Positions 1 to 64,000 of a DNA stretch of 64,000 bases are shown here, in pieces. The position numbers and the translations under genes were made by a program. The first letter of the stretch is position 1; each line of letters starts with the position of its first letter. The stretch is from NCBI GenBank assembly GCA_964598205.1, contig CAZRBB010000004.1, positions 2,324-66,323 on the forward strand, written 5' to 3'. The notes under the pieces are model-generated. The model was not told the origin of the DNA. It did no database searches and was given only the letters and a program-made list of their open reading frames with translations. The stretch is from an uncultured Candidatus Saccharibacteria bacterium. Its GTDB lineage: Bacteria; Patescibacteriota; Minisyncoccia; CAIUEV01; JAHKAQ01.

Positions 1-248
1 ATAGATATTTTAAAATTCATTTCATATTCACTTATAAGAAGATAAGTAATTAGAAAACCAGACAATACAAAAAATATTGAAACACCTGTTCCTCCATTAC
101 TCATAGTGTAGAGCAGTTTTTCCCAAATAGTATTTTTAATTGGAAGATATTGATATGATGGGCTAACAGCATGTCCAAGGAAAACCATTAACGCGGCTAT
201 GAATCTAATAGAATCTAAATTTTTAAAATATAATTTGTCGTTACTCAT
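1..248 (-). CDS. Acyltransferase family 3 (OafA-like) membrane protein, N-terminal fragment truncated by the window edge
   Basis: The minus strand read from the ATG at 246-248 gives MSNDKLYFKNLDSIRFIAALMVFLGHAVS...GVSIFFVLSGFLITYLL. This is the typical AT3 N-terminal TM1-TM2 signature. The ORF runs off the window start. Confidence 0.5.
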   Translation of the reverse strand, partial: MSNDKLYFKNLDSIRFIAALMVFLGHAVSPSYQYLPIKNTIWEKLLYTMSNGGTGVSIFFVLSGFLITYLLISEYEMNFKIS

Positions 249-658
249 AATTGTCTTGGTCGTGTTTTTTTGCTTACCACTTTTGTTTTAGTCGAAGCGT
301 TGTTTTTTCATTTTCTGTCTGTCGGTTTATGATTGCACTGCATTTTACAATGACCGCTAACGTTTCGGCATATCTGATGTTTTGTGGAGCGTAGCGGAAC
401 AAAATATGGGTGGAGGCTTTTGTAAAAAGCCGTAACCAGATATGCCGTGTTAGCTGATGTATTCCTTTTCTTTTTTCCGACAGCAGTCGGAATTGTTTTA
501 AAAAATTTTAAAATTTCTTTTTCCGTTTTGGATTTTGGGCAGAGGGGTCAGGGGTGAATGCCCAAAATCCAAAACACATTATTTCTTTTTCGTTTGAGAG
601 GGTGGCAAGAGGGGAACAAAAGGGGTGAATTGCCACTCTCTCAAACTCCTTATTGTAT

Positions 659-2023
659 TTAATTTGTAATCTTCATTTGTTGTTTTATTTCTCGTAAATA
701 TACAGTTGATTTTTGTTTTAATATATCCATATTGGTACTTGCAATATTTTCAAAATATTCAAAATCTTGTAATGCATCTCCCAAGTTGTTTCGTTTGAAA
801 TAACTCAAAAAACCAATCCAAAAATATAACTGTGCCTTAGGGGCTACATCGGTTAAAAGATTCAAATTAAATTTTCTTACTTCGTCTAAAGTTATTGCTT
901 CCGTTAAATAACGTTGTTGTTTTATTTTTTGACAAGTTTTCAATGCATTTTGATAATCTTCTTTCCAAAAATACAAAAATGCTTTGCTGTATCTCCACTC
1001 AAAAGTATTTTTTGCGTATTGCTCCGCTTTTTTTACACTTTTAATAGCCTCATCTATATTTTTATCAACCATAAAATCAATAATTGCTTTAAATAACCAC
1101 GCTCCATAATTATTATTATTTTCTGATAATGATTTTTCTAAAAATGTTTTTGCCTCGCTTATCCTGTTGTTTTCAAAATGCCATTTAGCTATCCACAGTG
1201 TCTCATCTGATATTAAAAGAGGAATACGATTTCGTATGTCTTGTAAATGAAGAGGCAGTGGTCGAAAAGCATTAAATTGGTCTTTTAAGCCATTGTGTAA
1301 TTTAAGAGCCAGTTGTGGATCTTGTGAGACGAAAGCGGCAATGCCGATGATGTATTTCGCGGCTAAATGTACTATCGTTGCAGAGGCTTCAAATCCTTTA
1401 AAACTTCTTTTTTCAAGAAAATTTACTTCTTTAGGCAATACTTTTGAAAAATCGATGGAAATTACTTGGCTTAAATTTTGAGGGATTGGTTTATGCACAA
1501 CATATCCTTGAAAATTTATAAAATACTTTTCGCCTTCATCACCGTCAGGTCTTTTTTTGACATCTCCCCAAACGTAGAAATGGGCTTTAATTTTTTTATT
1601 TATTATTTCTAATTTTGCTCGTGAATCGCTTGCCTCCTTAATTTGATTTGAAAAGTGGTTTTTAAGAAAAACGACTTCCGAAAAATTTAAAATGCCTTCC
1701 TGTTGTAAATCTTTTTTTAATTTGGAAATAAAATCTGCTTTCAATTTTTGTCTTTCCTTTTCGTTTTCTGAAAAAATAGCAATTACTATTCCGACTTTAT
1801 TTTTTCTGTTTCTGGGTAGGTGAAATTTATTAAATATCCAAAATCCTATCCATGATAAAAGCAATAACGAATAGATAGTTGCTCTTATTTTTAAGTCAGT
1901 AAATTGCCCCAAAAAACTATCTGCGAATACGAAAACACCAATTAAACCAATGACACCAACAAGAAGTGTTTTAACTTCTGGTAATTTTTCTTCGGTGATG
2001 TAATTAAACTTATCCCAATCCAT
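659..2023 (-). CDS. Membrane-anchored protein of unknown function: two N-terminal TM helices, a central alpha/beta domain and C-terminal TPR-like helical repeats
   Basis: 454-aa ORF with hydrophobic segments near the N-terminus. The C-terminal region (YGAWLFKAIIDF...EAIKSVKKAEQYAKNTFEWRYSKAFLYFWKEDYQNALKTCQKI) is TPR-like. It lies directly next to the R-M pair. Confidence 0.6.
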   Translation of the reverse strand: MDWDKFNYITEEKLPEVKTLLVGVIGLIGVFVFADSFLGQFTDLKIRATIYSLLLLSWIGFWIFNKFHLPRNRKNKVGIVIAIFSENEKERQKLKADFISKLKKDLQQEGILNFSEVVFLKNHFSNQIKEASDSRAKLEIINKKIKAHFYVWGDVKKRPDGDEGEKYFINFQGYVVHKPIPQNLSQVISIDFSKVLPKEVNFLEKRSFKGFEASATIVHLAAKYIIGIAAFVSQDPQLALKLHNGLKDQFNAFRPLPLHLQDIRNRIPLLISDETLWIAKWHFENNRISEAKTFLEKSLSENNNNYGAWLFKAIIDFMVDKNIDEAIKSVKKAEQYAKNTFEWRYSKAFLYFWKEDYQNALKTCQKIKQQRYLTEAITLDEVRKFNLNLLTDVAPKAQLYFWIGFLSYFKRNNLGDALQDFEYFENIASTNMDILKQKSTVYLREIKQQMKITN

Positions 2024-2058
2024 ATTTTATTACGTTTTTTGTCTTTTGTAAAAATTCT

Positions 2059-3075
2059 TTATTTTAAAGTTTTCAAGACTTTGAGCGTTAGGTCTTTTAC
2101 TGAATAAATGCCTTTCATTTTTTGTAAAAACTCTCTAGCACAATATATCTCATCGGCAACAAATATGTGTATGTTATGATTTAAAATACTCTTTGCTTTT
2201 TCTTCGTTTAGGTCTAGTCCTAGTGTTATTTCAATCATTACATCAATTTTGCTCATTTGAGCTGTCTTTATAAACTGTTTATACCTTTCTCTTAGTGTTC
2301 TTTTTGCACCAATTCCAAAAGTACGACCACCAAGCTCGAAAAAGAAGTCGAATTCCGTGCTAGAATCATCTTTGTCGTGAACTTTTTTAATATTTTTTTC
2401 TGGTATTCCTATTTTAGTTAAAACTGATAAAATTCTGTCTTCATAATCTGTCCCAGAATCAGAAATGATTGATTGATTAATGCTTTCCGAAAACATAAGC
2501 ATAAAAATTTGGTTTGGCTCAACCCCATTCTTTTTCAGCTTAATAGCAAATTTAGACAAATTATTAATAAAGCTATGAGCGTCAGATGACATAAAATTTG
2601 TTTTACCTGCCTCTAACTGCGAGAAAAACAATAAAGCCAATAATGCGCCGTTAACTCTGGTTGCGTAGGGTCTATATACTGAAATTTTATCGTAACTTAA
2701 TGACAGCGGATCAAGTCTGTCTAAATCGGAAACTCCGATAACATCAGTTAATTTAGCCTCTTGTAGTAGTAAATCTTTTATCAAGTATAATTTTAAGCTA
2801 AAAGCAAACAGGTCTAGGTCTACTTTGTTTTCAAGAGTTTCAATAATTGTAAATAAAATATTTTGCTTATCCTGTCCTACGATTTGCGATATCAAACCCT
2901 CGAACTTTTCATTGCAAGTTTCAATTTTTGAAGATTTGAATAAAACATATGTCTCCAAAAACTGCAGAGCCTGTTTTTCTGAAAGTTTTGATTTCACTAA
3001 ATGTTTTAATAAAAAGTAAAATTTTAAATTTATATCAAATTTACCTTTCGTAATTTGTAGTTTGTTGATTTTCAT
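2059..3075 (-). CDS. Putative type II restriction endonuclease, partner of the adjacent C5 methyltransferase
   Basis: 338-aa ORF lying 12 bp upstream of the MTase on the same strand. It has no recognisable housekeeping family, and its AT-rich composition matches the MTase. Assignment rests on gene context only. Confidence 0.4.
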   Translation of the reverse strand: MKINKLQITKGKFDINLKFYFLLKHLVKSKLSEKQALQFLETYVLFKSSKIETCNEKFEGLISQIVGQDKQNILFTIIETLENKVDLDLFAFSLKLYLIKDLLLQEAKLTDVIGVSDLDRLDPLSLSYDKISVYRPYATRVNGALLALLFFSQLEAGKTNFMSSDAHSFINNLSKFAIKLKKNGVEPNQIFMLMFSESINQSIISDSGTDYEDRILSVLTKIGIPEKNIKKVHDKDDSSTEFDFFFELGGRTFGIGAKRTLRERYKQFIKTAQMSKIDVMIEITLGLDLNEEKAKSILNHNIHIFVADEIYCAREFLQKMKGIYSVKDLTLKVLKTLK

Positions 3076-3086
3076 AGATTTTTTTA

Positions 3087-4064
3087 TTAAGTAATTGCTT
3101 TTTTAATAGCTTGTGCAAGTGCTGTGATAACGGGTACAGCAACACTATTTCCAAATTGTTTATATGCTTGAGTGTCGCTCACGGGTATTTTAAAATTTTC
3201 TGGATAACCTTGAAGTCTTGCTGCTTCTCTCGGCGTCACTTTTCGAGGATTTTTATTTTTTTGTTCTATTAAAATTTCAGAGCCATCTTTGTAGTATCTA
3301 GCTGATATTGTACTTGTGTATTCAGAATCTTCAGTAAACATGGAATAACCAAATCCGTTGCCTTTCTCTTTATGTTCTTTTTTTCTTCTTTGGTGACCAG
3401 CCCATAATTTGTCAGAAAGAGTATATTTCTTGTCTACCTTTTTTTCTAAAATATTACCCAACTTTGTTTTTACTCCTATAGCTTCTGGAAATTTAAAGTC
3501 CACCTCATCTAAAAAACCAATAATATATATTCTCTCTCTATTTTGTGGGACACCAAAATCTTTTGCATTTAAAATTTTTGTAAAAATTTTATACCCCATA
3601 TCCTCTAAAGTTTTCTTTATTACTTCAAAGGTGTTCCCTTTGTCATGGTTTTTAAATCCTTTTACATTTTCCAAAAAAACTACCCTTGGCTTATGATGTT
3701 TAATAATTCTGGCTATGTCAAAAAAAAGTGTTCCCCTTGAATCTTCAAAACCTTTTTTTAGTCCGGCATTTGAAAATGGCTGGCATGGAAAACCTGCACA
3801 CAAAATATCAAATTTTGGTATATTTTTTTCTTTGACTTTTATTATGTCACCTTCAAAAAGATTCTCACCTTTTGAAAACAATCCTTCTTCAAAAATACTT
3901 GGCGATAAATCTTTGTAGTTTTCTATGTAAGTTTTTCTTGCTTGTTCATCCCATTCAGATGCAAAAACACAATCACAACCGACACTGTGAAATGCTGTAT
4001 GAAAACCGCCTATGCCAGCGAATAAATCTATAAATGTTAGTTGTGGTTTTTTTGGATTGGACAT
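3087..4064 (-). CDS. DNA (cytosine-5)-methyltransferase, HhaI-like
   Basis: Motif I FIDLFAGIGGF, motif IV ILCAGFPCQPFSNAG, GFEDSRGTLFFDIARI, VVFLENVKGF, and QNRERIYIIGF. The 325-aa length is close to M.HhaI-type enzymes. Confidence 0.92.
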   Translation of the reverse strand: MSNPKKPQLTFIDLFAGIGGFHTAFHSVGCDCVFASEWDEQARKTYIENYKDLSPSIFEEGLFSKGENLFEGDIIKVKEKNIPKFDILCAGFPCQPFSNAGLKKGFEDSRGTLFFDIARIIKHHKPRVVFLENVKGFKNHDKGNTFEVIKKTLEDMGYKIFTKILNAKDFGVPQNRERIYIIGFLDEVDFKFPEAIGVKTKLGNILEKKVDKKYTLSDKLWAGHQRRKKEHKEKGNGFGYSMFTEDSEYTSTISARYYKDGSEILIEQKNKNPRKVTPREAARLQGYPENFKIPVSDTQAYKQFGNSVAVPVITALAQAIKKAIT

Positions 4065-4360
4065 ATATCAAATTAAGTCAAAATTATTATATTCGTTTTC
4101 CCCTTATAAATAAATCGTTTTCGTAGCGGAGCGGAGAAAACACCTTATTACCCCTCTTTAATTAATGAAAAAGAAATTTTAAAATTTTTTAAAATAATTG
4201 GGCGATAGCCCAAAAAAGAAAAGGAATATTTCAGCTAACTCGTTGTTATGCGAACTTACTGGCGGATAATGGGTGGGGATTGTATGTTAGGCGAATTAAT
4301 TTATTTTTTATTGGGGTTCTTTTTAGAATGATTTTATTGGTGCTAGTGTAGCATATTTTT

Positions 4361-5179
4361 ATGAATCTGGACGATCTTTTGGGGAGAATTAGAAGAGAAT
4401 TAAAGTTGCGGAATTATAGCTCCAAAACGATCAAAAGTTATTTGGGTTGTTTGGTTGATTATTTTCGGTACCTTAAAAATATTAAAAGAGAACCAAATAT
4501 TGAGTTGATAAAAGATTATTTGTCCAAAAAGCAAGAAAGGGGACAGTCTTCGCAAACGATCAATCTCTATTTGAATGCTATTAAGTATTTTTATAGAGAA
4601 GTTTTTAAAAGTAGAACAAGTATTGATCTTAAATTTGCCAAGAGATCAAAGAAATTGCCGGTGGTTTTATCTAGAAAAGAAATTAAAAAAATAATCGAAT
4701 CAATTAAAAATAAAAAGCATAGATTATTAATTGCTCTTTCTTATAGTGGGGGACTAAGGGTGAGTGAAGTAACGAATTTAAAAATAGGAGATCTAGATTT
4801 GGAAGAACTAACAATTCATATTAAGAATGGAAAAGGAAAAAAAGATAGAATGACTATTTTTTCTGAAAGAATAAAAATTGATTTGGAGAAAATAAGTAAT
4901 AGAAGAATAGGGAATGCTTTGGTTTTTGAAAGTAACAGGGGTGGAAAATTAACCGAAAGATCGGTTCAAAAAGTTTTTAAAAAGGCGATCAAAAAAGCGG
5001 AAATAAAAAAGGAGGCAACTTTCCATTCGCTTCGGCATAGTTTTGCCACTCATCTTTTAGAAGACGGGGTGGATATTCGGTTCGTTCAAGAATTATTGGG
5101 GCACGCCAATATTCGGACTACTCAAATTTATACTCAGGTAAACAGCTCAAGGTTGAAAAAAATAAAAAGCCCTTTGTAG
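4361..5179 (+). CDS. Site-specific tyrosine recombinase (XerC/XerD / integrase family)
   Basis: C-terminal catalytic box HSLRHSFATHLLEDGVDIRFVQELLGHANIRTTQIYTQV (R..HxxR..Y). N-terminal SAM-like core-binding domain. Confidence 0.85.
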   Translation: MNLDDLLGRIRRELKLRNYSSKTIKSYLGCLVDYFRYLKNIKREPNIELIKDYLSKKQERGQSSQTINLYLNAIKYFYREVFKSRTSIDLKFAKRSKKLPVVLSRKEIKKIIESIKNKKHRLLIALSYSGGLRVSEVTNLKIGDLDLEELTIHIKNGKGKKDRMTIFSERIKIDLEKISNRRIGNALVFESNRGGKLTERSVQKVFKKAIKKAEIKKEATFHSLRHSFATHLLEDGVDIRFVQELLGHANIRTTQIYTQVNSSRLKKIKSPL

Positions 5180-5277
5180 GCTTGGGTTTTGGGAAATGGA
5201 TTGGCGATTTTTATTTTAGGTCTTTTAATAGTCTGTTTGTAAGAGTTTGGTTTTTATTTTTTTTGGTTATTTGTTTT

Positions 5278-5964
5278 TTATTGGATTATTGACCAGCCAC
5301 CGCTTGTTAGTGCTGGAAACATTTTGTATTTACCTATTTCTTTTTGAATGTGCCAGTGCCCGCAAATAACGCTATCTACTTCTGGTCCATCTTCAACTTC
5401 TTTTAAGCGCTTCATTTGTTCTGGTACTTCTTCTGTGTTTTTAACGAATGGGGGATGATGCTGAAGTATTAAAACTCTTTTATCTGTTTTAATAACATTT
5501 TTTAACCATTCCAATTGGGTTTCCGAAACTCCTCCATTGTATCCTGCTTGTTCGTTAGTATCTAAAACAATAATTCTGTCGTTTCCAGTATCTTCGTAAT
5601 AGTATCCGCTTTGTTCTATTCCGTGATTTCCTTTTAACCAAAATACTTTTAGTTTTGATTTGGTGGCTATTTTTTTTAATTCCTTGTTTCTTTTGCTGTC
5701 TTTTTTGTCCGTGCTGTCTCCAAGAATAAAAACTACTTCTTCTCCTCTTGTTTTTAATTCTTTTAAGGCAGCCTTAAAAGAATTAGCTCCATTTTTAGGA
5801 TAAATAGTAGGAAAACCAGTGCATTTTTTAGTATTTGCTTTTCCGTAATGAATATCGGCAATTACCCCATAAGCCAGAGTGGTTTGGGGAATTAGTAAGA
5901 GGAATAGAAATACAGCGTATTTTATTTTATTCAAAAGATATTCAATTTGATTCGGCCGGATCAT
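5278..5964 (-). CDS. Calcineurin-like metallophosphoesterase with N-terminal signal/TM segment
   Basis: Motifs DIHYG, GDSTD, GNHG, QHHPP and GHWH. The six-frame ORF extends to 6126 only by reading through the antisense tRNA-Asp. The true start is the internal ATG (MIRPNQ) at 5964. Confidence 0.75.
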   Translation of the reverse strand: MIRPNQIEYLLNKIKYAVFLFLLLIPQTTLAYGVIADIHYGKANTKKCTGFPTIYPKNGANSFKAALKELKTRGEEVVFILGDSTDKKDSKRNKELKKIATKSKLKVFWLKGNHGIEQSGYYYEDTGNDRIIVLDTNEQAGYNGGVSETQLEWLKNVIKTDKRVLILQHHPPFVKNTEEVPEQMKRLKEVEDGPEVDSVICGHWHIQKEIGKYKMFPALTSGGWSIIQ

Positions 5965-5998
5965 GATTATTGTTTGGCTATAAATGGAGATTTTTCTC

Positions 5999-6075
5999 TG
6001 GCGGGGACGACGGGGCTCGAACCCGCGACCTTCTGCGTGACAGGCAGACGCTCTAACCAACTGAGCTACGTCCCC
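5999..6075 (-). tRNA. tRNA-Asp (GTC), CCA encoded
   Basis: Minus-strand sequence GGGGACGTAGCTCAGTTGGTTAGAGCGTCTGCCTGTCACGCAGAAGGTCGCGGGTTCGAGCCCCGTCGTCCCCGCCA. It folds as a cloverleaf with anticodon loop CTGTCAC. Confidence 0.9.
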
Positions 6076-6330
6076 GTAAATTGTGCGGAGATTCTTTTTT
6101 TTACCTTCTTTTACCTTTTTGTGCAAGCAAAATTGATTTAAAAATAACGAATTTATTTGCGGTTTATTTTTGACTTTGTTCTTGGCTTTAGGTGTTTATA
6201 ATTATTCAATCTTTGATTTTACAATTTTTTTAAATTAACGAATTATAAAGAGTTGCATATAAAATTAAGAAAAATTCGTATTATTAGTGAGGTTTTGGCT
6301 TTTTTTGTTGATTGCTAAATAATTATTGGA

Positions 6331-6897
6331 ATGAATAGGAAATATTTTAAAGTTTGGGTTTTGGGATTGGTTTTTATTTTTTTAATTCCTTCTTTTGCTT
6401 TGGCGGCTACGACTTGTCCGTACGGATTAACTAATGATTCGTATCCTGGAGAATGCGGAAGGTATGTTGATCAAGATAAAAACGGGGTTTGCGATTTAAG
6501 CCAAGTTGCAGTAAATACTTCTAACAACCAGCCAGAAACAAAAAACGAAAACGAAGTCTTGATACCAGAAAAAAGAAAAATAAAAGCAATCTATAATTTC
6601 TTACCGCTTTCTTTAGTTCTTTTGATTGCTTACGGAATAACTTATTTATTGGCTGGGAAGAAAATAATAAGCTTGGTTTGGCATCGTCGGATTTGGAATT
6701 TGGTTTTGCTTTTTTCTTTTTTGGCTTCGGGATTGTTGGGAATTTTTTTGGTGTTGAAAATAAATTACGGTTTTAATTGGAATTGGCCACTTAACATACT
6801 TTATTGGCATGTGGAAACAGGAATCTCAATGGTGGTTGTTTCTATTTTTCATATTAGTTGGCACTTAAAATATTATGCTTGTGGTTTTTCTTTTTAA
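6331..6897 (+). CDS. Membrane protein with signal peptide, small Cys-rich ectodomain and about 4 TM helices; function unknown
   Basis: Signal peptide MNRKYFKVWVLGLVFIFLIPSFALA. Ectodomain CPYG...CGRYVDQDKNGVCD. Hydrophobic helices follow. Confidence 0.5.
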   Translation: MNRKYFKVWVLGLVFIFLIPSFALAATTCPYGLTNDSYPGECGRYVDQDKNGVCDLSQVAVNTSNNQPETKNENEVLIPEKRKIKAIYNFLPLSLVLLIAYGITYLLAGKKIISLVWHRRIWNLVLLFSFLASGLLGIFLVLKINYGFNWNWPLNILYWHVETGISMVVVSIFHISWHLKYYACGFSF

Positions 6898-7003
6898 TTT
6901 TTAAGAAGCGTTGGCGTTTGATTTTGACGCTATTTTTTTAGAAGGAAAAAAGCTAGAATGGGGTTAGGAAAGATAAAAAATAAATAATCATTAAAAAATA
7001 ATT

Positions 7004-7588
7004 ATGGAAAAAACATTGAACAATTTGGCTAACGCTTTTATTGGTGAATCGCAAGCAAGAAATCGTTATGATTTTTTTGCCAGTACGGCCAGGAAAGAAG
7101 GGATGGAGCAGGTAGCGGAGATTTTTGTCTTAACTGCCAGCCAGGAAAAGCAACACGCCAAGCAGATTATGAAGATGATGCTAGAAATTTTAGCTAAGAA
7201 TTCCGAATTAAAAAATCCGGTAAAGGCGGAATCAGAAGTGGCGGTGATTTTAGGAACTACTGCAGATAATTTGGCACACGCTATTGCCGGAGAAAACCAC
7301 GAGCATACGGCAATGTATCCGGAATTTGCCAAAACCGCCGAAGAAGAAGGCTTGCCAGAGATGGCGGCAAGGATTCGGTCAATTGCTAAGGCCGAAGAAC
7401 ATCACGAGGAACGCTACGGGAAAATTTTAGAACAGATAAAAAACGGTTCCCTATTTAAAAAAGAAGAGGAAGTGGAGTGGACTTGTCGGGAGTGTGGCTA
7501 TGTTCATAAAGGAAAAGAAGCGCCAGAAATTTGCCCTTCTTGTTCTCATGCTCAAGCTTTTTATCAGTTAAAATGCGAGGAGTACTAA
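7004..7588 (+). CDS. rbr: Rubrerythrin
   Basis: Di-iron four-helix motifs (E..EKQH, EHHEERY) plus a C-terminal rubredoxin-like domain, CRECG...CPSC. Confidence 0.9.
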
Positions 7589-7692
7589 GATTATAATAAT
7601 TTTGGTGATCAGTATTTTTTGTTAAGACCAAGTTTTATTTACTCGTTGTGGCTTGGGTTGTATAGATAAAAATAATAAATAATTTAAACAAA

Positions 7693-8082
7693 ATGACCGA
7701 ATTTAAACAGCTTTATAGGTGCAGTATCTGTGGGAATATTACCGAGGCGTTACATCCGGGAGAAGGGGAATTAGTTTGTTGCGGGAAGCCAATGGAATTA
7801 CAAGTGGTGCACACGGAGAAAGATGAAGGCCAAGAGAAACATGTGCCGGTGCGGGTTGGTCGAGTAGTGAAAGTGGGGGAAGTGGCTCATCCAATGGAAG
7901 AAAACCACTTTATTGAATGGATAGAAAAAGTCTCTATTTCTGGAAAATATGCTCGTAAACATTTAAAACCGGGAGAAGCTCCAGAGGTTCCTTTTGGTAA
8001 CAGGGGAGGAGAAATTTTGCGTTGCTACTGCAATGTTCATGGACTTTGGGAAAACAACAAAGCGGATCATAGAAAATCCTAA
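7693..8082 (+). CDS. dfx: Desulfoferrodoxin / superoxide reductase (2Fe-SOR)
   Basis: N-terminal desulforedoxin-like CSICG...CCGKPM. C-terminal SOR domain with HVPV, HPMEENHFIEW and CNVHGLWEN. Confidence 0.85.
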   Translation: MTEFKQLYRCSICGNITEALHPGEGELVCCGKPMELQVVHTEKDEGQEKHVPVRVGRVVKVGEVAHPMEENHFIEWIEKVSISGKYARKHLKPGEAPEVPFGNRGGEILRCYCNVHGLWENNKADHRKS

Positions 8083-8084
8083 AT

Positions 8085-8822
8085 TTAATTGGAGGCTTTA
8101 ATTCTGATTGTTTGGCGGGCAATGGTGATTGCCTCTATGTTTTTGAATCCTGCCCGAAAAAGAACACTGGCGCAGGCTTTTAAGGTGGCGCCGGTGGTGA
8201 GAATGTCGTCTATTAAAATAATAGTTTGAGAAAAAAAATGCGGATTACAAAAGCGTTGATTAACCAAGAAACAGTCTTTAAGGTTTTTTAATCTTTGTTT
8301 TTTATTTTTAGTTTTGGCTTGAGGTGGTGTTTCTTTTGTTTTTAAAAGAAGGTTGGAAGCCAAGGGGATTTTGGTTTTAAGACTTAAATTCTTGGCAATT
8401 TTTTGTGATTGATTAAAACCTCTTTGTTTTTCTTTTTTAGAAGTTAGCGGAACAGGAACTAAAAGCACTGGTGATTTTGAGCAAAGAATTTTTTGGCAAG
8501 CTGGATGATAAAAAATAATTTGGGCTAAATCGCGAGCAATTAGAAAAGCTTTTTGGTATTTTAAAATATGAATTGCTTCTTTAATAGCTGAGTTAGTGTA
8601 AAAAAAAGCGGTGACGACTTTTTTTAGAAAAAATTTATGTTGGCAATCTGGGCAGAGCTTGCCACCAGAAGATGACCGACCGCAAAAAATACAAAAACTA
8701 TTTGGGTAGAGTTCTAATTTACTGGCGCAGTTGGGACAGAAGTAGAAATGGGGCTTTCCACAACGAAAACAATTAATCGGCAAAAAACAATCCAGGAGGA
8801 TTTTTTTTATTTTTAATAACAT
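8085..8822 (-). CDS. comFC: ComF family competence protein (phosphoribosyltransferase domain)
   Basis: N-terminal zinc-finger-like CFRCG...CPNC...CIFCG...CPDC. C-terminal PRTase motif ILIDDILTTGATL. Confidence 0.75.
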   Translation of the reverse strand: MLLKIKKILLDCFLPINCFRCGKPHFYFCPNCASKLELYPNSFCIFCGRSSSGGKLCPDCQHKFFLKKVVTAFFYTNSAIKEAIHILKYQKAFLIARDLAQIIFYHPACQKILCSKSPVLLVPVPLTSKKEKQRGFNQSQKIAKNLSLKTKIPLASNLLLKTKETPPQAKTKNKKQRLKNLKDCFLVNQRFCNPHFFSQTIILIDDILTTGATLKACASVLFRAGFKNIEAITIARQTIRIKASN

Positions 8823-8883
8823 GGCTTTATTCTAAAAGAGAAAGATAAAGCCCAATTAAAAAAGTATTAAATTTTTTCTAAAC

Positions 8884-11304
8884 TTAACCACGAAAAATTA
8901 TTTTATTTTTCTTAACAGAAGCCCTGAGGGAGAGAGCGGTGGAGGGATTTTTTTTGATAATGATTTCTGCTAAGGGATTTTCTAAATATTTCTCTGTGTT
9001 TTTTCTTAGAAGGCGAGCACCTTCTTTTTTGTCTAAACTTTTTTCTGCTAAAAATTGGAAAACTTCTGGTTTGATTTTTAACTTTATTTTATTCTTGTTT
9101 AATCTTTGAATAATTTTCTTAATCTCTTTTTGAGCGATTTTTTTAAGATCTTTCTTGGTTAGGGCGTTAAAAACAATAATGTGATCAATTCTGTTTAAAA
9201 GTTCTGGCAAAAATTCTTCTTTAAAATTGGCCAAGGCTGTCTTTTTTTGGGAAGAATCATCTTTTGATTCAGTGCCTTCTTTTCCAAATCCAAGCAAATT
9301 TTTGGTAAAATCTCTGGCTCCCAAATTAGAAGTCATAACGATTAGGGTGTTTTTAAAGTTAACGGCCCGACCGGAAGAATCCGTTAGGAGTCCGTCTTCT
9401 AACACTTGCAAAAGAATGTTAAAAACTTCTGGATGAGCTTTTTCTATTTCATCAAAGAGAATTAAGCTGTAAGGGTTGCGGCGAATCTTGTCTGTTAGCT
9501 TGTTTTCGTCTTCGTAGCCAACATAGCCGGCGGGAGCGCCGATTAGCCTAGAAACATTGTGCTGCTGGGCGAATTCACTCATGTCTATTCGCAAAAAACT
9601 GGCGGGATTTTTGAATAAAATTTGGGCAATGCTTTTGGCTAAATAGGTTTTACCAACTCCGGTTGGCCCTAAGAAAACAAAAGATCCTAAGGGGCGACTA
9701 GGGTCGCCAATGCCACTATAGGATTTTTGGATGGTTTTAATAACGGCTTTTAAGGCCTGATCTTGACCAATAATTCTTTCTTGAAGTTTCTTTTTTAAGA
9801 GGACTATTTCTTGGGGTTTTTTTACTCCGATTTCGGTTAAGGGAATACCGGTTCGTTCGGCGACTATTTCTTGAATATCTTTTTCGGTAACCCGGAGAAA
9901 GGTTAAATCTTCTCTTCTTTTTTGTTCTTTTTTAATGACTCTTAAAATATTTTCTAATTCTTCTTCATCTTTTTTTAATTCTACGGCCAGCGCTAACTTG
10001 TTATCAAAAACCAATCTCTTTTTTAGTTTTTTGATTTTTCTTTTTTGTTCTAAGCATTTTTTTATTTTTTTGGTGGTGTCAAAAGAAATGGCATTAGCTC
10101 TGGCTCTGGCCTGGGCTTCGTCGATTAAGTCGATTGCTTTGTCTGGAAGAAAGCGGTCGTTTAGGTAGCGTTCGCTGAGAGTTGCCGCCGCTTCTAGGGC
10201 TTTTTCGTCTAGGTTAACGCGATGGAATTGTTCGTAACTTTTTTTAATACCTGAAAGAATTTTTTTTACTTCTATCCCTTGGGGTTCTTTAACATTGACT
10301 GGCTGGAAGCGTCTTTCTAGGGCGGCGTCTTTTTCTATGTAACGGCGGTATTCGTCGAATGTAGTGGCGCCAATCAATTTTAATTTTCCTTTGGCCAAGG
10401 CTGGCTTTAACATATTGGCTGCATCTAAGCTTCCTTGAGCGCTACCGGCTCCTATTAGGTTATGAATTTCGTCTATAAATAAAATAATATCTTTGTTGGA
10501 TGAGGCGTATTGAACAACTTCTTTCATTCTTTGTTCAAATTCTCCGCGGAAAGTGGTACCAGAAAGGAGTAGGCCTAAGTCTAATTCGTAAATTTGTTTT
10601 TCGCTCATTGCTCCAGGAACTTCTCCTTTATTGATTCTCTGGGCTAAGGCGGCAACAACGGCCGTTTTACCTACGCCTGGCTCGCCAATAAGCACCGGAT
10701 TATTTTTGCTTCTTCTTAGTAAAATATTGATTAAGCGGTCTGCTTCTTTTTCCCGACCAATAATTGGATGAGTATTTTCTTCTTGATTTTCTAGGTTTAA
10801 ATTAACAGCAAATTTTTCTAAGGGATTGTTTTTAAGTGATCTTTTATTTTTAGAAGTGATGCCAAGGTGCATAGAATGAAGGAAGTCTGGCAAGCGGCCA
10901 AAACCTTCTGGGTTAGAAAGGGGGCGAAAAGAATTATTTAAAATATTTTTAGAAAAAAATTCTTCTACTTCTGGCTCTTTTGATTTGATTACGGCATGAA
11001 CTAAATGTTCGGTGCCGATGTAGGGGTAATGATATTGGGCAGCGATTTTAACTGCAGTGGCTAAAATAGTTTTTAGAGCGAAAGAGAAGGGAAGGTCTTT
11101 GGTTGCGTTAGAATCTTGGTCAAAATCAATTAAAGGTTCCTTCTTAATACCTAGTTCTCTTAGAATATTTTCTCCGACACTGCCTTTTTCGGCGGCGATG
11201 CCCAAAATTAAATGTTTAACTAGAATTTCTTTTGATATTTCTTGAGTGGCAAAATAACGCGCTCGGTCCAGTGACCGTTTGGCGTGCTTGGTGAACTTGT
11301 TCAT
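8884..11304 (-). CDS. clpC: ATP-dependent Clp protease ATP-binding subunit ClpC (two AAA+ modules plus Clp_N)
   Basis: Clp_N repeats. Walker A motifs GEPGVGKTA and GPTGVGKTY. The start is set at the ATG (MNKFTKHAKRSLDRAR) that matches Clp N-termini. The six-frame ORF begins 42 nt further upstream at 11346. Confidence 0.9.
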   Translation of the reverse strand: MNKFTKHAKRSLDRARYFATQEISKEILVKHLILGIAAEKGSVGENILRELGIKKEPLIDFDQDSNATKDLPFSFALKTILATAVKIAAQYHYPYIGTEHLVHAVIKSKEPEVEEFFSKNILNNSFRPLSNPEGFGRLPDFLHSMHLGITSKNKRSLKNNPLEKFAVNLNLENQEENTHPIIGREKEADRLINILLRRSKNNPVLIGEPGVGKTAVVAALAQRINKGEVPGAMSEKQIYELDLGLLLSGTTFRGEFEQRMKEVVQYASSNKDIILFIDEIHNLIGAGSAQGSLDAANMLKPALAKGKLKLIGATTFDEYRRYIEKDAALERRFQPVNVKEPQGIEVKKILSGIKKSYEQFHRVNLDEKALEAAATLSERYLNDRFLPDKAIDLIDEAQARARANAISFDTTKKIKKCLEQKRKIKKLKKRLVFDNKLALAVELKKDEEELENILRVIKKEQKRREDLTFLRVTEKDIQEIVAERTGIPLTEIGVKKPQEIVLLKKKLQERIIGQDQALKAVIKTIQKSYSGIGDPSRPLGSFVFLGPTGVGKTYLAKSIAQILFKNPASFLRIDMSEFAQQHNVSRLIGAPAGYVGYEDENKLTDKIRRNPYSLILFDEIEKAHPEVFNILLQVLEDGLLTDSSGRAVNFKNTLIVMTSNLGARDFTKNLLGFGKEGTESKDDSSQKKTALANFKEEFLPELLNRIDHIIVFNALTKKDLKKIAQKEIKKIIQRLNKNKIKLKIKPEVFQFLAEKSLDKKEGARLLRKNTEKYLENPLAEIIIKKNPSTALSLRASVKKNKIIFRG

Positions 11305-11423
11305 TAAATATTGTCCGCGGGTTTCCATGGGGATAATTAAAATCAATTTATCTTAACGGAAAAAAGCAGTCTGTCCAGCTATAATTCAATTACGAATGAC
11401 GAATTTTGAATTTCGATTCGCAG

Positions 11424-11652
11424 CTTTTCAGAAATGATGTTCTTAGAGGAGGCTCCTTGTTCCCGTCACACAGAAAGAGATTAGAGGAATAACTGTTCCA
11501 AGCAGAAACAACTCAATTCTGTTTGGAACAGTTATTCCTCTAATCTCTAAAGCCTTAAGCTTTTTAGACAAAGTAGAGCAGGAACAAGGTGGAGTGAGGC
11601 CCGGTCGAGGCCGAGCGTACTCCGAGAAGAACATAGTTTCTGAAAAGCTTAT
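11424..11652. repeat. Family-A GC-rich palindromic intergenic element, copy A1 (reverse orientation, carries a nested hairpin module)
   Basis: GGAGGCTCCTTGTTCCCG ... AAGCTTTTTAG ... CAGGAACAAGGTGGAGTGAGGCCCGGTCGAGGCCGAGCGTACTCC. Outer arms GCTTTTCAGAAATGATGTTCTTAG and its complement. Coordinates approximate. Confidence 0.7.
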
Positions 11653-11772
11653 TTAGTAATTAGTCATCTGCAATTGAGTTATAAGCTGGCATCTTTTTTA
11701 TTGTTTATGATATAGTAGGATAAATTTGACTGATCGATGGGAAATAAAGAAAATAAATATTAAAAATAAAAG

Positions 11773-12408
11773 ATGAAGAAAAGAAGTTGTTGGGCAGGGG
11801 TCGCTGTAGGCGGACTGCTCCTAACTCTTCCTTTTTTGGCTCAGGCAAAAGATTCTGGAAGTGGTACAAAAATGAAGCTTAAAAACGCCAAGGTAATCCA
11901 AGTGCTTTCGGAACAGGGAATGGTTGTGGTTCAAAAGTCGGGCGGAGTTTACAACATTGCCTTGGGCTTGGCCGATCCAGACAAGACCGAACTTTTAAGC
12001 AAATACGGAATCATGGTTGATCCTTTTAAGCTGGAATCTGGCGATCATCTTACTTGCCGAGGAAGACGCTTTCCCAGCTACTTTATTCCTTCTAAATGTA
12101 AGATAGAGGAGGGATCTCAAAAAGATCTTTATAAAAAAGATAAAGGAGTAATGGTGGCCGATGTTTATGCCGCTGAAGATGGCTATATCTATGCAGCTCA
12201 TAGTTTAAACAAAACGAACCTAACTACCATTAAACAAGGGAAGTCTAAGATAACTTATAAAGGAGAGAATCGATCGTTAAGCAAATTAACTCCTTACTGG
12301 AGATTAAAAGTAAAAGGAGAATGGGATAAAGATCAGAACATGTTAAGAAAGGTTGATTACATTAAGATTACAGCGAAGCACAAGAACGAAACTCCTTACG
12401 GATACTAA
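11773..12408 (+). CDS. Secreted hypothetical protein (signal peptide)
   Basis: N-terminal MKKRSCWAGVAVGGLLLTLPFLAQA. No recognisable family. Confidence 0.5.
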   Translation: MKKRSCWAGVAVGGLLLTLPFLAQAKDSGSGTKMKLKNAKVIQVLSEQGMVVVQKSGGVYNIALGLADPDKTELLSKYGIMVDPFKLESGDHLTCRGRRFPSYFIPSKCKIEEGSQKDLYKKDKGVMVADVYAAEDGYIYAAHSLNKTNLTTIKQGKSKITYKGENRSLSKLTPYWRLKVKGEWDKDQNMLRKVDYIKITAKHKNETPYGY

Positions 12409-12473
12409 TCCTTTTGACTTTTTGGGCTGAGGCTTTTAACATTACCGTGTTAGTTAATTTTTAAATAAAAAAA

Positions 12474-12692
12474 ATGGCAGAAGATATTTCTAAACAAGAT
12501 TCCCAAGAAGAAACAACCGTGGTGTTTGATTTAGACGCTTGCACTCGTTGCATGGCGTGCGTGGCTAACTGTCCCACTAAATGTTTAGAGGAAGTAGATG
12601 GCGATCCGGTTCAAACCAAGCCCAAGGATTGTATTCGCTGTGGGACTTGCGAAGCGACTTGTTCGGTAGAAGCGGTAAAACTTAAATCCTAG
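12474..12692 (+). CDS. 2x[4Fe-4S] ferredoxin
   Basis: Two cysteine clusters: CTRCMACVANCP and CIRCGTCEATC. Confidence 0.8.
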   Translation: MAEDISKQDSQEETTVVFDLDACTRCMACVANCPTKCLEEVDGDPVQTKPKDCIRCGTCEATCSVEAVKLKS

Positions 12693-12701
12693 TAGCGGAT
12701 C

Positions 12702-12810
12702 TACGCATTTGGCACATTTCTTCGTTAAAACCAAACTTACTCGCTCACCGTAACCTAATTACGCTTCGCTCGTTCGTTTGGTTTTGCCTTGAACTGCGCT
12801 CAAATGCGTA
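12702..12810. repeat. Family-B repeat element, copy B1
   Basis: Core CATTTCTTCGTTAAAACC..TACTCGCTCACCGTAAC..AATTACGCTTCGCTCGTTCG..GGTTTTGCCTTGAACTG. Flanked by the copy-specific inverted repeat TACGCATTTG / CAAATGCGTA. Coordinates approximate. Confidence 0.65.
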
Positions 12811-12844
12811 AATCCTGGTTTGTTCTCTATATTAAATTTATTTT

Positions 12845-12871
12845 TTAGCACTCGTCCTTGACGAGTGCTAA
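12845..12871 (+). promoter_or_regulatory. CIRCE operator (HrcA-binding heat-shock element) upstream of groEL
   Basis: Perfect match to the consensus TTAGCACTC-N9-GAGTGCTAA: TTAGCACTCGTCCTTGACGAGTGCTAA. It lies about 55 bp upstream of the groEL start. Confidence 0.85.
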
Positions 12872-12900
12872 ATTTTTTTGCTACATTTTTAGTGCAATAA

Positions 12901-14574
<1,674 letters not shown>

Positions 14575-14602
14575 TTTTTTCCAAGAAAGTTTTAGGATAA
14601 AA

Positions 14603-14631
14603 AAGAAGCCGGTAAAACGGCTTCTTTTTTT
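14603..14631 (+). terminator. Rho-independent terminator after groEL
   Basis: Hairpin AGAAGCCGG-TAAAA-CCGGCTTCT followed by a T7 run. Confidence 0.6.
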
Positions 14632-14671
14632 ATGTTGAATTACTAATTTTGAGTAATGGTTTAAGAAAGAT

Positions 14672-14817
14672 TTTTCCCAAGCCAATATTCTTCCTGGAGT
14701 ACGCTCGGTCTTGATCGGGCCTCGCTCCGCCTTGTTCCTGCTTTGCTTTACCTAAAAAGCTTGGAGTTTAATAGGCGGGAACAAGGAGCCTCCTCTAAGA
14801 ATATTGGCTTGGGAAAG
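14672..14817. repeat. Family-A element, copy A2
   Basis: GGAGTACGCTCGGTCTTGATCGGGCCTCGCTCCGCCTTGTTCCTG...CTAAAAAGCTT...GGCGGGAACAAGGAGCCTCCTCTAAGAA. Outer arms TTTCCCAAGCCAATATTC / GAATATTGGCTTGGGAAA. Confidence 0.7.
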
Positions 14818-14851
14818 TTAGTAGTTTTATAATTCGCAATCCGTAATTGTT

Positions 14852-15934
14852 CTAGAGGTCTTCTCTGGTTTTAATGTATTCAATTGCGGATTCAAAAGCT
14901 TCAAAGCTGTTGGCGATTACAATTTTATCTCGCATAACAATGTAGTTTAGTGAAACGGAGCCGTCGTTTAAGAAATTAATATAGCGACCACCTGGATATT
15001 TACTGCTGCTAGTAAATGTTTTATTTTTAGCGTTGGCAATAAAGTCGTAGTCTTCTCCTAAAAGAAGGAAGCTTTTTAGATCTTCCGATAAATAATTTTC
15101 CCAACGCTTCATAACTTCTTCGGTTTTTTTGTAATCGGAAAAGTTTGATTCTAGAATCAAAACTGTTTTGGGATTTTTACTAGAAAAAGTGAGATTCATA
15201 AAAAAATAATATTTAGAAGTAACAATTTCGTTTACATAATAGGGGATGGTTATCTTTGATCTTTCTGCAAAACGGGCCAAGGAAAGCCGATCGATGTTTT
15301 TGTCGTAGAAATTGAATTCTGTTTCCTGGTTTTTTATTTCGGCAAAGTAATCTTCTAATAGACGATTAATATCGGCTCCTTCTTCTAGAGAAATATTTTT
15401 TTGAGTGGCGGTGTTTTCTGGAAGTTTTTTATTGGGATCTACTGGATCGGTCGGCTTTTCTACTGGATCGGTCGGCTTTTCTGGGGGATCAGTGGGTTTT
15501 TCTGCTGGATCAGTGGGATTTTCTTTAGGATTGACTGGAGTAACCGGATCTTTCTGTTTATTTTTAGTAACCAAAAAAAGAATTATGGCCGTTAGAAAAA
15601 TTCCACCAACAATAAGGCCACCAATGGTGATAATTTTTTTAGTTTCTGAATCTCCTTCGGGAATTTCTTCTAATTCAGGGAATTCTTTAAGATTTATAAA
15701 TTGGTTTTTATCTCTACTGTTGGGACTATTTGCTTTTTTAATATCCGAAGAAGTAGGTGAAGAAGGTCCATAACCGTAAGAAGAAGATTCTGATCCAGGC
15801 ATAGCAGTAGCTATTGGAGGAGCTTGATTGATTACTGGTGAAGGCGCTGGGGTAGTTGGTGGTCGAAAAGCCGGATCAACTGGAGTAAAATCTTGTTGAT
15901 TGTTGGGATTGATTGATGGATCGACGGGGGGCAT
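14852..15934 (-). CDS. Single-pass membrane protein with proline-rich N-terminus and tandem EKPTDPx heptad repeats; function unknown
   Basis: The ORF has one TM helix (IITIGGLIVGGIFLTAIILFLV) and four 21-bp DNA repeats. The repeats encode PTDPAEKPTDPPEKPTDPVEKPTDPV. The start is set at the internal ATG (MPPVDPS). The six-frame ORF begins at a TTG 42 nt upstream at 15976. Confidence 0.6.
   Translation of the reverse strand: MPPVDPSINPNNQQDFTPVDPAFRPPTTPAPSPVINQAPPIATAMPGSESSSYGYGPSSPTSSDIKKANSPNSRDKNQFINLKEFPELEEIPEGDSETKKIITIGGLIVGGIFLTAIILFLVTKNKQKDPVTPVNPKENPTDPAEKPTDPPEKPTDPVEKPTDPVDPNKKLPENTATQKNISLEEGADINRLLEDYFAEIKNQETEFNFYDKNIDRLSLARFAERSKITIPYYVNEIVTSKYYFFMNLTFSSKNPKTVLILESNFSDYKKTEEVMKRWENYLSEDLKSFLLLGEDYDFIANAKNKTFTSSSKYPGGRYINFLNDGSVSLNYIVMRDKIVIANSFEAFESAIEYIKTREDL
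15450..15533. repeat. Tandem 21-bp repeat (4 units) inside the CDS, encoding the heptad repeats
   Basis: TACTGGATCGGTCGGCTTTTC x2, then TGGGGGATCAGTGGGTTTTTC and TGCTGGATCAGTGGGATTTTC. Confidence 0.7.
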
Positions 15935-16155
15935 TTTATTTTTATTTAAGCCAAGTGAATCCAAAGAAAAAAACAACTTTCTTGATTATAAATTTTTTAG
16001 GAATTAAAAGCCAGCTTATGAATTACGAATTTTGAATTTCGAATTTCGAAATAATTTGGAAAGTAGAATTTTTAAATTTATTTGAAATTAAAAATTCTTT
16101 ATTCATAATTTTTGTGCTATTCTTTGAGGAAGATAGTAGTTTTACAAAAATAAAA

Positions 16156-17907
16156 ATGCCAAAAACAAATGATCAGTTGGCGCAGTTTCTTTTAGATTCT
16201 GGACTAGTAACCAAAACAGAGATAGAAGAAGCTCAAAAGGCGGTCCCTAGTAAAAAGTGGGCTCAATTTTTGGTGGAAAAAAAAATAATTAGCGATGAAC
16301 AGTTGCATAAAGCCTATGCTTATGTGAATGGTATTCCTTATGTAGATTTGGAGAATGTTCTTATTTCTAAAGAAGTTTTGCGAGTTATTCCAGAGTCTAT
16401 TGCTAGAAAAAACAATATTGTTGCTTTTCAGAAAGAAGATGGTCGCTTGAAGGTGGCAATGCTTGATCCCGACAATCTTCCAGTAATTGATTTTATTAGA
16501 AAGAAAACGGAATTTAAAATAATTCCTTGTCTTACTTCTCAAAAATCAATCGCTAAGGTTCTAAATCAATACCAAAAATCATTGCAGGCTGAATTTGGAG
16601 AAATTATTGAAAAGAATTCCCAAACGGCTTTGATTAAAAATGGTGGTAGCAGTGAAGATGATTTAAAAAAGGCAGCGGCTGATCTGCCGGTGGTTAAGAT
16701 TGTGAATACTTTGATTAAACACGCTATTCTGCAGTTGGCGAGTGATATCCACATTGAACCATTAGAAGAAGGAATGATTGTGCGTTACCGAATTGACGGA
16801 ATATTGCACGATACAATGAATTTATCTAAAGAGATTTTACCGTTTATTGTGGCAAGAATTAAAGTTCTAGCTAACTTAAAATTAGACGAACATCGTTTAC
16901 CTCAAGATGGTCGGTTTAAAATGGCCGAAGAAAACGCCGATATTTCTTTTCGGGTTTCTATTCTTCCGGTATATGGAGGAGAGAAGGTGGTGATGCGGGT
17001 ATTAGATGAATCATCAAAGGGACTTACCTTGGAACAAATGGGAATGGATGGAAAAGCTTTGGAAGCGGTGCAGGTGGCTTTTCGAAGACCTAATGGAATG
17101 ATTCTAGTTTCTGGACCAACAGGAAGCGGTAAAACGACCACGCTTTACACCGTATTAGATATTCTTAATTCCCGAGAAGTAAATATTAGCACCGTGGAGG
17201 ATCCGATTGAATACCGAATGCCAGGAGTTAATCAAACACAAGTAATGGCTAAGATTGGATTAACTTTTTCGGCGGGATTGCGATCACTTTTGCGCCAAGA
17301 TCCGGATATTATTATGGTGGGGGAAATTCGGGATGCAGAAACTGCGGAAATAGCGGCTCATGCAGCAATGACTGGTCACTTGGTGCTTTCCACTATTCAC
17401 ACCAATTCGGCGGCGGCTTCCTTGCCTCGCTTAATAGATATGGGAGTAGAGCCTTTTTTGGTAGCCACAACGCTAAATGTGGTAATTGCCCAACGCTTGG
17501 TTAGAAAAATCTGTCCAAACTGCCAGGAAAATTATCGTTTAGACAAAGATCAACTAAATTCCCTTTCTCAAATGGCGGACTTGAATCAACTAATTACTTT
17601 TTTAAAGAAAGATCCTCGTTCGGCTAAAGAAGCGGCTAAAATGAAAAATCTTACCAGTATTGACTTTCGACATGGGAAAGGTTGTGAGCGTTGTAATCAA
17701 ACGGGTTATAAGGGGCGAGCGGGAGTTTTTGAAGTACTAGAAGTGGACGATGAAATTGCGAAAATGATTTCTAAGGGACAGAACTCGCTAGACATTGAAA
17801 CGCGGGCACGGGAAAAAGGAATGCGAACAATGTTTGAAGACGGATTCTTAAAGGCGATTCTAGGAATCACTACCATAGAAGAAGTATTAAGAGTGACAAG
17901 GGAATAG
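16156..17907 (+). CDS. pilB: Type IV pilus / T2SS assembly ATPase (GspE/PilB family)
   Basis: N-terminal GSPII_N-like domain. Walker A VSGPTGSGKTTTLYTVL. Asp/His boxes. C-terminal tetracysteine CPNC...CERC. The start is set at the ATG (MPKTNDQ). The six-frame ORF begins at a GTG 42 nt upstream at 16114. Confidence 0.9.
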   Translation: MPKTNDQLAQFLLDSGLVTKTEIEEAQKAVPSKKWAQFLVEKKIISDEQLHKAYAYVNGIPYVDLENVLISKEVLRVIPESIARKNNIVAFQKEDGRLKVAMLDPDNLPVIDFIRKKTEFKIIPCLTSQKSIAKVLNQYQKSLQAEFGEIIEKNSQTALIKNGGSSEDDLKKAAADLPVVKIVNTLIKHAILQLASDIHIEPLEEGMIVRYRIDGILHDTMNLSKEILPFIVARIKVLANLKLDEHRLPQDGRFKMAEENADISFRVSILPVYGGEKVVMRVLDESSKGLTLEQMGMDGKALEAVQVAFRRPNGMILVSGPTGSGKTTTLYTVLDILNSREVNISTVEDPIEYRMPGVNQTQVMAKIGLTFSAGLRSLLRQDPDIIMVGEIRDAETAEIAAHAAMTGHLVLSTIHTNSAAASLPRLIDMGVEPFLVATTLNVVIAQRLVRKICPNCQENYRLDKDQLNSLSQMADLNQLITFLKKDPRSAKEAAKMKNLTSIDFRHGKGCERCNQTGYKGRAGVFEVLEVDDEIAKMISKGQNSLDIETRAREKGMRTMFEDGFLKAILGITTIEEVLRVTRE

Positions 17908-17977
17908 CTTGCTTGGGATTTACGCGTTTGATGCATTTTTTTAATGTGCAAATCTCCATTATTATTAATTTTTTACG

Positions 17978-19192
17978 GTGCCACTTTATTTGTACCAAGC
18001 CATTAATAAAAAGGGTGTTCGGAGTTCTGGCTTTTTAAAGGCGGAAAGAGAAAGAGATTTGGCTTGGCAACTTAAAAAGGATGGTTTAACGCCAATAAAG
18101 ATAGAGCTGAGGGGAGTCAAAGAAGGAAAAAGTTTTTTTAGTTTTTCTTTTGGTTCGGTTCCTTTGGTGGAAAAGTTAATGTTTACGCGCCATTTAGGAG
18201 TAATGATTAAGGGTGGAGTGAGTTTACCAGAGGCAATTTCGGTTTTGGCTGGGCAGGCTGAGTCAGCGGTTTTTAGCAAAGTCTTAAAAGAGGTTTTGGA
18301 AAGTGTTAAAAAAGGGATTCCGCTTCACGAGGCGCTGGCCATGCATCCTAAAGTTTTCTCCAAGATTTTTATAAGCATGGTGGAAATAGGAGAGGCATTG
18401 GGGAATTTGGAAGAAGCGTTGAATCTTTTGGCGCGAGAAATGAAAAAGGAGCATGAATTAAGGAGTAAAATAAAGGGGGCAATGATGTATCCAATGGTGG
18501 TGTTTTTTGCAATGATTGTGATTGGAATGATAATGATGGTAGTGGTGATTCCTAAGCTTACTAAAATTTTTACCGATTTGGATGTGGAGTTACCGGCAAC
18601 TACCCAATTCATTGTTAATGTTTCTGATTTCCTAAGGAATCATACTTTGCTTTTTATTTTTGGCTTTTTGGCTTTTATTTTTTTAATGCGACTGGTGATA
18701 AAAAGTCGCTTGGGAGGTCGATTGGTAGATTGGTTAATTTTAAAAACGCCTTTTATTAAAGGAATCGCTACCGAAATTAATTCGGCTCAATTTTGCCGAT
18801 CTCTTTCTTCCATGTTGGCTGGCGGTGTGCCAATAGTGCGGGCGTTAGAAATAATTTCTTCTTCGGTGAATAATGTTTTTTACCAGGAGGCGATTAAAAA
18901 AGCGTCTCAAGAAGTACGGAAAGGAGTGGCGCTAAATTCCGTTCTAGCTGAAAATTCAGGGATTTTTCCTACTCTAGTGACTCAGATGGTACGGGTAGGC
19001 GAAGAAACGGGGATGAGTGCTGATATTTTAAAACAATTGGCGGAGTTTTACGAAGAAGAAGTAGACACAATTACCAAGAGCTTGTCTTCTATTATGGAGC
19101 CGGTGTTAATGATTGTAATGGGGGCGGCGGTGGGCTTCTTTGCTATTTCCATGTTACAGCCAATGTATTCGATTATGAATGAAGTAGGATAG
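17978..19192 (+). CDS. pilC: Type IV pilus / T2SS platform protein (GspF/PilC family)
   Basis: Duplicated GspF domains and 3 TM segments. 404 aa. Confidence 0.9.
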   Translation: MPLYLYQAINKKGVRSSGFLKAERERDLAWQLKKDGLTPIKIELRGVKEGKSFFSFSFGSVPLVEKLMFTRHLGVMIKGGVSLPEAISVLAGQAESAVFSKVLKEVLESVKKGIPLHEALAMHPKVFSKIFISMVEIGEALGNLEEALNLLAREMKKEHELRSKIKGAMMYPMVVFFAMIVIGMIMMVVVIPKLTKIFTDLDVELPATTQFIVNVSDFLRNHTLLFIFGFLAFIFLMRLVIKSRLGGRLVDWLILKTPFIKGIATEINSAQFCRSLSSMLAGGVPIVRALEIISSSVNNVFYQEAIKKASQEVRKGVALNSVLAENSGIFPTLVTQMVRVGEETGMSADILKQLAEFYEEEVDTITKSLSSIMEPVLMIVMGAAVGFFAISMLQPMYSIMNEVG

Positions 19193-19228
19193 CCTTAATT
19201 TTGAATTACGAATTTTGAATTTCGAAAT

Positions 19229-19382
19229 AGAACTTTTGTGAACCAATGTCCTTTTCGGAGTACGCTCGCCCTCGACCATGGCTCGCTCCACCTTGTTCCT
19301 GTTTTCCTTTGTCTAAAAAGCTTAGGGTTCAGTAGGCGGGAACAAGGAGACTCCTCTAAGAACATTGGTTCACAAAAGTTCT
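19229..19382. repeat. Family-A element, copy A3
   Basis: Perfect outer arms AGAACTTTTGTGAACCAATG ... CATTGGTTCACAAAAGTTCT enclose the conserved core. Confidence 0.75.
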
Positions 19383-19405
19383 AAATTCAAAATTAATTAA
19401 AAAGA

Positions 19406-20746
19406 TTGTCTAAATTTTTGAAATCAAAAAATAGGGGAGTAACGCTTATAGAATCATTAGTAGCGGTAATGTTGTTGTCTTTGGTAAGTGTTACTTTCTA
19501 CGAAATGTTTCTTTTAGCTGGAAGGTTAACTGCTGATTCCAAAACAAGAATGATGGCGGTTTATTTGGCGAACGAAGAAATGGAAATTTTAAAATCAATG
19601 GCTTATTCCAAAATAGGGACACAGGGCGGTGTTCCGGCGGGAACGATTCTGCAGTCTAGAAATATTTCTAAGGGTGGTTATAATTTTTTAGTGAAAACAG
19701 AAGTAAAATTTTCGGATGATCCGTTGGATGGTGTTTTTCCAGCAGACAATACGCCTTCAGATTTTAAAACGGTGCGGCTAGAAGTTTCTTGGCCTAGTCA
19801 TTTTAAACAGAAGCAAGCAGTTTTGGTTTCTAGCATTTATCCAGAAACACCAGAGCAAGAGGAGGGTGGTGGAGTATTAAGTTTTAATGCAATCAATTTT
19901 GAAGGGTTGGGAATTGCTGGTTGTGATGTAGAAATAAAAAATGAAGAAATAGCACCCCCAGTGGCGATTAATACTCGGACCGATGATGGGGGAAATGTTT
20001 TACTTTTAGGTCTTTCGGCTTCTCAAAATGGTTACGAGATAAAACTTAATTGTTCTGGAATGGAGGAAATCAGAACATTGCCACCGTATCCGGAATCGGT
20101 TTTTCGGCCAGTGAACGAGCATGCAACGGTAGTTCTTGGTTCTTTGAATTTAAAAACAATAGAGGCAAATCAGCTTGGTAATTTAAAGCTGATTTTTAAA
20201 GACGAAAAAGGAGCTTTGATTTCTGGATTAGATACTGGTCTTTCTGGCGGAAGAATAGAAGGCTACACAGTGGCGGCAGATCCCTTGCCGGTTTATGTTT
20301 TTTCTGACGAATCAATACTAACTAACGGGGTGGGAGAAGTGGAGCTTGAAGAAGCGAGTGGTGGAAATTATTTTTTAACAATCAATGATCTTAATTCGGA
20401 ATTAGTCAGAGCAAGCGTTGACCTTCCTCTGGTTTTAACTCCGGGGAGTGAGCTGGAAGCAAATTTTACCGTGGTTAAAAAAACTCTAGATTCTTTATTG
20501 GTGTCGGCGCTAGACAGTGTTACCAAGGAACCGATTGGTGATATTTTAGTGACTGTGAAAAAAGGAGAGGATTATAATCAATCGATTGTTACAGATTTTT
20601 CTGGTAAGGCGTTTTTTTGGGAAGAGAATATGGCCGAAGGAGAATATCAGATAGAAGTCAATGCTGCTGAGTACCAACCGTATACGGGAACAGTTGCTTT
20701 GGAAAGATTAACCAAGAAGGATGTTTTCTTGGAAAGAATACCTTAG
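19406..20746 (+). CDS. Large prepilin-type (class III signal) pseudopilin, 446 aa
   Basis: Leader ...KNRG then VTLIESLVAVMLLS, with Glu at +5. TTG start as called in the ORF track. Confidence 0.7.
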   Translation: MSKFLKSKNRGVTLIESLVAVMLLSLVSVTFYEMFLLAGRLTADSKTRMMAVYLANEEMEILKSMAYSKIGTQGGVPAGTILQSRNISKGGYNFLVKTEVKFSDDPLDGVFPADNTPSDFKTVRLEVSWPSHFKQKQAVLVSSIYPETPEQEEGGGVLSFNAINFEGLGIAGCDVEIKNEEIAPPVAINTRTDDGGNVLLLGLSASQNGYEIKLNCSGMEEIRTLPPYPESVFRPVNEHATVVLGSLNLKTIEANQLGNLKLIFKDEKGALISGLDTGLSGGRIEGYTVAADPLPVYVFSDESILTNGVGEVELEEASGGNYFLTINDLNSELVRASVDLPLVLTPGSELEANFTVVKKTLDSLLVSALDSVTKEPIGDILVTVKKGEDYNQSIVTDFSGKAFFWEENMAEGEYQIEVNAAEYQPYTGTVALERLTKKDVFLERIP

Positions 20747-20775
20747 GGAATAATTATGAATTTTGAGTTTTGAAA

Positions 20776-20934
20776 TTTTTTACAGAACCAATGTCCTTTT
20801 CGGAGTACGCTCGCCCTCGACCATGGCTCGCTCCACCTTGTTCCTGTTTTCCTTTGTCTAAAAAGCTTAGGGTTCAGTAGGCGGGAACAAGGAGCCTCCT
20901 CTAAGAACATTGGTTCTGTAAAAAATTATTAAAA
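20776..20934. repeat. Family-A element, copy A4
   Basis: The core is near-identical to A3. The outer arms differ: TTTTTTACAGAACCAATG ... CATTGGTTCTGTAAAAAA. Confidence 0.75.
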
Positions 20935-20976
20935 GTCCGGTTTATAAAATTGACTAATAATTTTTAATTCAGAGTA

Positions 20977-21600
20977 GTGGGCGAATCTTTAGAATCAAAA
21001 AACAAAAGAAAGGGGATGTCGTTGGTTGAGGCAATAGTAGCGGTGACGGTTTTTGTAACGGCTTCTTCTTTGGCGGCTTCTTTTATTACTTATGGCTACC
21101 GGAATCATTTAAAAGTTACAGAAGAGGCACTGGCAACGGATCGAGTGAATATAAGTATCCAGAAATTAGCGGAAGAGTTAAGAAAAACACGAACCGGTGA
21201 GAATGCTGGTTTTCCAATTATTACGGCCCAAGAAGATGAGATTGCTTTTTATTCGGATTCTGATAACGATGGCAAAGCGGAAAAAATACGGTATTTTCTT
21301 AGTAATGAAGTGTTTTATCGGGGAGTGACGGAGCCAACTGGAGCGCCACCGGTTTATCTTGTGGCGAATGAAGTGGTAAAAAAAATAACCGATAAAATAG
21401 TTTGGGAAGAAGGCAGTCCTTTATTTAATTACCACGGAATAGATCCTCTGGGTGGCGGTGTTAATGAAGTCTTGAGTTTTCCGGTAGATGTTTCTCGGGT
21501 GCGATTAGTGGAGATTACGCTAAAGACTCCAGTTGGAAAAGAAGAGAAAATAAGAACGGTAAGCACCCAAGTTCTTTTAAGAAATTTAAAAGATTATTAA
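20977..21600 (+). CDS. Prepilin-type pseudopilin, 207 aa
   Basis: ...NKRKG then MSLVEAIVAVTVFV, the prepilin cleavage/methylation motif with E+5. Confidence 0.7.
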   Translation: MGESLESKNKRKGMSLVEAIVAVTVFVTASSLAASFITYGYRNHLKVTEEALATDRVNISIQKLAEELRKTRTGENAGFPIITAQEDEIAFYSDSDNDGKAEKIRYFLSNEVFYRGVTEPTGAPPVYLVANEVVKKITDKIVWEEGSPLFNYHGIDPLGGGVNEVLSFPVDVSRVRLVEITLKTPVGKEEKIRTVSTQVLLRNLKDY

Positions 21601-21601
21601 A

Positions 21602-22993
21602 ATGAGAAACCAAAAAAAAATAAGACGCGGTTCGATACTTCCTTTGGTTCTGGTTTTTGGAAGCTTTTTTTTAGTGGTCTTAGTGAGTCTTTTGGGATAT
21701 GTGGAAAGCCAACGGGGCCTGAGCATTAAAAAAGTTCAAAGGGAAGAAGCATTTAATATTTCTGAGGCTGGGCTGGCAATGTATCGCTGGCACATTGCTT
21801 CTGAATTAGATGGAAAAATTGCTGACGATATTCAAAATTATTGGGATGGGAGTCCGTTGGGAGTTCCTTTTTACGAAAGAGAATACAAAGATCCTCAAGG
21901 AAAAGCAGTAGGCAAATACCGCTTGGAAGTAACGGTACCTGAGCCTGGATCTACAATAATAGACGCTAAAATTACTGGCTGGAATTATCTTAATCCGAAT
22001 GCCAAGCGGATAATCAAGGCTCGTTTTAGGAAACCGGCTTGGAGCGAGTTTGCTGTGGTGGCCAACGATGTGATGCGATTTGGAGAAGGGACAGAAGTTT
22101 GGGGAAAGATCCATTCTAATGATGGCATTCGGTTTGATGGAATAGCACATAATTTGGTTTCTTCGGCGCGTGATGTTTATTGGGACCCCGATACTAGTTC
22201 CCAGAGGCCAGGGGTCTGGACTTCTAAATCTGATCCTGGTGATGTTTTTTTGGCAGGGACGGCATTTCCTTTGGCTACTGCTGATTTTACTGGGATCACC
22301 GGAGACCTGAGAGATATTAAGACCAATGCTCAATCTGGTGGACTTTATTTGGCTAAGACTACCGGATCTTACAAAAATGGTTATCGATTAAACATAAAAA
22401 CTAACGGAACAGTGGATGTTTACCGAGTAAAAACGCGCGGTGCTGTTAGCTATCAGATTCAATCAGAAACTTTTTTAAGGAACTATCCTTTGCCGGCTAA
22501 CGGTTTAATTTTTGTAGAAGATGATGCAACGATAGAAGGAACACTGAATAATAAATACTTAACAATTGTGGCTGCCGATATAACCTCTGGTGGTTCTTTT
22601 AGGAATATTTTTTTGGAGAAAGATTTGGTTTATGCTCACCGCAACGGTTCGGAGATTTTAGGATTGATTGCTCAGGGAAGTATTAAAATCGGGCTTTTTT
22701 CTAATAATGTTTTAAAAATTGATGGGGCATTGATTGCTCAGAACGGCAATGTGGGGCGCGATTATTTTACTTCTGGAGACAGTTCCACTTATTATAAAAG
22801 AGATACGATTACGGTTTATGGGGCTATCGCTACTAACCAGCGATACGGTTTTTCTTGGGGTTGCCCCACAACTTATTGTAGTGGTTATAAAAATCGTAAT
22901 CTGATTTTTGATTCAGAGCTGATCAATAAAATTCCGCCGTTTTTTCCAACTCAGAATAGCTATGGCTTAGATATGTGGGAGGAAGAAAAATAA
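21602..22993 (+). CDS. Membrane-anchored pilus-associated protein (PilX/minor-pilin-like position), 463 aa
   Basis: N-terminal TM ILPLVLVFGSFFLVVLVSLLGY. Immediately follows the pseudopilins in the operon. No prepilin E+5. Confidence 0.45.
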   Translation: MRNQKKIRRGSILPLVLVFGSFFLVVLVSLLGYVESQRGLSIKKVQREEAFNISEAGLAMYRWHIASELDGKIADDIQNYWDGSPLGVPFYEREYKDPQGKAVGKYRLEVTVPEPGSTIIDAKITGWNYLNPNAKRIIKARFRKPAWSEFAVVANDVMRFGEGTEVWGKIHSNDGIRFDGIAHNLVSSARDVYWDPDTSSQRPGVWTSKSDPGDVFLAGTAFPLATADFTGITGDLRDIKTNAQSGGLYLAKTTGSYKNGYRLNIKTNGTVDVYRVKTRGAVSYQIQSETFLRNYPLPANGLIFVEDDATIEGTLNNKYLTIVAADITSGGSFRNIFLEKDLVYAHRNGSEILGLIAQGSIKIGLFSNNVLKIDGALIAQNGNVGRDYFTSGDSSTYYKRDTITVYGAIATNQRYGFSWGCPTTYCSGYKNRNLIFDSELINKIPPFFPTQNSYGLDMWEEEK

Positions 22994-23088
22994 TGTATAA
23001 TACTTGTGAATTAACAATTACGAATTTTGAATTTTGAATTTTGATTAAAATTTGAAGTTAGAATTTTAATTGAGGCTCAAGATTAACA

Positions 23089-23160
23089 GGGACTAGAGAA
23101 GTATTTATTTAGTAGGCAAGGCTCTTAGTCTACTGAATGAATATTCCTCTGGTCTCTGTC
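23089..23160. repeat. Solo copy of the family-C hairpin module (the same module is nested in A6/A9 and, more divergently, in A1)
   Basis: GGACTAGAGAAGTATTTATTTAGTAG-GCAAGGCTCTTAG-TCTACTGAATGAATATTCCTCTGGTCTC. The loop GCAAGGCTCTTAG is shared with the inserts at 31336-31415 and 43959-44030. Confidence 0.6.
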
Positions 23161-23207
23161 AATGCGAACAAAGAGCCTTCTCTAAAATAAAAAATAATTT
23201 TCTTGCG

Positions 23208-24296
23208 GTGCTTTATCAAGTGGATTATACAAAATCTTTTGGACTACAAATAGAAGATAGAAGTTTGCGAATTTTAGAAATTTCTAAAAATAAAAACGGG
23301 CTCTTGGTGAGAGGGTATGCCAAGCGGAAACTGGCTCCAGGGCTAATAATTAAGGGAGTGATTCAAAAACATAAGCTAGTGGCGGAAACTATTCGGCGAG
23401 CCATGGCTGATGCTATTCCTAACCCTATTAAAAAAAAGGAAGTTATTTGTTCGGTTCCAGAATATAAAACTTTTGTTAAAATTTTAGAGATGCCCTTGAT
23501 TGATCCGGAAGAAGCAGAGGAAGCTGTTAGATGGGAGGCAGAAGACAGTATTCCCTTGCCCTTGGAGAAAGTTTTTTTGGATTGGAAAATAATAGAACGC
23601 TACCCAGAAAAGAAAAAAATGAAAGTGGCAGTGGTGGCGGCGCCGAAAGAAATAATTCTTGGTCGGATTCAAGTTTTAGAATATGCCGGACTTTTGCCCG
23701 TAGGGTTTGAACCGGATTCTTTTGCCTTGAGCAAATGTTTGGGCAAGATGGAAACTGCTTCTCTTAGGCCGGAAATGATTATTTATTTAGGAGAAAGAAA
23801 ATCAATTGTGGTGATTAAACGGGGTTTTTTGGCGCTTTTTTCTTCTAGTCTTCTTTTGGGAGTGACAGATGTTAAAAGAGCTATCTTAACGAGCTTTGGC
23901 AGTTCTTCTAAGCATCGCTTACCAGAATCAGATCTGGAAATGGAATTAGAAAAAACGGTGACCAAAGATTTAGAGAAGTTTGGCTTTGATTCGTCTAGGG
24001 AAAAAGGGAAAAAACAGCTCTTAATTGGGAAGGAAAGTCTAAGTGAACTTTTACGGGAAATAAAGAGTGCTTTGAATTATTTTGAAGAAGAATTAGAAGA
24101 AGAAGTAGAAATGATTTATTTAACCGGAGCGGGGAGTGCAATTAAAGGAATGGATGCTTTTTTGGGAAAGGAAATTTCTAGAGAGATTTTGGAAGGAAAA
24201 GAGCTTTCTTTCTATAAAGTGAAGCATAGTGCACTGACAATGCCTAAAAGATTAATCAGCGATTATGCGATTGCTTTGGGGAGCGCTCTTGGTTAG
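23208..24296 (+). CDS. pilM: Type IV pilus assembly protein PilM (actin-like ATPase fold)
   Basis: GTG start. PilM-like N-terminus and length. Followed by pilN/pilO. Confidence 0.8.
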   Translation: MLYQVDYTKSFGLQIEDRSLRILEISKNKNGLLVRGYAKRKLAPGLIIKGVIQKHKLVAETIRRAMADAIPNPIKKKEVICSVPEYKTFVKILEMPLIDPEEAEEAVRWEAEDSIPLPLEKVFLDWKIIERYPEKKKMKVAVVAAPKEIILGRIQVLEYAGLLPVGFEPDSFALSKCLGKMETASLRPEMIIYLGERKSIVVIKRGFLALFSSSLLLGVTDVKRAILTSFGSSSKHRLPESDLEMELEKTVTKDLEKFGFDSSREKGKKQLLIGKESLSELLREIKSALNYFEEELEEEVEMIYLTGAGSAIKGMDAFLGKEISREILEGKELSFYKVKHSALTMPKRLISDYAIALGSALG

Positions 24297-24298
24297 AT

Positions 24299-24417
24299 AA
24301 AATCTTGTACAATGACACATTTCTTCGTTAAAACCGTCGTTACTCGCTTACCGTAACACAATTACGCTTCGCTCGTTCCTCCGGTTTTGCCTTGAACTGT
24401 GTCATTGTACAAGATTT
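24299..24417. repeat. Family-B repeat element, copy B2
   Basis: Core CATTTCTTCGTTAAAACCGTCGTTACTCGCTTACCGTAACACAATTACGCTTCGCTCGTTCCTCCGGTTTTGCCTTGAACTG. Flanked by the inverted repeat AATCTTGTACAATGACACA / TGTGTCATTGTACAAGATT. Confidence 0.65.
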
Positions 24418-24448
24418 AGGAATAAAAAAAGATAAAAAAGAAGATAAA

Positions 24449-25096
24449 ATGGAGATCAATCTTCTGCCCGAAGAGCAGGTAGAAAAAATAAAAATGAACT
24501 GTCTTTCCAAGAAGGCAACGGGATTGATTGTTTTGGCTATTTTTTTAAATGTAGTTTTTGGTTTTTATATTTATTCGCTAAAAGCGGGAATGACTGAACG
24601 GTTAAAAGAGGAAGAGGCACGCAAGAATACGCTGGCGCTAAAAGAAGAAGTGAAGGACTTGGAAAAGTTTGAAGCAGAAGTAAAAAAAAGTTTTGATCTT
24701 TTAGAAAAAGCTAAGAGGATTCAAAAGGAAGAAGAAAAATCTTCTGTTTGGTTTTTAATTCTTTCCGAGTTGCATGATTTTTGGGAATCAGGAATTGTTT
24801 TTTCTTCTTTCGTGGTTCAAGAAGAAGAAAAAATAGTACCACCCAAGGACGAAAAAGAAGAAGCTGAGAAGACGGCCGAAGAGAAAAAGGCTGAAGCAGA
24901 GAATAAGAAAAATGTGGAAGAAAAAGTTATTTACGAAATAATACTTTCTGGAAAGGCAAAAGAGAGAGATCAGGTGATTCGTTTAAAAGAAAAGCTGGCG
25001 AGTTCGGATTTTTATAGGGAGGTAATTTCTCCGGTTTCCAACTTAACTTCTAGGGAAGATGTGGAATTTGATTTTACTTTAAAACTTAAAGAATGA
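24449..25096 (+). CDS. pilN: Type IV pilus assembly protein PilN
   Basis: N-terminal MEINLLPEE (the INLLP signature), a single TM helix, and a coiled-coil with a Glu/Lys-rich C-terminus. The start is set at the ATG preceding INLLP. The six-frame ORF begins at a TTG 57 nt upstream at 24392. Confidence 0.7.
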   Translation: MEINLLPEEQVEKIKMNCLSKKATGLIVLAIFLNVVFGFYIYSLKAGMTERLKEEEARKNTLALKEEVKDLEKFEAEVKKSFDLLEKAKRIQKEEEKSSVWFLILSELHDFWESGIVFSSFVVQEEEKIVPPKDEKEEAEKTAEEKKAEAENKKNVEEKVIYEIILSGKAKERDQVIRLKEKLASSDFYREVISPVSNLTSREDVEFDFTLKLKE

Positions 25097-25683
25097 TTTT
25101 GGGTAAGTTTAAAAATAAGCTTTTTATTTTCTTGGCAATAGAGCTTTCTTTTTTGGTTTTTTCTGGTTGGATGCTTAATTCTGTTTGGCTTTTGGATCTG
25201 GCAATTAGGGATGCCCAAAAATCTTCTTGGGAAATGGAAGTAAAGATTGCTAACTATGACCGATTAAAAGAAGAACGCAGCAAGCTAGAAGGTGAGGGGA
25301 AAAGACTTTTTAGGCGCTTTGTGACCGACGACGAGGCTCCGGTGGAATTTATTTCTAAAATAGAAAAGGCAGCTGAGGATTCTGGGGTTAAGTTAAAGTT
25401 GGAGACTTATCAGGAAAAAGCAGTGAAGAAGAAAGGTAAGGTTGAAGAAAAAAAAGGAGAAGGAGAAGCATTAGCTTTGATTTTAAAAACAGAGAGCGGT
25501 TTCTTTGAATGGATGCGTTTTTTGGCTAGAATAGAAAACTTAGACGGCTATTCTTCTGTTAAAAAAATAAGCTTGAATTTTGGAAAAGTGGAGGAAGATA
25601 CAACGGCGCCTTCTAGTGTGGGAGGAGAAGAAACGGGTCTTGCTTCAAAACTTTTGGGAGAAACTATAATTGTGGCTTATTAA
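25093..25683 (+). CDS. pilO: PilO-like pilus assembly protein (single TM)
   Basis: Overlaps the pilN stop in an ATGA junction. TM FIFLAIELSFLVFSGWML. Operon position. Confidence 0.5.
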   Translation: MILGKFKNKLFIFLAIELSFLVFSGWMLNSVWLLDLAIRDAQKSSWEMEVKIANYDRLKEERSKLEGEGKRLFRRFVTDDEAPVEFISKIEKAAEDSGVKLKLETYQEKAVKKKGKVEEKKGEGEALALILKTESGFFEWMRFLARIENLDGYSSVKKISLNFGKVEEDTTAPSSVGGEETGLASKLLGETIIVAY

Positions 25684-25969
25684 AATGAAATTATATAATT
25701 TAAAAAGATTTATTCTTGGTCGCGAAAAAGTGATTTTTTGTTTAATGCTTTTAGGGACGATCCTGCCTTTGATTTTTGGTGTATTGGTCTATGAAAGATT
25801 TGATTTAAATGATGAGAAAAGAGAGCAGACAGTAGAAAATGATAGTGGAAATAAGCTGAAGTATAAAATAGATCCCAAGGCATTAGAAGAAATGGATCAA
25901 TATTTTAAGGAACGAGAAGATTTTATAAAAAAAGAAGAAATCAAGAAGTTTAAAGAAATTTTTGGATGA
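25670..25969 (+). CDS. Small single-TM protein, unknown (possible PilP-like accessory)
   Basis: 99 aa. TM FCLMLLGTILPLIFGVLVY. Overlaps its neighbours by a few nt, suggesting translational coupling. Confidence 0.4.
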   Translation: MWLIKMKLYNLKRFILGREKVIFCLMLLGTILPLIFGVLVYERFDLNDEKREQTVENDSGNKLKYKIDPKALEEMDQYFKEREDFIKKEEIKKFKEIFG

Positions 25970-26946
25970 CAAAAAACGGTTATCTTTCGCCAAAAACCGC
26001 TTTATCTTTAGAACTTATTAAAACTTTGATTTATTTTCGTGCAAGGAAACTGCCGGCACCATTAGTGGTTTTGACGCGCTTTTCTTTGTTTAAATCGCTG
26101 GAGACGGAAAAAATAACCGGTCAGGTAGCAATAGTTTTGGAAGAATTAAAGGACAGGGGACTGGTTTCTTGTTTTAGAGGATTTTATTATTGGGGGAAGA
26201 AAGAAAAAAAGGGAAAAACGCAGGATTTAAAAATCGCTGCCGAAAAAATGAAAATGGCGACCGGAGCGGCGTTTTTTTTACGACACTTGCCGTTTCTTAG
26301 GCTGGTAGCGGTTTCGGGAACGGTGGCCTCTGGTAATCCGCGATCTAAAAGTGACATTGATCTTTTTTTGGTAGTGAGAAAAGGTCGGATTTGGATGGCA
26401 CGATTGGGAGTGCTTTTGGTTTTGGAACTGATTGGTAAGAGGAAAAAAGGTCAAAAGAAAAAAGACCGCTTTTGTTTGAATTGTCTTTTAGCAGAAGACA
26501 GTTTAAAAATGAAATTTTTTGATTTGTATTCAGCACAGGAGCTTTTGTTTTTAACACCACTTTTAGCGCAATCAGGAATTATTCGACGCTTAAGAAAGAA
26601 AAATGTTTGGATTAAAAAATATTTAGGAGATTTTGATTTTGATCAGGAGCCGCTTAGTGGTTGGTGGCAAGAGCGAGCTGGGGGTTTTTCTTGGTTGAGT
26701 TGGGTGTTAGAGCAATTGCTTTTGTTGCCGATTTTTGATTGGCTAGAGCGGTGGTTGGGGAAAAAACAAGCAGAGAGAATAGAGCGGAAGCGGAAACAGG
26801 AAAAAGACGGTCAAGTTTATTGGGGTGATGATGCTTTAATTTTTCATCCTAAGCCAAAGAGCGTTATCTTGAAAAAAATTTACGAACGAATTTTGATTAA
26901 GGATCGAGAAAAAATTAAAAATTTTGCGCTAAGTTTTAATCGTTGA
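25966..26946 (+). CDS. Nucleotidyltransferase-fold protein (Pol-beta-like GS..DxD motif) with N-terminal wHTH-like region
   Basis: VAVSGTVASGNPRSKSDIDLFLVV followed by a downstream acidic LLAED. 326 aa. Confidence 0.5.
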   Translation: MTKNGYLSPKTALSLELIKTLIYFRARKLPAPLVVLTRFSLFKSLETEKITGQVAIVLEELKDRGLVSCFRGFYYWGKKEKKGKTQDLKIAAEKMKMATGAAFFLRHLPFLRLVAVSGTVASGNPRSKSDIDLFLVVRKGRIWMARLGVLLVLELIGKRKKGQKKKDRFCLNCLLAEDSLKMKFFDLYSAQELLFLTPLLAQSGIIRRLRKKNVWIKKYLGDFDFDQEPLSGWWQERAGGFSWLSWVLEQLLLLPIFDWLERWLGKKQAERIERKRKQEKDGQVYWGDDALIFHPKPKSVILKKIYERILIKDREKIKNFALSFNR

Positions 26947-26970
26947 AGAAATGAATAAGAGAAGAATTAA

Positions 26971-28656
26971 ATGGGAAATCGATATCGAATAAAAATAAAA
27001 GATCTTTTTAAAAATAGTTTAGAATTTAAAAAGAATTATTTGGAAGGATTGTTTTTGGTGTTTTTATTTACTTTCTTTCTACTTTTTTCTTATGGCCATA
27101 TTGAGCAAAGTATTTCTTTAATTAAATATCATAACGAATGGGGAATACAGAACCTTATTGATAATTACAATCTTTTTCATCGTTCTTTTGGAGAATTTTT
27201 TCTCCAAACTGGTCAGTTTCATGAGGGCAATACTACTTCCGGATGGCGGACAATGTTCTATCTTCTACCCCTGTTTCTGTTTTGTGATTTATTTGGTGGA
27301 TTCAGTTTTAAGCTAGTCTGTTTTTTTACAGTTACAACTTCATTACTTGCTCTGTTTTTGTTCTATTTGTGGATTAGGAATTCATGGGGAAGGAAAGCAG
27401 CTTTTTTCGGTGTTCTTTTCTTTGGCTTTTCTGCTGTTTTTCAGGAATTTTCAAGGTCGGGCAGTTATGGTGCCTATAGCTTATTGTTGTGTGTGGCATG
27501 GCTTTTACTTTGTTTTTTAAAAAATAAAAAAGAGAATGTTTTATACTTTCTCTTTTTTGGCATTTTAACGGGATTTTCTTGGTATGCCTACAGTCTTCTT
27601 AGGGGATTGACTTTGGTGGCCTTTATTCGTGTTTTTTGGTCCAAGATAATTCCAAAATGGAAAACTGTGGGGTTGTTTTTGCTAGGTTTTTTAATAACCA
27701 TTATTCCTGGAGTTATTATTCTATTACAACAAACAGGGAACAATGGCGGACCAATGCATTTATTGTTTGTTGATAAAGAAAATATTTTAGATGAAGGAAA
27801 AAATATTTCTAATACCTTTAGAATACTTTCTTTAAACTTAATTGTTTTTTTAAAGAGGATAACGGGATTCTCTCAAATGTTAGAGCCCATGGTTAAAGAT
27901 AGGATTCATGCGCATTTTATTAATCCGATTCTTTTTTTACCAATGATGGTTGGTTTTTTTAGTGTTTTAAAATCATGGCGTCAATTCAGAAATATCTTCT
28001 TACTGCTATCGTCGGTGTTTATTTTTGGAATAGCAATATTAACATCAGATTATGGGTATATTGAAGCTAGGCGTTCTGTTTTCTACTTAATTCCAATGTA
28101 TTGTTATCTTGGATTGGGAGCCAAATTAATCTTGGATTTGGTTTTAAAAATAAAACTTCTTTGGGCTAAAAGATTAATCTTGTTGTTTTTTGTAATTATC
28201 ATTGGCAATGTTTTAGTTTTGGAAAGAAGCTTTGTCCACGAGTATATTCTAAGCCCTAAGAGGGATCTTGGTTTATTGGCTTTCTCTGATAAGCTTAAGA
28301 AGTTAAAAGTTGGTGGGGAAATGCTTTACTTAGAGAGGCCGGAAAGAAAATTACCACAGGACAAAAGACCGCTGTATCTTTTTGCCAGTGAAAGTAATAT
28401 TATGCGCGTGGCTTTAGTGGAAAAAGGAAAAGAACCGTTTCGTATTACAAGCATAACGCCTACTGCTAGTGCCCCATATTTATTAGAATCCCTTTTTTTA
28501 ACTAAGAGTCCAGATATTTCAGAGAAAGAGTTTAGTCAATGGTGCGTGCGTAACAAGTTAAAATCTTCATTGGTTTTTGAATCTCCTGTAATTAATCTTC
28601 CTCACAAGACAAAGCTGGAAGAAGGATTGTTTAAGTTTTATAAGATTAATCGCTGA
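26971..28656 (+). CDS. Polytopic integral membrane protein (>=10 TM); possibly a GT-C-like glycosyltransferase or O-oligosaccharyltransferase
   Basis: 561 aa with many hydrophobic helices and a large C-terminal soluble domain. No definitive motif. Confidence 0.45.
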   Translation: MGNRYRIKIKDLFKNSLEFKKNYLEGLFLVFLFTFFLLFSYGHIEQSISLIKYHNEWGIQNLIDNYNLFHRSFGEFFLQTGQFHEGNTTSGWRTMFYLLPLFLFCDLFGGFSFKLVCFFTVTTSLLALFLFYLWIRNSWGRKAAFFGVLFFGFSAVFQEFSRSGSYGAYSLLLCVAWLLLCFLKNKKENVLYFLFFGILTGFSWYAYSLLRGLTLVAFIRVFWSKIIPKWKTVGLFLLGFLITIIPGVIILLQQTGNNGGPMHLLFVDKENILDEGKNISNTFRILSLNLIVFLKRITGFSQMLEPMVKDRIHAHFINPILFLPMMVGFFSVLKSWRQFRNIFLLLSSVFIFGIAILTSDYGYIEARRSVFYLIPMYCYLGLGAKLILDLVLKIKLLWAKRLILLFFVIIIGNVLVLERSFVHEYILSPKRDLGLLAFSDKLKKLKVGGEMLYLERPERKLPQDKRPLYLFASESNIMRVALVEKGKEPFRITSITPTASAPYLLESLFLTKSPDISEKEFSQWCVRNKLKSSLVFESPVINLPHKTKLEEGLFKFYKINR

Positions 28657-28660
28657 AAAA

Positions 28661-29032
28661 ATGAATAAAAGAAGAATTAAGAGCGCTAATTTGAATTTAA
28701 GAGATGAGCTTTCAGAAGTTGTTCGCCGGGAGATGGAGTTTCCAGACATTTTAGTAACCATTACTCGAGTAGAAGCTTCGGCGGATTTAAGGAGTCTTTT
28801 GGTTTTTGTGTCTACCATGCCCGAAGAAGCGTTAAAAAAGACCCTAAGAACTTTGCGGCGCAATATTTTTATGATTAAGGGGGCGCTTGTTCGGCGGGTA
28901 AAAATCAAGTATATTCCAAAGATTTCTTTTCGGCCTGATGAAGGTAGCCAAAATTATGCAGCGGTGGAACAAATTATTGGCGAATTAAAAAATGAAAAAT
29001 CAGTATCAAGCAAAAATAAAACGACTTTTTAA
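28661..29032 (+). CDS. rbfA: Ribosome-binding factor A
   Basis: ILVTITRVEASADLRSLLVFVS core. 123 aa, KH-like. Confidence 0.8.
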   Translation: MNKRRIKSANLNLRDELSEVVRREMEFPDILVTITRVEASADLRSLLVFVSTMPEEALKKTLRTLRRNIFMIKGALVRRVKIKYIPKISFRPDEGSQNYAAVEQIIGELKNEKSVSSKNKTTF

Positions 29033-30002
29033 GATTTTTAAGGAAGCAAAATCGGTGGCTCTTTTTTCACATAAAGATCCCGATGGCGATGCCTTAGGAT
29101 CCTCTTTAGCGCTAAGAAATTGGTTTTTAAAAGACGGGAAAAAAGTTTTTTCGGCCTATGCTGGTGTTGCTAATTGCGGATTAAAAAAGCTTTTTCGGGG
29201 TTGTGATGATTTTTTTGTAAAAGAAGGTGAGTTACCAGCTTGGGATGGGAAGCCGGTAGATCTAATTGTTATTTTAGATGCCGGTCAACCAGAGAGGACC
29301 GGTTTTCCTAATTATTTTTTAGAACAACTGGCCGGTGGCAAGGAAGCGCTTGCTTCCAAATTAATAATCTGGGATCACCATCGCGATTCGGCGGCGGAAG
29401 GTGTGCGTTTTTCTTTAGTGTTGCCTCAAAAAGCGGCAACTTGTGAAATGGTTTACGATTTTTTTAGAATCAATGAAATTGATTTTGGGAAAGAAGAAGC
29501 GGCTTTTATTTTGACGGGCATTTTTACAGATACTGGTGGTTTTTTGCATGCTAATACCACTAGTGGCTTGATTAAGGCGGCTTCTTATTTAATGCGAAAG
29601 GGAGTTTCTCTTTCGGCGATTGCCAAAGGGGTTTATGCCGAGAAAAAACCCGGTGTCTTAAAAATTTGGGGACGAGCATTGGCTCGGGCAGAAATAAATC
29701 AGAAAACTAAAGCGGCTTTTTCTTACGTGACTCAAAGAGACTTGGCTGAATGCCAAGCAAACTTGGAAGATCTTTCTGGAGTAACAAATATTTTAGGCAC
29801 AGCGAGTGAATCGCGGTTTTCTATTTTTTTGGCAGAAGCGGAAGAAAATAAAATTAAAGGAAGCTTGCGGAGTGAAGAGAATAAACATTGCGATGTTTCT
29901 AAGATAGCAAGAATGCTGGGTGGTGGCGGGCATCGGTTGGCTTCTGGTTTTGAGATTAAAGGCCGGATTACGAATCAGGGAGGGAAGGCGGCGGTAGCTT
30001 AG
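28992..30002 (+). CDS. nrnA: DHH/DHHA1 phosphoesterase NrnA (oligoribonuclease / pAp phosphatase)
   Basis: HKDPDGDALGS, IWDHHRD, and GGGH near the C-terminus. Confidence 0.85.
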   Translation: MKNQYQAKIKRLFKIFKEAKSVALFSHKDPDGDALGSSLALRNWFLKDGKKVFSAYAGVANCGLKKLFRGCDDFFVKEGELPAWDGKPVDLIVILDAGQPERTGFPNYFLEQLAGGKEALASKLIIWDHHRDSAAEGVRFSLVLPQKAATCEMVYDFFRINEIDFGKEEAAFILTGIFTDTGGFLHANTTSGLIKAASYLMRKGVSLSAIAKGVYAEKKPGVLKIWGRALARAEINQKTKAAFSYVTQRDLAECQANLEDLSGVTNILGTASESRFSIFLAEAEENKIKGSLRSEENKHCDVSKIARMLGGGGHRLASGFEIKGRITNQGGKAAVA

Positions 30003-30065
30003 GGAAATTTTGAATTTTGAATTTTGGATTTCGATTAAATTTTAAAATTAGAATTTTAATCAAAA

Positions 30066-30275
30066 CTTTTCCAAACTGATATCCTTTTCCCAGTTCGTTC
30101 GGCCTCGACCGGGCCTCGCTCCACCTTGTTTGTCATTCCGAACGCAGTGAGGAATCCCTTGTGCTAGAAAATAATTGTCAATTATAGACCAAGGGATCCT
30201 TCGCTTCGCTCAGGATGACAGATATTAGTAGGCGGGAACAAGGAGCCTCCTCAAAGGACATCAGTTTGGAAAAGC
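30066..30275. repeat. Family-A element, copy A5, interrupted by a nested miniature element
   Basis: Outer arms CTTTTCCAAACTGATATCC / GGACATCAGTTTGGAAAAG. The core ...GCTCCACCTTGTT is broken by an 89-bp insert before ...TTAGTAGGCGGGAACAAGGAGCC. Confidence 0.7.
30132..30220. mobile_element. Miniature ORF-less derivative (MITE) of the GIY-YIG element found at 63621-63995, nested in A5
   Basis: Left end GTCATTCCGAACGCAGTGAGGAATCCCTT. It matches 28/29 of the reverse complement of the right IR of the GIY-YIG element. Right end AAGGGATCCTTCGCTTCGCTCAGGATGAC. Confidence 0.7.
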
Positions 30276-30316
30276 TAAGATCAATAATTTTATTCTTAAT
30301 TCATAATTTAAACCAA

Positions 30317-31282
30317 GTGGATTTTGGAGCGCATGTTTCGGCGGCGGGGGGAGTGGCCAATGCTCCCAAGAACGCATCTGTATTGGGATGTGAGTGTTTT
30401 CAATTTTTTTCACAGAGTCCTCGTGGCGGAACAAGAAAGCTTCCTTCCGCAGAAGAAGCGACGGCGTTTAAAAAAACGGTGGTGGATTTGGGTTTAAAAT
30501 CAAGCTATATTCACGCACCGTATTTTATTAATTTGGCTTCAAAAAATGGTCGGATTTATTATGGATCGATTGAGGCGCTAAAAAAAGAATTGGAAATTGC
30601 TGATATGTTGGGGGTGCGAGGTGTAGTGACTCATTTGGGGAGCGCCAAGGACTATGCAGTGGTAGATGGGGAAGGTGAGGGGGTACGAGCGCAAAGGGAC
30701 AAAGGACCAAGGGGACCAATTAAGCAACATCGGGCAACTTCGGGATTGGGACGACCTGCAACTTCGGGCAATGTCGGCAGTGGGACGGCGGGAATGCCAA
30801 GCGAAGCGGCGGAAAGAATAGTTAAGGCGTTGATCGAAATCGAAAAGGCGCGCACGGGAAAGTCACGATTGATTTTGGAAAATGCTGCCGGCGCCGGTCG
30901 GATTTTGGGAAGCAATTTGGAACAGTTGGCTTTTTTATTAAAAGCAGTGCCGGGATTAGGCGGGATTTGTTTGGATACGGCGCACGCTTTTGCTTCTGGC
31001 TTAGAATTAAGAGGGGATAAGGCGATTGATGAACTGGTTAGGAAGATTAAGGGTTTGATAGGGTTTGATAAATTGTGGGTGGTGCATGCTAATGATTCTT
31101 TAGTGGATTTTGATTCACATTGCGATCGGCATGCGCATTTAGGGGAAGGGAGAATTGGTAAGGAAGCTTTTGGGAAATTAGTTCGGCGAAGAGAATTTTC
31201 TAAAGTTGATTTTATTTTAGAAACGCCGACAATAGAGGGAATGGTTCGGGACTTGGAAATGCTTCATAGATTTAGGGATTAG
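30317..31282 (+). CDS. nfo: Endonuclease IV (AP endonuclease family 2)
   Basis: GAHVSAAGG, HAPYFINLAS, VVTHLGS, LENAAG, ICLDTAHAFASG, VHANDS, DRHAHLGEG and ILETPT. The start is set at the GTG (VDFGAHV) to exclude repeat-A-derived upstream codons. The six-frame ORF begins at 30215. Contains a GC-rich low-complexity insertion. Confidence 0.85.
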   Translation: MDFGAHVSAAGGVANAPKNASVLGCECFQFFSQSPRGGTRKLPSAEEATAFKKTVVDLGLKSSYIHAPYFINLASKNGRIYYGSIEALKKELEIADMLGVRGVVTHLGSAKDYAVVDGEGEGVRAQRDKGPRGPIKQHRATSGLGRPATSGNVGSGTAGMPSEAAERIVKALIEIEKARTGKSRLILENAAGAGRILGSNLEQLAFLLKAVPGLGGICLDTAHAFASGLELRGDKAIDELVRKIKGLIGFDKLWVVHANDSLVDFDSHCDRHAHLGEGRIGKEAFGKLVRRREFSKVDFILETPTIEGMVRDLEMLHRFRD

Positions 31283-31301
31283 GAATTTTTTTTATTTTAT
31301 T

Positions 31302-31512
31302 AAACTAATGTTCTTTGAGGAGGCTCCTTGTTCCCGCTGACAGAGACCAGAGGAGTATCCGTTCAGTAGACAAGGCTCTTAGTCTACTGAACGGATACTC
31401 CTCTGGTCTCTGTAGAGCTTTAAGCTTTTTAAACAAAGCTGACCAGGAACAAGGTGGAGCGAGGCCCGGTCGAGACCGAACGAACTTGGAAAAGAACATT
31501 AGTTTGAGAAAA
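31302..31512. repeat. Family-A element, copy A6 (reverse orientation, nested family-C hairpin 31336-31415)
   Basis: TTGAGGAGGCTCCTTGTTCCCG...AAGCTTTTTAAACAAAG...CAGGAACAAGGTGGAGCGAGGCCCGGTCGAGACCGAACGAAC. Outer arms AAACTAATGTTCTTT / AAAGAACATTAGTTT. Confidence 0.7.
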
Positions 31513-31537
31513 ATATAGTTCCTAAACTAAATATGAC

Positions 31538-32098
31538 ATGAAGATTTCTTTAGAAAAATTGGAAAAAAAGTTGCGAAATTGCCAAGCGTGTGAACTGGGA
31601 AAAGGGCGGACTAATTTGGTGTTTGGAGAGGGAAGCTTGGATGCAGACCTAATGTTTATTGGGGAAGGGCCAGGTCGGAAAGAAGATGAATTAGGTCGGC
31701 CATTTGTGGGGGCAGCTGGGAAATTTTTAGATGAGCTTTTAGCTTCGGTTGATTTAGAAAGAAAAGTTGTGTATATTGCCAATATTGTTAAATGTCGGCC
31801 ACCACAGAATCGCGATCCGTTGCCCCAAGAAGTAGAAGCTTGTTTTCCTTTTTTGGCTCGGCAGATTAAAGTGATTAAGCCAAAATTGCTGGTGCTTTTA
31901 GGCAGGCACTCTTTGGTGCGATTTATGCCACAAAAAACAATTTCTAAAGCACATGGCCAAGCTTTTCGGCGGGAATTTCCAGGATTAGGAAAGCAGGTAT
32001 TTTTTGCCATGTATCATCCAGCCGCTGCTCTTTACAATGGAGGTCTCAGAGAAACGCTTTTTCGGGATTTTAAAAGAATTCCAAAGATCCTAGGATAA
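31538..32098 (+). CDS. Uracil-DNA glycosylase, family 4 (4Fe-4S type)
   Basis: CQACELGKGRTNLVFGEG...LMFIGEGPG, GRPFVGAAGKFL, and NIVKCRPPQNRDP. Confidence 0.85.
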   Translation: MKISLEKLEKKLRNCQACELGKGRTNLVFGEGSLDADLMFIGEGPGRKEDELGRPFVGAAGKFLDELLASVDLERKVVYIANIVKCRPPQNRDPLPQEVEACFPFLARQIKVIKPKLLVLLGRHSLVRFMPQKTISKAHGQAFRREFPGLGKQVFFAMYHPAAALYNGGLRETLFRDFKRIPKILG

Positions 32099-32227
32099 TT
32101 GTGAATGACGAATTTTGAATTTTGATTAAAATTTGAATAATTAATTTTAAAATTAAAATCCATTTTAAAATTATTTTTTCTAAATTATTTCGAAATTCAA
32201 GCTTTAAAATTAAAAATTTAAAAATAG

Positions 32228-32300
32228 GCCGAGATAGCTCAGTTGGTAGAGCACAGGACTGAAAATCCTGGTGTCGGCGGTTCAATCCCGCCTCTCGGCA
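32228..32300 (+). tRNA. tRNA-Phe (GAA), CCA not encoded
   Basis: GCCGAGATAGCTCAGTTGGTAGAGCACAGGACTGAAAATCCTGGTGTCGGCGGTTCAATCCCGCCTCTCGGCA. Confidence 0.9.
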
Positions 32301-32824
32301 CAAATAAATTCGAGCTTGGATTCGTAAAGGAAGTTGTTAAATTAGTGAAGAAGAAAATAACAATCAAAAAGCTCTCTCTAATGGTGGAAGAAGGATTTGG
32401 CGATTTTTAACATCAAAATTTGACTCTTGGTGGCGGGCATCGATTGCGCTAGGTTTTGAGCGGAAAAAGGCAATTATGGATTCTTGCGATAAGGGCTATT
32501 TTTTGGTAATATTTTTTCAATGAACCAAGAGTAAAAAAGGAAAAAGCCTTGAGAAAGAAATAAAGATTCAAACAAAAAATGGGAGTCTGGCTATTTATAA
32601 TGTCTAAATTTAGAAGGAAAGCTTGAATGCTTTTGGCGTGGCAACACCTATGTTGGCTATAAAGAATATTAAGGAATCGGCTGAGGTAATTGGAGAAGAA
32701 ACGGTCGGGTCGGTGAAGATAGATACCAATAAAAATGTCGATGGAATAGATAATTAAACTGGTGCTGACAGTCAAAGGTTAGCAGTAACTACCGGAGCGA
32801 TTACCGAAACTTGCAAGGTCTTTC

Positions 32825-32844
32825 TTTTTTTTTTGGGGGGGGGG
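32825..32844. repeat. Abutting homopolymers T10 G10
   Basis: ...TTTCTTTTTTTTTTGGGGGGGGGGTACTTACTGG... lies within a roughly 700-bp stretch that has no convincing ORF. Confidence 0.8.
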
Positions 32845-33015
32845 TACTTACTGGGTAGAAAAAAATACAATAAAGAAACTGATAAATTTACTAGCTTTAA
32901 GATCGCTTTTAAAAACCAATTACCAGCAAAACCAAAGTTTTTTGGTTGATTGTGGAAAAGGCGGAGTAAAAATAGAAAAAACAGAGCAAGAATAAAATGT
33001 GTTATAATAAAAAAT

Positions 33016-34242
33016 ATGAACAATCCTTATCTTAAAATTAGAATGGCGGCGGCGCGGATTAACGCCAAGGAATGGAAGGAGCGATTGGCTCGTTTGGAGG
33101 CAAAGCCGATTTTAGCGAATTCAAAGGTTTTAAAACCGGTGACTCTTTTTAAAGCTGTCACTAAAACTATTTCTTCTCGGCGTAATCCTAGAATGGAGTC
33201 ACTAAAGCTCAGAATGGCCATTTCTCATTCTTCAGAAAAACTAAAAGAAGAAGTTAAGGAATTGAGAGAAAAAGCTTCATTGGCCGGCGTTCTGGGTAGT
33301 ATTCCTCATGGTTCTAGTCGAGAAGGAGAGGTTGATTTAGCAATCTCTTGCCTAAAAGCAACTCGCTTGGAGTTTATAGAAGTTGACTTAGCGGTGGAAA
33401 AGGGGGTAATGGGAATGTTACGAAAGTTAGGATTTTGTGGAGCTAAAGAAGAAAATCCTTCTTATGTTTTACTTCGCAATAAATATTTGGGAGCACTAGA
33501 TGATTTCCGCGGTTTAGTGATTGAGGAATTTAAAAAGAAGAAGGGCTTTTTGTTTAGTGCCAGCTTAAAAACTATTTATCGCATTACTGTTGCCGACGAA
33601 ATAGAAAGATTAAAAGTGGAAAAAGAAAGGCTTTGGCGGCGACAGGGGTTTAAAGGATTTTTGCGTGAAAGAATTCAAGATTATCGCGAGACTTCTTCTG
33701 GCTTAAAAATAATTTTAGGTGTTCTCTTGATTTTTTTTGGATTATTTATTTTCAGTTTTGGAAAAGAAATTCTAAATCTTCTTTCTTTTTTAACAATTAT
33801 TTTGGGAATGGTAATTAGCTTAGAAGGGGTTCATCAGGAGATGAGTATTATTGAAGGTATTCGGCAAGAGCTGACCAGAGCCCAGGCTTTTCGTCGTGCT
33901 TTCCGCCGATTAGGGAGGGGAGAGGCTGGATTAAGAGAACGACTGCGAAAAATCCATTTAAGATTAGAAGAAGATATTTGGCAAATTCGTAAATTCGAAA
34001 AACGCGCCGAAGTTGCTCGCTTTTTGTCCCCCATTCTTTTGGGGGCTACCTTGGGTGCTTTTTTAGCACTTTCTTTAGGAATTTTTGCTGCGCTAAAAGT
34101 TTTTATTTCGGTTTTTGTGGTGCGTTTTTTCTTGATTGTTTATCTTCCTTTAATTCCGTTCAAAGACTCTCTAAGAGTGAATTCTGAATCAAAACAATAC
34201 TCCAAAGAAGGGGAGTATCCAGAAGAAAAAGCTTATATTTAG
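33016..34242 (+). CDS. Hypothetical protein with coiled-coil region and C-terminal TM helices
   Basis: The start is set at the ATG (MNNPYLKIRMAAARINAKEW). The six-frame ORF begins at 32950. C-terminal hydrophobic segments. No family recognised. Confidence 0.45.
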   Translation: MNNPYLKIRMAAARINAKEWKERLARLEAKPILANSKVLKPVTLFKAVTKTISSRRNPRMESLKLRMAISHSSEKLKEEVKELREKASLAGVLGSIPHGSSREGEVDLAISCLKATRLEFIEVDLAVEKGVMGMLRKLGFCGAKEENPSYVLLRNKYLGALDDFRGLVIEEFKKKKGFLFSASLKTIYRITVADEIERLKVEKERLWRRQGFKGFLRERIQDYRETSSGLKIILGVLLIFFGLFIFSFGKEILNLLSFLTIILGMVISLEGVHQEMSIIEGIRQELTRAQAFRRAFRRLGRGEAGLRERLRKIHLRLEEDIWQIRKFEKRAEVARFLSPILLGATLGAFLALSLGIFAALKVFISVFVVRFFLIVYLPLIPFKDSLRVNSESKQYSKEGEYPEEKAYI

Positions 34243-34243
34243 T

Positions 34244-34319
34244 TGGCGCGTCTGGCAGGAATCGAACCCGCAACCTCTTGGTCCGAAGCCAAGCGCTCTA
34301 TCCGTTGAGCTACAGACGC
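34244..34319 (-). tRNA. tRNA-Arg (TCG), CCA encoded
   Basis: GCGTCTGTAGCTCAACGGATAGAGCGCTTGGCTTCGGACCAAGAGGTTGCGGGTTCGATTCCTGCCAGACGCGCCA. Anticodon loop CTTCGGA. Confidence 0.75.
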
Positions 34320-34374
34320 TTATCTAGTGTTATCACTTGTTTAGTTTAGTCAATCGTTCCGTAAAGTCAAAGAC

Positions 34375-34503
34375 TTTCTTTAATTACGAATTATGAATTA
34401 CGAATTTCGATTAAAGACCAAGTTTTTTAATTTAGAAACGGGCTCGTTTTTAAATTCTAATTTTTAATTTTAATCGAAATTTGTAATTCATAATTCGTAA
34501 TTC
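34375..34503. repeat. Family-D AT-rich palindromic intergenic element (example copy)
   Basis: AATTACGAATTATGAATTACGAATTTCGATTAAA ... TTTAATCGAAATTTGTAATTCATAATTCGTAATT (inverted arms). Confidence 0.6.
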
Positions 34504-34510
34504 AAAAAAG

Positions 34511-35239
34511 GTGCTTTCTTTTTTTTCTGAATCAAAAAATATTAGAGCGGTGATGTCTGTGGCGTCCGATGGTCCCATGGAAAGAGTGGCTAATAAAAAT
34601 GAAAATATTTTAGAGGCTCCCAACCGTTTTCGGTTTTTTTTAAAGAACGGTATTGATTCGCAAAGAACAGTTTCCTTAGAGCTAAAGGCGGGTTCTGTGG
34701 CTGGTGTTCTTTTGGAAGTTCCTCCGAATGGAGTTTATTCCGAAGCTGATGGCCTAGTAACTAAATTACCAGGAGTGTTTCTTACTGCCACGGCAGCAGA
34801 TTGCGCCTTAGTTTTTCTCTGGGAAGAAAAAGCAGGAATAGTTGGGATTTGTCATGCTGGTTGGCGAGGAGTGGCACAGGGGATAATCAAGAACACGATT
34901 AAAAAAATCTTGGTTATTAGGGGTGAACTTTCTAGCGTTCGTGCTGTAATTTCCCCGGCACTTGGGGTTTGTTGTTTTGAAATCAAAGAAGATGTGGCTT
35001 CCATTTTTAATAATTTGGGATTTTCTCTTTTTATAAAAAAGAAAAAAGGCCGGTTGTTTTTAGATTTAAAGGGGATAATCAAAAAGCAACTAGAAAATTC
35101 AGGATTAAAGTCCGAAAATATTACAATTAGTTCTGATTGTACTTTTTGCGATCCAAAGTATTTTTCTTATCGCCAAAGTGGAGATAACATAAATAAAGGT
35201 CCAATTTCTTTAATGATCGGTGCCATAGGGATTGTTTAA
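34511..35239 (+). CDS. pgeF: Peptidoglycan editing factor PgeF / YfiH (laccase-domain) family
   Basis: TATAADCALVFL, ICHAGWRGVAQGI, and CTFCDPKYFSYRQ. GTG start, with an alternative internal ATG. Confidence 0.75.
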   Translation: MLSFFSESKNIRAVMSVASDGPMERVANKNENILEAPNRFRFFLKNGIDSQRTVSLELKAGSVAGVLLEVPPNGVYSEADGLVTKLPGVFLTATAADCALVFLWEEKAGIVGICHAGWRGVAQGIIKNTIKKILVIRGELSSVRAVISPALGVCCFEIKEDVASIFNNLGFSLFIKKKKGRLFLDLKGIIKKQLENSGLKSENITISSDCTFCDPKYFSYRQSGDNINKGPISLMIGAIGIV

Positions 35240-35413
35240 TTGCGAATTTCTAATTTTTAATTTCGACTAAAATTAGAATTATTAATTTTAAAACAAAGAT
35301 AATTTTATTCCAAAACCAAAAACCCCCAGATAGTTTAATGTCTAGGGGTATTGATTTTAAATTCGATTTTTTGAATTTAATCGAAATTAAAAATTAGAAA
35401 TTTAGAATTGGAT

Positions 35414-36340
35414 CTAGTCTTTTACTACTGGAGAAATAATACCTTTTTTATTGTCAGAGAAAACATTGCCACTTTGCAGGACTACGCCTTTATTCATTTT
35501 GTCTTCAAAGAAACCGCCCTTGGAGATTTTGGCGATTGCCCAGCGACCGTTTTTGTAAAATTTGTTGTCTCTAATCCAAACAGAACCACTCTCTCCTTTC
35601 CCAGCAACTTCTAGGCCTTCGCGGTTGTTATCTCTAATAGAATTCTTTTTTACGGTAATTTTACTTCCGTCTAGCGTTAGCTTAATACCATCGCCGCCAT
35701 TATCCTTGATTTTGTTCTTAGACAAGGCTCCTTCTGATCCAGAAGAAAATTCTACCCCGTCTTTTTGGTTGTCGGTAATTTCGTTATTGTCTAAAACAAA
35801 AATTCTTTGACGGGAGTAAATCCCGTTCCAACCGTTTTTAGTAATCAGCGAATCGTAAACTTCTACTTGGCGACTTTCCTTCATTTTACCTTCTTCCACA
35901 GTTAAGCCGTCTTTATCGCTGTTTTTAATTACACAGTTCTTGATTAGGGCACCCACACCTTCCTTAACCACAACACCGCGTTCGCCACCATCTATGGTGA
36001 CATTTCTTAGGGCAGTTTTGTGGTAAAGAGAGACAACAGTTTTGTTTTTGCCTTCAGGTTTAATAATTACCTTGTCCTTATCTTCTCCGTCTATTTCTAC
36101 GCCTTCCCAAACTTTTAAATTTTCGTAGTAGGTTCCTTTTCTAATATAAACATCTTTATCTTTAGATTTGGCCTTATCAATGGCTTTTTGGATAGAGGAG
36201 TAAGGGTGCTTGGAGCTACCATCCATGTCTCCTTTAGCATTCTTATCCGCGTAAACTCGGTCTTTGGCGGTAGCCGAAAAGCCTAATGGAAGGAGTACAG
36301 AAAAAAGAACCATTAAAGAAAACCCAATTAACTTTTTCAT
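35414..36340 (-). CDS. Secreted right-handed parallel beta-helix repeat protein (pectin-lyase fold / NosD-like)
   Basis: Signal peptide MKKLIGFSLMVLFSVLLPLGFSATA. Repeated N.TI.GN...G-rich beta-helix rungs. Confidence 0.7.
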   Translation of the reverse strand: MKKLIGFSLMVLFSVLLPLGFSATAKDRVYADKNAKGDMDGSSKHPYSSIQKAIDKAKSKDKDVYIRKGTYYENLKVWEGVEIDGEDKDKVIIKPEGKNKTVVSLYHKTALRNVTIDGGERGVVVKEGVGALIKNCVIKNSDKDGLTVEEGKMKESRQVEVYDSLITKNGWNGIYSRQRIFVLDNNEITDNQKDGVEFSSGSEGALSKNKIKDNGGDGIKLTLDGSKITVKKNSIRDNNREGLEVAGKGESGSVWIRDNKFYKNGRWAIAKISKGGFFEDKMNKGVVLQSGNVFSDNKKGIISPVVKD

Positions 36341-36373
36341 AGAAACATTAATTAATTATGAATTACGATTTAT

Positions 36374-36533
36374 ACCTTTTTCAAACTGATGTTCTTTTCG
36401 GAGTACGCTCGTCCTCGACCAGACCTCGCTCCACCTTGTTCCTGCATTCCTTTGTCTAAAAAGCTTAAAATCTAGTTGGTGGGAACAAGGAGCCTCCTCT
36501 AAGAACGACAGTTTGGAAAAGAGGCTAATCTTG
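36374..36533. repeat. Family-A element, copy A7
   Basis: GGAGTACGCTCGTCCTCGACCAGACCTCGCTCCACCTTGTTCCTG...CTAAAAAGCTT...GGTGGGAACAAGGAGCCTCCTCTAAGAAC. Outer arms CCTTTTTCAAACTGATGTTCTT / AAGAACGACAGTTTGGAAAAGAGG. Confidence 0.7.
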
Positions 36534-36670
36534 GCTGAATTCGTTTCCCGAAAGATAGATTCAAACAAGATTAAAAAAGAGATCTCTTCTTTTGGTTTCG
36601 GCTTTTTCTTATGTTAAAATAAAGCCGTTGAGTTTTTGTTTTTTTTGGAAACATTATTTAATAGCATAAA

Positions 36671-37357
36671 ATGGTAAAAGAGTCAAGGATAAATCTCCCT
36701 GTTAACTATCCGGGTCGAATTTTAGTGTTTGAAGGCGGTGATGGTACTGGTAAATCTGCTCAGATAGAAAAATTGAAAAATCTTTTAGGAGAGAGAAAAA
36801 TTCCTTTTGTTTTTTTTAAGTTTCCACGGCACGGTAAGGCGGTCTTTGGGAAAATAGTAGACAATTATTTGGAAGGGAAGTTTGGTAATCCGGTTTGCTT
36901 GGATCCTTATTTGTCGGCTTCTTTTTTTGCTTCCGACAGGCGAGAAGTTTTATCCAAAATCAAAAAAGCGCAGAAACAAGGCAAGTTGGTTTTAATGGAT
37001 CGATTTACTGGTTCTAATTTGGCACACCAACTGGCCAAGATAGAAGGAAAGGAAGCGCGACGGCGATTTTCTTTGTGGCTTTTTAACTTGGAACATCAAG
37101 TTCTTGGCTTGCCAACGGCAGATTGGGTGCTTTATTTTTCTGTTTCGGTTAAGTCTTCTTTAAAACTTTTAAACAAAACTACCAAGAATAAAGATGGTCA
37201 TGAAATCGATTTAGATTATCTTTCTCTGGTAAAAAAAGAATTTGACGCTATTGCTAAAAATGGCCGAGAATGGCACATTATAGAGTGTGAAGAACAAGGT
37301 TGCCTGCTTTCGCTAGAGGCGGTATTTAAAATGGTTCGCAATCTTTTAAGTATCTAA
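36671..37357 (+). CDS. tmk: Thymidylate kinase
   Basis: P-loop ILVFEGGDGTGKSAQ. DR(F/Y) motif. LID-region arginines. Confidence 0.8.
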   Translation: MVKESRINLPVNYPGRILVFEGGDGTGKSAQIEKLKNLLGERKIPFVFFKFPRHGKAVFGKIVDNYLEGKFGNPVCLDPYLSASFFASDRREVLSKIKKAQKQGKLVLMDRFTGSNLAHQLAKIEGKEARRRFSLWLFNLEHQVLGLPTADWVLYFSVSVKSSLKLLNKTTKNKDGHEIDLDYLSLVKKEFDAIAKNGREWHIIECEEQGCLLSLEAVFKMVRNLLSI

Positions 37358-37367
37358 GAGCGTTAAC

Positions 37368-37934
37368 ATGAAGATTGTTTTGGGAATTTCCGGAAGGAAT
37401 GGTAGCGGTAAGGACACGGTTGCTGATTATCTTGTTTCTAAGCATCAAGCAGAAAAGCTGGTTTTTTCGGATCTTCTAACGGAAGCACTTTCTTTTTTTA
37501 TTACCAAAATTGGTCGATCTGATCATGCTTGGCTTTCTACTTTTCTTAGGGAGAAATATGGTGAAGGTATTTTAGGGGTAGCAATGAAAAGAAGAATCAA
37601 GCGCTCAACCGCTGATTTGGTGGTAGTTTCTGGCTTGCGAGATTTTGGTGAGCTTTCTATGATTCGCTCTTTTTCTAGCGGTTACTTGGTTTTTGTAGAA
37701 ACCGATCAAAAAGTTCGTTGGGAAAGGTTAAAAAAAAGAAACAAGAAGGCGGACGATACTGTTAGTTTTTTAAAATTTCAACGGCAAAAAGAAAAACTTC
37801 CTTCTGAAGCTTGGATTTCTGGATTAAAAGAAAAAGCAGATTTTATTATTAATAATAACAGTCAAAGAGAATTAGCCGAACAACAGGTAGAGAAAATACT
37901 GACTAAAATTTATTCCCGAGCAAATAATAATTAA
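37368..37934 (+). CDS. Deoxynucleoside-monophosphate kinase-like P-loop kinase (phage T4 gp1-like), paralog 1
   Basis: P-loop GRNGSGKDTVADYL of the RSGKDT type. 188 aa. Confidence 0.55.
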   Translation: MKIVLGISGRNGSGKDTVADYLVSKHQAEKLVFSDLLTEALSFFITKIGRSDHAWLSTFLREKYGEGILGVAMKRRIKRSTADLVVVSGLRDFGELSMIRSFSSGYLVFVETDQKVRWERLKKRNKKADDTVSFLKFQRQKEKLPSEAWISGLKEKADFIINNNSQRELAEQQVEKILTKIYSRANNN

Positions 37935-37981
37935 TTATTAGTTGATAAAGGACTATTAAAGATAAAGAAATAAATCTTGAT

Positions 37982-38533
37982 ATGAAAAAAATTTATTTGG
38001 GATTGGTTGGCGAAGCGGGGAGTGGCAAAAATACAGTGGCAGATTTTTTAGAGAAGCAGTTCGGTGCTCAAATAGTGACCTCTTCCTATCTTTTAAAAAA
38101 GGCTATTCAGATTTTTATTTCTAAGATTGGTCGAGCGGATTATATTTGGTTTGTGGAAAAATTAACTGAAAAATACGGTGAAGATATTATTTCCAAAGCA
38201 GTGGTAAAAAATATGCAGGAATTTTCGGCGCCGATTGTGGTTTTTAATGGTGTGCGTTTGCCGAGTGATTATGAGATGTTAAAAAAGATTGGTGGAATAT
38301 TGGTTTATGTAACGGCGGATTCTCGTGTACGTTGGCAAAGAGTTCAGAAGCGAGGTGAAAAATCAGACGACAGGGCTCCTTTTGAAGAGTTTATGGCAAT
38401 GCATAGCGCCAAGACGGAAATCAATGTTCCTAAAATAGGTCTTTTGGCGGACTATCAGATTAAAAACGATGGCTCTTTGGCAGACTTGGAGAAAGCAACG
38501 ACTTTGGTTATAGAAAAGATAGAAAAAGCCTAG
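37982..38533 (+). CDS. Deoxynucleoside-monophosphate kinase-like P-loop kinase (phage T4 gp1-like), paralog 2
   Basis: GEAGSGKNTVADFL. C-terminal IKNDGSLADLEKA, resembling the T4 gp1 NDGSLEEL tail. 183 aa. Confidence 0.6.
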   Translation: MKKIYLGLVGEAGSGKNTVADFLEKQFGAQIVTSSYLLKKAIQIFISKIGRADYIWFVEKLTEKYGEDIISKAVVKNMQEFSAPIVVFNGVRLPSDYEMLKKIGGILVYVTADSRVRWQRVQKRGEKSDDRAPFEEFMAMHSAKTEINVPKIGLLADYQIKNDGSLADLEKATTLVIEKIEKA

Positions 38534-38658
38534 GGATAATTTCGAATTTCGAATTTTGAATTTCGATTCAAGCTAGAATTCATAATTTAAAATAATTTAG
38601 AAATTCTAAATTATAATTTTATTCGAAATTAAAAATTCGAAATTAAGAATTAAATAAG

Positions 38659-40155
38659 ATGGCTTACAAAACTCGAATTGGTTTAGAGATTCATATTCAG
38701 CCAGAAACAGAGAGTAAAATGTTCTGTCGTTGCCCCAATGAATTTAATCCGGGGGAGCCAAATAAAAATATTTGCGAAATTTGTACTGGTCAGCCAGGAA
38801 CTCTACCGGCGGTTAATGAAGTAGCGGTAAGGGCGATTGTTAAGGCAGGAATGGCTTTGAATTGTTCTATTAATCGCCGAGCGCATTGGGATCGCAAGCA
38901 TTATTTTTATCCCGATTTGCCAAAAGGGTATCAGCTAACCCAAAATACAACACCTTTTTGTATTGGTGGATTTTTAGATGTGGATTACGAAGACAAAACT
39001 GGGGCAAAAAAAATCAAGCGAGTAGAAATTAATCGAATTCATTTAGAGGAAGATGCGGGGAAGGATTTGCATCCTGCTGGCGCTAATTATTCTTTGATTG
39101 ACTTAAATCGTGCTGGGGCGCCATTGATTGAACTAGTCACCGAGCCGGTAATAGAGAGCAAGGAACAGGCGACCGCTTTTTGCAAATCTTTACGGCAAAT
39201 TTTTCGCTATCTGAACATTTCTGCGGCGGACATGGAAAAAGGTCAAATGCGTTGTGAAGTGAATATTAGCTTAGAAGAAGAAGGAAAAGATCTTTCGGGA
39301 GTAAAAGTGGAAGTAAAGAATATTAACTCTTTTAAAGGTGTTTTAAAAAGCATTGCCTACGAAGAAGATCGGCAGAAAGAACTTTTGGAAAAAGGAGAAA
39401 AGATTGTGCCAGAAACTAGAGGCTGGGATGCTGATGCCGGCGTTACTATCTCTCAGCGGGCCAAAGAAGAAGCTTACGATTATCGTTATTTTCCAGACCC
39501 AGATATTCCGCCGGTTAATATTAACGACGAACTTTTTTTAGAGATTAAAAATTCACTTTCAGAATTACCAGGAGAAAAGAAAAAACGATTTTGTGCGGAC
39601 TATAAAATACCAGAACTCTTGGCTAATGATTTGGTTCTAGAAAAATCAGCGGCAGAATTTTTTGAAAATATTGTTTCAGAGATAGATAGTTTTTTAAAGG
39701 ATGAGAAAAAATTAAAACAAGAGTTAAGAGATAGAACGATTATTTTGGCGGCCAATTATTTTTCTACAGAAGTTTTTCGTTTGGCGGCTATGTCGGGCAT
39801 TGATTTTTCCGAATTCAAAATGACGAGTGAAAACTTTGCCGAACTAATGTTGATCATTGCCAAGGGAGAGATTAATTCTTCTGCGGCTCAAAAGATATTA
39901 AAAGAAATGTTTAGTTCGGGCGGTGACCCTTCGCAAATTATTGAGCGGGATAATTTAAAAATAGAAAAAGACTCGGGATTAGTTCTAGAAAAAGTAAAAG
40001 AGGTTCTTTTGGAAAATTCGGCCGCTAAGAGTGATTATCTTTCTGGGAAAGAAAAAGCATTGCAGTTTCTTTTGGGCCAAGTAATGGCCAAAACAAAAGG
40101 CAAGGCAGAACCCAAAGAAGCGCTAGAAATGTTGAAAAAGGAAATGGTGCAATAA
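38659..40155 (+). CDS. gatB: Asp/Glu-tRNA(Asn/Gln) amidotransferase subunit B
   Basis: MAYKTRIGLEIHIQ, FCRCPNEF, and GQPGTLPAVNE. C-terminal YqeY-like domain. Confidence 0.92.
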   Translation: MAYKTRIGLEIHIQPETESKMFCRCPNEFNPGEPNKNICEICTGQPGTLPAVNEVAVRAIVKAGMALNCSINRRAHWDRKHYFYPDLPKGYQLTQNTTPFCIGGFLDVDYEDKTGAKKIKRVEINRIHLEEDAGKDLHPAGANYSLIDLNRAGAPLIELVTEPVIESKEQATAFCKSLRQIFRYLNISAADMEKGQMRCEVNISLEEEGKDLSGVKVEVKNINSFKGVLKSIAYEEDRQKELLEKGEKIVPETRGWDADAGVTISQRAKEEAYDYRYFPDPDIPPVNINDELFLEIKNSLSELPGEKKKRFCADYKIPELLANDLVLEKSAAEFFENIVSEIDSFLKDEKKLKQELRDRTIILAANYFSTEVFRLAAMSGIDFSEFKMTSENFAELMLIIAKGEINSSAAQKILKEMFSSGGDPSQIIERDNLKIEKDSGLVLEKVKEVLLENSAAKSDYLSGKEKALQFLLGQVMAKTKGKAEPKEALEMLKKEMVQ

Positions 40156-40167
40156 AGTATAAAAATA

Positions 40168-40507
40168 AAGAGTCTGATTGGTGTATTTTCTTGGGAGACG
40201 CTCGATTTTTTTCCAGCGAAAAATCTCGCTAAATAATATTGGAAAAATTTCCAAAATAAATTTTGGAACCAAGCAATTTTTCCAATATATTCTCCCAAGA
40301 AGACACACCAATCAGACTCTTATATAATTTATTATTCGGTCGGAGTTCGTTCGGCCTCGACCGGTCCTCGCTCCACCTTGTTCCTGTTCTGTTTTGTCTA
40401 AAAAGCTTGAAGTTTGGCAGGGTGGGACCAAGGAGCCTCCTCAAAGAATATTAGCTTGGAAAATAAAAAGCCTGGTTAGTATATTCTCCCAAGAAGATAT
40501 ACCAATC
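40168..40507. repeat. Complex repeat region between convergent gatB and rpsP. Three copies of a roughly 34-bp sequence (one inverted, two direct) bracket the family-A copy A8 at about 40321-40460
   Basis: AAGAGTCTGATTGGTGTATTTTCTTGGGAGA (40168-). Its reverse complement ATATTCTCCCAAGAAGACACACCAATCAGACTCTT (40286-40320). A direct copy TATATTCTCCCAAGAAGATATACCAATCAGGCTTTT (40472-40507). Confidence 0.65.
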
Positions 40508-40532
40508 AGGCTTTTATTATAGAGTAAACAAT

Positions 40533-40964
40533 TTATTTTTCGGTTGGAGTTTTTTCGGTTGGAGTTTCTTTGATTTCTTTGGCTGTTTCGGTATTTGGAG
40601 AGGTTTCTGGAGCTGTTGTTTCTGGATTGGTTACGGCTGGAGTAGTGGGCGTGGCGGCGGGAGTATTCGGGGTAGTAGTTTCTTCTCCTTCTTTCTTTTT
40701 CTTTCTAAAAACAACTTTTCTCTTTGGTCCTTCTATAATTTTTTCTTTAACAAAGAGATTATGAACGGTGTCGCTGGTCTGGGCACCATTTTTAATCCAA
40801 TGAAGGATCCGTTCTTTTTTGAATTGGTTTATTTTTTGATGAGGATTCACGGAACCTAGGATTTCTAAAAACTTACCAGAAGCGGCTTTGCTTTTTTCTG
40901 CTACAACCAAGCGGTAATAAGCTTGATTCTTTTTGCCGACTCTTTGTAATCTGATAATCAACAT
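40533..40964 (-). CDS. rpsP: 30S ribosomal protein S16 with Pro/Thr-rich C-terminal extension
   Basis: MLIIRLQRVGKKNQAYYRLVVAEKSKAASGKFLE... The start is set at the ATG (MLIIRL) that matches S16 N-termini. The six-frame ORF begins 24 nt upstream at 40988. Low-complexity tail TTTPNTPAATPTTPAVTNPETTAPETSPNTE. Confidence 0.85.
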   Translation of the reverse strand: MLIIRLQRVGKKNQAYYRLVVAEKSKAASGKFLEILGSVNPHQKINQFKKERILHWIKNGAQTSDTVHNLFVKEKIIEGPKRKVVFRKKKKEGEETTTPNTPAATPTTPAVTNPETTAPETSPNTETAKEIKETPTEKTPTEK

Positions 40965-41070
40965 AAAAAATAAAAAATATTTAGACAACTAAAAAAAGAG
41001 GAAATAAAATTAATCTCTTTTGGATAGTAGATTAAAGAGTTGGTTCCGTCAATATAATCGTGAATTTTTA

Positions 41071-41232
41071 ATTACGAATTTTGAATTTCGATTAAAATTA
41101 GAATAATTAATTTAAAAACAAAAATATTATTGCGTACTTCCAGAAACTAAATCCGTTAGAATAGATTTAAGTCAAGATTGATTTTAAAATTCGAATTTCA
41201 GATTTTATTCAAAATTAAAAATTCGTAATTCT
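41071..41232. repeat. Family-D AT-rich palindromic element (copy with perfect arms GAATTACGAATTTT / AAAATTCGTAATTC)
   Basis: AATTACGAATTTTGAATTTCGATTAAAATTAGAAT ... AAAATTCGAATTTCAGATTTTATTCAAAATTAAAAATTCGTAATTC. Confidence 0.6.
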
Positions 41233-41283
41233 AAATTTAGAAAGTCTCTTTCCTATTTTAAAGGAGAACGCTAAGCTCTGATT

Positions 41284-41994
41284 ATGATAGAAGAAGATTC
41301 AATTTATAATTCGGTTAAGAAAAATTACAATCAAGGCGCTTGGGAGTTTTCGCGTTCTCGCACTTTCTTTTTTAGGGACTTAGAATTTATTAAAAATTAT
41401 CCTAAAAAAGAAGATAAAATTTTAGATTTTGGTTGTGGCAATGGGCGATTAATTGATTTTTTAAAAACTGACCCCAGTAATTATTGGGGAGTCGATGTTT
41501 CGGTGGAAATGCTTTGGGTAGCCAGAAAAATAAATCCCAATCATCGGTTCTTTTTAATCAAGAAGAAATTAGAAGAAACTCTTTCCAAGAATACTGAGTT
41601 TGATTTTATTTTTTCCGTTGGTGTTTTTCATCATCTACCTCCGGGAGAAAAAAGAAAAAAGATTGTTCAAGAAATATTCTCTTTTTTAAAACCAGGCGGT
41701 CGACTTTTTGTTTCCGTTTGGGATCTTGGTGGCGAGCGTTATGCTAAATTCCTAGAAGATAAGAAAGAGGCTTTAATTCCTTTTCGTTCTGGATCTGGTA
41801 ATGTCATTTTTGAGCGCTATTGCTATTCTTTTTCCCTAAAGGAATTGATTGGTATTCTAGAGGAGGCGGGATTTGTATTAGTTGAAAGCGGAAAGACCAA
41901 AAGGAACGGTAAACCGGCCAATATTTTTTGCTTAGTAGAAAAACCAATGGAAAAAAATGGTGATAAAAAAGAAACGAAAGAGTTAAAAGAATAG
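41284..41994 (+). CDS. Class I SAM-dependent methyltransferase
   Basis: Motif I ILDFGCGNGRLIDFL. Motif post-I WGVDVS. Motif II/III region. Confidence 0.75.
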   Translation: MIEEDSIYNSVKKNYNQGAWEFSRSRTFFFRDLEFIKNYPKKEDKILDFGCGNGRLIDFLKTDPSNYWGVDVSVEMLWVARKINPNHRFFLIKKKLEETLSKNTEFDFIFSVGVFHHLPPGEKRKKIVQEIFSFLKPGGRLFVSVWDLGGERYAKFLEDKKEALIPFRSGSGNVIFERYCYSFSLKELIGILEEAGFVLVESGKTKRNGKPANIFCLVEKPMEKNGDKKETKELKE

Positions 41995-42058
41995 AAATGT
42001 TTTTAGATGGATTTTATAAAATTTTTATATTTAGCTGGTTAAATAACTGTTGTTAACA

Positions 42059-43831
42059 ATGAGTTCCTTAGCAGAAAAAATAATTAGCTTAGCTTGGGAA
42101 AGAAAAATTTCTTCCGAAGAAGAGTTAAAATATCTTAAAAGAGAAGCAGCCAAGGGTGGCAAGGAGAACATTCCTAATAATCGGGAATTGGGTCGTGCCT
42201 ATTCTAAGCTTTTGGCGGAGGGGACTATTTCCCCTGATCCAATACTAGTAGATCTTTTGGTGCTAAAAAGAACTCGCACGCTTTCTGGTGTTTCTGTGGT
42301 AGCGACTTTAACGGCCTCTTATCCCTGTCGTAATCAATGCCTGTATTGTCCAGAAGAAAACAAAATGCCTAAAAGCTATCTTTCTAATGAGCCGGCAGTA
42401 ATGCGAGCAATCAAGCTTGATTTTGATCCTTATCTTCAGGTTCAAAAAAGAATAGGAGCCTTAGAATTAAATGGCCACGATGCTTCTAAGGTGGAGCTGA
42501 TTATTATGGGGGGGACTTTTTCTCATTTGCCAGTGCTTTACCAATATTGGTTTGTTTTGAACTGTTTTTTGGCGGCTAATGCTTTTAGCGGTTCAAAGAA
42601 AAATTCAAAGGTTAGAGCACTTAATTTAGAGGCAAAAAATATTTTGAAAAAATATTTTTTAAGGGCTAAAGAGGAAATGTTTGTTGCAGGAAGGTCGCTG
42701 ACCAAAAACAAGAAAAAGATTAAGCCGAGTTCTAAAATTGCAGAAAAAGAAAAAGACTGTTTTTTAAAAGATGATGGAAAGATTTTGGCAAAAATTAAAA
42801 TGGCTCTTTTGGCGGCTCAAAAAGAAAATCAAATCGCTAAGCACCGAATAGTGGGGCTTACCTTAGAAACCAGACCAGATTCCATAAATTTAAAAGAGCT
42901 AGTTAGATTCAGAAAGCTGGGCTGTACTCGCGTGGAAATAGGAGTGCAGTCGGTATTTACCAGGGTTCTTAAAAAAAATGAACGGGGACATGGTCGGCAA
43001 GAAATTATTAAAGCAACACAGCTTTTAAAAGAATTGGGTTTTAAAATAAACTATCACTTAATGCCTGGTCTTTGGGGATCTTCTTTTAAGTTGGATCAAA
43101 AACTTTTTGGCGAGGTGTTTAGCAATCAAGTTTTTCGGCCGGATATGTTAAAAATTTATCCTTGTGTGGTAGTAGCTGGATCGCCCTTGTTTTCTATTTG
43201 GCAACAAGGTCTTTACCATCCTTATTCTAACGATGAATTATTTCGGCTTTTGGCTTTTGTTAAAAAGAGGATTCCACGCTATGTGCGGATTGCCAGGGTG
43301 ATTAGAGACATTCCTACTGATTCAATTGTGGCTGGTCCCAACATTCCCAATTTAAGGGAAATGCTTAAAAAAAGAGGAGTGGTTTGCCAATGTATTCGTT
43401 GCCGAGAAGCGGGAAGAATTGTTTGGGAAAAATCGGCTCCTGTAAAATTAAAAAGAACTAATTACAAAGCTTCTGGTGGGCAAGAAATATTTTTAGAATT
43501 TTTAACCAAAGAAGCTCTACATGCTTTTTTACGATTAAGAATTCCTGCTTTTATTCTTAAAAAGAAACCAACACCACTCAAAGAGTTAAAAGGAGCGGCA
43601 ATGATTAGAGAAGTTCATTCTTATGGTCAGGTGGCGCCGATTGGAGAAAAAATAAAAGGCACTTCTCAACACCAAGGATTCGGCAAACGGTTAATTAAGG
43701 AAGCCGAAAAAATTGTTAAGGAAGAATACAAATTAAAAAAAATCGCGGTGATTGCCGCGGAAGGAACTAAAGAATATTATTTTTCTTTGGGATTTAAGGA
43801 AGAGGGACTTTATCTAATGAAGGAAATCTAA
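42059..43831 (+). CDS. Elp3-like radical SAM + GNAT enzyme (tRNA wobble-uridine carboxymethyl synthase family)
   Basis: N-terminal CRNQCLYCP (CxxxCxxC). Radical SAM core. C-terminal GNAT motif QHQGFGKRLIKEAEKI. The start is set at the ATG (MSSLAEK). The six-frame ORF begins at a TTG 9 nt upstream at 42050. Confidence 0.75.
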   Translation: MSSLAEKIISLAWERKISSEEELKYLKREAAKGGKENIPNNRELGRAYSKLLAEGTISPDPILVDLLVLKRTRTLSGVSVVATLTASYPCRNQCLYCPEENKMPKSYLSNEPAVMRAIKLDFDPYLQVQKRIGALELNGHDASKVELIIMGGTFSHLPVLYQYWFVLNCFLAANAFSGSKKNSKVRALNLEAKNILKKYFLRAKEEMFVAGRSLTKNKKKIKPSSKIAEKEKDCFLKDDGKILAKIKMALLAAQKENQIAKHRIVGLTLETRPDSINLKELVRFRKLGCTRVEIGVQSVFTRVLKKNERGHGRQEIIKATQLLKELGFKINYHLMPGLWGSSFKLDQKLFGEVFSNQVFRPDMLKIYPCVVVAGSPLFSIWQQGLYHPYSNDELFRLLAFVKKRIPRYVRIARVIRDIPTDSIVAGPNIPNLREMLKKRGVVCQCIRCREAGRIVWEKSAPVKLKRTNYKASGGQEIFLEFLTKEALHAFLRLRIPAFILKKKPTPLKELKGAAMIREVHSYGQVAPIGEKIKGTSQHQGFGKRLIKEAEKIVKEEYKLKKIAVIAAEGTKEYYFSLGFKEEGLYLMKEI

Positions 43832-43852
43832 TGAATTTTAAATTTTAATTAA

Positions 43853-44073
43853 TAGCTTTTCTGAAATATCGTTCTTCTCGGAGTACGCTCGGCCTCGACC
43901 GGGTCTCGCTCCACCTTGTTCCTGTTTTATTTCACCTAAAAAGCCTAAAGCTTTATAGAAACCAGAAGAGTATTTATTCAGTAGACTAAGAGCCTTGTCT
44001 ACTGAATAAATACTCTTCTGGTTTCTATGGCGGGAACAAGGAGCCTCCTTGAAGAACATTATTTCAGAAAAGC
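43853..44073. repeat. Family-A element, copy A9 (with nested family-C hairpin 43959-44030)
   Basis: GGAGTACGCTCGGCCTCGACCGGGTCTCGCTCCACCTTGTTCCTG...CTAAAAAGCCTAAAGC...[hairpin]...GGCGGGAACAAGGAGCCTCCTTGAAGAAC. Outer arms GCTTTTCTGAAATATCGTTCTTC / GAAGAACATTATTTCAGAAAAGC. Confidence 0.7.
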
Positions 44074-44116
44074 TTATTTTGAAATTCAAAATTCGTTATT
44101 CAAAATTAGATAGGGG

Positions 44117-45232
44117 TTATTTCTTACTTTGATTTTTGATTTCGGCGATAATTTTGATCTCTGCCTCTAAGAGGCGATCTGGAGTTTCGAATAAAACAAC
44201 GCCCTCCCAATCAACTCCCTTAAATTCTTTTAAGAAAAAATCAGCGAGAGCACCTTGGAACAAGCCTCTGGTCGGAGCATTGGGACTTTCCCAAAGAAGC
44301 ATTAAATTTTCTTCTTTGGAGCAGTTGTTTTTTATTTTATTAAAAACTGCGCGAATTTCTTCGGTTTTAAAATTGGTTTCTTCTAGATCTTTTCGGTGAG
44401 CAATTGTCCAAGAAAAATTGGCTTCGTTTAGGCGACGAAGACGGGCCATTAAGCGACCCCAAAAACGGATGATCGATAAATTTTGTGTTTTATAAAGACG
44501 GCGGACTATTTCCTGATGATCGGCTCCGCTATCTATTAACTTGGCAGCGGCAGTGAGGGAATTAGGAGTAGTGCGAGGAGACTGGAAGCTTTCGGTGGCT
44601 TCTAAGATTCCGGCGTAGAAACAGCCAGCTGCTACCGGTGGGATAGTGATTTGGTTTTTAAAGAAAAAACGGGTCACCAGTTCCGAAATACCTGAACATT
44701 TGGGGTCTACTAAATTTATTTGTCCATATTGTTCGTTTTCAATATTGCAGTCTAAATTAACCACCGGAACTTCAAAAAACAAATCGGCGTTTTGGGAGAA
44801 GCATTCGCCAACGGCTTCTAAATCAGTGGCTCCTAAAATAATTACCAAGTCGTATTTGAATTGGCCAAGAGAAAAGAAAAAATCTTTGGGATTGATTGCT
44901 CCTTTTTGGGGAGTGATAAAAATATTTAATCGATCTGATTCTTTTTCGTAATGAACATTGCTGATTTTATTTTCAGAGGTGTTAAATGACAAAACAAATT
45001 GACGAATATTTTCTAATTGGTGTTTTATTTTTTCGGTGTTGGGAAAAAAACGAAAGCGTTGAGGTAGTCGTCCGGGGAAGGCGAGGGTGGCTTTTTTATT
45101 TTGATCTAAAATAAAGTTATAAATTCCTAATCCACAGAGAATTACTTCGGACGGAGAATTTTCGGGAACAATAATTACCGGGTGCTTCGCTTTGGCGATT
45201 TGATTTTTCAAGGATTCTTCTTTATTTTCCAT
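44117..45232 (-). CDS. DHH/DHHA1-like phosphoesterase paralog with degenerate DHH motif
   Basis: NrnA-like length and layout, with a DHHA1-like C-terminus. The position of the canonical DHH box reads NLDCNIENE (DCN instead of DHH). Confidence 0.45.
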   Translation of the reverse strand: MENKEESLKNQIAKAKHPVIIVPENSPSEVILCGLGIYNFILDQNKKATLAFPGRLPQRFRFFPNTEKIKHQLENIRQFVLSFNTSENKISNVHYEKESDRLNIFITPQKGAINPKDFFFSLGQFKYDLVIILGATDLEAVGECFSQNADLFFEVPVVNLDCNIENEQYGQINLVDPKCSGISELVTRFFFKNQITIPPVAAGCFYAGILEATESFQSPRTTPNSLTAAAKLIDSGADHQEIVRRLYKTQNLSIIRFWGRLMARLRRLNEANFSWTIAHRKDLEETNFKTEEIRAVFNKIKNNCSKEENLMLLWESPNAPTRGLFQGALADFFLKEFKGVDWEGVVLFETPDRLLEAEIKIIAEIKNQSKK

Positions 45233-45309
45233 TTTTGTTAACCTTTGGGTGATTCAATGTTCGCCAAAAAATATTATGCTAGAATAGCAAAAAGAAATGA
45301 TAAGTCAAA

Positions 45310-45795
45310 ATGGCTAAAATAAAGGAAAAATCAAAAAGAGGGAAACAAGAAACGGTTTCTCTTTTAAAAATCTTTACCGCCAAGGAGCCGGCTGATTTTT
45401 GTTTGCCGGCGGTTTTTTTGGCCAAGGCCTCTGGGGGCCGAGGATTAATCGCTCTTTACGGCGATCTGGGTAGCGGGAAAACGACCTTGGTGCGTTTTTT
45501 GGGGAAGGAATTAAAAGTGAAAGGTTTGCCAAATAGCCCCACCTTTAATATTTTAAAAACCTATTCTTTTCCTAGGGGAAAGACGCTTTACCATTTAGAT
45601 TTTTATCGCCTAAAAACGCCACAAGAAATTCTAGATCTGGGATTTAAGGAATGGTTTTTAGATAAAAATGGTCTTTTGGTGGTAGAATGGCCGGAGATAT
45701 TAGGAGAACACTTGCCGGCGCCACGATTAGAAGTAAGAATTGATTTTAAAAACGAATCACGAGAAATAAAGATTTTTAGGGTTACTAATTGTTAA
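45310..45795 (+). CDS. tsaE: tRNA threonylcarbamoyladenosine biosynthesis protein TsaE
   Basis: ALYGDLGSGKTTLVRFL and HLDFYRL motifs. 161 aa. Confidence 0.8.
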   Translation: MAKIKEKSKRGKQETVSLLKIFTAKEPADFCLPAVFLAKASGGRGLIALYGDLGSGKTTLVRFLGKELKVKGLPNSPTFNILKTYSFPRGKTLYHLDFYRLKTPQEILDLGFKEWFLDKNGLLVVEWPEILGEHLPAPRLEVRIDFKNESREIKIFRVTNC

Positions 45796-45797
45796 TA

Positions 45798-48704
45798 ATG
45801 GCTAAGGAAAAATTAATTCTAATAGACGGGAATGCTTTAGTGCACCGAGCTTTCCACGCATTACCTCCTTCACTAACCGACAGTCAGGGGCGGATGGTAA
45901 ATGGTGTCTATGGTTTTATTTTGGTTTTTTTGCGGGTGATTTCCGAATTTAAACCTGATTTTGTAGTTGCAACTTTTGATCGCAAAGGAAAAACTTTTCG
46001 ACATCGTCGCTACTCTCTTTATAAAGCGCAAAGAAAAAAGGCTCCCGACGAGCTTTATATGCAGATCCCGTTAGTTAAGGAAGTTTTAAAATCTTTTGGA
46101 ATCCCTATTTATTCCCAAAAAGGTCTAGAAGCGGACGATCTGATTGGTGCCATTGCTAAAGATTTTTCCAAGAAAAAAGACAGGGAAGTGGTGATTGTTA
46201 CTGGAGATTCCGACACTTTGCAATTGGTGAATCCAAAAGTCAAAGTCTTTGCCTTAAGGAAGGGAACTAAGGACACGGTTCTTTACGGCGAAGAAGAAGT
46301 TTTCCAAAAAATGGAACTTACTCCCTCCCAAATTGTTGACTTTAAGGCGTTGGCTGGGGATTCTTCCGACAATATTCCTGGAGCTAAAGGGATTGGCCAA
46401 AAAACAGCGGTTGGTCTTTTGCAACGATTTGGTGATCTAGAAAATATTTACGCTAATTTAGGAGAGCTACCAGTCGCTGTGGCAAAAAAATTAACCGATT
46501 CTAGGGCGGATGTTTTTTTAAGCCAAGAACTGGCAGAAATTAAAACGGATTTTAAAACTGGATTTTTGGTATCGACGGCGCGATTTTTAGGGATAGAGCC
46601 AAGGAAGGCGGAGATTTTAAAAATTTTCAAAGAGTTAGCTTTTTTTTCGCTGATCAAAAGATTGGCGCTAGATGATTCTTTTCCGTCACCAGTCCCAACA
46701 GAAACTCTAATAAAGCCGTTGTTTGAGTTTACGGAAGTAACTTCTTTGAGGGAGAAGGATTTCTTTATTCAAGAACTAAAGAAAGCTGTGGCGGCTGTTT
46801 TTTTGATTTTTCCTAGGCCTTGGTTTTTAAAATCAAAAAAAGATGTTTTTGCTTTTGGCGGGGAGTTTGTTTTTTGGGCGCCGCTAGATTCGGCCTTGGT
46901 TTTTAAAATAAAAAAAGAAGATTTTCTTTCTCTTTTTAGGATTCATAAAAACAAATCATTGATTGGGTTTGAGGTGAAACACGATTTTAAAAAATTAAAA
47001 GGCGCAGATTCAGTCCTTTCGCCTTTAAAGGATGATGTAAAAATTCTTGGTTATTTGGTTCTAGCGGGGCGTGGTGGCGTGGACCTAGCTTCTCTTTGTA
47101 AGGAAAAGAAAATTAGTCTTCCTTTTTGGGAGGCTTCGCTGAATGTTCCTAAAAAACGCCAGGAAACTCTTTTTTCTTTGGTCACAAAAGAAGAAGAAAG
47201 TGAGGCGCTAGAAAAAGAAAATCAGTTAATAGCAGAGACGGTATCGGCAATTAGAATGCTCTATCTTTTATTAAAGGAAGAATTAAAAATAATCACCAAG
47301 GAACAAAAAAAGGAAGGAATTTCGCCAATACCTTATTCAAAAATAAAAAAAGGTTTTTGGGGATTGGATTTGGTTTATAAAAATATTGAAATGCCATTGG
47401 TTAGAGTTTTGGCTAAAATGGAGGAGAGGGGCATTGGGATTGACTTGGAGAAAGCTAAACAATTAGTAAAAGATTATTGTCTTCGGTCAGAAAAAATAAA
47501 ACAAAAGGTTTTTGGTTTGTGTCAAGAAGAATTCAATCTGGATTCTCCCCAACAGCTTTCTTTAATTTTTTATAAAAAGCTTAAATTTTCTACGCAAGGA
47601 ATCAAAAAAGGAAAAAGTGGTTTTTACTCTACCTCGGTAGATGCTTTAGAAATTTTAGCGGAGCGCTATCCGGTGGCTAAAATGGTGAAAAGTTACAGAG
47701 AATTAACCAAACTAATCAATACCTATTTAGAACCTTTGCCGGAGTTGGTGAATCAAAAAACGGGACGAGTGTATGCTGGGTTTAATCAAGAGGTAACAAC
47801 CACCGGTCGGCTTTCTTCTAGCAATCCTAATATTCAAAACATTCCAACACGGACTGCTGCTGGAAAAAAAATTAGAGGAATTTTTAGGGCAGAAGAAGGT
47901 TTTTCCCTTTTTTCTTTTGACTATTCACAGATAGAGTTAAGGCTGGCTGCCCATTATTCAGGGGATAAAACAATGCGACGAGTTTTTTTAGAAAACGGCG
48001 ACATTCACAAAACAACAGCGGCCGAGGTTGGAGGAATTACAGAAGAAAAAGTAACTTCCAAAATGCGGAGCGCTGCCAAAGAATTGAATTTTGGATTAAT
48101 TTACGGGATGGGTAGTTATGGATTTTCTCGGGCGGCGGGGATTTCTCGTTCCGCGGGAAAAGAATTTATTGAACGATATTGGCAAAAATTTCCAGCGGTT
48201 GCTTCTTATTTAGAAGAAGCAAAAAAAGTGGCTCAGAAAAATGGTTTCGTGGAAACTTTGTTTGGGCGTCGTCGGAGTATTCCAGAAACACGCTCCCCAA
48301 ATTGGCAGGTAAGAGCTTCTGCGGAACGAATGGCGGTGAACATGCCATTGCAGGGAACGGCGGCCGATATTTTAAAATTAGCAATGGTGAGGATAGATTG
48401 TTTTTTGGGGGAGAAGGGGTTGGAAGATGAATTTAAAATGTTAGCTTCAGTACACGATGAAATCCTTTTTGAAGTTAAAAAAGGCACCAAAGAAAAAATT
48501 ATTCTAGAGGTTAAAAGAATAATGGAACAAGTGGTGGAGCTGGCCGTTCCGCTAAAGGTAGATGTAAAAAGTGGAGAAAATTGGGAAGAAATGGAGTCTT
48601 GTGTGTGGGCCGGGAGGGATTTGAACCCCCGTAGGCGTAAGCCGGCAGATTTACAGTCTGGCGCGTTTGACCACTCCGCAACCGACCCAACTTTTGGATT
48701 ATAA
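45798..48704 (+). CDS. polA: DNA polymerase I (5'-3' exonuclease + polymerase)
   Basis: N-terminal LILIDGNALVHRAFHALPP. Polymerase motifs RRSAKELNFGLIYGMG and SVHDEILFEV. The start is set at the ATG (MAKEK). The six-frame ORF begins 9 nt upstream at 45789. There is no in-frame stop until 48704, so the last 28 or so codons are antisense to tRNA-Tyr. Confidence 0.9.
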   Translation: MAKEKLILIDGNALVHRAFHALPPSLTDSQGRMVNGVYGFILVFLRVISEFKPDFVVATFDRKGKTFRHRRYSLYKAQRKKAPDELYMQIPLVKEVLKSFGIPIYSQKGLEADDLIGAIAKDFSKKKDREVVIVTGDSDTLQLVNPKVKVFALRKGTKDTVLYGEEEVFQKMELTPSQIVDFKALAGDSSDNIPGAKGIGQKTAVGLLQRFGDLENIYANLGELPVAVAKKLTDSRADVFLSQELAEIKTDFKTGFLVSTARFLGIEPRKAEILKIFKELAFFSLIKRLALDDSFPSPVPTETLIKPLFEFTEVTSLREKDFFIQELKKAVAAVFLIFPRPWFLKSKKDVFAFGGEFVFWAPLDSALVFKIKKEDFLSLFRIHKNKSLIGFEVKHDFKKLKGADSVLSPLKDDVKILGYLVLAGRGGVDLASLCKEKKISLPFWEASLNVPKKRQETLFSLVTKEEESEALEKENQLIAETVSAIRMLYLLLKEELKIITKEQKKEGISPIPYSKIKKGFWGLDLVYKNIEMPLVRVLAKMEERGIGIDLEKAKQLVKDYCLRSEKIKQKVFGLCQEEFNLDSPQQLSLIFYKKLKFSTQGIKKGKSGFYSTSVDALEILAERYPVAKMVKSYRELTKLINTYLEPLPELVNQKTGRVYAGFNQEVTTTGRLSSSNPNIQNIPTRTAAGKKIRGIFRAEEGFSLFSFDYSQIELRLAAHYSGDKTMRRVFLENGDIHKTTAAEVGGITEEKVTSKMRSAAKELNFGLIYGMGSYGFSRAAGISRSAGKEFIERYWQKFPAVASYLEEAKKVAQKNGFVETLFGRRRSIPETRSPNWQVRASAERMAVNMPLQGTAADILKLAMVRIDCFLGEKGLEDEFKMLASVHDEILFEVKKGTKEKIILEVKRIMEQVVELAVPLKVDVKSGENWEEMESCVWAGRDLNPRRRKPADLQSGAFDHSATDPTFGL
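48606..48688 (-). tRNA. tRNA-Tyr (GTA), long variable arm, CCA not encoded
   Basis: GGGTCGGTTGCGGAGTGGTCAAACGCGCCAGACTGTAAATCTGCCGGCTTACGCCTACGGGGGTTCAAATCCCTCCCGGCCCA. Confidence 0.8.
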
Positions 48705-48789
48705 AGAAAAGAGAATTAAAATTCAACCTATGGAAAAAGTTTTAGTGTTTGTTATATTTAATTAGATTTAATTATTTTAAAAAAAAACA

Positions 48790-49767
48790 ATGATTGTCCC
48801 TTCTTCCTTAAATATCCTAACTACCCAAAAATGTAATGCCAAGTGTAATTTTTGTGAGTTTTCTTGCAAAAAGGAAGGCCCTTTTATAAAGGAAGATCTA
48901 TTTTATAAAATAATTTCCGAAAGCCAAGAGATCGGTGTTGAAAGAATTATTTTTGACGGAGGAGAGTTTCTTTACCATCCGAAGGCAGAAAACATAATCA
49001 GGTTTATGGGAAAGGTGGGGGCCCATGGTTACCTTCTGACCAACGGACTTTTGTTTTCTCGTTATGCAAAGATTCTTTTAGAAAATAATATTAAAGAAGT
49101 TGTTTTTGGTATAGATAGTTTTAATCCAGCAACAAACGATAGAATAAAAGGAGTAAAAGGGATTACTCTAGCGGCTATTAAGGGAATAGAAGAGGCCAGG
49201 AAGCTTGGGTTCAAAGTTGGATTGCACATTGTTCTTTCGGCGCAAAATGTTGCTGATTTTCCCAAGTATTTAGAATTTGCGGCATCAATACAAGCAACGC
49301 CTTTAATGGTTTCTTCGGTAAATTTAACGGGGAGGGGATTGGAAAATGAAAAAGAATTAGCTTTGAGTTCTTTGCAAAAAAGATTTGTTAGGGGTGCTTA
49401 TCGTCATTATTTTCATTATTTTCGGGGAGCTTCCGGTTTTTTTGCTTACAGAAACGATTCACCGCCCCAAGAAACAATGGAACAATATCGGAAATCGGTG
49501 CGAGGGTGTAAATATTTTTCTGGAAATACTCTAGCAGTTGATTGGAACGGATCCGTTCCCTTTTGTGCCATGGAACCAAGCCTGGAGAGCGACAGTAAGT
49601 TCCCCAAATTTTCTATAGAGGAACATGGATTAAAAGGAGCGATTATTCAAAGAGAAAATCTAAAAAAGAAAATGGAACAAAAAATAGAAAAGAAAAAGAA
49701 CGAACGGCTTTTAAATGGAGAGCATAATTGTTATGCTTGCTACGGTTATTTTAAAGAAGGTGTTTAA
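48790..49767 (+). CDS. Radical SAM enzyme with C-terminal SPASM/twitch-type Cys cluster (paralog 1)
   Basis: CNAKCNFC (CxxxCxxC) at residues 15-22. C-terminal CKYFSGNTLAVDWNGSVPFC and CYAC. Confidence 0.8.
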   Translation: MIVPSSLNILTTQKCNAKCNFCEFSCKKEGPFIKEDLFYKIISESQEIGVERIIFDGGEFLYHPKAENIIRFMGKVGAHGYLLTNGLLFSRYAKILLENNIKEVVFGIDSFNPATNDRIKGVKGITLAAIKGIEEARKLGFKVGLHIVLSAQNVADFPKYLEFAASIQATPLMVSSVNLTGRGLENEKELALSSLQKRFVRGAYRHYFHYFRGASGFFAYRNDSPPQETMEQYRKSVRGCKYFSGNTLAVDWNGSVPFCAMEPSLESDSKFPKFSIEEHGLKGAIIQRENLKKKMEQKIEKKKNERLLNGEHNCYACYGYFKEGV

Positions 49768-49778
49768 AAAAGAGATTA

Positions 49779-50759
49779 ATGAAAATCAATTCTTTTTCTG
49801 TTATTTTAACTTATCGTTGCAATTTAAATTGTAGTTATTGTTTGAGAGAGCCGAATAGTCTTTTGGGTGATATTCCTTTTTCTTTTTTAAAATCTTTGAT
49901 TCTTTCTTTTAAAAAGAAAGGTCTCCTAAGTGTTTCTTTAACTGGAGGAGAGGCAACGGTCTATCCTTATTTTTGGGAGCTGATGGATTTTTTAGAAGAT
50001 CAAGGATTGAGGGTTTTTATTGAGTCTAATGGGGTTAACCTGAATCTAAAATTTTTAAAAAGACTGATCAGAAAAATTCCTAAAGAAAAGCTAAGCTTTC
50101 TGATTAGCTTAGATAGTTACAAGGCCAGTGTTCATGATGCTTGTAGAGGGTCGGGGTCTTTTGCTAAAGCGGTGATGGCAATAAAAAACATAAGATCCTT
50201 GGGGATTCCAGCAGCTACCAATATGGTAATTAGCGGTAGCAATCCTCCTAGCTTGATGGATTTTTTTAATTATTTTGATTTTTTAGTTGATCTTGGGGTT
50301 TCTACGAGTCATCTCTCTTTGGTGGTTGACATGGGGAGAGGCAAGAAGGAGTTTAGGAAAATAAATCCTCAAAAGATAGTTCAGATTGGAAAATCGGTTG
50401 TTAGGTTTAGAAACAGATATAAAGATAAAATAAAGATAGAAACCGGCGGTCTAACTTCTTTTATTCCCCAAAAATTAAAAGCAGGAAATGATTACGGATC
50501 TATTATTGAATGCGGAAGGATGAATAATCCCTGTTTTTCTTTTAAAGGGATCCATCCTTGTTTATACCTGGATGACTTTTTTATTTTGGACAATAAAAAT
50601 AATAATTTTGATTTTTTGCGTCAATTTAGGTTTTTAAGGAATTTTCTAATGATTAAAAAAGGCATTAAGAATGCTGCTTGTACTACCTGCGTTGAGTTGT
50701 TTTGTGAATTCAAAAAATCACCCAAGAAGTTTATTGATTTTGAGGTAGACACCGAATAA
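49779..50759 (+). CDS. Radical SAM enzyme with C-terminal SPASM-like Cys cluster (paralog 2)
   Basis: CNLNCSYC at residues 14-21. C-terminal ECGRMNNPCFSFKGIHPC and CTTCVELFC. Confidence 0.8.
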   Translation: MKINSFSVILTYRCNLNCSYCLREPNSLLGDIPFSFLKSLILSFKKKGLLSVSLTGGEATVYPYFWELMDFLEDQGLRVFIESNGVNLNLKFLKRLIRKIPKEKLSFLISLDSYKASVHDACRGSGSFAKAVMAIKNIRSLGIPAATNMVISGSNPPSLMDFFNYFDFLVDLGVSTSHLSLVVDMGRGKKEFRKINPQKIVQIGKSVVRFRNRYKDKIKIETGGLTSFIPQKLKAGNDYGSIIECGRMNNPCFSFKGIHPCLYLDDFFILDNKNNNFDFLRQFRFLRNFLMIKKGIKNAACTTCVELFCEFKKSPKKFIDFEVDTE

Positions 50760-50761
50760 AT

Positions 50762-51925
50762 TTACGGTGGGTTACTTGCAGAAGGTTGGAGGATTCCTTG
50801 GGCATCGCACCAATTGGGGTTTCTGTCCCAAAAATCACGGCAGTAGCAGGAATAAGAGTTGTTGCCTTTTAGGACGCCTTGATTAGCTTGGAGGGCTGGT
50901 TTTCCTTGTGGTCCCCAAACGCTAGCGGATACGGCACCAAAAAGGGCGGGAACATTTGCCATAGCAGCGCAAATATTACCGACCTTGCCTCCTCCTCCAC
51001 AACTATTATTGGAATATCCGGCGCCTGGATCGTAAAGCCGGTAACAAGGATGACAGAATTGTTTAGCAATAACATCTGGATGGTCCCAGTATTTTTGACT
51101 AACAGCAGTGGTGTTCTTCTCCATGCAATGACACATTGATCCTTTAACATTACTGGTGAGATTTCGATAAAGAGTCCAGCACCAATGGGCCCCTTGGCTT
51201 TCATCGGTTCCTGCCCCGTAAAGATTCGACTGGGCGTTGTCTAGGTCACTGTCGTAATAGGCACATTCATTGAGATCGGTATAGCAAGTGGCTGAGCATT
51301 CGGGCCATATTCCTAGCCAGCCACGAATACCACCATTTGGTCCGGTGTCGTCAACTAACCCTGGGCACTCTGCTTTAGGAAAAGTTTTGATGGTTCCGGC
51401 GGTGGCGAGTTTATTGCAAACAATAAATGGTTTAATCACGGAAGAGGTAGAGATGCTATTTACGGTGGCGCCAACCGCTCTGGTTTTAGTGCTGGCATCG
51501 GAAAAATTGTCAGCGATTATTTGCGATCCTTTGGTAAAAATAGCGGTGGCTAAAAGGGGACTGGCGCAGTCGTCGGTTAGGGTAGCCGTTGCTTGGGTTA
51601 GTTGTTTATAGATAAATGTTTCAGCTTGATAATAATCGCAGTAGTAATCTTTAATGTTTTTGGCAAACATTTTATAAAGAGCCGGTCCGGCGGTTGTTGT
51701 GCTACCGTTTTCTAGTGCTGCCTTTCTACCCCACAGAGCACATTCAGCGGCTTCGTCTGCCTTTTGGTAGGCGGTTTCCGAAGAGTCCAAGGATTTAGAG
51801 GTTTTCTTTTTAGAAATGGTTAATTGGCTAATTCCAATAATAGAAATAGTCATTAGGGTGGCAATAATCAAAGCCAAAATAATCATGGCGGCTCCTTTTT
51901 CTTTTTTATTCGTTTTGTTATTCAT
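50762..51925 (-). CDS. Membrane-anchored, extremely Cys-rich extracellular protein heading the minus-strand pilin operon
   Basis: N-terminal hydrophobic anchor KGAAMIILALIIATLMTISIIG, which is pilin-like but has no E+5. More than 20 Cys in the C-terminal 250 aa (CPGLVDD, PECSATCYTDLNECAYY, SMCHCME, FCHPCY, SCGGGG, NICAAM, SYSCYCRDF, NWCDAQG). Confidence 0.55.
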   Translation of the reverse strand: MNNKTNKKEKGAAMIILALIIATLMTISIIGISQLTISKKKTSKSLDSSETAYQKADEAAECALWGRKAALENGSTTTAGPALYKMFAKNIKDYYCDYYQAETFIYKQLTQATATLTDDCASPLLATAIFTKGSQIIADNFSDASTKTRAVGATVNSISTSSVIKPFIVCNKLATAGTIKTFPKAECPGLVDDTGPNGGIRGWLGIWPECSATCYTDLNECAYYDSDLDNAQSNLYGAGTDESQGAHWCWTLYRNLTSNVKGSMCHCMEKNTTAVSQKYWDHPDVIAKQFCHPCYRLYDPGAGYSNNSCGGGGKVGNICAAMANVPALFGAVSASVWGPQGKPALQANQGVLKGNNSYSCYCRDFWDRNPNWCDAQGILQPSASNPP

Positions 51926-51950
51926 GTTTTGGGTATCTTTATGGGAAAAA

Positions 51951-52460
51951 TTAAGGAATTAAATTGTAGCTTCTTAGGGAAGTGGTCATTTGAAAAGGAA
52001 TGGTGATGTCTTCTGGGGAATCTTTAATAATAATATTAAAGACAATAGTTACTCGATTAAATCCGTCTACTCCCTCAGTATTTACTATTTTAAAATCCGA
52101 AATTTTAAAATTAGGGAAGTAAGATTCAATAGTTGCTTGGTTTAGAGTTATTAGGATTTCGCTATAGGTTTTTCCGTTTTCTTTGCGCCAGTTAAAAATA
52201 ATAGAGCTGGCAGGAACATTTGTAAGTTCGCTCATTCTAATTTGTTTGGAAATTTCCAGAACGGCTGCTTGAGCTTGAGCCTGAGCGGTTTGAATATTTT
52301 TTAACCGCAAAGAAGAAGTAGTAAGTGCGCGAGTAATCGAGGTTAAAGAAATAGCCACAAAAGAAAGAATAGCCACTACTACTAGCATTTCTATTAGGCT
52401 AAAGCCTTTTTGTTTTTCTTGTTTAATTTTTTGTTTTTTAGATTTCATTCGGGTCGCCAA
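51951..52460 (-). CDS. Prepilin-type pseudopilin / minor pilin
   Basis: KQKG then FSLIEMLVVVAILSFV. Confidence 0.7.
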   Translation of the reverse strand: MATRMKSKKQKIKQEKQKGFSLIEMLVVVAILSFVAISLTSITRALTTSSLRLKNIQTAQAQAQAAVLEISKQIRMSELTNVPASSIIFNWRKENGKTYSEILITLNQATIESYFPNFKISDFKIVNTEGVDGFNRVTIVFNIIIKDSPEDITIPFQMTTSLRSYNLIP

Positions 52461-53167
52461 TCATAAAGACATTTAGTAACTCTTACTCGGTGTAATGTTT
52501 TATTATTCTCTAACCATAGTAGATTATCATTAGCATTGCCTGGCCAGCTGTTTTCCCAAAACTCTGACCAGTAGACAGTGACTACCACTAGGGCACCACC
52601 TTGACCGTCTACTACTTCGCAGTTGTAGGTGATATCGAAAGCAGGAGAAGGGCTGACGCCATCTCTGTAAGTGGAAGTAAGGATTTGAATCTTGCGAATA
52701 AATTGGCGGGTGGCAGTGTTAATATTACATATCTGGTAATTTCCGGTTGCAGCAGCGCGACAAAGGCCGGCGCGATTATTATTAAAAGCGTAAGTACCAC
52801 TTCCTATATTGAAATTATTGACATAGGTACTGACGGTGTTATCTAAGGCGTAAGCATTTCTTGCTGGTGGGTTAGTGATGTGGTTAATTTGGTTAAATCC
52901 ATTCAAGGGAGTTACCGAATTTCTTAGACACCAGTTGTCTCCGGTGTCGCGGATGTTTCTAACCAGCTCTACGCCTTCTTGGGCTAAGGCGGCGGCAGTG
53001 ATTTCGTTTTTGGTAACAGAAGAAAGTCGTAAATTTCTAGTAATCAAAACAAGGCCAGTGGTTAGGGAAAGGCTAATAATGGCAATGGCTACCAAAAGTC
53101 CAACAATGGTAAACCCTTGATCTTGGGAATAGCTTTTGATTTTTTTGTGATTCGGTTTTAAGATCAT
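52445..53167 (-). CDS. Prepilin-like minor pilin lacking Glu at +5
   Basis: QDQG then FTIVGLLVAIAIISLS, with G at +5. Cys-containing C-terminal domain. Confidence 0.6.
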   Translation of the reverse strand: MILKPNHKKIKSYSQDQGFTIVGLLVAIAIISLSLTTGLVLITRNLRLSSVTKNEITAAALAQEGVELVRNIRDTGDNWCLRNSVTPLNGFNQINHITNPPARNAYALDNTVSTYVNNFNIGSGTYAFNNNRAGLCRAAATGNYQICNINTATRQFIRKIQILTSTYRDGVSPSPAFDITYNCEVVDGQGGALVVVTVYWSEFWENSWPGNANDNLLWLENNKTLHRVRVTKCLYDWRPE

Positions 53168-53215
53168 TGTTTTTGAGTTTTTTTGGTTTTATTTTTACCT
53201 AACAACTGCTTTTGT

Positions 53216-53713
53216 TTATTGAACATCGATAGAAGTAGTGGTTACATTGATGGTGAAAATGGTATTGGGATCGGCACAGGCATTGTCTCCACAGACTCTA
53301 ATGGCGCAAGGGGCGACACTACGGGTCATTTCGGCATGAGGAGGACTAAAATAGATAGTAGCGTTCTCTAAGAGGATTCCGTCTGTTGCAGGAATGGTTA
53401 CTGTTTTTAGGTTGATAACATTATTATTGGGATTGACTGAGCCAATCTTATAGGTGTTTCCTCCGGTTATAGAAAACACAAAACTCTCAGGAACAACGCT
53501 ACCAGGAGGGACATTTTCCCCGGTTAAGGCGTAATTGCGAGCTTGTTCAATCATATCTTTTATTTGCTGGGCTCTGATTTGAGCTCGTTTTACTCTTGTT
53601 GATTGCTGCCATTTGATTACTCCTCCTGTCACTAAAAGACCAATAATTACCACAACAACCAAGACTTCTATGATTGTAAAGCCATTCTTTGATTTTGTTT
53701 TTTGATTATTCAA
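53216..53713 (-). CDS. Type IV pilin
   Basis: KSKNG then FTIIEVLVVVVIIGLLV. C-terminal disulfide pair CAIRVCGDNACADP. Confidence 0.75.
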   Translation of the reverse strand: MNNQKTKSKNGFTIIEVLVVVVIIGLLVTGGVIKWQQSTRVKRAQIRAQQIKDMIEQARNYALTGENVPPGSVVPESFVFSITGGNTYKIGSVNPNNNVINLKTVTIPATDGILLENATIYFSPPHAEMTRSVAPCAIRVCGDNACADPNTIFTINVTTTSIDVQ

Positions 53714-53796
53714 TTTTGTTTGGAAAGCATTTTTTTATATGGTAATATCTTACTATGTTTTTAGGAAAAGTGAAAATTAAATAAAAATCAAAAATA

Positions 53797-54879
53797 ATGC
53801 TTTCTTCTTTGGGTAGTATAATCAATAGTTCCAAGAATAGTTCTATTGGAATTGATATTGGAACTTCTTCCATTAAAATAGTTCATTTAAGTGGCTCAAC
53901 AGAAAAAGTGGTTTTGGAAAATTTTGTAATTGCTAGGCTTAAAGAAGGCTTGATTCAAAATAGCAATCAGATTATTGCCGGAAAGCAAATTGCTCAAATT
54001 ATTAAAGTGGCAATGGAAAAGGGCGGTATTAAATCGGGAACTATTTCTTTTTCTATTCCTACTTTTTCTTCTTTTTCTTCTTTTATTACTCTTCCGCGAT
54101 CAGATGAAGAAAATTTGGCCAGCAAGGTAGAAATAGAGGCTCGGAAATATATTCCCGTTCCTCTTTCTGAAGTTTCTTTGGGTTGGGAAATAGTTCCCGA
54201 CAACTACAAGCCGCGCTCCATGGAAATAAAATCCCAAGAAAAAATAATAAAAATACTTTTAATGGCAGTTTCTAAGGACATTATTCAAAAATATGAAGCA
54301 ATTGCCAGGAGTGCCGGATTAAACTTGGGTTCCATGGAAGTAGAAACTTTTTCCTTGATTCGTTGCTTAATAGGTCAGGATAAAACGCCTTCCTTGATTA
54401 TAGACATTGGTTCTCGGGTTTCTAATTTAATGATTGTAACAGAAGGATTTTTGCGTGGCAGTAGCAGTATTGATGTTGGCGGAGGAGAGGTGACAGAGGC
54501 TGTTGCCAGGGGAATGGGAGTTGATTTTATTAGAGCAGAAGCCCTAAAAAAAGAATGGGGAGTAGATAATCCACAGGTGGCTGAATTAATAACCCCGGTG
54601 ATTTTAAGAATTGTTCAAGGAATTAAAAAAGCAATAGAATCTTACGAAAAAAATAATCCCAGCAAAAAGATGGAAAAAATAATCTTAATAGGAGGAACAT
54701 CTAAGATGAAGGGCTTTAAAGAGTATTTAAAAAAAGAATTGAATTTAAAAATAGAAGATGGCAATTCATTGAAATTGGTTTCTGTGGAAAAATTAGTAGA
54801 ACCATTGGTGCAAAAATTTAAAGATGAATTAGCAGTAGCAGTGGGGATTGCGCTTTCTGGAATGGAAAACTTGCAATAA
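53797..54879 (+). CDS. pilM: Type IV pilus assembly protein PilM (second copy)
   Basis: SIGIDIGTSSIKIVHL N-terminus. Actin-like fold signatures. 360 aa. Confidence 0.8.
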   Translation: MLSSLGSIINSSKNSSIGIDIGTSSIKIVHLSGSTEKVVLENFVIARLKEGLIQNSNQIIAGKQIAQIIKVAMEKGGIKSGTISFSIPTFSSFSSFITLPRSDEENLASKVEIEARKYIPVPLSEVSLGWEIVPDNYKPRSMEIKSQEKIIKILLMAVSKDIIQKYEAIARSAGLNLGSMEVETFSLIRCLIGQDKTPSLIIDIGSRVSNLMIVTEGFLRGSSSIDVGGGEVTEAVARGMGVDFIRAEALKKEWGVDNPQVAELITPVILRIVQGIKKAIESYEKNNPSKKMEKIILIGGTSKMKGFKEYLKKELNLKIEDGNSLKLVSVEKLVEPLVQKFKDELAVAVGIALSGMENLQ

Positions 54880-54935
54880 AAAGACAGTTCTTATATTATT
54901 CAGTTGTGAGAAGATTTTAGAAAACTAAAATAAAA

Positions 54936-55625
54936 ATGATTAATACTGGTGGCATAAATTTTGCCAAACAGACGGGGATTTATAAAGAAGAGCAAAAAAA
55001 AGAGTTATTTGCCAAGGGATTGGTAATCTCTGTTTTTGTGTTTCTTTTTTTGGGTTTAATTTCTGGCTGGACCTATCTTTCAAAGCAAAGTCAAGAAAAG
55101 AAAATGGTGGCTCTGAATGCTGACTTGGTAAAAGAGAGGCAAAGAGATTATGGGGAATTGGCTGAATTTATGACTGATTCTGTAAAGCTGGACTTTATTG
55201 GTGATTTTTCTTTGAAGCAAAAATTTTGGAGTGGGCTTCTTGGAGAGCTTGAAAAAGGAATTTTAGTTAACTCCTATTTAAAATCATTAAAAGGAACGAC
55301 TTCTTACAATATTAAAGGATTTCTTTCTCAGGCCGTAAGCGATCCGGTGATTGCCGGATCCGCTACTATTCCAACAGTGGGGGCTACAGGAGCTATTCAA
55401 GAAGTAGATAGTCTTGTTCTTACTGTAGTTGCTCCTACGCTGAATGATATTGCAAAACAGATAGTTTCTTTAGAAGAGTCTCCAGCAATAGCTGACCTAA
55501 CAGTTATTTCTCCTTCTTTGTCCGAAGAAGGAGTTTCTTTTGAATTAAAAATTGAGCTTGTGCCTGGAGCGTGGGAAAGATCGTTTTATGCTCAAAAAGA
55601 AAATAGCCTAAATCTTGAACAATGA
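54936..55625 (+). CDS. pilN: PilN-like protein (single TM)
   Basis: TM LVISVFVFLFLGLISGW. Operon position after pilM. Confidence 0.5.
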   Translation: MINTGGINFAKQTGIYKEEQKKELFAKGLVISVFVFLFLGLISGWTYLSKQSQEKKMVALNADLVKERQRDYGELAEFMTDSVKLDFIGDFSLKQKFWSGLLGELEKGILVNSYLKSLKGTTSYNIKGFLSQAVSDPVIAGSATIPTVGATGAIQEVDSLVLTVVAPTLNDIAKQIVSLEESPAIADLTVISPSLSEEGVSFELKIELVPGAWERSFYAQKENSLNLEQ

Positions 55626-56386
55626 TTAAAGCCTTAGCCTTGCCACTTTCTATTATTGTTTCTGCAATTGTTTTTTTCTTTTTTCTTTCTCCTACATATA
55701 AAGAGACTAAACGGATTAAAGAAGTAGAAATTCCATTTTTAGAAGAAAAGATTAAAAAAGAACAAGAAATAACGAAGAATATTAATTCTCTGGGAGAAGA
55801 TTATGCCCTACATAAGGAAGAATTAAAGAGATTGAAATATATTTTACCAGAAAACAAGGATGTAAAGTCTCTTTTGGTCCAGATTGAGGCTCTGCTTTTA
55901 GGAAACGGAATGGCCTATAAGAAAATAGGGATAGAAGATGTTTCCAAGTCTGCTTCTGCCAACCAATTCGTGGCTTCGGGCGTAGTTCCTTTGGCTGGAA
56001 CTTTTTCTGCTCCTTCTCCAGAACCAATAAGTATTTCTTTGGAACTAAAAGGAACATACCTTAATTTTAAAAATTTTATTAAGGAGTTAGAAGTTTTGGA
56101 TCGGATTTGTAATGTAACCTTACTGACTATTGGAAATATTGAAGTTCTTGGTGAAGTTGCTGAAATAAAAGCTCCAAGTGAAGGTGTGTCTATTGCTAAC
56201 AATGTTGTTCCAGATAAGGAGCTTGATATTAAAGTGACTTTGGAGTTTTACAGTCAAAAGCCGATAGCTAAGGAAGAAATTGAACAGGCTTTTAGGTCGG
56301 CACAAGGAGGAGCTTCTAGTCCTGTTACGACTGGATCCGACGGATCAACTCTTTCTCCAGCTACTCCGCCTCCAGCTACCCCGTAA
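55622..56386 (+). CDS. pilO: PilO-like protein (single TM)
   Basis: ATGA overlap with the upstream gene. TM LPLSIIVSAIVFFFFL. Ser/Thr/Pro-rich C-terminus. Confidence 0.5.
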   Translation: MIKALALPLSIIVSAIVFFFFLSPTYKETKRIKEVEIPFLEEKIKKEQEITKNINSLGEDYALHKEELKRLKYILPENKDVKSLLVQIEALLLGNGMAYKKIGIEDVSKSASANQFVASGVVPLAGTFSAPSPEPISISLELKGTYLNFKNFIKELEVLDRICNVTLLTIGNIEVLGEVAEIKAPSEGVSIANNVVPDKELDIKVTLEFYSQKPIAKEEIEQAFRSAQGGASSPVTTGSDGSTLSPATPPPATP

Positions 56387-56425
56387 AGTTTCTATTTTTT
56401 TAATAAAAGTTATTTTTTAAAAAGT

Positions 56426-56773
56426 ATGTTTTCTAAAAAATCAAAATTTCTTCTTATTTTTTCTTTCCTAGCGTTGGTTGGTTCCTTTTATTTTTTTGCT
56501 TTCGATTTTTCTTGGGGAGCGGAAGAAGCTTCTCTGAGCGTTCCTCCAACAGCCGGAGATCCGCTAACTAGCAGTGATCCCTCTGCTCTTAATTCGGTTG
56601 CGGCTGACACTAATTCTTCGGCGTCTTCTAGCCTTAATGTTGGTGGACTTTTAATTCCTTCTACTTTGAATAAAAAAGGAATCGAATTCCTTACTCTATT
56701 AAAGGGCAAGGGAATTTTTCCGATAATATTAGATCCAGGTACGGTGGGTAAAGAGAACATTTTCAAAAAATGA
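56426..56773 (+). CDS. Small secreted protein, unknown (PilP-like position)
   Basis: Signal/TM FLLIFSFLALVGSFYFFAF. Low-complexity Ser-rich region. Confidence 0.4.
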   Translation: MFSKKSKFLLIFSFLALVGSFYFFAFDFSWGAEEASLSVPPTAGDPLTSSDPSALNSVAADTNSSASSSLNVGGLLIPSTLNKKGIEFLTLLKGKGIFPIILDPGTVGKENIFKK

Positions 56774-56788
56774 TAAGGTAGATTTTAT

Positions 56789-58465
56789 ATGGAAAATAAA
56801 GATCTTTTAAGAGAAGAAAAGGTTATTGATTTAATAGGAAAAGAAGTTCCTTATAAAGTTTTAAGTGTTTTGGCTAAGGAAGCGGCAGATAAATACCAAA
56901 TGCTTGTTTTTGAAAAAGGAGAGAAGGTTCTTAAGGTGGCCATGGTTGATCCTGAAAATGTGGAGGCATTAAATGCTCTTCGCTTTATTGCCAATAAGCT
57001 TGGTTCAGAAGTAGAAGTCTTTCGGGTTTCAGAGGATGGATTTGCTTCGGCTTTTGTTGGTTATGATAGGGCGGAGGTGATTGTTCAAAAGGCTCAAACG
57101 GACTACATTAAAAAAGAAAAAGAGATAGAGGCAGAAAAACAGCAACGAGAAAAGATTAAGGAAGATGTTAAAACTATTGGTTCGGCGCCGATTACTAAAA
57201 TTGTAGATGTAATTTTGCAACATGCAGTTTTGGGGGGAGCGAGCGATGTGCATATTGAACCTCAGGAAAACGAATTAAGAGTGCGCTATCGAGTAGATGG
57301 TGATTTATATGAAAGCTTTAAACTTTCACGGGATTTAACGGCGGCGCTGGTTTCGCGGGTTAAAATTATGTCTAATCTAAGAATTGACGAAAAAAGAAAA
57401 CCGCAAGATGGACGCTTGCAAATAGTAATGGAAGGGCGGAAAGATGTAATAGATGTGCGGGTTTCTAGTTTGCCAACGGCGGAAGGAGAAAAGGTAGTGA
57501 TGAGAATCTTAGAAAAGCAAACAGGATTGGATCAATTTAATAATTTAGGATTGATTGGTCGGAATCAAAGAATAATAGAGAAAGGATTAGACGAACCTTA
57601 TGGAATTATTTTAGTGACTGGTCCTACTGGTAGCGGTAAATCTACCACTATTTTTACTTGTTTGCGGAAGATAAATAAGTTGGACACGAATATTGTTACC
57701 TTGGAAGATCCAGTAGAATATAAGGTTCCTGGAGTGAATCATTGTCAAGTTAATCCGGAGATTGGATTTACCTTTGCTTCTGGTCTGCGGTCTATTTTGC
57801 GTCAAGATCCGGATGTGATTATGGTAGGGGAAATTAGAGATAAGGAGACGGCGGAACTAGCGGTTCATGCTGCCCTGACCGGTCATTTAGTTCTTTCTAC
57901 ATTACATACTAACGACGCTTTAGGTGCAATTCCTCGCATGGTGGACATGGGGATTGAACCATTTCTGCTTTCTTCTAGCCTACGAGTGACTGTTGCCCAA
58001 CGATTGGTGCGACGAGTTTGTAATAATTGTAAAAAAGAAGTTAAGCCGTCGGATCGAATAAAACAGTATGTTCTAAATAGTTTAAAACTAGTCCCCCAAG
58101 AAGAGATAAAAGAACGACTGCCTAATTTTGATCCAGATAATTTTTTTGTTTGGCAGGGCATAGGATGTTCTAAATGCAAAAATACAGGAACCAAAGGAAG
58201 AATTGCGATTTATGAAGTAGTGGAATGCGGAACGGAAATGAGAAGGGTGATAGACGACAGCCTAAATGCGTCTTCTTTGGTTAATGAATTTAAAAGACAA
58301 GGAGCTACCTTAATGAGAGAAGATGGGGTTATGAAAGCATTAAATGGAGAAACAACGGTTGAAGCAGTAGAAGAGGCGACCACAGAAGACGATATTAACA
58401 AAGAAGAAGAAGTTGCCGATGAAGAAAAAAGTGTAGAAAAAGTAATGGTGGAAAACGAAACTTAA
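56789..58465 (+). CDS. pilB: Type IV pilus assembly ATPase PilB (second copy)
   Basis: GSPII_N-like N-terminus. Walker A VTGPTGSGKSTTIFTCL. Tetracysteine CNNC...CSKC. Confidence 0.9.
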   Translation: MENKDLLREEKVIDLIGKEVPYKVLSVLAKEAADKYQMLVFEKGEKVLKVAMVDPENVEALNALRFIANKLGSEVEVFRVSEDGFASAFVGYDRAEVIVQKAQTDYIKKEKEIEAEKQQREKIKEDVKTIGSAPITKIVDVILQHAVLGGASDVHIEPQENELRVRYRVDGDLYESFKLSRDLTAALVSRVKIMSNLRIDEKRKPQDGRLQIVMEGRKDVIDVRVSSLPTAEGEKVVMRILEKQTGLDQFNNLGLIGRNQRIIEKGLDEPYGIILVTGPTGSGKSTTIFTCLRKINKLDTNIVTLEDPVEYKVPGVNHCQVNPEIGFTFASGLRSILRQDPDVIMVGEIRDKETAELAVHAALTGHLVLSTLHTNDALGAIPRMVDMGIEPFLLSSSLRVTVAQRLVRRVCNNCKKEVKPSDRIKQYVLNSLKLVPQEEIKERLPNFDPDNFFVWQGIGCSKCKNTGTKGRIAIYEVVECGTEMRRVIDDSLNASSLVNEFKRQGATLMREDGVMKALNGETTVEAVEEATTEDDINKEEEVADEEKSVEKVMVENET

Positions 58466-58477
58466 ATTAAACTTAAA

Positions 58478-58885
58478 ATGCCAATAGAATTAAAAAGAAA
58501 AATCAAGAAGAAAATTTTAATAGTAGAAGATGATCCTTTTATTTCTGATATTTACTCTACCAGTTTAACTGGTCAGGGATTTGAAACGGAATTAGCTTTT
58601 AATGGCGAAGAGGCTTTAGAAAAGCTTAGGAAACAAAAATTTGACTTGATGATTTTGGATGTTCTAATGCCTAAAAAAGATGGCTTTGCTGTTTTAAAAG
58701 AAATACGGTTAAACCCTAGTCTAAAAGTTCCAGTTTTAATGCTGAGCAACCTAAATGGAGAAGAATGTGTTAAGATGGGAATGGAATTAGGGGCGGAGGA
58801 TTTTGTGGTGAAGACTCATTTTACTCCCCAAGAAGTTGTACAAAAAATAAAAGAAATAATAGAAACTAAAGGGTTAAACAATTAA
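58478..58885 (+). CDS. Single-domain response regulator (CheY-like receiver, PilH-like)
   Basis: ILIVEDDPFISD, DLMILDVLMPKKDG and the conserved Lys region. 135 aa. Confidence 0.85.
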   Translation: MPIELKRKIKKKILIVEDDPFISDIYSTSLTGQGFETELAFNGEEALEKLRKQKFDLMILDVLMPKKDGFAVLKEIRLNPSLKVPVLMLSNLNGEECVKMGMELGAEDFVVKTHFTPQEVVQKIKEIIETKGLNN

Positions 58886-58894
58886 TTTTTTAAA

Positions 58895-59965
58895 ATGAGC
58901 GTTCAAAGTCGCGGGAAAATGCAAAATCTTTTAGAATCGGTGGTTCAGCAGGGAGCTTCTGATCTTCATTTATCTATAGGTAAGCCACCTATTCTTCGAA
59001 TTGATGGAGCGCTAGTTCCTCTTTCAGATAAAAATACTCTTAATGAAAAAGAAGTCACAGAGCTGATTACTTCGGCAATGACAGAAAGTCAAAAGGCGCG
59101 ATTACAAAACGATTTAAGCATAGACTTTTCTTTTAGTTTGGCGGGTAAGGCGCGATTTCGGGCTAATGTTTTTTACCAGTTGGGAGTTTTGAGTGGTGCT
59201 TACCGTTTAATAGATTCCAGAATAAGAACGATCGACGAGCTGGGTTTACCGCCGATTATTCACGAGTTTGGTAAGCTAAAACAAGGACTGGTGCTGTTTG
59301 TGGGGCCAACTGGTCACGGTAAATCAACTTCTATGGCGGCCCTGATCGATGAAATAAATCATAATCGCACGGAGCATATAGTAACCATAGAAGATCCAAT
59401 AGAATATGTTTATCAGCAAGATTTATGCGTTGTTAATCAAAGAGAGGTTGGTCACGATGTGCTTTCTTTTGAAAGTGGCTTACGATCGGCGTTCCGAGAA
59501 GATATTGATGTGATTCTTTTGGGAGAAATGCGAGATTTGGAAACCATTAGCACGGCGATTACGGCGGCAGAAACAGGACATCTTATTTTTTCTACACTGC
59601 ATACTAACGATTCTTGGCAAACAATAGACCGGATTATAGATGTTTTTCCTGGGAATCAGCAAAATCAAATTCGATCACAGTTGGCGAGCGTTCTAGAAGG
59701 TATTGTTTCTCAAAGATTAATTTCTAAAACTGGTGGTGGGCGGGTTCCGGCAGTGGAGGTGCTTTTAAGAAACGACGCAGTAGAAAATCTGATTCGCGAA
59801 GGGCAAACTCACCAAATTACTAATGTTTTAGAAACAAGCACCGAACAGGGAATGCAATCTATTAATCGTTCCTTGGCGGAATTGGTGCAAAAAGGAGAAA
59901 TAAGCATTGACGATGCCGAATCTTATGCTTCCGATAGAGATATTTTTCATATGTTGATTAAATAA
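58895..59965 (+). CDS. pilT: Twitching-motility retraction ATPase PilT
   Basis: Walker A VGPTGHGKSTS. PilT-size (356 aa) with no GSPII_N domain. AIRNLIRE-like motif as AVENLIRE. Confidence 0.9.
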   Translation: MSVQSRGKMQNLLESVVQQGASDLHLSIGKPPILRIDGALVPLSDKNTLNEKEVTELITSAMTESQKARLQNDLSIDFSFSLAGKARFRANVFYQLGVLSGAYRLIDSRIRTIDELGLPPIIHEFGKLKQGLVLFVGPTGHGKSTSMAALIDEINHNRTEHIVTIEDPIEYVYQQDLCVVNQREVGHDVLSFESGLRSAFREDIDVILLGEMRDLETISTAITAAETGHLIFSTLHTNDSWQTIDRIIDVFPGNQQNQIRSQLASVLEGIVSQRLISKTGGGRVPAVEVLLRNDAVENLIREGQTHQITNVLETSTEQGMQSINRSLAELVQKGEISIDDAESYASDRDIFHMLIK

Positions 59966-59996
59966 AAGATTTATAGGGGTAAGTCTTAAAATAAAT

Positions 59997-61208
59997 ATGG
60001 ATTTTAAATACAAGGCAAAAAATTTACAAGGAGGTGTGCAGACTGGAGTGGTAAAGGCGGCTGATCAAACTGCCGCCATGGATGTTTTGGCAAAAAACAA
60101 TCTGGATGTTTTTATGATAGAGCCGGTTCGCTTGATTGGTGGAATTTCTTTGATTTTATCTAATTTTTTCAATAGGATTTCTCCTAAGGATTTGGTTATT
60201 TTTTCTAGACAACTTTCTGTGCTTATTAAATCTAATGTGTCGGTGATCAAGTCTCTAAAGATTATTTCCGAACAAACAGAAAGTGGTGGTATGAAAAATG
60301 TTTGCGTGCAAATGGCTACGGCGGTAGAAGAAGGTAAATCGCTAGCAGATGCGGTGGCGCTTTTCCCAAAGCAGTTTGATAATTTTTTTGCAAGTGTTAT
60401 TCGGAGTGGGGAAACTTCTGGGAATTTAGAGCATTCGCTAATTTATTTGGCTGACCATGTGGAGCGAGCTTACGAACTAAAAAGAAAAATCAAAGGAGCA
60501 ATGATGTATCCAGTGGCTATTTTGACGGCTTTTTGCGGAATTTTCTTTTTTTTAATGGTAAAGGTTTTGCCACAGTTAACAGACATTTTGACTGAATCTG
60601 GGGTTGCGTTGCCTTGGACTACTAAGTTGATTATTTGGTTGTCTGACTTTATGAAGGCTCACTGGGTAATTACCCTTGCCATGATTCTTATAACAATAGG
60701 TACATTCTTTTATTACAGTCGAACAAAGGCTGGGAAAAAGCAGTTCGACACTTTAATCTTTAGAATACCGGTTATTGGAACTGTAATTCGGTTTGCGTAT
60801 ATTGCACGGTTTGCTGAGAATTTACGGGTGCTTTTAACGGAGGGTATTTCTCTTGTAAAGGCACTAGATATTATGGCGGCTGTAATGGATAATGAGGTTT
60901 ATCGGATTCTGTTATTGCGGATTATGAAAAATGTGGAGAAGGGAAAGAGCATGACAGAGGCGATGCTGGAAGATGAACAGGCCTTTCCTAGAATGGTTTC
61001 GCAAATGATTAAGATTGGAGAAGATTCAGGAAGAACAACGGAAATTTTAGAAAATATTGAAAATTTTTACACCAAGGAAGTAAACAATATGACAGAAAAC
61101 ATGACTACTTTAATTGAACCGCTTTTAATTGTTATATTGGGATTAGGTACTGGTATTTTGGTGGTTGCAATTATTATGCCGATATATGACATGGCGGGAG
61201 CAATGTAG
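59997..61208 (+). CDS. pilC: Type IV pilus platform protein PilC (second copy)
   Basis: Duplicated GspF domains. 403 aa. Confidence 0.9.
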   Translation: MDFKYKAKNLQGGVQTGVVKAADQTAAMDVLAKNNLDVFMIEPVRLIGGISLILSNFFNRISPKDLVIFSRQLSVLIKSNVSVIKSLKIISEQTESGGMKNVCVQMATAVEEGKSLADAVALFPKQFDNFFASVIRSGETSGNLEHSLIYLADHVERAYELKRKIKGAMMYPVAILTAFCGIFFFLMVKVLPQLTDILTESGVALPWTTKLIIWLSDFMKAHWVITLAMILITIGTFFYYSRTKAGKKQFDTLIFRIPVIGTVIRFAYIARFAENLRVLLTEGISLVKALDIMAAVMDNEVYRILLLRIMKNVEKGKSMTEAMLEDEQAFPRMVSQMIKIGEDSGRTTEILENIENFYTKEVNNMTENMTTLIEPLLIVILGLGTGILVVAIIMPIYDMAGAM

Positions 61209-61212
61209 TATG

Positions 61213-61390
61213 ATAAAGGTCACGGTTAAATGGGTGAATGGATTTTTCGATTGGCGCATTTCATCGTTAAAACCTCCGTCGCTTGCTCTGCGTAACGCCA
61301 TTACGCTTCGCTCGCTTACTCGGTTTTGCCTCGAACTGCATTAAAAATAAAGGTCACGGTTAAATGGGTGAATGGATTTTTCGATTGGCG
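61213..61390. repeat. Family-B element copy B3 (61257-61346) bracketed by a perfect 44-bp direct repeat
   Basis: ATAAAGGTCACGGTTAAATGGGTGAATGGATTTTTCGATTGGCG occurs at 61213-61256 and again at 61347-61390. The B core CATTTCATCGTTAAAACC...GGTTTTGCCTCGAACTG lies between them. Confidence 0.75.
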
Positions 61391-61457
61391 TATTTCTTCG
61401 GAGAAGTTATAAACCATTTTTTATGGTAAAAACAAAAAGAGAGGGGGTGAGCGTTAA

Positions 61458-61859
61458 GTGAGAACAAAACAAAAAGGGTTTACAATGGTAGAACTTTTAG
61501 TAGTGATTGCCATTATTGGAATCTTAGCTTCCATTGCTTTGATTTCTTACAATAATGTTCAAAATAAAGCCAAAGATAAAGCGGCTATTGGAGAAATGAC
61601 TCAATTAAGAACTCAAGCGCAAGTTTTTTATGATGATACTGCCAATGTTTACACTGGTTTTTGTGCCGATGCCGAGACTACTAGAATTGCCGGAAGTATT
61701 GCCGATCATGGCGGAACTGCATTTAATTGTGATGCTGGAACCGATGAATGGGCAGCAGAAGTGACCCTGGCGGGTGGTACTATTTATTGCGTTGATTCTT
61801 CTGGAACTTCCAAAACTATTGCAGCTACCAAAGGAGCGGATACGACGGTTTGCGAATAA
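61458..61859 (+). CDS. pilA: Type IV pilin (probable major pilin)
   Basis: GTG start. Leader (M)RTKQKG then FTMVELLVVIAIIGILASIAL. Strong hairpin terminator follows. Confidence 0.8.
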   Translation: MRTKQKGFTMVELLVVIAIIGILASIALISYNNVQNKAKDKAAIGEMTQLRTQAQVFYDDTANVYTGFCADAETTRIAGSIADHGGTAFNCDAGTDEWAAEVTLAGGTIYCVDSSGTSKTIAATKGADTTVCE

Positions 61860-61867
61860 GTTATTAA

Positions 61868-61908
61868 CTTTTACAAGCCTCATCTTTTGGGGTGAGGCTT
61901 GTAAGGTT
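61868..61908 (+). terminator. Hairpin terminator after the pilin gene
   Basis: ACAAGCCTCATC-TTTTGG-GGTGAGGCTTGT. Confidence 0.55.
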
Positions 61909-61974
61909 GGCTGATATGGTTTAAAATGAACAAAATCGAAATTAATAAATTTTAATAAACAGAAGAATAAAAAA

Positions 61975-62541
61975 ATGAAGACAAAAATGAAGACCAAAAT
62001 GAAGACCAAAATGAAGACCAAAGCAAAGAAAGTGACCAAGCCAAAAACCAAGAAGAAGCCCGTGGCTAAGCCAAAGACAAAATTAAAGGTAAAACCAAAA
62101 ACCAAGAAAAGAGGGTTTACTTTAATAGAAATGTTAATTGTGGTGGCAATTATTGGTGTTTTGGCGACGGTAGTATTGGTAGCGGTGGTTCAAGCTAGAA
62201 AAAAGTCTAACGCTACACAAGCTAAAGCACTAGTGTCTCAATACATGCAGGCGTTAGAAATGTATAAAGCAAATGGTTGTGATGGATCTCTGGCAATCAG
62301 CACTCCTTTTAACGGTCTTCCATTGAAGGATTGCAACAATGAAGTATTAATGGAAAGGTTCGTTAATATATCTGTTCCCGGTGTTCTTCCTGCTGGTATG
62401 ACGTATACTTGGGCAACAATGACATATAATGACTATGAAATGACTATAAAAGGCTTTAGTGACGGTGAGATTTTCATATGTAAAAATGGGGCTTGTACTT
62501 GTTCTACCCAGCTCCAGACTAGCTGTACTAAGTCCAAATAA
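61975..62541 (+). CDS. Type IV pilin with an unusually long lysine-rich leader of tandem MKTK repeats
   Basis: MKTKMKTKMKTKMKTKAKKVTKPKTKKKPVAKPKTKLKVKPKTKKRG then FTLIEMLIVVAIIGVLATVVL. The DNA carries tandem ATGAAGACCAAA units. Confidence 0.7.
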   Translation: MKTKMKTKMKTKMKTKAKKVTKPKTKKKPVAKPKTKLKVKPKTKKRGFTLIEMLIVVAIIGVLATVVLVAVVQARKKSNATQAKALVSQYMQALEMYKANGCDGSLAISTPFNGLPLKDCNNEVLMERFVNISVPGVLPAGMTYTWATMTYNDYEMTIKGFSDGEIFICKNGACTCSTQLQTSCTKSK

Positions 62542-62567
62542 TTTTTCTGTACTTGTTTGAATAACAA

Positions 62568-62600
62568 AAACGGCTTTCTTTTTGGGGGGAGCCGTTTTGA
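62568..62600 (+). terminator. Hairpin terminator after the second pilin gene
   Basis: AAAACGGCT-TTCTTTTTGGGGGG-AGCCGTTTT. Confidence 0.5.
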
Positions 62601-62701
62601 TTTAGGTTTAAAATGATTTTTTGGGAGTGATTTTATTTTTTGTTATACTGTTAGGCAGTCTGAGCTAGGGTCATTATTTGGGAGCAATAAAAATAATAGA
62701 A

Positions 62702-63544
62702 ATGATTATTTTTCTCTTCTTTGTTTTTCTTTTTGGTCTTATTTTTGGTTCTTTTTTAAATGCGCTTCTTTACCGTTTAGAAAAAGAAAAAGATTTTGTT
62801 TGGGAGCGTTCCTGTTGCCCCAAATGTGGGAAGCTGATTAGCTGGTACAACAACATTCCTTTATTAAGCTTTGTGTTTTTGGGTGGTAAGTGTCGTGATT
62901 GCAAGAAGCCGATCAGTTGGCGGTATCCGTTGGGTGAATTTTTAACGGCAGTGCTGGGCGGTGTTGCGTTGATGGCTTTTTGGCCAGTAATTGGTCTTGG
63001 CTTGGAAGATATTTCTTTATGGATTGTTTTTTTTGGTTTTTACATACTTTCTGTTTGTGCAGTTTTATTAGGGGTTTTTCTTTATGATTTAAAACATTAT
63101 TTAATTCCCGATGAGCTTTTGATTTGGGGGGGAGTGGTGGCTTTTTTGTTTAATATTTTTTCTGATTTTAAGTTTTACGATTTTTCTAATTTGGGGCTTT
63201 CTTTTTTTACTAGAAGTTTGACTGGATCGGGAATATTAGCGGCCCTGATTGCTGGTGGTTTCTTTTTTGGCTTGGTATATTTTTCCCGTGAAAAATGGAT
63301 GGGGTGGGGAGATGTTAAGCTTGGGCTTTTAATGGGGGTTCTGTTGGGTTTTCCTAGGATTCTAGCGGCGCTTTTTTTGGCGTATTTGGTTGGGGCGGTG
63401 GTTTCTGTTTTCTTGGTAGTCTTAAAAAAGAAAAAGTTTAAATCGGAAGTTCCTTTTGGTCCCTTTCTGTGCGCGGCGACCTTTGTGGTTTGGCTTTGGG
63501 GTGAAGAGATTATTAGTTGGTACTTTAGAATTTTGAATTTTTAA
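62702..63544 (+). CDS. pilD: Prepilin peptidase (A24 family, leader peptidase / N-methyltransferase)
   Basis: N-terminal zinc-binding CCPKCG...CRDCKK. Multiple TM helices. GWGDVKLG catalytic-Asp region. The start is set at the ATG (MIIFLFF). The six-frame ORF begins at a TTG 24 nt upstream at 62678. Confidence 0.85.
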   Translation: MIIFLFFVFLFGLIFGSFLNALLYRLEKEKDFVWERSCCPKCGKLISWYNNIPLLSFVFLGGKCRDCKKPISWRYPLGEFLTAVLGGVALMAFWPVIGLGLEDISLWIVFFGFYILSVCAVLLGVFLYDLKHYLIPDELLIWGGVVAFLFNIFSDFKFYDFSNLGLSFFTRSLTGSGILAALIAGGFFFGLVYFSREKWMGWGDVKLGLLMGVLLGFPRILAALFLAYLVGAVVSVFLVVLKKKKFKSEVPFGPFLCAATFVVWLWGEEIISWYFRILNF

Positions 63545-63620
63545 TTTTGAATTTTGAAATAATTTTGAAATTGGAATTTTAAAACAAGACAGAATTTCTA
63601 ATTTTGAAACAGAACATTTT

Positions 63621-63995
63621 GTCATTCCGAGCGTTAGCGAGGAATCCCTTTTACTAAAAAAATGAGAGACTATAATTTTTTTGTTTATATTGTTGCTAGC
63701 GATTCAGGAACTTTATATACCGGAGTAACCAACAATCTCAAAAGAAGGATCTGGGAACATAAAAATGGTTTTTTCGAAGGTTTTTCTAAAAAATATAAAT
63801 GTCATAAGTTGATTTTTATGGAAAGATTTCAATATGTTAAAGACGCTATTGTTGCTGAAAAGAGAATTAAGGGATGGAGCCGAAAAAAGAAAGAAGATTT
63901 AATTGGAATAAAGAATCCTTGTTGGAAAGATTTAAGCGTTGGCTTGTAATAATAAGGATGGCTCAAGGGATTCCTCGCTGCGTTCGGAATGACAG
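63621..63995. mobile_element. Compact element: GIY-YIG nuclease ORF bounded by roughly 30-bp terminal inverted repeats
   Basis: Left IR GTCATTCCGAGCGTTAGCGAGGAATCCCTT (63621-63650). Right IR AAGGGATTCCTCGCTGCGTTCGGAATGACAG (63965-63995). The ORF lies between them. Confidence 0.65.
63662..63949 (+). CDS. GIY-YIG nuclease family protein (UPF0213-like), 95 aa
   Basis: FFVYIVASDSGTLYTGVTNNLKRRIWEHKNG...KLIFMERF contains the GIY-YIG core (YIV...Y.G, R, E). Confidence 0.75.
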   Translation: MRDYNFFVYIVASDSGTLYTGVTNNLKRRIWEHKNGFFEGFSKKYKCHKLIFMERFQYVKDAIVAEKRIKGWSRKKKEDLIGIKNPCWKDLSVGL

Positions 63996-64000
63996 GGGGT

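Follow-up and report, generated by a model that had tools for sequence, protein, structure and literature searches.

A putative type IV prepilin of a CPR bacterium with a 47-residue lysine-rich leader that opens on four start-codon units

The pilus locus and its last pilin gene

The stretch of DNA analysed here as a whole (64 kb, hereafter the window) carries, judging from its gene content, a complete T4aP-type locus of a CPR/Parcubacteria-like bacterium (Table 1). Indeed, Pfam recognises PilM_2, PilO, two T2SSE proteins (PilB and PilT) and T2SSF, a set that identifies a T4aP machinery, and PilB, PilT and PilC are also named so in the source annotation. PilN was not recognised by Pfam, and the 229-aa ORF at 54936, which occupies the PilN position, had no match there. 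The focal gene is the last pilin gene ahead of pilD and would encode the second, variable pilin of the locus. A bifunctional PilD is encoded 137 nt downstream of it, and is the enzyme expected to take off the leader. The neighbouring pilin 1, probably the major pilin, has a canonical 7-residue leader, a GTG start and an SD-like GAGGGGGTGA upstream; depending on the same PilD, it serves as an internal contrast to the focal pilin.

Table 1. Features of the pilus locus, in positions of the window.
Feature	Position	Strand	Basis
PilM, 229-aa ORF, PilO, 115-aa ORF, PilB, response regulator, PilT, PilC	53797..61208	+	Pfam, source names, gene table of the JGI contig (L009)
Pilin 1	61458..61859	+	Leader VRTKQKG, then FTMVELL; conserved, 74% identical in relative L012
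Strong hairpin 3' of pilin 1, terminator-like, no U tract	61860..61915	+	RNA fold
Promoter-like site TTGTAA-17-TAAAAT	61899..61927	+	Consensus scan, prediction only
Tandem array, four 12-bp units AAA-ATG-AAG-AC(A/C), coding for MKTK x4	61972..62022	+	Tandem Repeats Finder (TRF), repeat spacing
Leader coding region, 47 codons ending KKRG	61975..62115	+	Translation, residue counts
Older, degenerate leader part AKKVTKPKTKKKPVAKPKTKLKVKPKTKKR, three KPKTK motifs	62023..62112	+	Sequence
Putative class III signal/N-methylation motif KKRGFTLIEMLIVVAIIGVLAT	62101..62178	+	Pfam, PDB alignment, homologue alignment
Predicted mature pilin, 141 aa and stop	62116..62541	+	AF2 secondary structure, full-length homologues
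Terminator-like hairpin 3' of the focal gene	62567..62598	+	Scan
PilD, prepilin peptidase/N-methyltransferase	62678..63544	+	Pfam A24_N_bact 2.9e-30, Peptidase_A24 2.4e-12

Re-reading of the sequence returned the 188-aa ORF (61975..62541, + strand) just as first proposed, and its features argue that it encodes a genuine type IV prepilin. Residues 43-68 match Pfam N_methyl (E 9.6e-10, 38.1 bits against a cut-off of 21.2), PF07963 being the N_methyl entry of type IV pilins and InterPro IPR012902 that of the class III signal peptide. The stretch that begins KKRG47/F48TLIE52ML combines a hydrophilic leader, ~20 hydrophobic residues and a Glu at +5, as class III signals do. PilD is predicted to cut between G47 (62113-62115) and F48 (62116-62118), leaving the Glu at mature position 5. 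G47, F48, T49, L50 and E52 are invariant in an alignment with 16 homologues. Moreover, in the phmmer matches to the PDB (6xxd PilA, a Geobacter pilin, P. aeruginosa and Neisseria pilins), in which alpha-1 is in register, residue 1 of the solved pilins (mature F1) falls on focal residue 48. That this is a prepilin whose polycationic leader is exceptionally long, as first proposed, is borne out by the ORF, the Pfam match and the register of the solved pilins; the leader length has to be corrected from ~45 to 47 residues.

In the AF2 model (mean pLDDT 58, pTM 0.39) residues 1-49 are coil and residues 50-99 form the alpha-1 helix, followed by a small beta head of 4 strands; a Foldseek search of the PDB with this low-confidence model (pLDDT 58) gave no significant match. 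The mature C-terminus is Cys-rich (GF..GE.F.C.NG.C.C....C). The JGI and Logan gene tables record the 188-aa product without a Pfam match.

The leader, its tandem repeat and its start codons

The leader contains 23 Lys and 1 Arg and neither Asp nor Glu, for a net charge of +24, and is the most Lys-rich stretch of the window. It is of low complexity and matched no other family in Pfam. The 12-bp array at its start is the top-scoring short-period tandem repeat of the window, described by TRF as 4.2 copies of AAAATGAAGACC with 97% match and a score of 95. The repeats are spaced by 12, 12 and 12 bp, with in-frame ATGs at 61975, 61987, 61999 and 62011; units 2-4 are identical, and unit 1 is one base off them (ACA instead of ACC). 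For Lys, AAG is used in 13 of the 23 codons of the leader against 28% genome-wide (p = 0.004, or 0.008 once the repeat unit is counted a single time), and no run of A exceeds 5 nt. Since no other ORF in the window comes near, we rejected the idea that Lys-rich low-complexity insertions are a general habit of this genome. An antisense ORF (61605..62105, 166 aa, Phe/Leu-rich) was dismissed as spurious, being the complement of the Lys-rich leader and of the 3' end of pilin 1.

An in-frame stop (TGA, 61927-61929) lies upstream of the first ATG. For start context, ATG1 to ATG4 score 10.1, 6.7, 3.2 and 2.8, which places each of them in the 96th percentile or higher among 159 internal ATGs, and under leave-one-out scoring ATG1 tops all of these and every true start; since the matrix measures essentially A-richness, a property that the leader itself supplies, the scores of ATG2-4 are partly circular. 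The four near-identical 12-bp units of the original prediction, each with an in-frame start, are found by TRF, and by these scores all four ATGs stand in a start-like context. An SD-like tetramer lies within ~17 nt 5' of the start in only 3 of 39 genes. This is a genome without Shine-Dalgarno use, and loss of the anti-SD has been reported for a Parcubacteria subgroup (PMC9297842). Furthermore, the first ~100 nt of the 5' region of the gene are predicted to be unstructured, the 40-nt folding windows that start at 61950-62025 (extending to ~62064) and span all four ATGs having a predicted MFE of 0.0.

The hairpin that stands between both pilin genes is strong (-28.6 kcal/mol, z -5.8 against 200 shuffles). 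A candidate promoter would start a transcript near 61934, ~40 nt before the first ATG; it is a weak consensus match, the scan giving 5 sites against 4.1 expected in shuffles. An Rfam scan of 61200-62700 returned an L20_leader at 62524-62609 with 19.5 bits against a threshold of 58.7, which we regard as a chance match.

Leaders of related pilins

How far is this leader shared? No other of the 323 pilin leaders collected is as long or as basic as that of the focal pilin, with its 47 residues, 23 Lys and 4 start units. Its full-length homologues are 28-56% identical to it, and the leaders of 30 of them measure 6-37 residues (median 12), nearly all Lys-rich; the closest, P0002, has a leader of 10 residues. 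Positional orthologues in syntenic loci have leaders of 9 and 12 (L012, whose PilB, PilT and PilC are 66-69% identical to those of the focal locus), 14 (L007), 24 (L014) and 25 (L008) residues. Leader length is evolutionarily labile, ranging over 6-47 residues inside one pilin family, and the 47-residue leader is lineage-specific and not conserved. MKTK was probably the ancestral N-terminus; P0083 begins with MKTKKK and P0218 with MKTKK. The Staskawiczbacteria counterpart, P0046, carries MKTK twice but with other Lys codons (ATGAAAACAAAA x2), which suggests that the same kind of event recurs. The closest relative available for comparing repeat number is only ~55% identical.

Several homologues (P0083, P0209, P0178, P0159, P0114) have Lys-rich leaders of 23-30 residues, and a Parcubacteria-type pilin family of ~125 aa commonly has poly-Lys leaders of 12-14 residues. 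Some Lys-rich leaders of CPR pilins carry Cys clusters, and the focal leader has none. The original prediction held that no pilin with such a leader had been described. This appears to hold for the searchable literature, in which no description of the feature was found, whether under long or Lys-rich prepilin leaders, under CPR pilin leaders or under tandem start codons. However, the search of other genomes that had been suggested did find K-rich prepilin leaders, and since unannotated CPR pilins often have poly-Lys leaders, though of only 12-30 residues, the focal leader is the extreme of a continuum.

HMMER with residues 1-80 found nothing similar across the entire leader in 1.84 billion representatives; its top matches, with the motif deep in long proteins, could be traced to gene-call fusions or to pilin N-termini that had been duplicated or fused, and were discarded as parallels. 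A profile of Lys-rich N-termini was dominated by the hydrophobic helix and gave no leaders beyond the 12-14-residue poly-K family. With a leader-weighted 56-aa query there was no scorable match among 5.8 billion sequences, significance being out of reach for low complexity at that size. Full-protein searches of genome and metagenome contigs returned only unrelated or distant pilins (L001-L005) and no close relatives.

Origin of the long leader

We consider it fairly probable that the leader is a weakly constrained polybasic stretch, removed by PilD, which has grown by near-neutral, lineage-specific expansion through in-frame replication slippage. It is most likely the extreme of an ordinary pilin signal, rather than a new system, a dedicated functional module or a switch. 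In this scheme the gene would be driven by its own promoter, 3' of the pilin-1 hairpin, and translation would start without SD on an A-rich 5' region free of predicted structure, where four equivalent AUGs are on offer and the first would be used most; initiation at any of the four, whose contexts are those scored above, would give leaders of 35-47 residues. The polycationic leader and the hydrophobic alpha-1N would then be inserted so that the N-terminus stays in the cytoplasm, in keeping with the positive-inside rule, which orients prepilin insertion (PMC10191384). From the motif and the PilD domains, we infer that PilD cuts after G47 and methylates F48. Because the leader would be discarded after cleavage, its length would be weakly constrained. 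Slippage of AAA-ATG-AAG-ACC, and earlier of KPKTK-coding units, would add 4 residues per event and leave the frame and the mature protein unchanged. Such expansion would be tolerated since A-rich Lys codons fit both the positive-inside rule and SD-less initiation, and the Lys richness would be kept by AAR codons being mutationally favoured at 37% GC, by the unstructured start and by the positive charge. The identity of three of the four units points to a recent expansion.

Short tandem repeats are prone to mis-assembly, and Logan contigs end nearby, between pilC and pilin 1. That the leader extension arose in sequencing or assembly, through a chimeric join or a repeat given the wrong number of units by collapse or expansion, is nevertheless hardly conceivable. 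The JGI contig Ga0485169_0000005 (L009) is base-for-base identical to the region over 8 kb, and a Logan contig (L011; 2,651 nt, from 6 sequencing runs) over 2.6 kb; both assemblies have four units with no contig break at the repeat, and the identity of independent assemblies argues that the repeat is no assembly artefact. The 48-bp array is moreover far shorter than a read, and the frame is intact and runs on into a canonical prepilin motif. Identical DNA also rules out an alternative start call or another repeat number in the JGI and Logan copies as the reason why an exact look-up of the 188-aa protein found no entry. Could the true start, then, lie downstream, with the ATG repeat in the 5' UTR? 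The case to be considered here was a last in-frame start near the G/F site giving a normal leader; this is not supported, as no in-frame start of the ORF combines a leader of normal length with a good context. Between the repeat and the cleavage site there are only two, GTG at 62032 (codon 20, 28-residue leader; context 1.7, 93rd percentile) and GTG at 62062 (codon 30, 18-residue leader; context -2.9, like an internal codon, against 10.1 for ATG1). The moderately start-like context of codon 20, the GTG start of pilin 1 in the same locus and the shorter leaders of the closest homologues would agree with such a start, which we still judge quite unlikely: four ATGs of better context precede it in the same frame, and with no stop in between any initiation at these would read into the pilin. 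Moreover, the other scored genes start with ATG in an A-rich context, the predicted promoter places the four ATGs on the mRNA while the consensus scan found no promoter-like site inside the leader, and independent gene callers (JGI, Logan) gave the 188-aa product. Even a downstream GTG would leave 18-28 Lys-rich residues, beyond T4a length.

Two further readings give the repeat or the leader a role of its own. A contingency locus, in which slippage in unit number switches or tunes pilin expression, is very improbable: each unit spans exactly four codons (12 bp) and brings its own in-frame ATG, so that slippage would be unable to switch the gene off and gain or loss of a unit would alter the discarded leader alone, by 4 residues. 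It is true that three identical and one near-identical units bear the signature of recent slipped-strand events, that a counterpart elsewhere has 2 units and that pilin genes are often targets of variation. However, four 12-bp copies are a low-rate substrate for slippage compared with homopolymers or 2-5-bp tracts, and the comparison of repeat number that had been suggested showed no polymorphism at assembly level, the JGI and Logan (6 runs) contigs alike having four units. Of the slippage-prone repeat of variable length, the look of recent slippage holds, and the assemblies showed no variation in copy number; phase or translation-level control, for the same reasons, is unlikely. A selected functional module is doubtful in our view. 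It would consist of a start-codon array and an unstructured Lys ramp boosting SD-independent initiation, or of a cytoplasmic domain that either controls or slows its processing by PilD or, until it is cut off, attaches to nucleic acid or anionic lipid. All four ATGs are start-like in a region of zero predicted structure; AAG is over-represented and, for all the 23 Lys, there is no long run of A, which suggests some selection on leader translation; and further Lys-rich leaders of 23-30 residues are found in both positional orthologues and homologues, with the MKTK doubled in P0046. The AAG bias and this recurrence would also fit long leaders that have a function. Nevertheless, leader length and sequence are unconserved (9 and 12 residues in L012, 10 in P0002), the leader is pure low complexity, matches no family and is coil in AF2, no likeness to the whole leader was found in the 1.84 billion representatives or by the leader-weighted query, and pilin 1, probably the major pilin, is expressed via an SD-like element and a 7-residue leader. 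With low complexity, no family match and leaders of 9-25 residues in syntenic orthologues, the regulatory or nucleic-acid-binding leader first envisaged is unsupported. More broadly, long polylysine leaders, here with a start-codon array, could be a selected CPR adaptation to SD-less translation and/or control of prepilin processing. This is unlikely; if true, initiation would be enhanced by the A-rich Lys ramp together with the multiple AUGs, or the polycationic tail would keep the prepilin at the anionic membrane face or PilD until assembly, and leader length would be a tunable expression or assembly dial for the variable pilins of ultra-small episymbiotic bacteria. Should the leader prove functional, this would point to a level of control over pilin expression not yet recognised in bacteria without SD use.

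A tolerated expansion is the likeliest account of the 47-residue leader. Type IV pili are considered central to host attachment and DNA uptake in CPR/Patescibacteria, and their pilins are almost uncharacterised. The leaders of CPR prepilins can apparently far exceed textbook length and basicity (47 residues, +24), and in-frame duplication of a start-codon unit would be one way in which they grow. Such pilins may escape PilFind- and SignalP-type tools and gene callers or be given a wrong start by them, and the series of leaders offers natural substrates with which to probe how long a leader prepilin peptidases can handle.

Like type IVa pilins (PilA/PilE), the focal pilin has the G/FTLIE motif with Glu5, a hydrophobic alpha-1N, a long N-terminal helix, a small beta head (in a low-confidence model) and a disulfide-capable C-terminus, and its gene lies in a PilM/O/B/T/C locus with a bifunctional PilD adjoining. 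Unlike them (~5-7 residues), its leader has 47 residues, is about half Lys and opens with a four-fold repeat of a start-codon unit. Leaders of type IVb pilins (TcpA, BfpA, CofA/LngA) have ~13-30 residues. A short leader of ~5-7 residues is a classical T4aP criterion, which separates the focal pilin (47) from pilin 1 (7), but it is non-discriminatory, and the leaders of T4b pilins and of Streptococcus sanguinis T4aP PilE1/PilE2 are described as much longer (PMC10191384). The 5-10 residues originally given for class III leaders hold for classical T4a pilins only, and not for T4b or S. sanguinis pilins, whose leaders have some 15-30 residues. Prepilin peptidases in these systems tolerate leaders far above 7 residues, and length does not define the machinery type. 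In contrast to the focal leader, theirs are shorter and mixed hydrophilic, neither poly-lysine nor repeat-built; type IVb pilins also have other mature N-termini and another machinery (no PilT/PilMNO set), whereas the focal locus is T4a-like.

Slipped-strand contingency repeats include the poly-G tract in the signal-peptide region of Neisseria pilC and the Mycoplasma Vlp/Vsa repeats. Like them, the focal array is a tandem repeat at the 5' end of the coding sequence for a surface structure and probably stems from replication slippage, but it differs in that its 12-bp unit is in frame with its own ATG, with no switch-off and an unaltered mature protein. The unannotated CPR/Parcubacteria pilins P0235 (MAKKKKTKKKKG), P0209 (MKKKKTTKKKAVKKVVKKTAKRKKG), P0083 (MKTKKKSCGCCSRKKTKSNKKKKG) and P0046 (MKTKMKTKIKRLKG) share with the focal pilin the lineage type, the Lys-rich leader and the MKTK N-terminus, although the leaders of such pilins have 12-30 residues and at most 14 Lys. 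P0209, P0083 and P0046 also share the position in the locus, and P0046 the tandem duplication of the start unit.

The focal prepilin and its leader

The second pilin gene of the type IV pilus locus encodes a protein that carries the N_methyl motif at residues 43-68 (Pfam, E 9.6e-10) and resembles solved pilins; these signatures place it in the type IV pilin family, and its locus is T4a-like. Its residue 48 aligns with mature residue 1 of the solved PDB pilins, which sets the leader at 47 residues (G47|F48). The long leader of the original prediction thus stands, at slightly more than the roughly 45 residues proposed. With 23 Lys, one Arg and no acidic residue, it is the Lys-richest segment among all ORFs in the window, and the underlying 12-bp repeat ranks among the strongest tandem repeats within the 64 kb. 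A single base sets unit 1 apart from units 2-4, which are identical to each other; a separate repeat finder gave start-to-start spacings of 12, 12 and 12. The upstream in-frame stop is a TGA at 61927-61929, and besides the four ATGs the only in-frame starts before the cleavage site are GTGs at codons 20 and 30. The predicted model of the protein is weak (pLDDT 58), and a Foldseek search with it gave no match. Apart from the leader array, the window has just one sizeable coding repeat that is in frame, with a 21-bp unit (15438-15524, 4.1 copies, 86% match), within ORF 14852-15976 on the minus strand.

PilB, PilT, PilC and GroEL of the window have exact sequence matches in public assemblies. A JGI contig (3300045131, Ga0485169_0000005; L009) matches the window base for base across the 8,004 bases compared. 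A Logan contig of 2,651 nt, which carries the genes from pilin 1 through the focal pilin and PilD to GIY-YIG and was recovered from 6 sequencing runs, shows no difference over 2,640 bases, all four repeat units included; the 188-aa product is listed in both gene tables. These identities rule out an assembly artefact, and it is extremely improbable that the N-terminus or its repeat is spurious. The Logan assemblies break between pilC and pilin 1 at 61243-61360 (contig L010 ends at 61242, L011 begins at 61361), where the JGI contig runs unbroken; the cause of this break in the 250-nt spacer could be a heterogeneous population, or a problem of coverage or structure.

Features of the pilus locus, with candidate start codons of the focal gene and their context scores
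Feature	Position	Strand	Details
Divergent minor pilin block	50762-53713	minus	Three N_methyl-bearing pilin-like genes and a 386-aa ORF without Pfam match
Pilin 1	61458-61859		
Hairpin 3' of pilin 1	61860-61915		-28.6 kcal/mol, z -5.8; without U tract
Promoter-like TTGTAA-17-TAAAAT	61899-61927		-35-like element overlaps 3' arm of pilin 1 hairpin
Tandem array	61972-62022		12-bp unit AAAATGAAGACC, 4.2 copies, 97% match (Tandem Repeats Finder)
Focal prepilin ORF	61975..62541	+	188 residues, N-terminus MKTKMKTKMKTKMKTKAKKVTKPKTKKKPVAKPKTKLKVKPKTKKRG|FTLIEMLIVVAIIG…
ATG1	61975		Score 10.1
ATG2	61987		Score 6.7
ATG3	61999		Score 3.2
ATG4	62011		Score 2.8
GTG codon 20			Score 1.7
GTG codon 30			Score -2.9
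Terminator-like hairpin	62567-62598		3' of focal gene
Stand-alone GIY-YIG nuclease gene	63662-63949		Between pilD and DNA ligase gene

Start codons and expression signals

No stop interrupts the shared frame of the four ATGs, so that the leader has 35-47 residues whichever one initiates. Start contexts were scored with a weight matrix trained on the 37 other ATG-start genes of the window, which is largely a measure of A-richness, here supplied by the leader itself; for reference, 159 internal in-frame ATGs gave a mean of -5.4 (95th percentile 1.9), and true starts reached at most 9.9 in leave-one-out scoring. The original prediction had allowed for a leader of normal length from the last in-frame start. 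This scenario is not supported: it would need GTG codon 30, whose context resembles that of internal codons and from which the leader would still have 18 residues, and we regard initiation at a downstream GTG as quite unlikely. The predicted folding energy is 0.0 kcal/mol in 40-nt windows from 61950-62025 (reaching about 62064, all four ATGs included), and -2 to -10 kcal/mol per 40 nt in the remaining mRNA. Long poly(A) tracts cause ribosome sliding. In the leader, 13 of the 23 Lys codons are AAG, compared with 28% genome-wide (binomial p = 0.004, or 0.008 if the repeat unit is counted once), and the longest A run is five. This bias and the short A runs, a pattern expected under poly(A) avoidance, hint that the leader is translated.

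Gene starts in the window lie in A-rich contexts, and an SD-like tetramer in the roughly 17 nt before the start is present in just 3 of the 39 genes inspected; this fits the literature, in which a Parcubacteria subgroup has lost the anti-SD motif (PMC9297842). Pilin 1, which starts with GTG, has a strong SD-like GAGGGGGTGA at 61441-61450, whereas almost no other gene of the window has such a sequence; its 74% identical orthologue in the related locus L012 likewise has GGAGGTGA, upstream of 5470. Either the anti-SD persists and serves only a small set of highly expressed genes, or the conserved G-rich element has another role. The hairpin following pilin 1 may be a terminator or an attenuator setting the pilin 1 : pilin 2 ratio, and, judged from consensus matches, the focal gene is probably transcribed separately, from a start some 40 nt ahead of the first ATG.

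Leader length among homologues and its origin

The mature pilin has full-length homologues at 28-56% identity, and in 30 of these the leader has 6 to 37 residues (median 12) and is nearly always Lys/Arg-rich. Positional orthologues were assigned through syntenic loci. L012, whose PilB, PilT, PilC and pilin 1 are 67%, 69%, 66% and 74% identical and whose PilD and ligase neighbours are the same, has two copies of the counterpart, with leaders MKLIKMKRDKKG (12 residues) and MEIKAKKRG (9). The counterpart leader is MKTKMKTKIKRLKG (14), coded by ATGAAAACAAAA x2, in Ca. Staskawiczbacteria (L007), MKTKKKSCGCCSRKKTKSNKKKKG (24) in L014, immediately 3' of the pilin 1 orthologue, and MKKKKTTKKKAVKKVVKKTAKRKKG (25, 14 Lys) in the syntenic operon L008. 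From these leaders, MKTK evidently represents the ancestral N-terminus; it was duplicated in tandem, to two copies in one lineage and to four in the focal pilin. The pilin 1 leader has 7 residues both here and in L012, and a Parcubacteria-type pilin family of about 125 aa has poly-K leaders of 12-14 residues (e.g. MAKKKKTKKKKG). Among 323 collected pilin leaders the Lys maximum is 17 (a gene-call fusion), otherwise 14, and only that of P0115 has at least 40 residues with at least 30% Lys (43 residues, reduced to 28 if an internal Met is the start). An exhaustive search of residues 1-80 against 1.84 billion representatives found no protein aligning across the whole leader. The focal leader is therefore the extreme of a continuum, neither an isolated oddity nor a conserved feature.

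We moderately favor the view that the leader is under weak constraint and that its expansion has been tolerated. The computed or observed base of this view is the pilin motif, the adjoining PilD, the SD-less starts, the predicted unstructured 5' region, the in-frame repeat and the labile leader length among orthologues. Prepilin leaders are held in the cytoplasm via the positive-inside rule, differ in length from system to system, and are removed by prepilin peptidase, which cuts after Gly at the cytoplasmic membrane face (PMC10191384). Translation would initiate at ATG1, and partly at ATG2-4, and the prepilin would be cut at G47|F48. Replication slippage of the 12-bp unit would have lengthened the leader, the downstream KPKTK motifs being presumably older, decayed duplications, and the expansion would be tolerated because the leader is discarded, its AAR-rich sequence fitting both membrane topology and SD-independent initiation. 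That the leader is instead a functional module (a start-codon array enhancing initiation, a processing gate or a polyanion-binding segment) would accord with the codon bias and with the fact that extended Lys-rich leaders recur, but the leader is low-complexity and not conserved in orthologues, and we consider this unlikely. Phase variation at a contingency locus is very unlikely, as the 12-bp unit is in frame and brings its own ATG, so that the gene cannot be switched, and no copy-number polymorphism was found at the assembly level (JGI contig, Logan contig of the 6 runs).

The leader departs from the classical short-leader criterion. Those of T4b pilins and S. sanguinis pilins are also long, yet shorter than the focal one, which differs from them in composition and in its origin from a repeat. 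The searchable literature yielded no account of prepilin leaders made of polylysine or of pilins with start-codon units in tandem, and leader length is not discussed in the CPR pilus papers checked. A new mechanism is unlikely; the leader is a curiosity, with some practical bearing on how pilins are annotated in CPR genomes and on the substrate tolerance of prepilin peptidase. Separately, Lys-rich leaders of 23-30 residues with cysteine clusters (KSCGCCSR, KKCACCVK, SACCSKSSGCCSG, MKCCCSK) occur in P0083 (L014 821-1387), P0178, P0159 and P0114, which are homologues of the focal pilin. We know of no Cys-rich prepilin leaders; on the cytoplasmic side, these might bind metal or be lipidated.

The locus and its surroundings

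The machinery of the locus is of T4aP type, in a window of 37% GC. The minor pilin block, in which one pilin has a 15-residue Lys-rich leader (MKSKKQKIKQEKQKG), is followed in order by PilM, a 229-aa ORF in the PilN position that has no Pfam hit, PilO, a 115-aa ORF, PilB, a response regulator, PilT, PilC, pilin 1, the focal pilin, PilD with both A24 domains and a small GIY-YIG gene, the DNA ligase lying past the window end. Named homologues come from Staskawiczbacteria, Jorgensenbacteria, Moranbacteria and the "Parcubacteria group", which makes the source organism a CPR/Patescibacteria member.

In L012 (7396-10398) the ligase directly follows pilD with no GIY-YIG gene between, and by this comparison the GIY-YIG gene of the window looks like a mobile insertion. 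L008 has nucleotidyltransferase/HEPN (toxin-antitoxin-like) gene pairs at 6900-7808, between pilins 1 and 2, and at 12215-13112, ahead of pilD; the pilin region looks like an insertion hotspot. Elsewhere, in P0035, a GIY-YIG domain is joined to a pilin through gene calling.

At 16114-22993 lies a second T2SS/T4P-like gene set, which includes a T2SSF platform protein (17978-19192) and, at 20977-21600, a protein with a weak N_methyl match (GVG start region, motif KG|MSLVEA); it suggests that the genome has another type IV filament system besides the one described above. Finally, tRNA-Tyr (48605-48688, minus strand) overlaps the end (~100 nt) of the ORF for DNA polymerase I (45789-48704, plus strand), whose Pfam DNA_pol_A match stops at residue 934 of 971; its C-terminal tail may overrun the tRNA gene.
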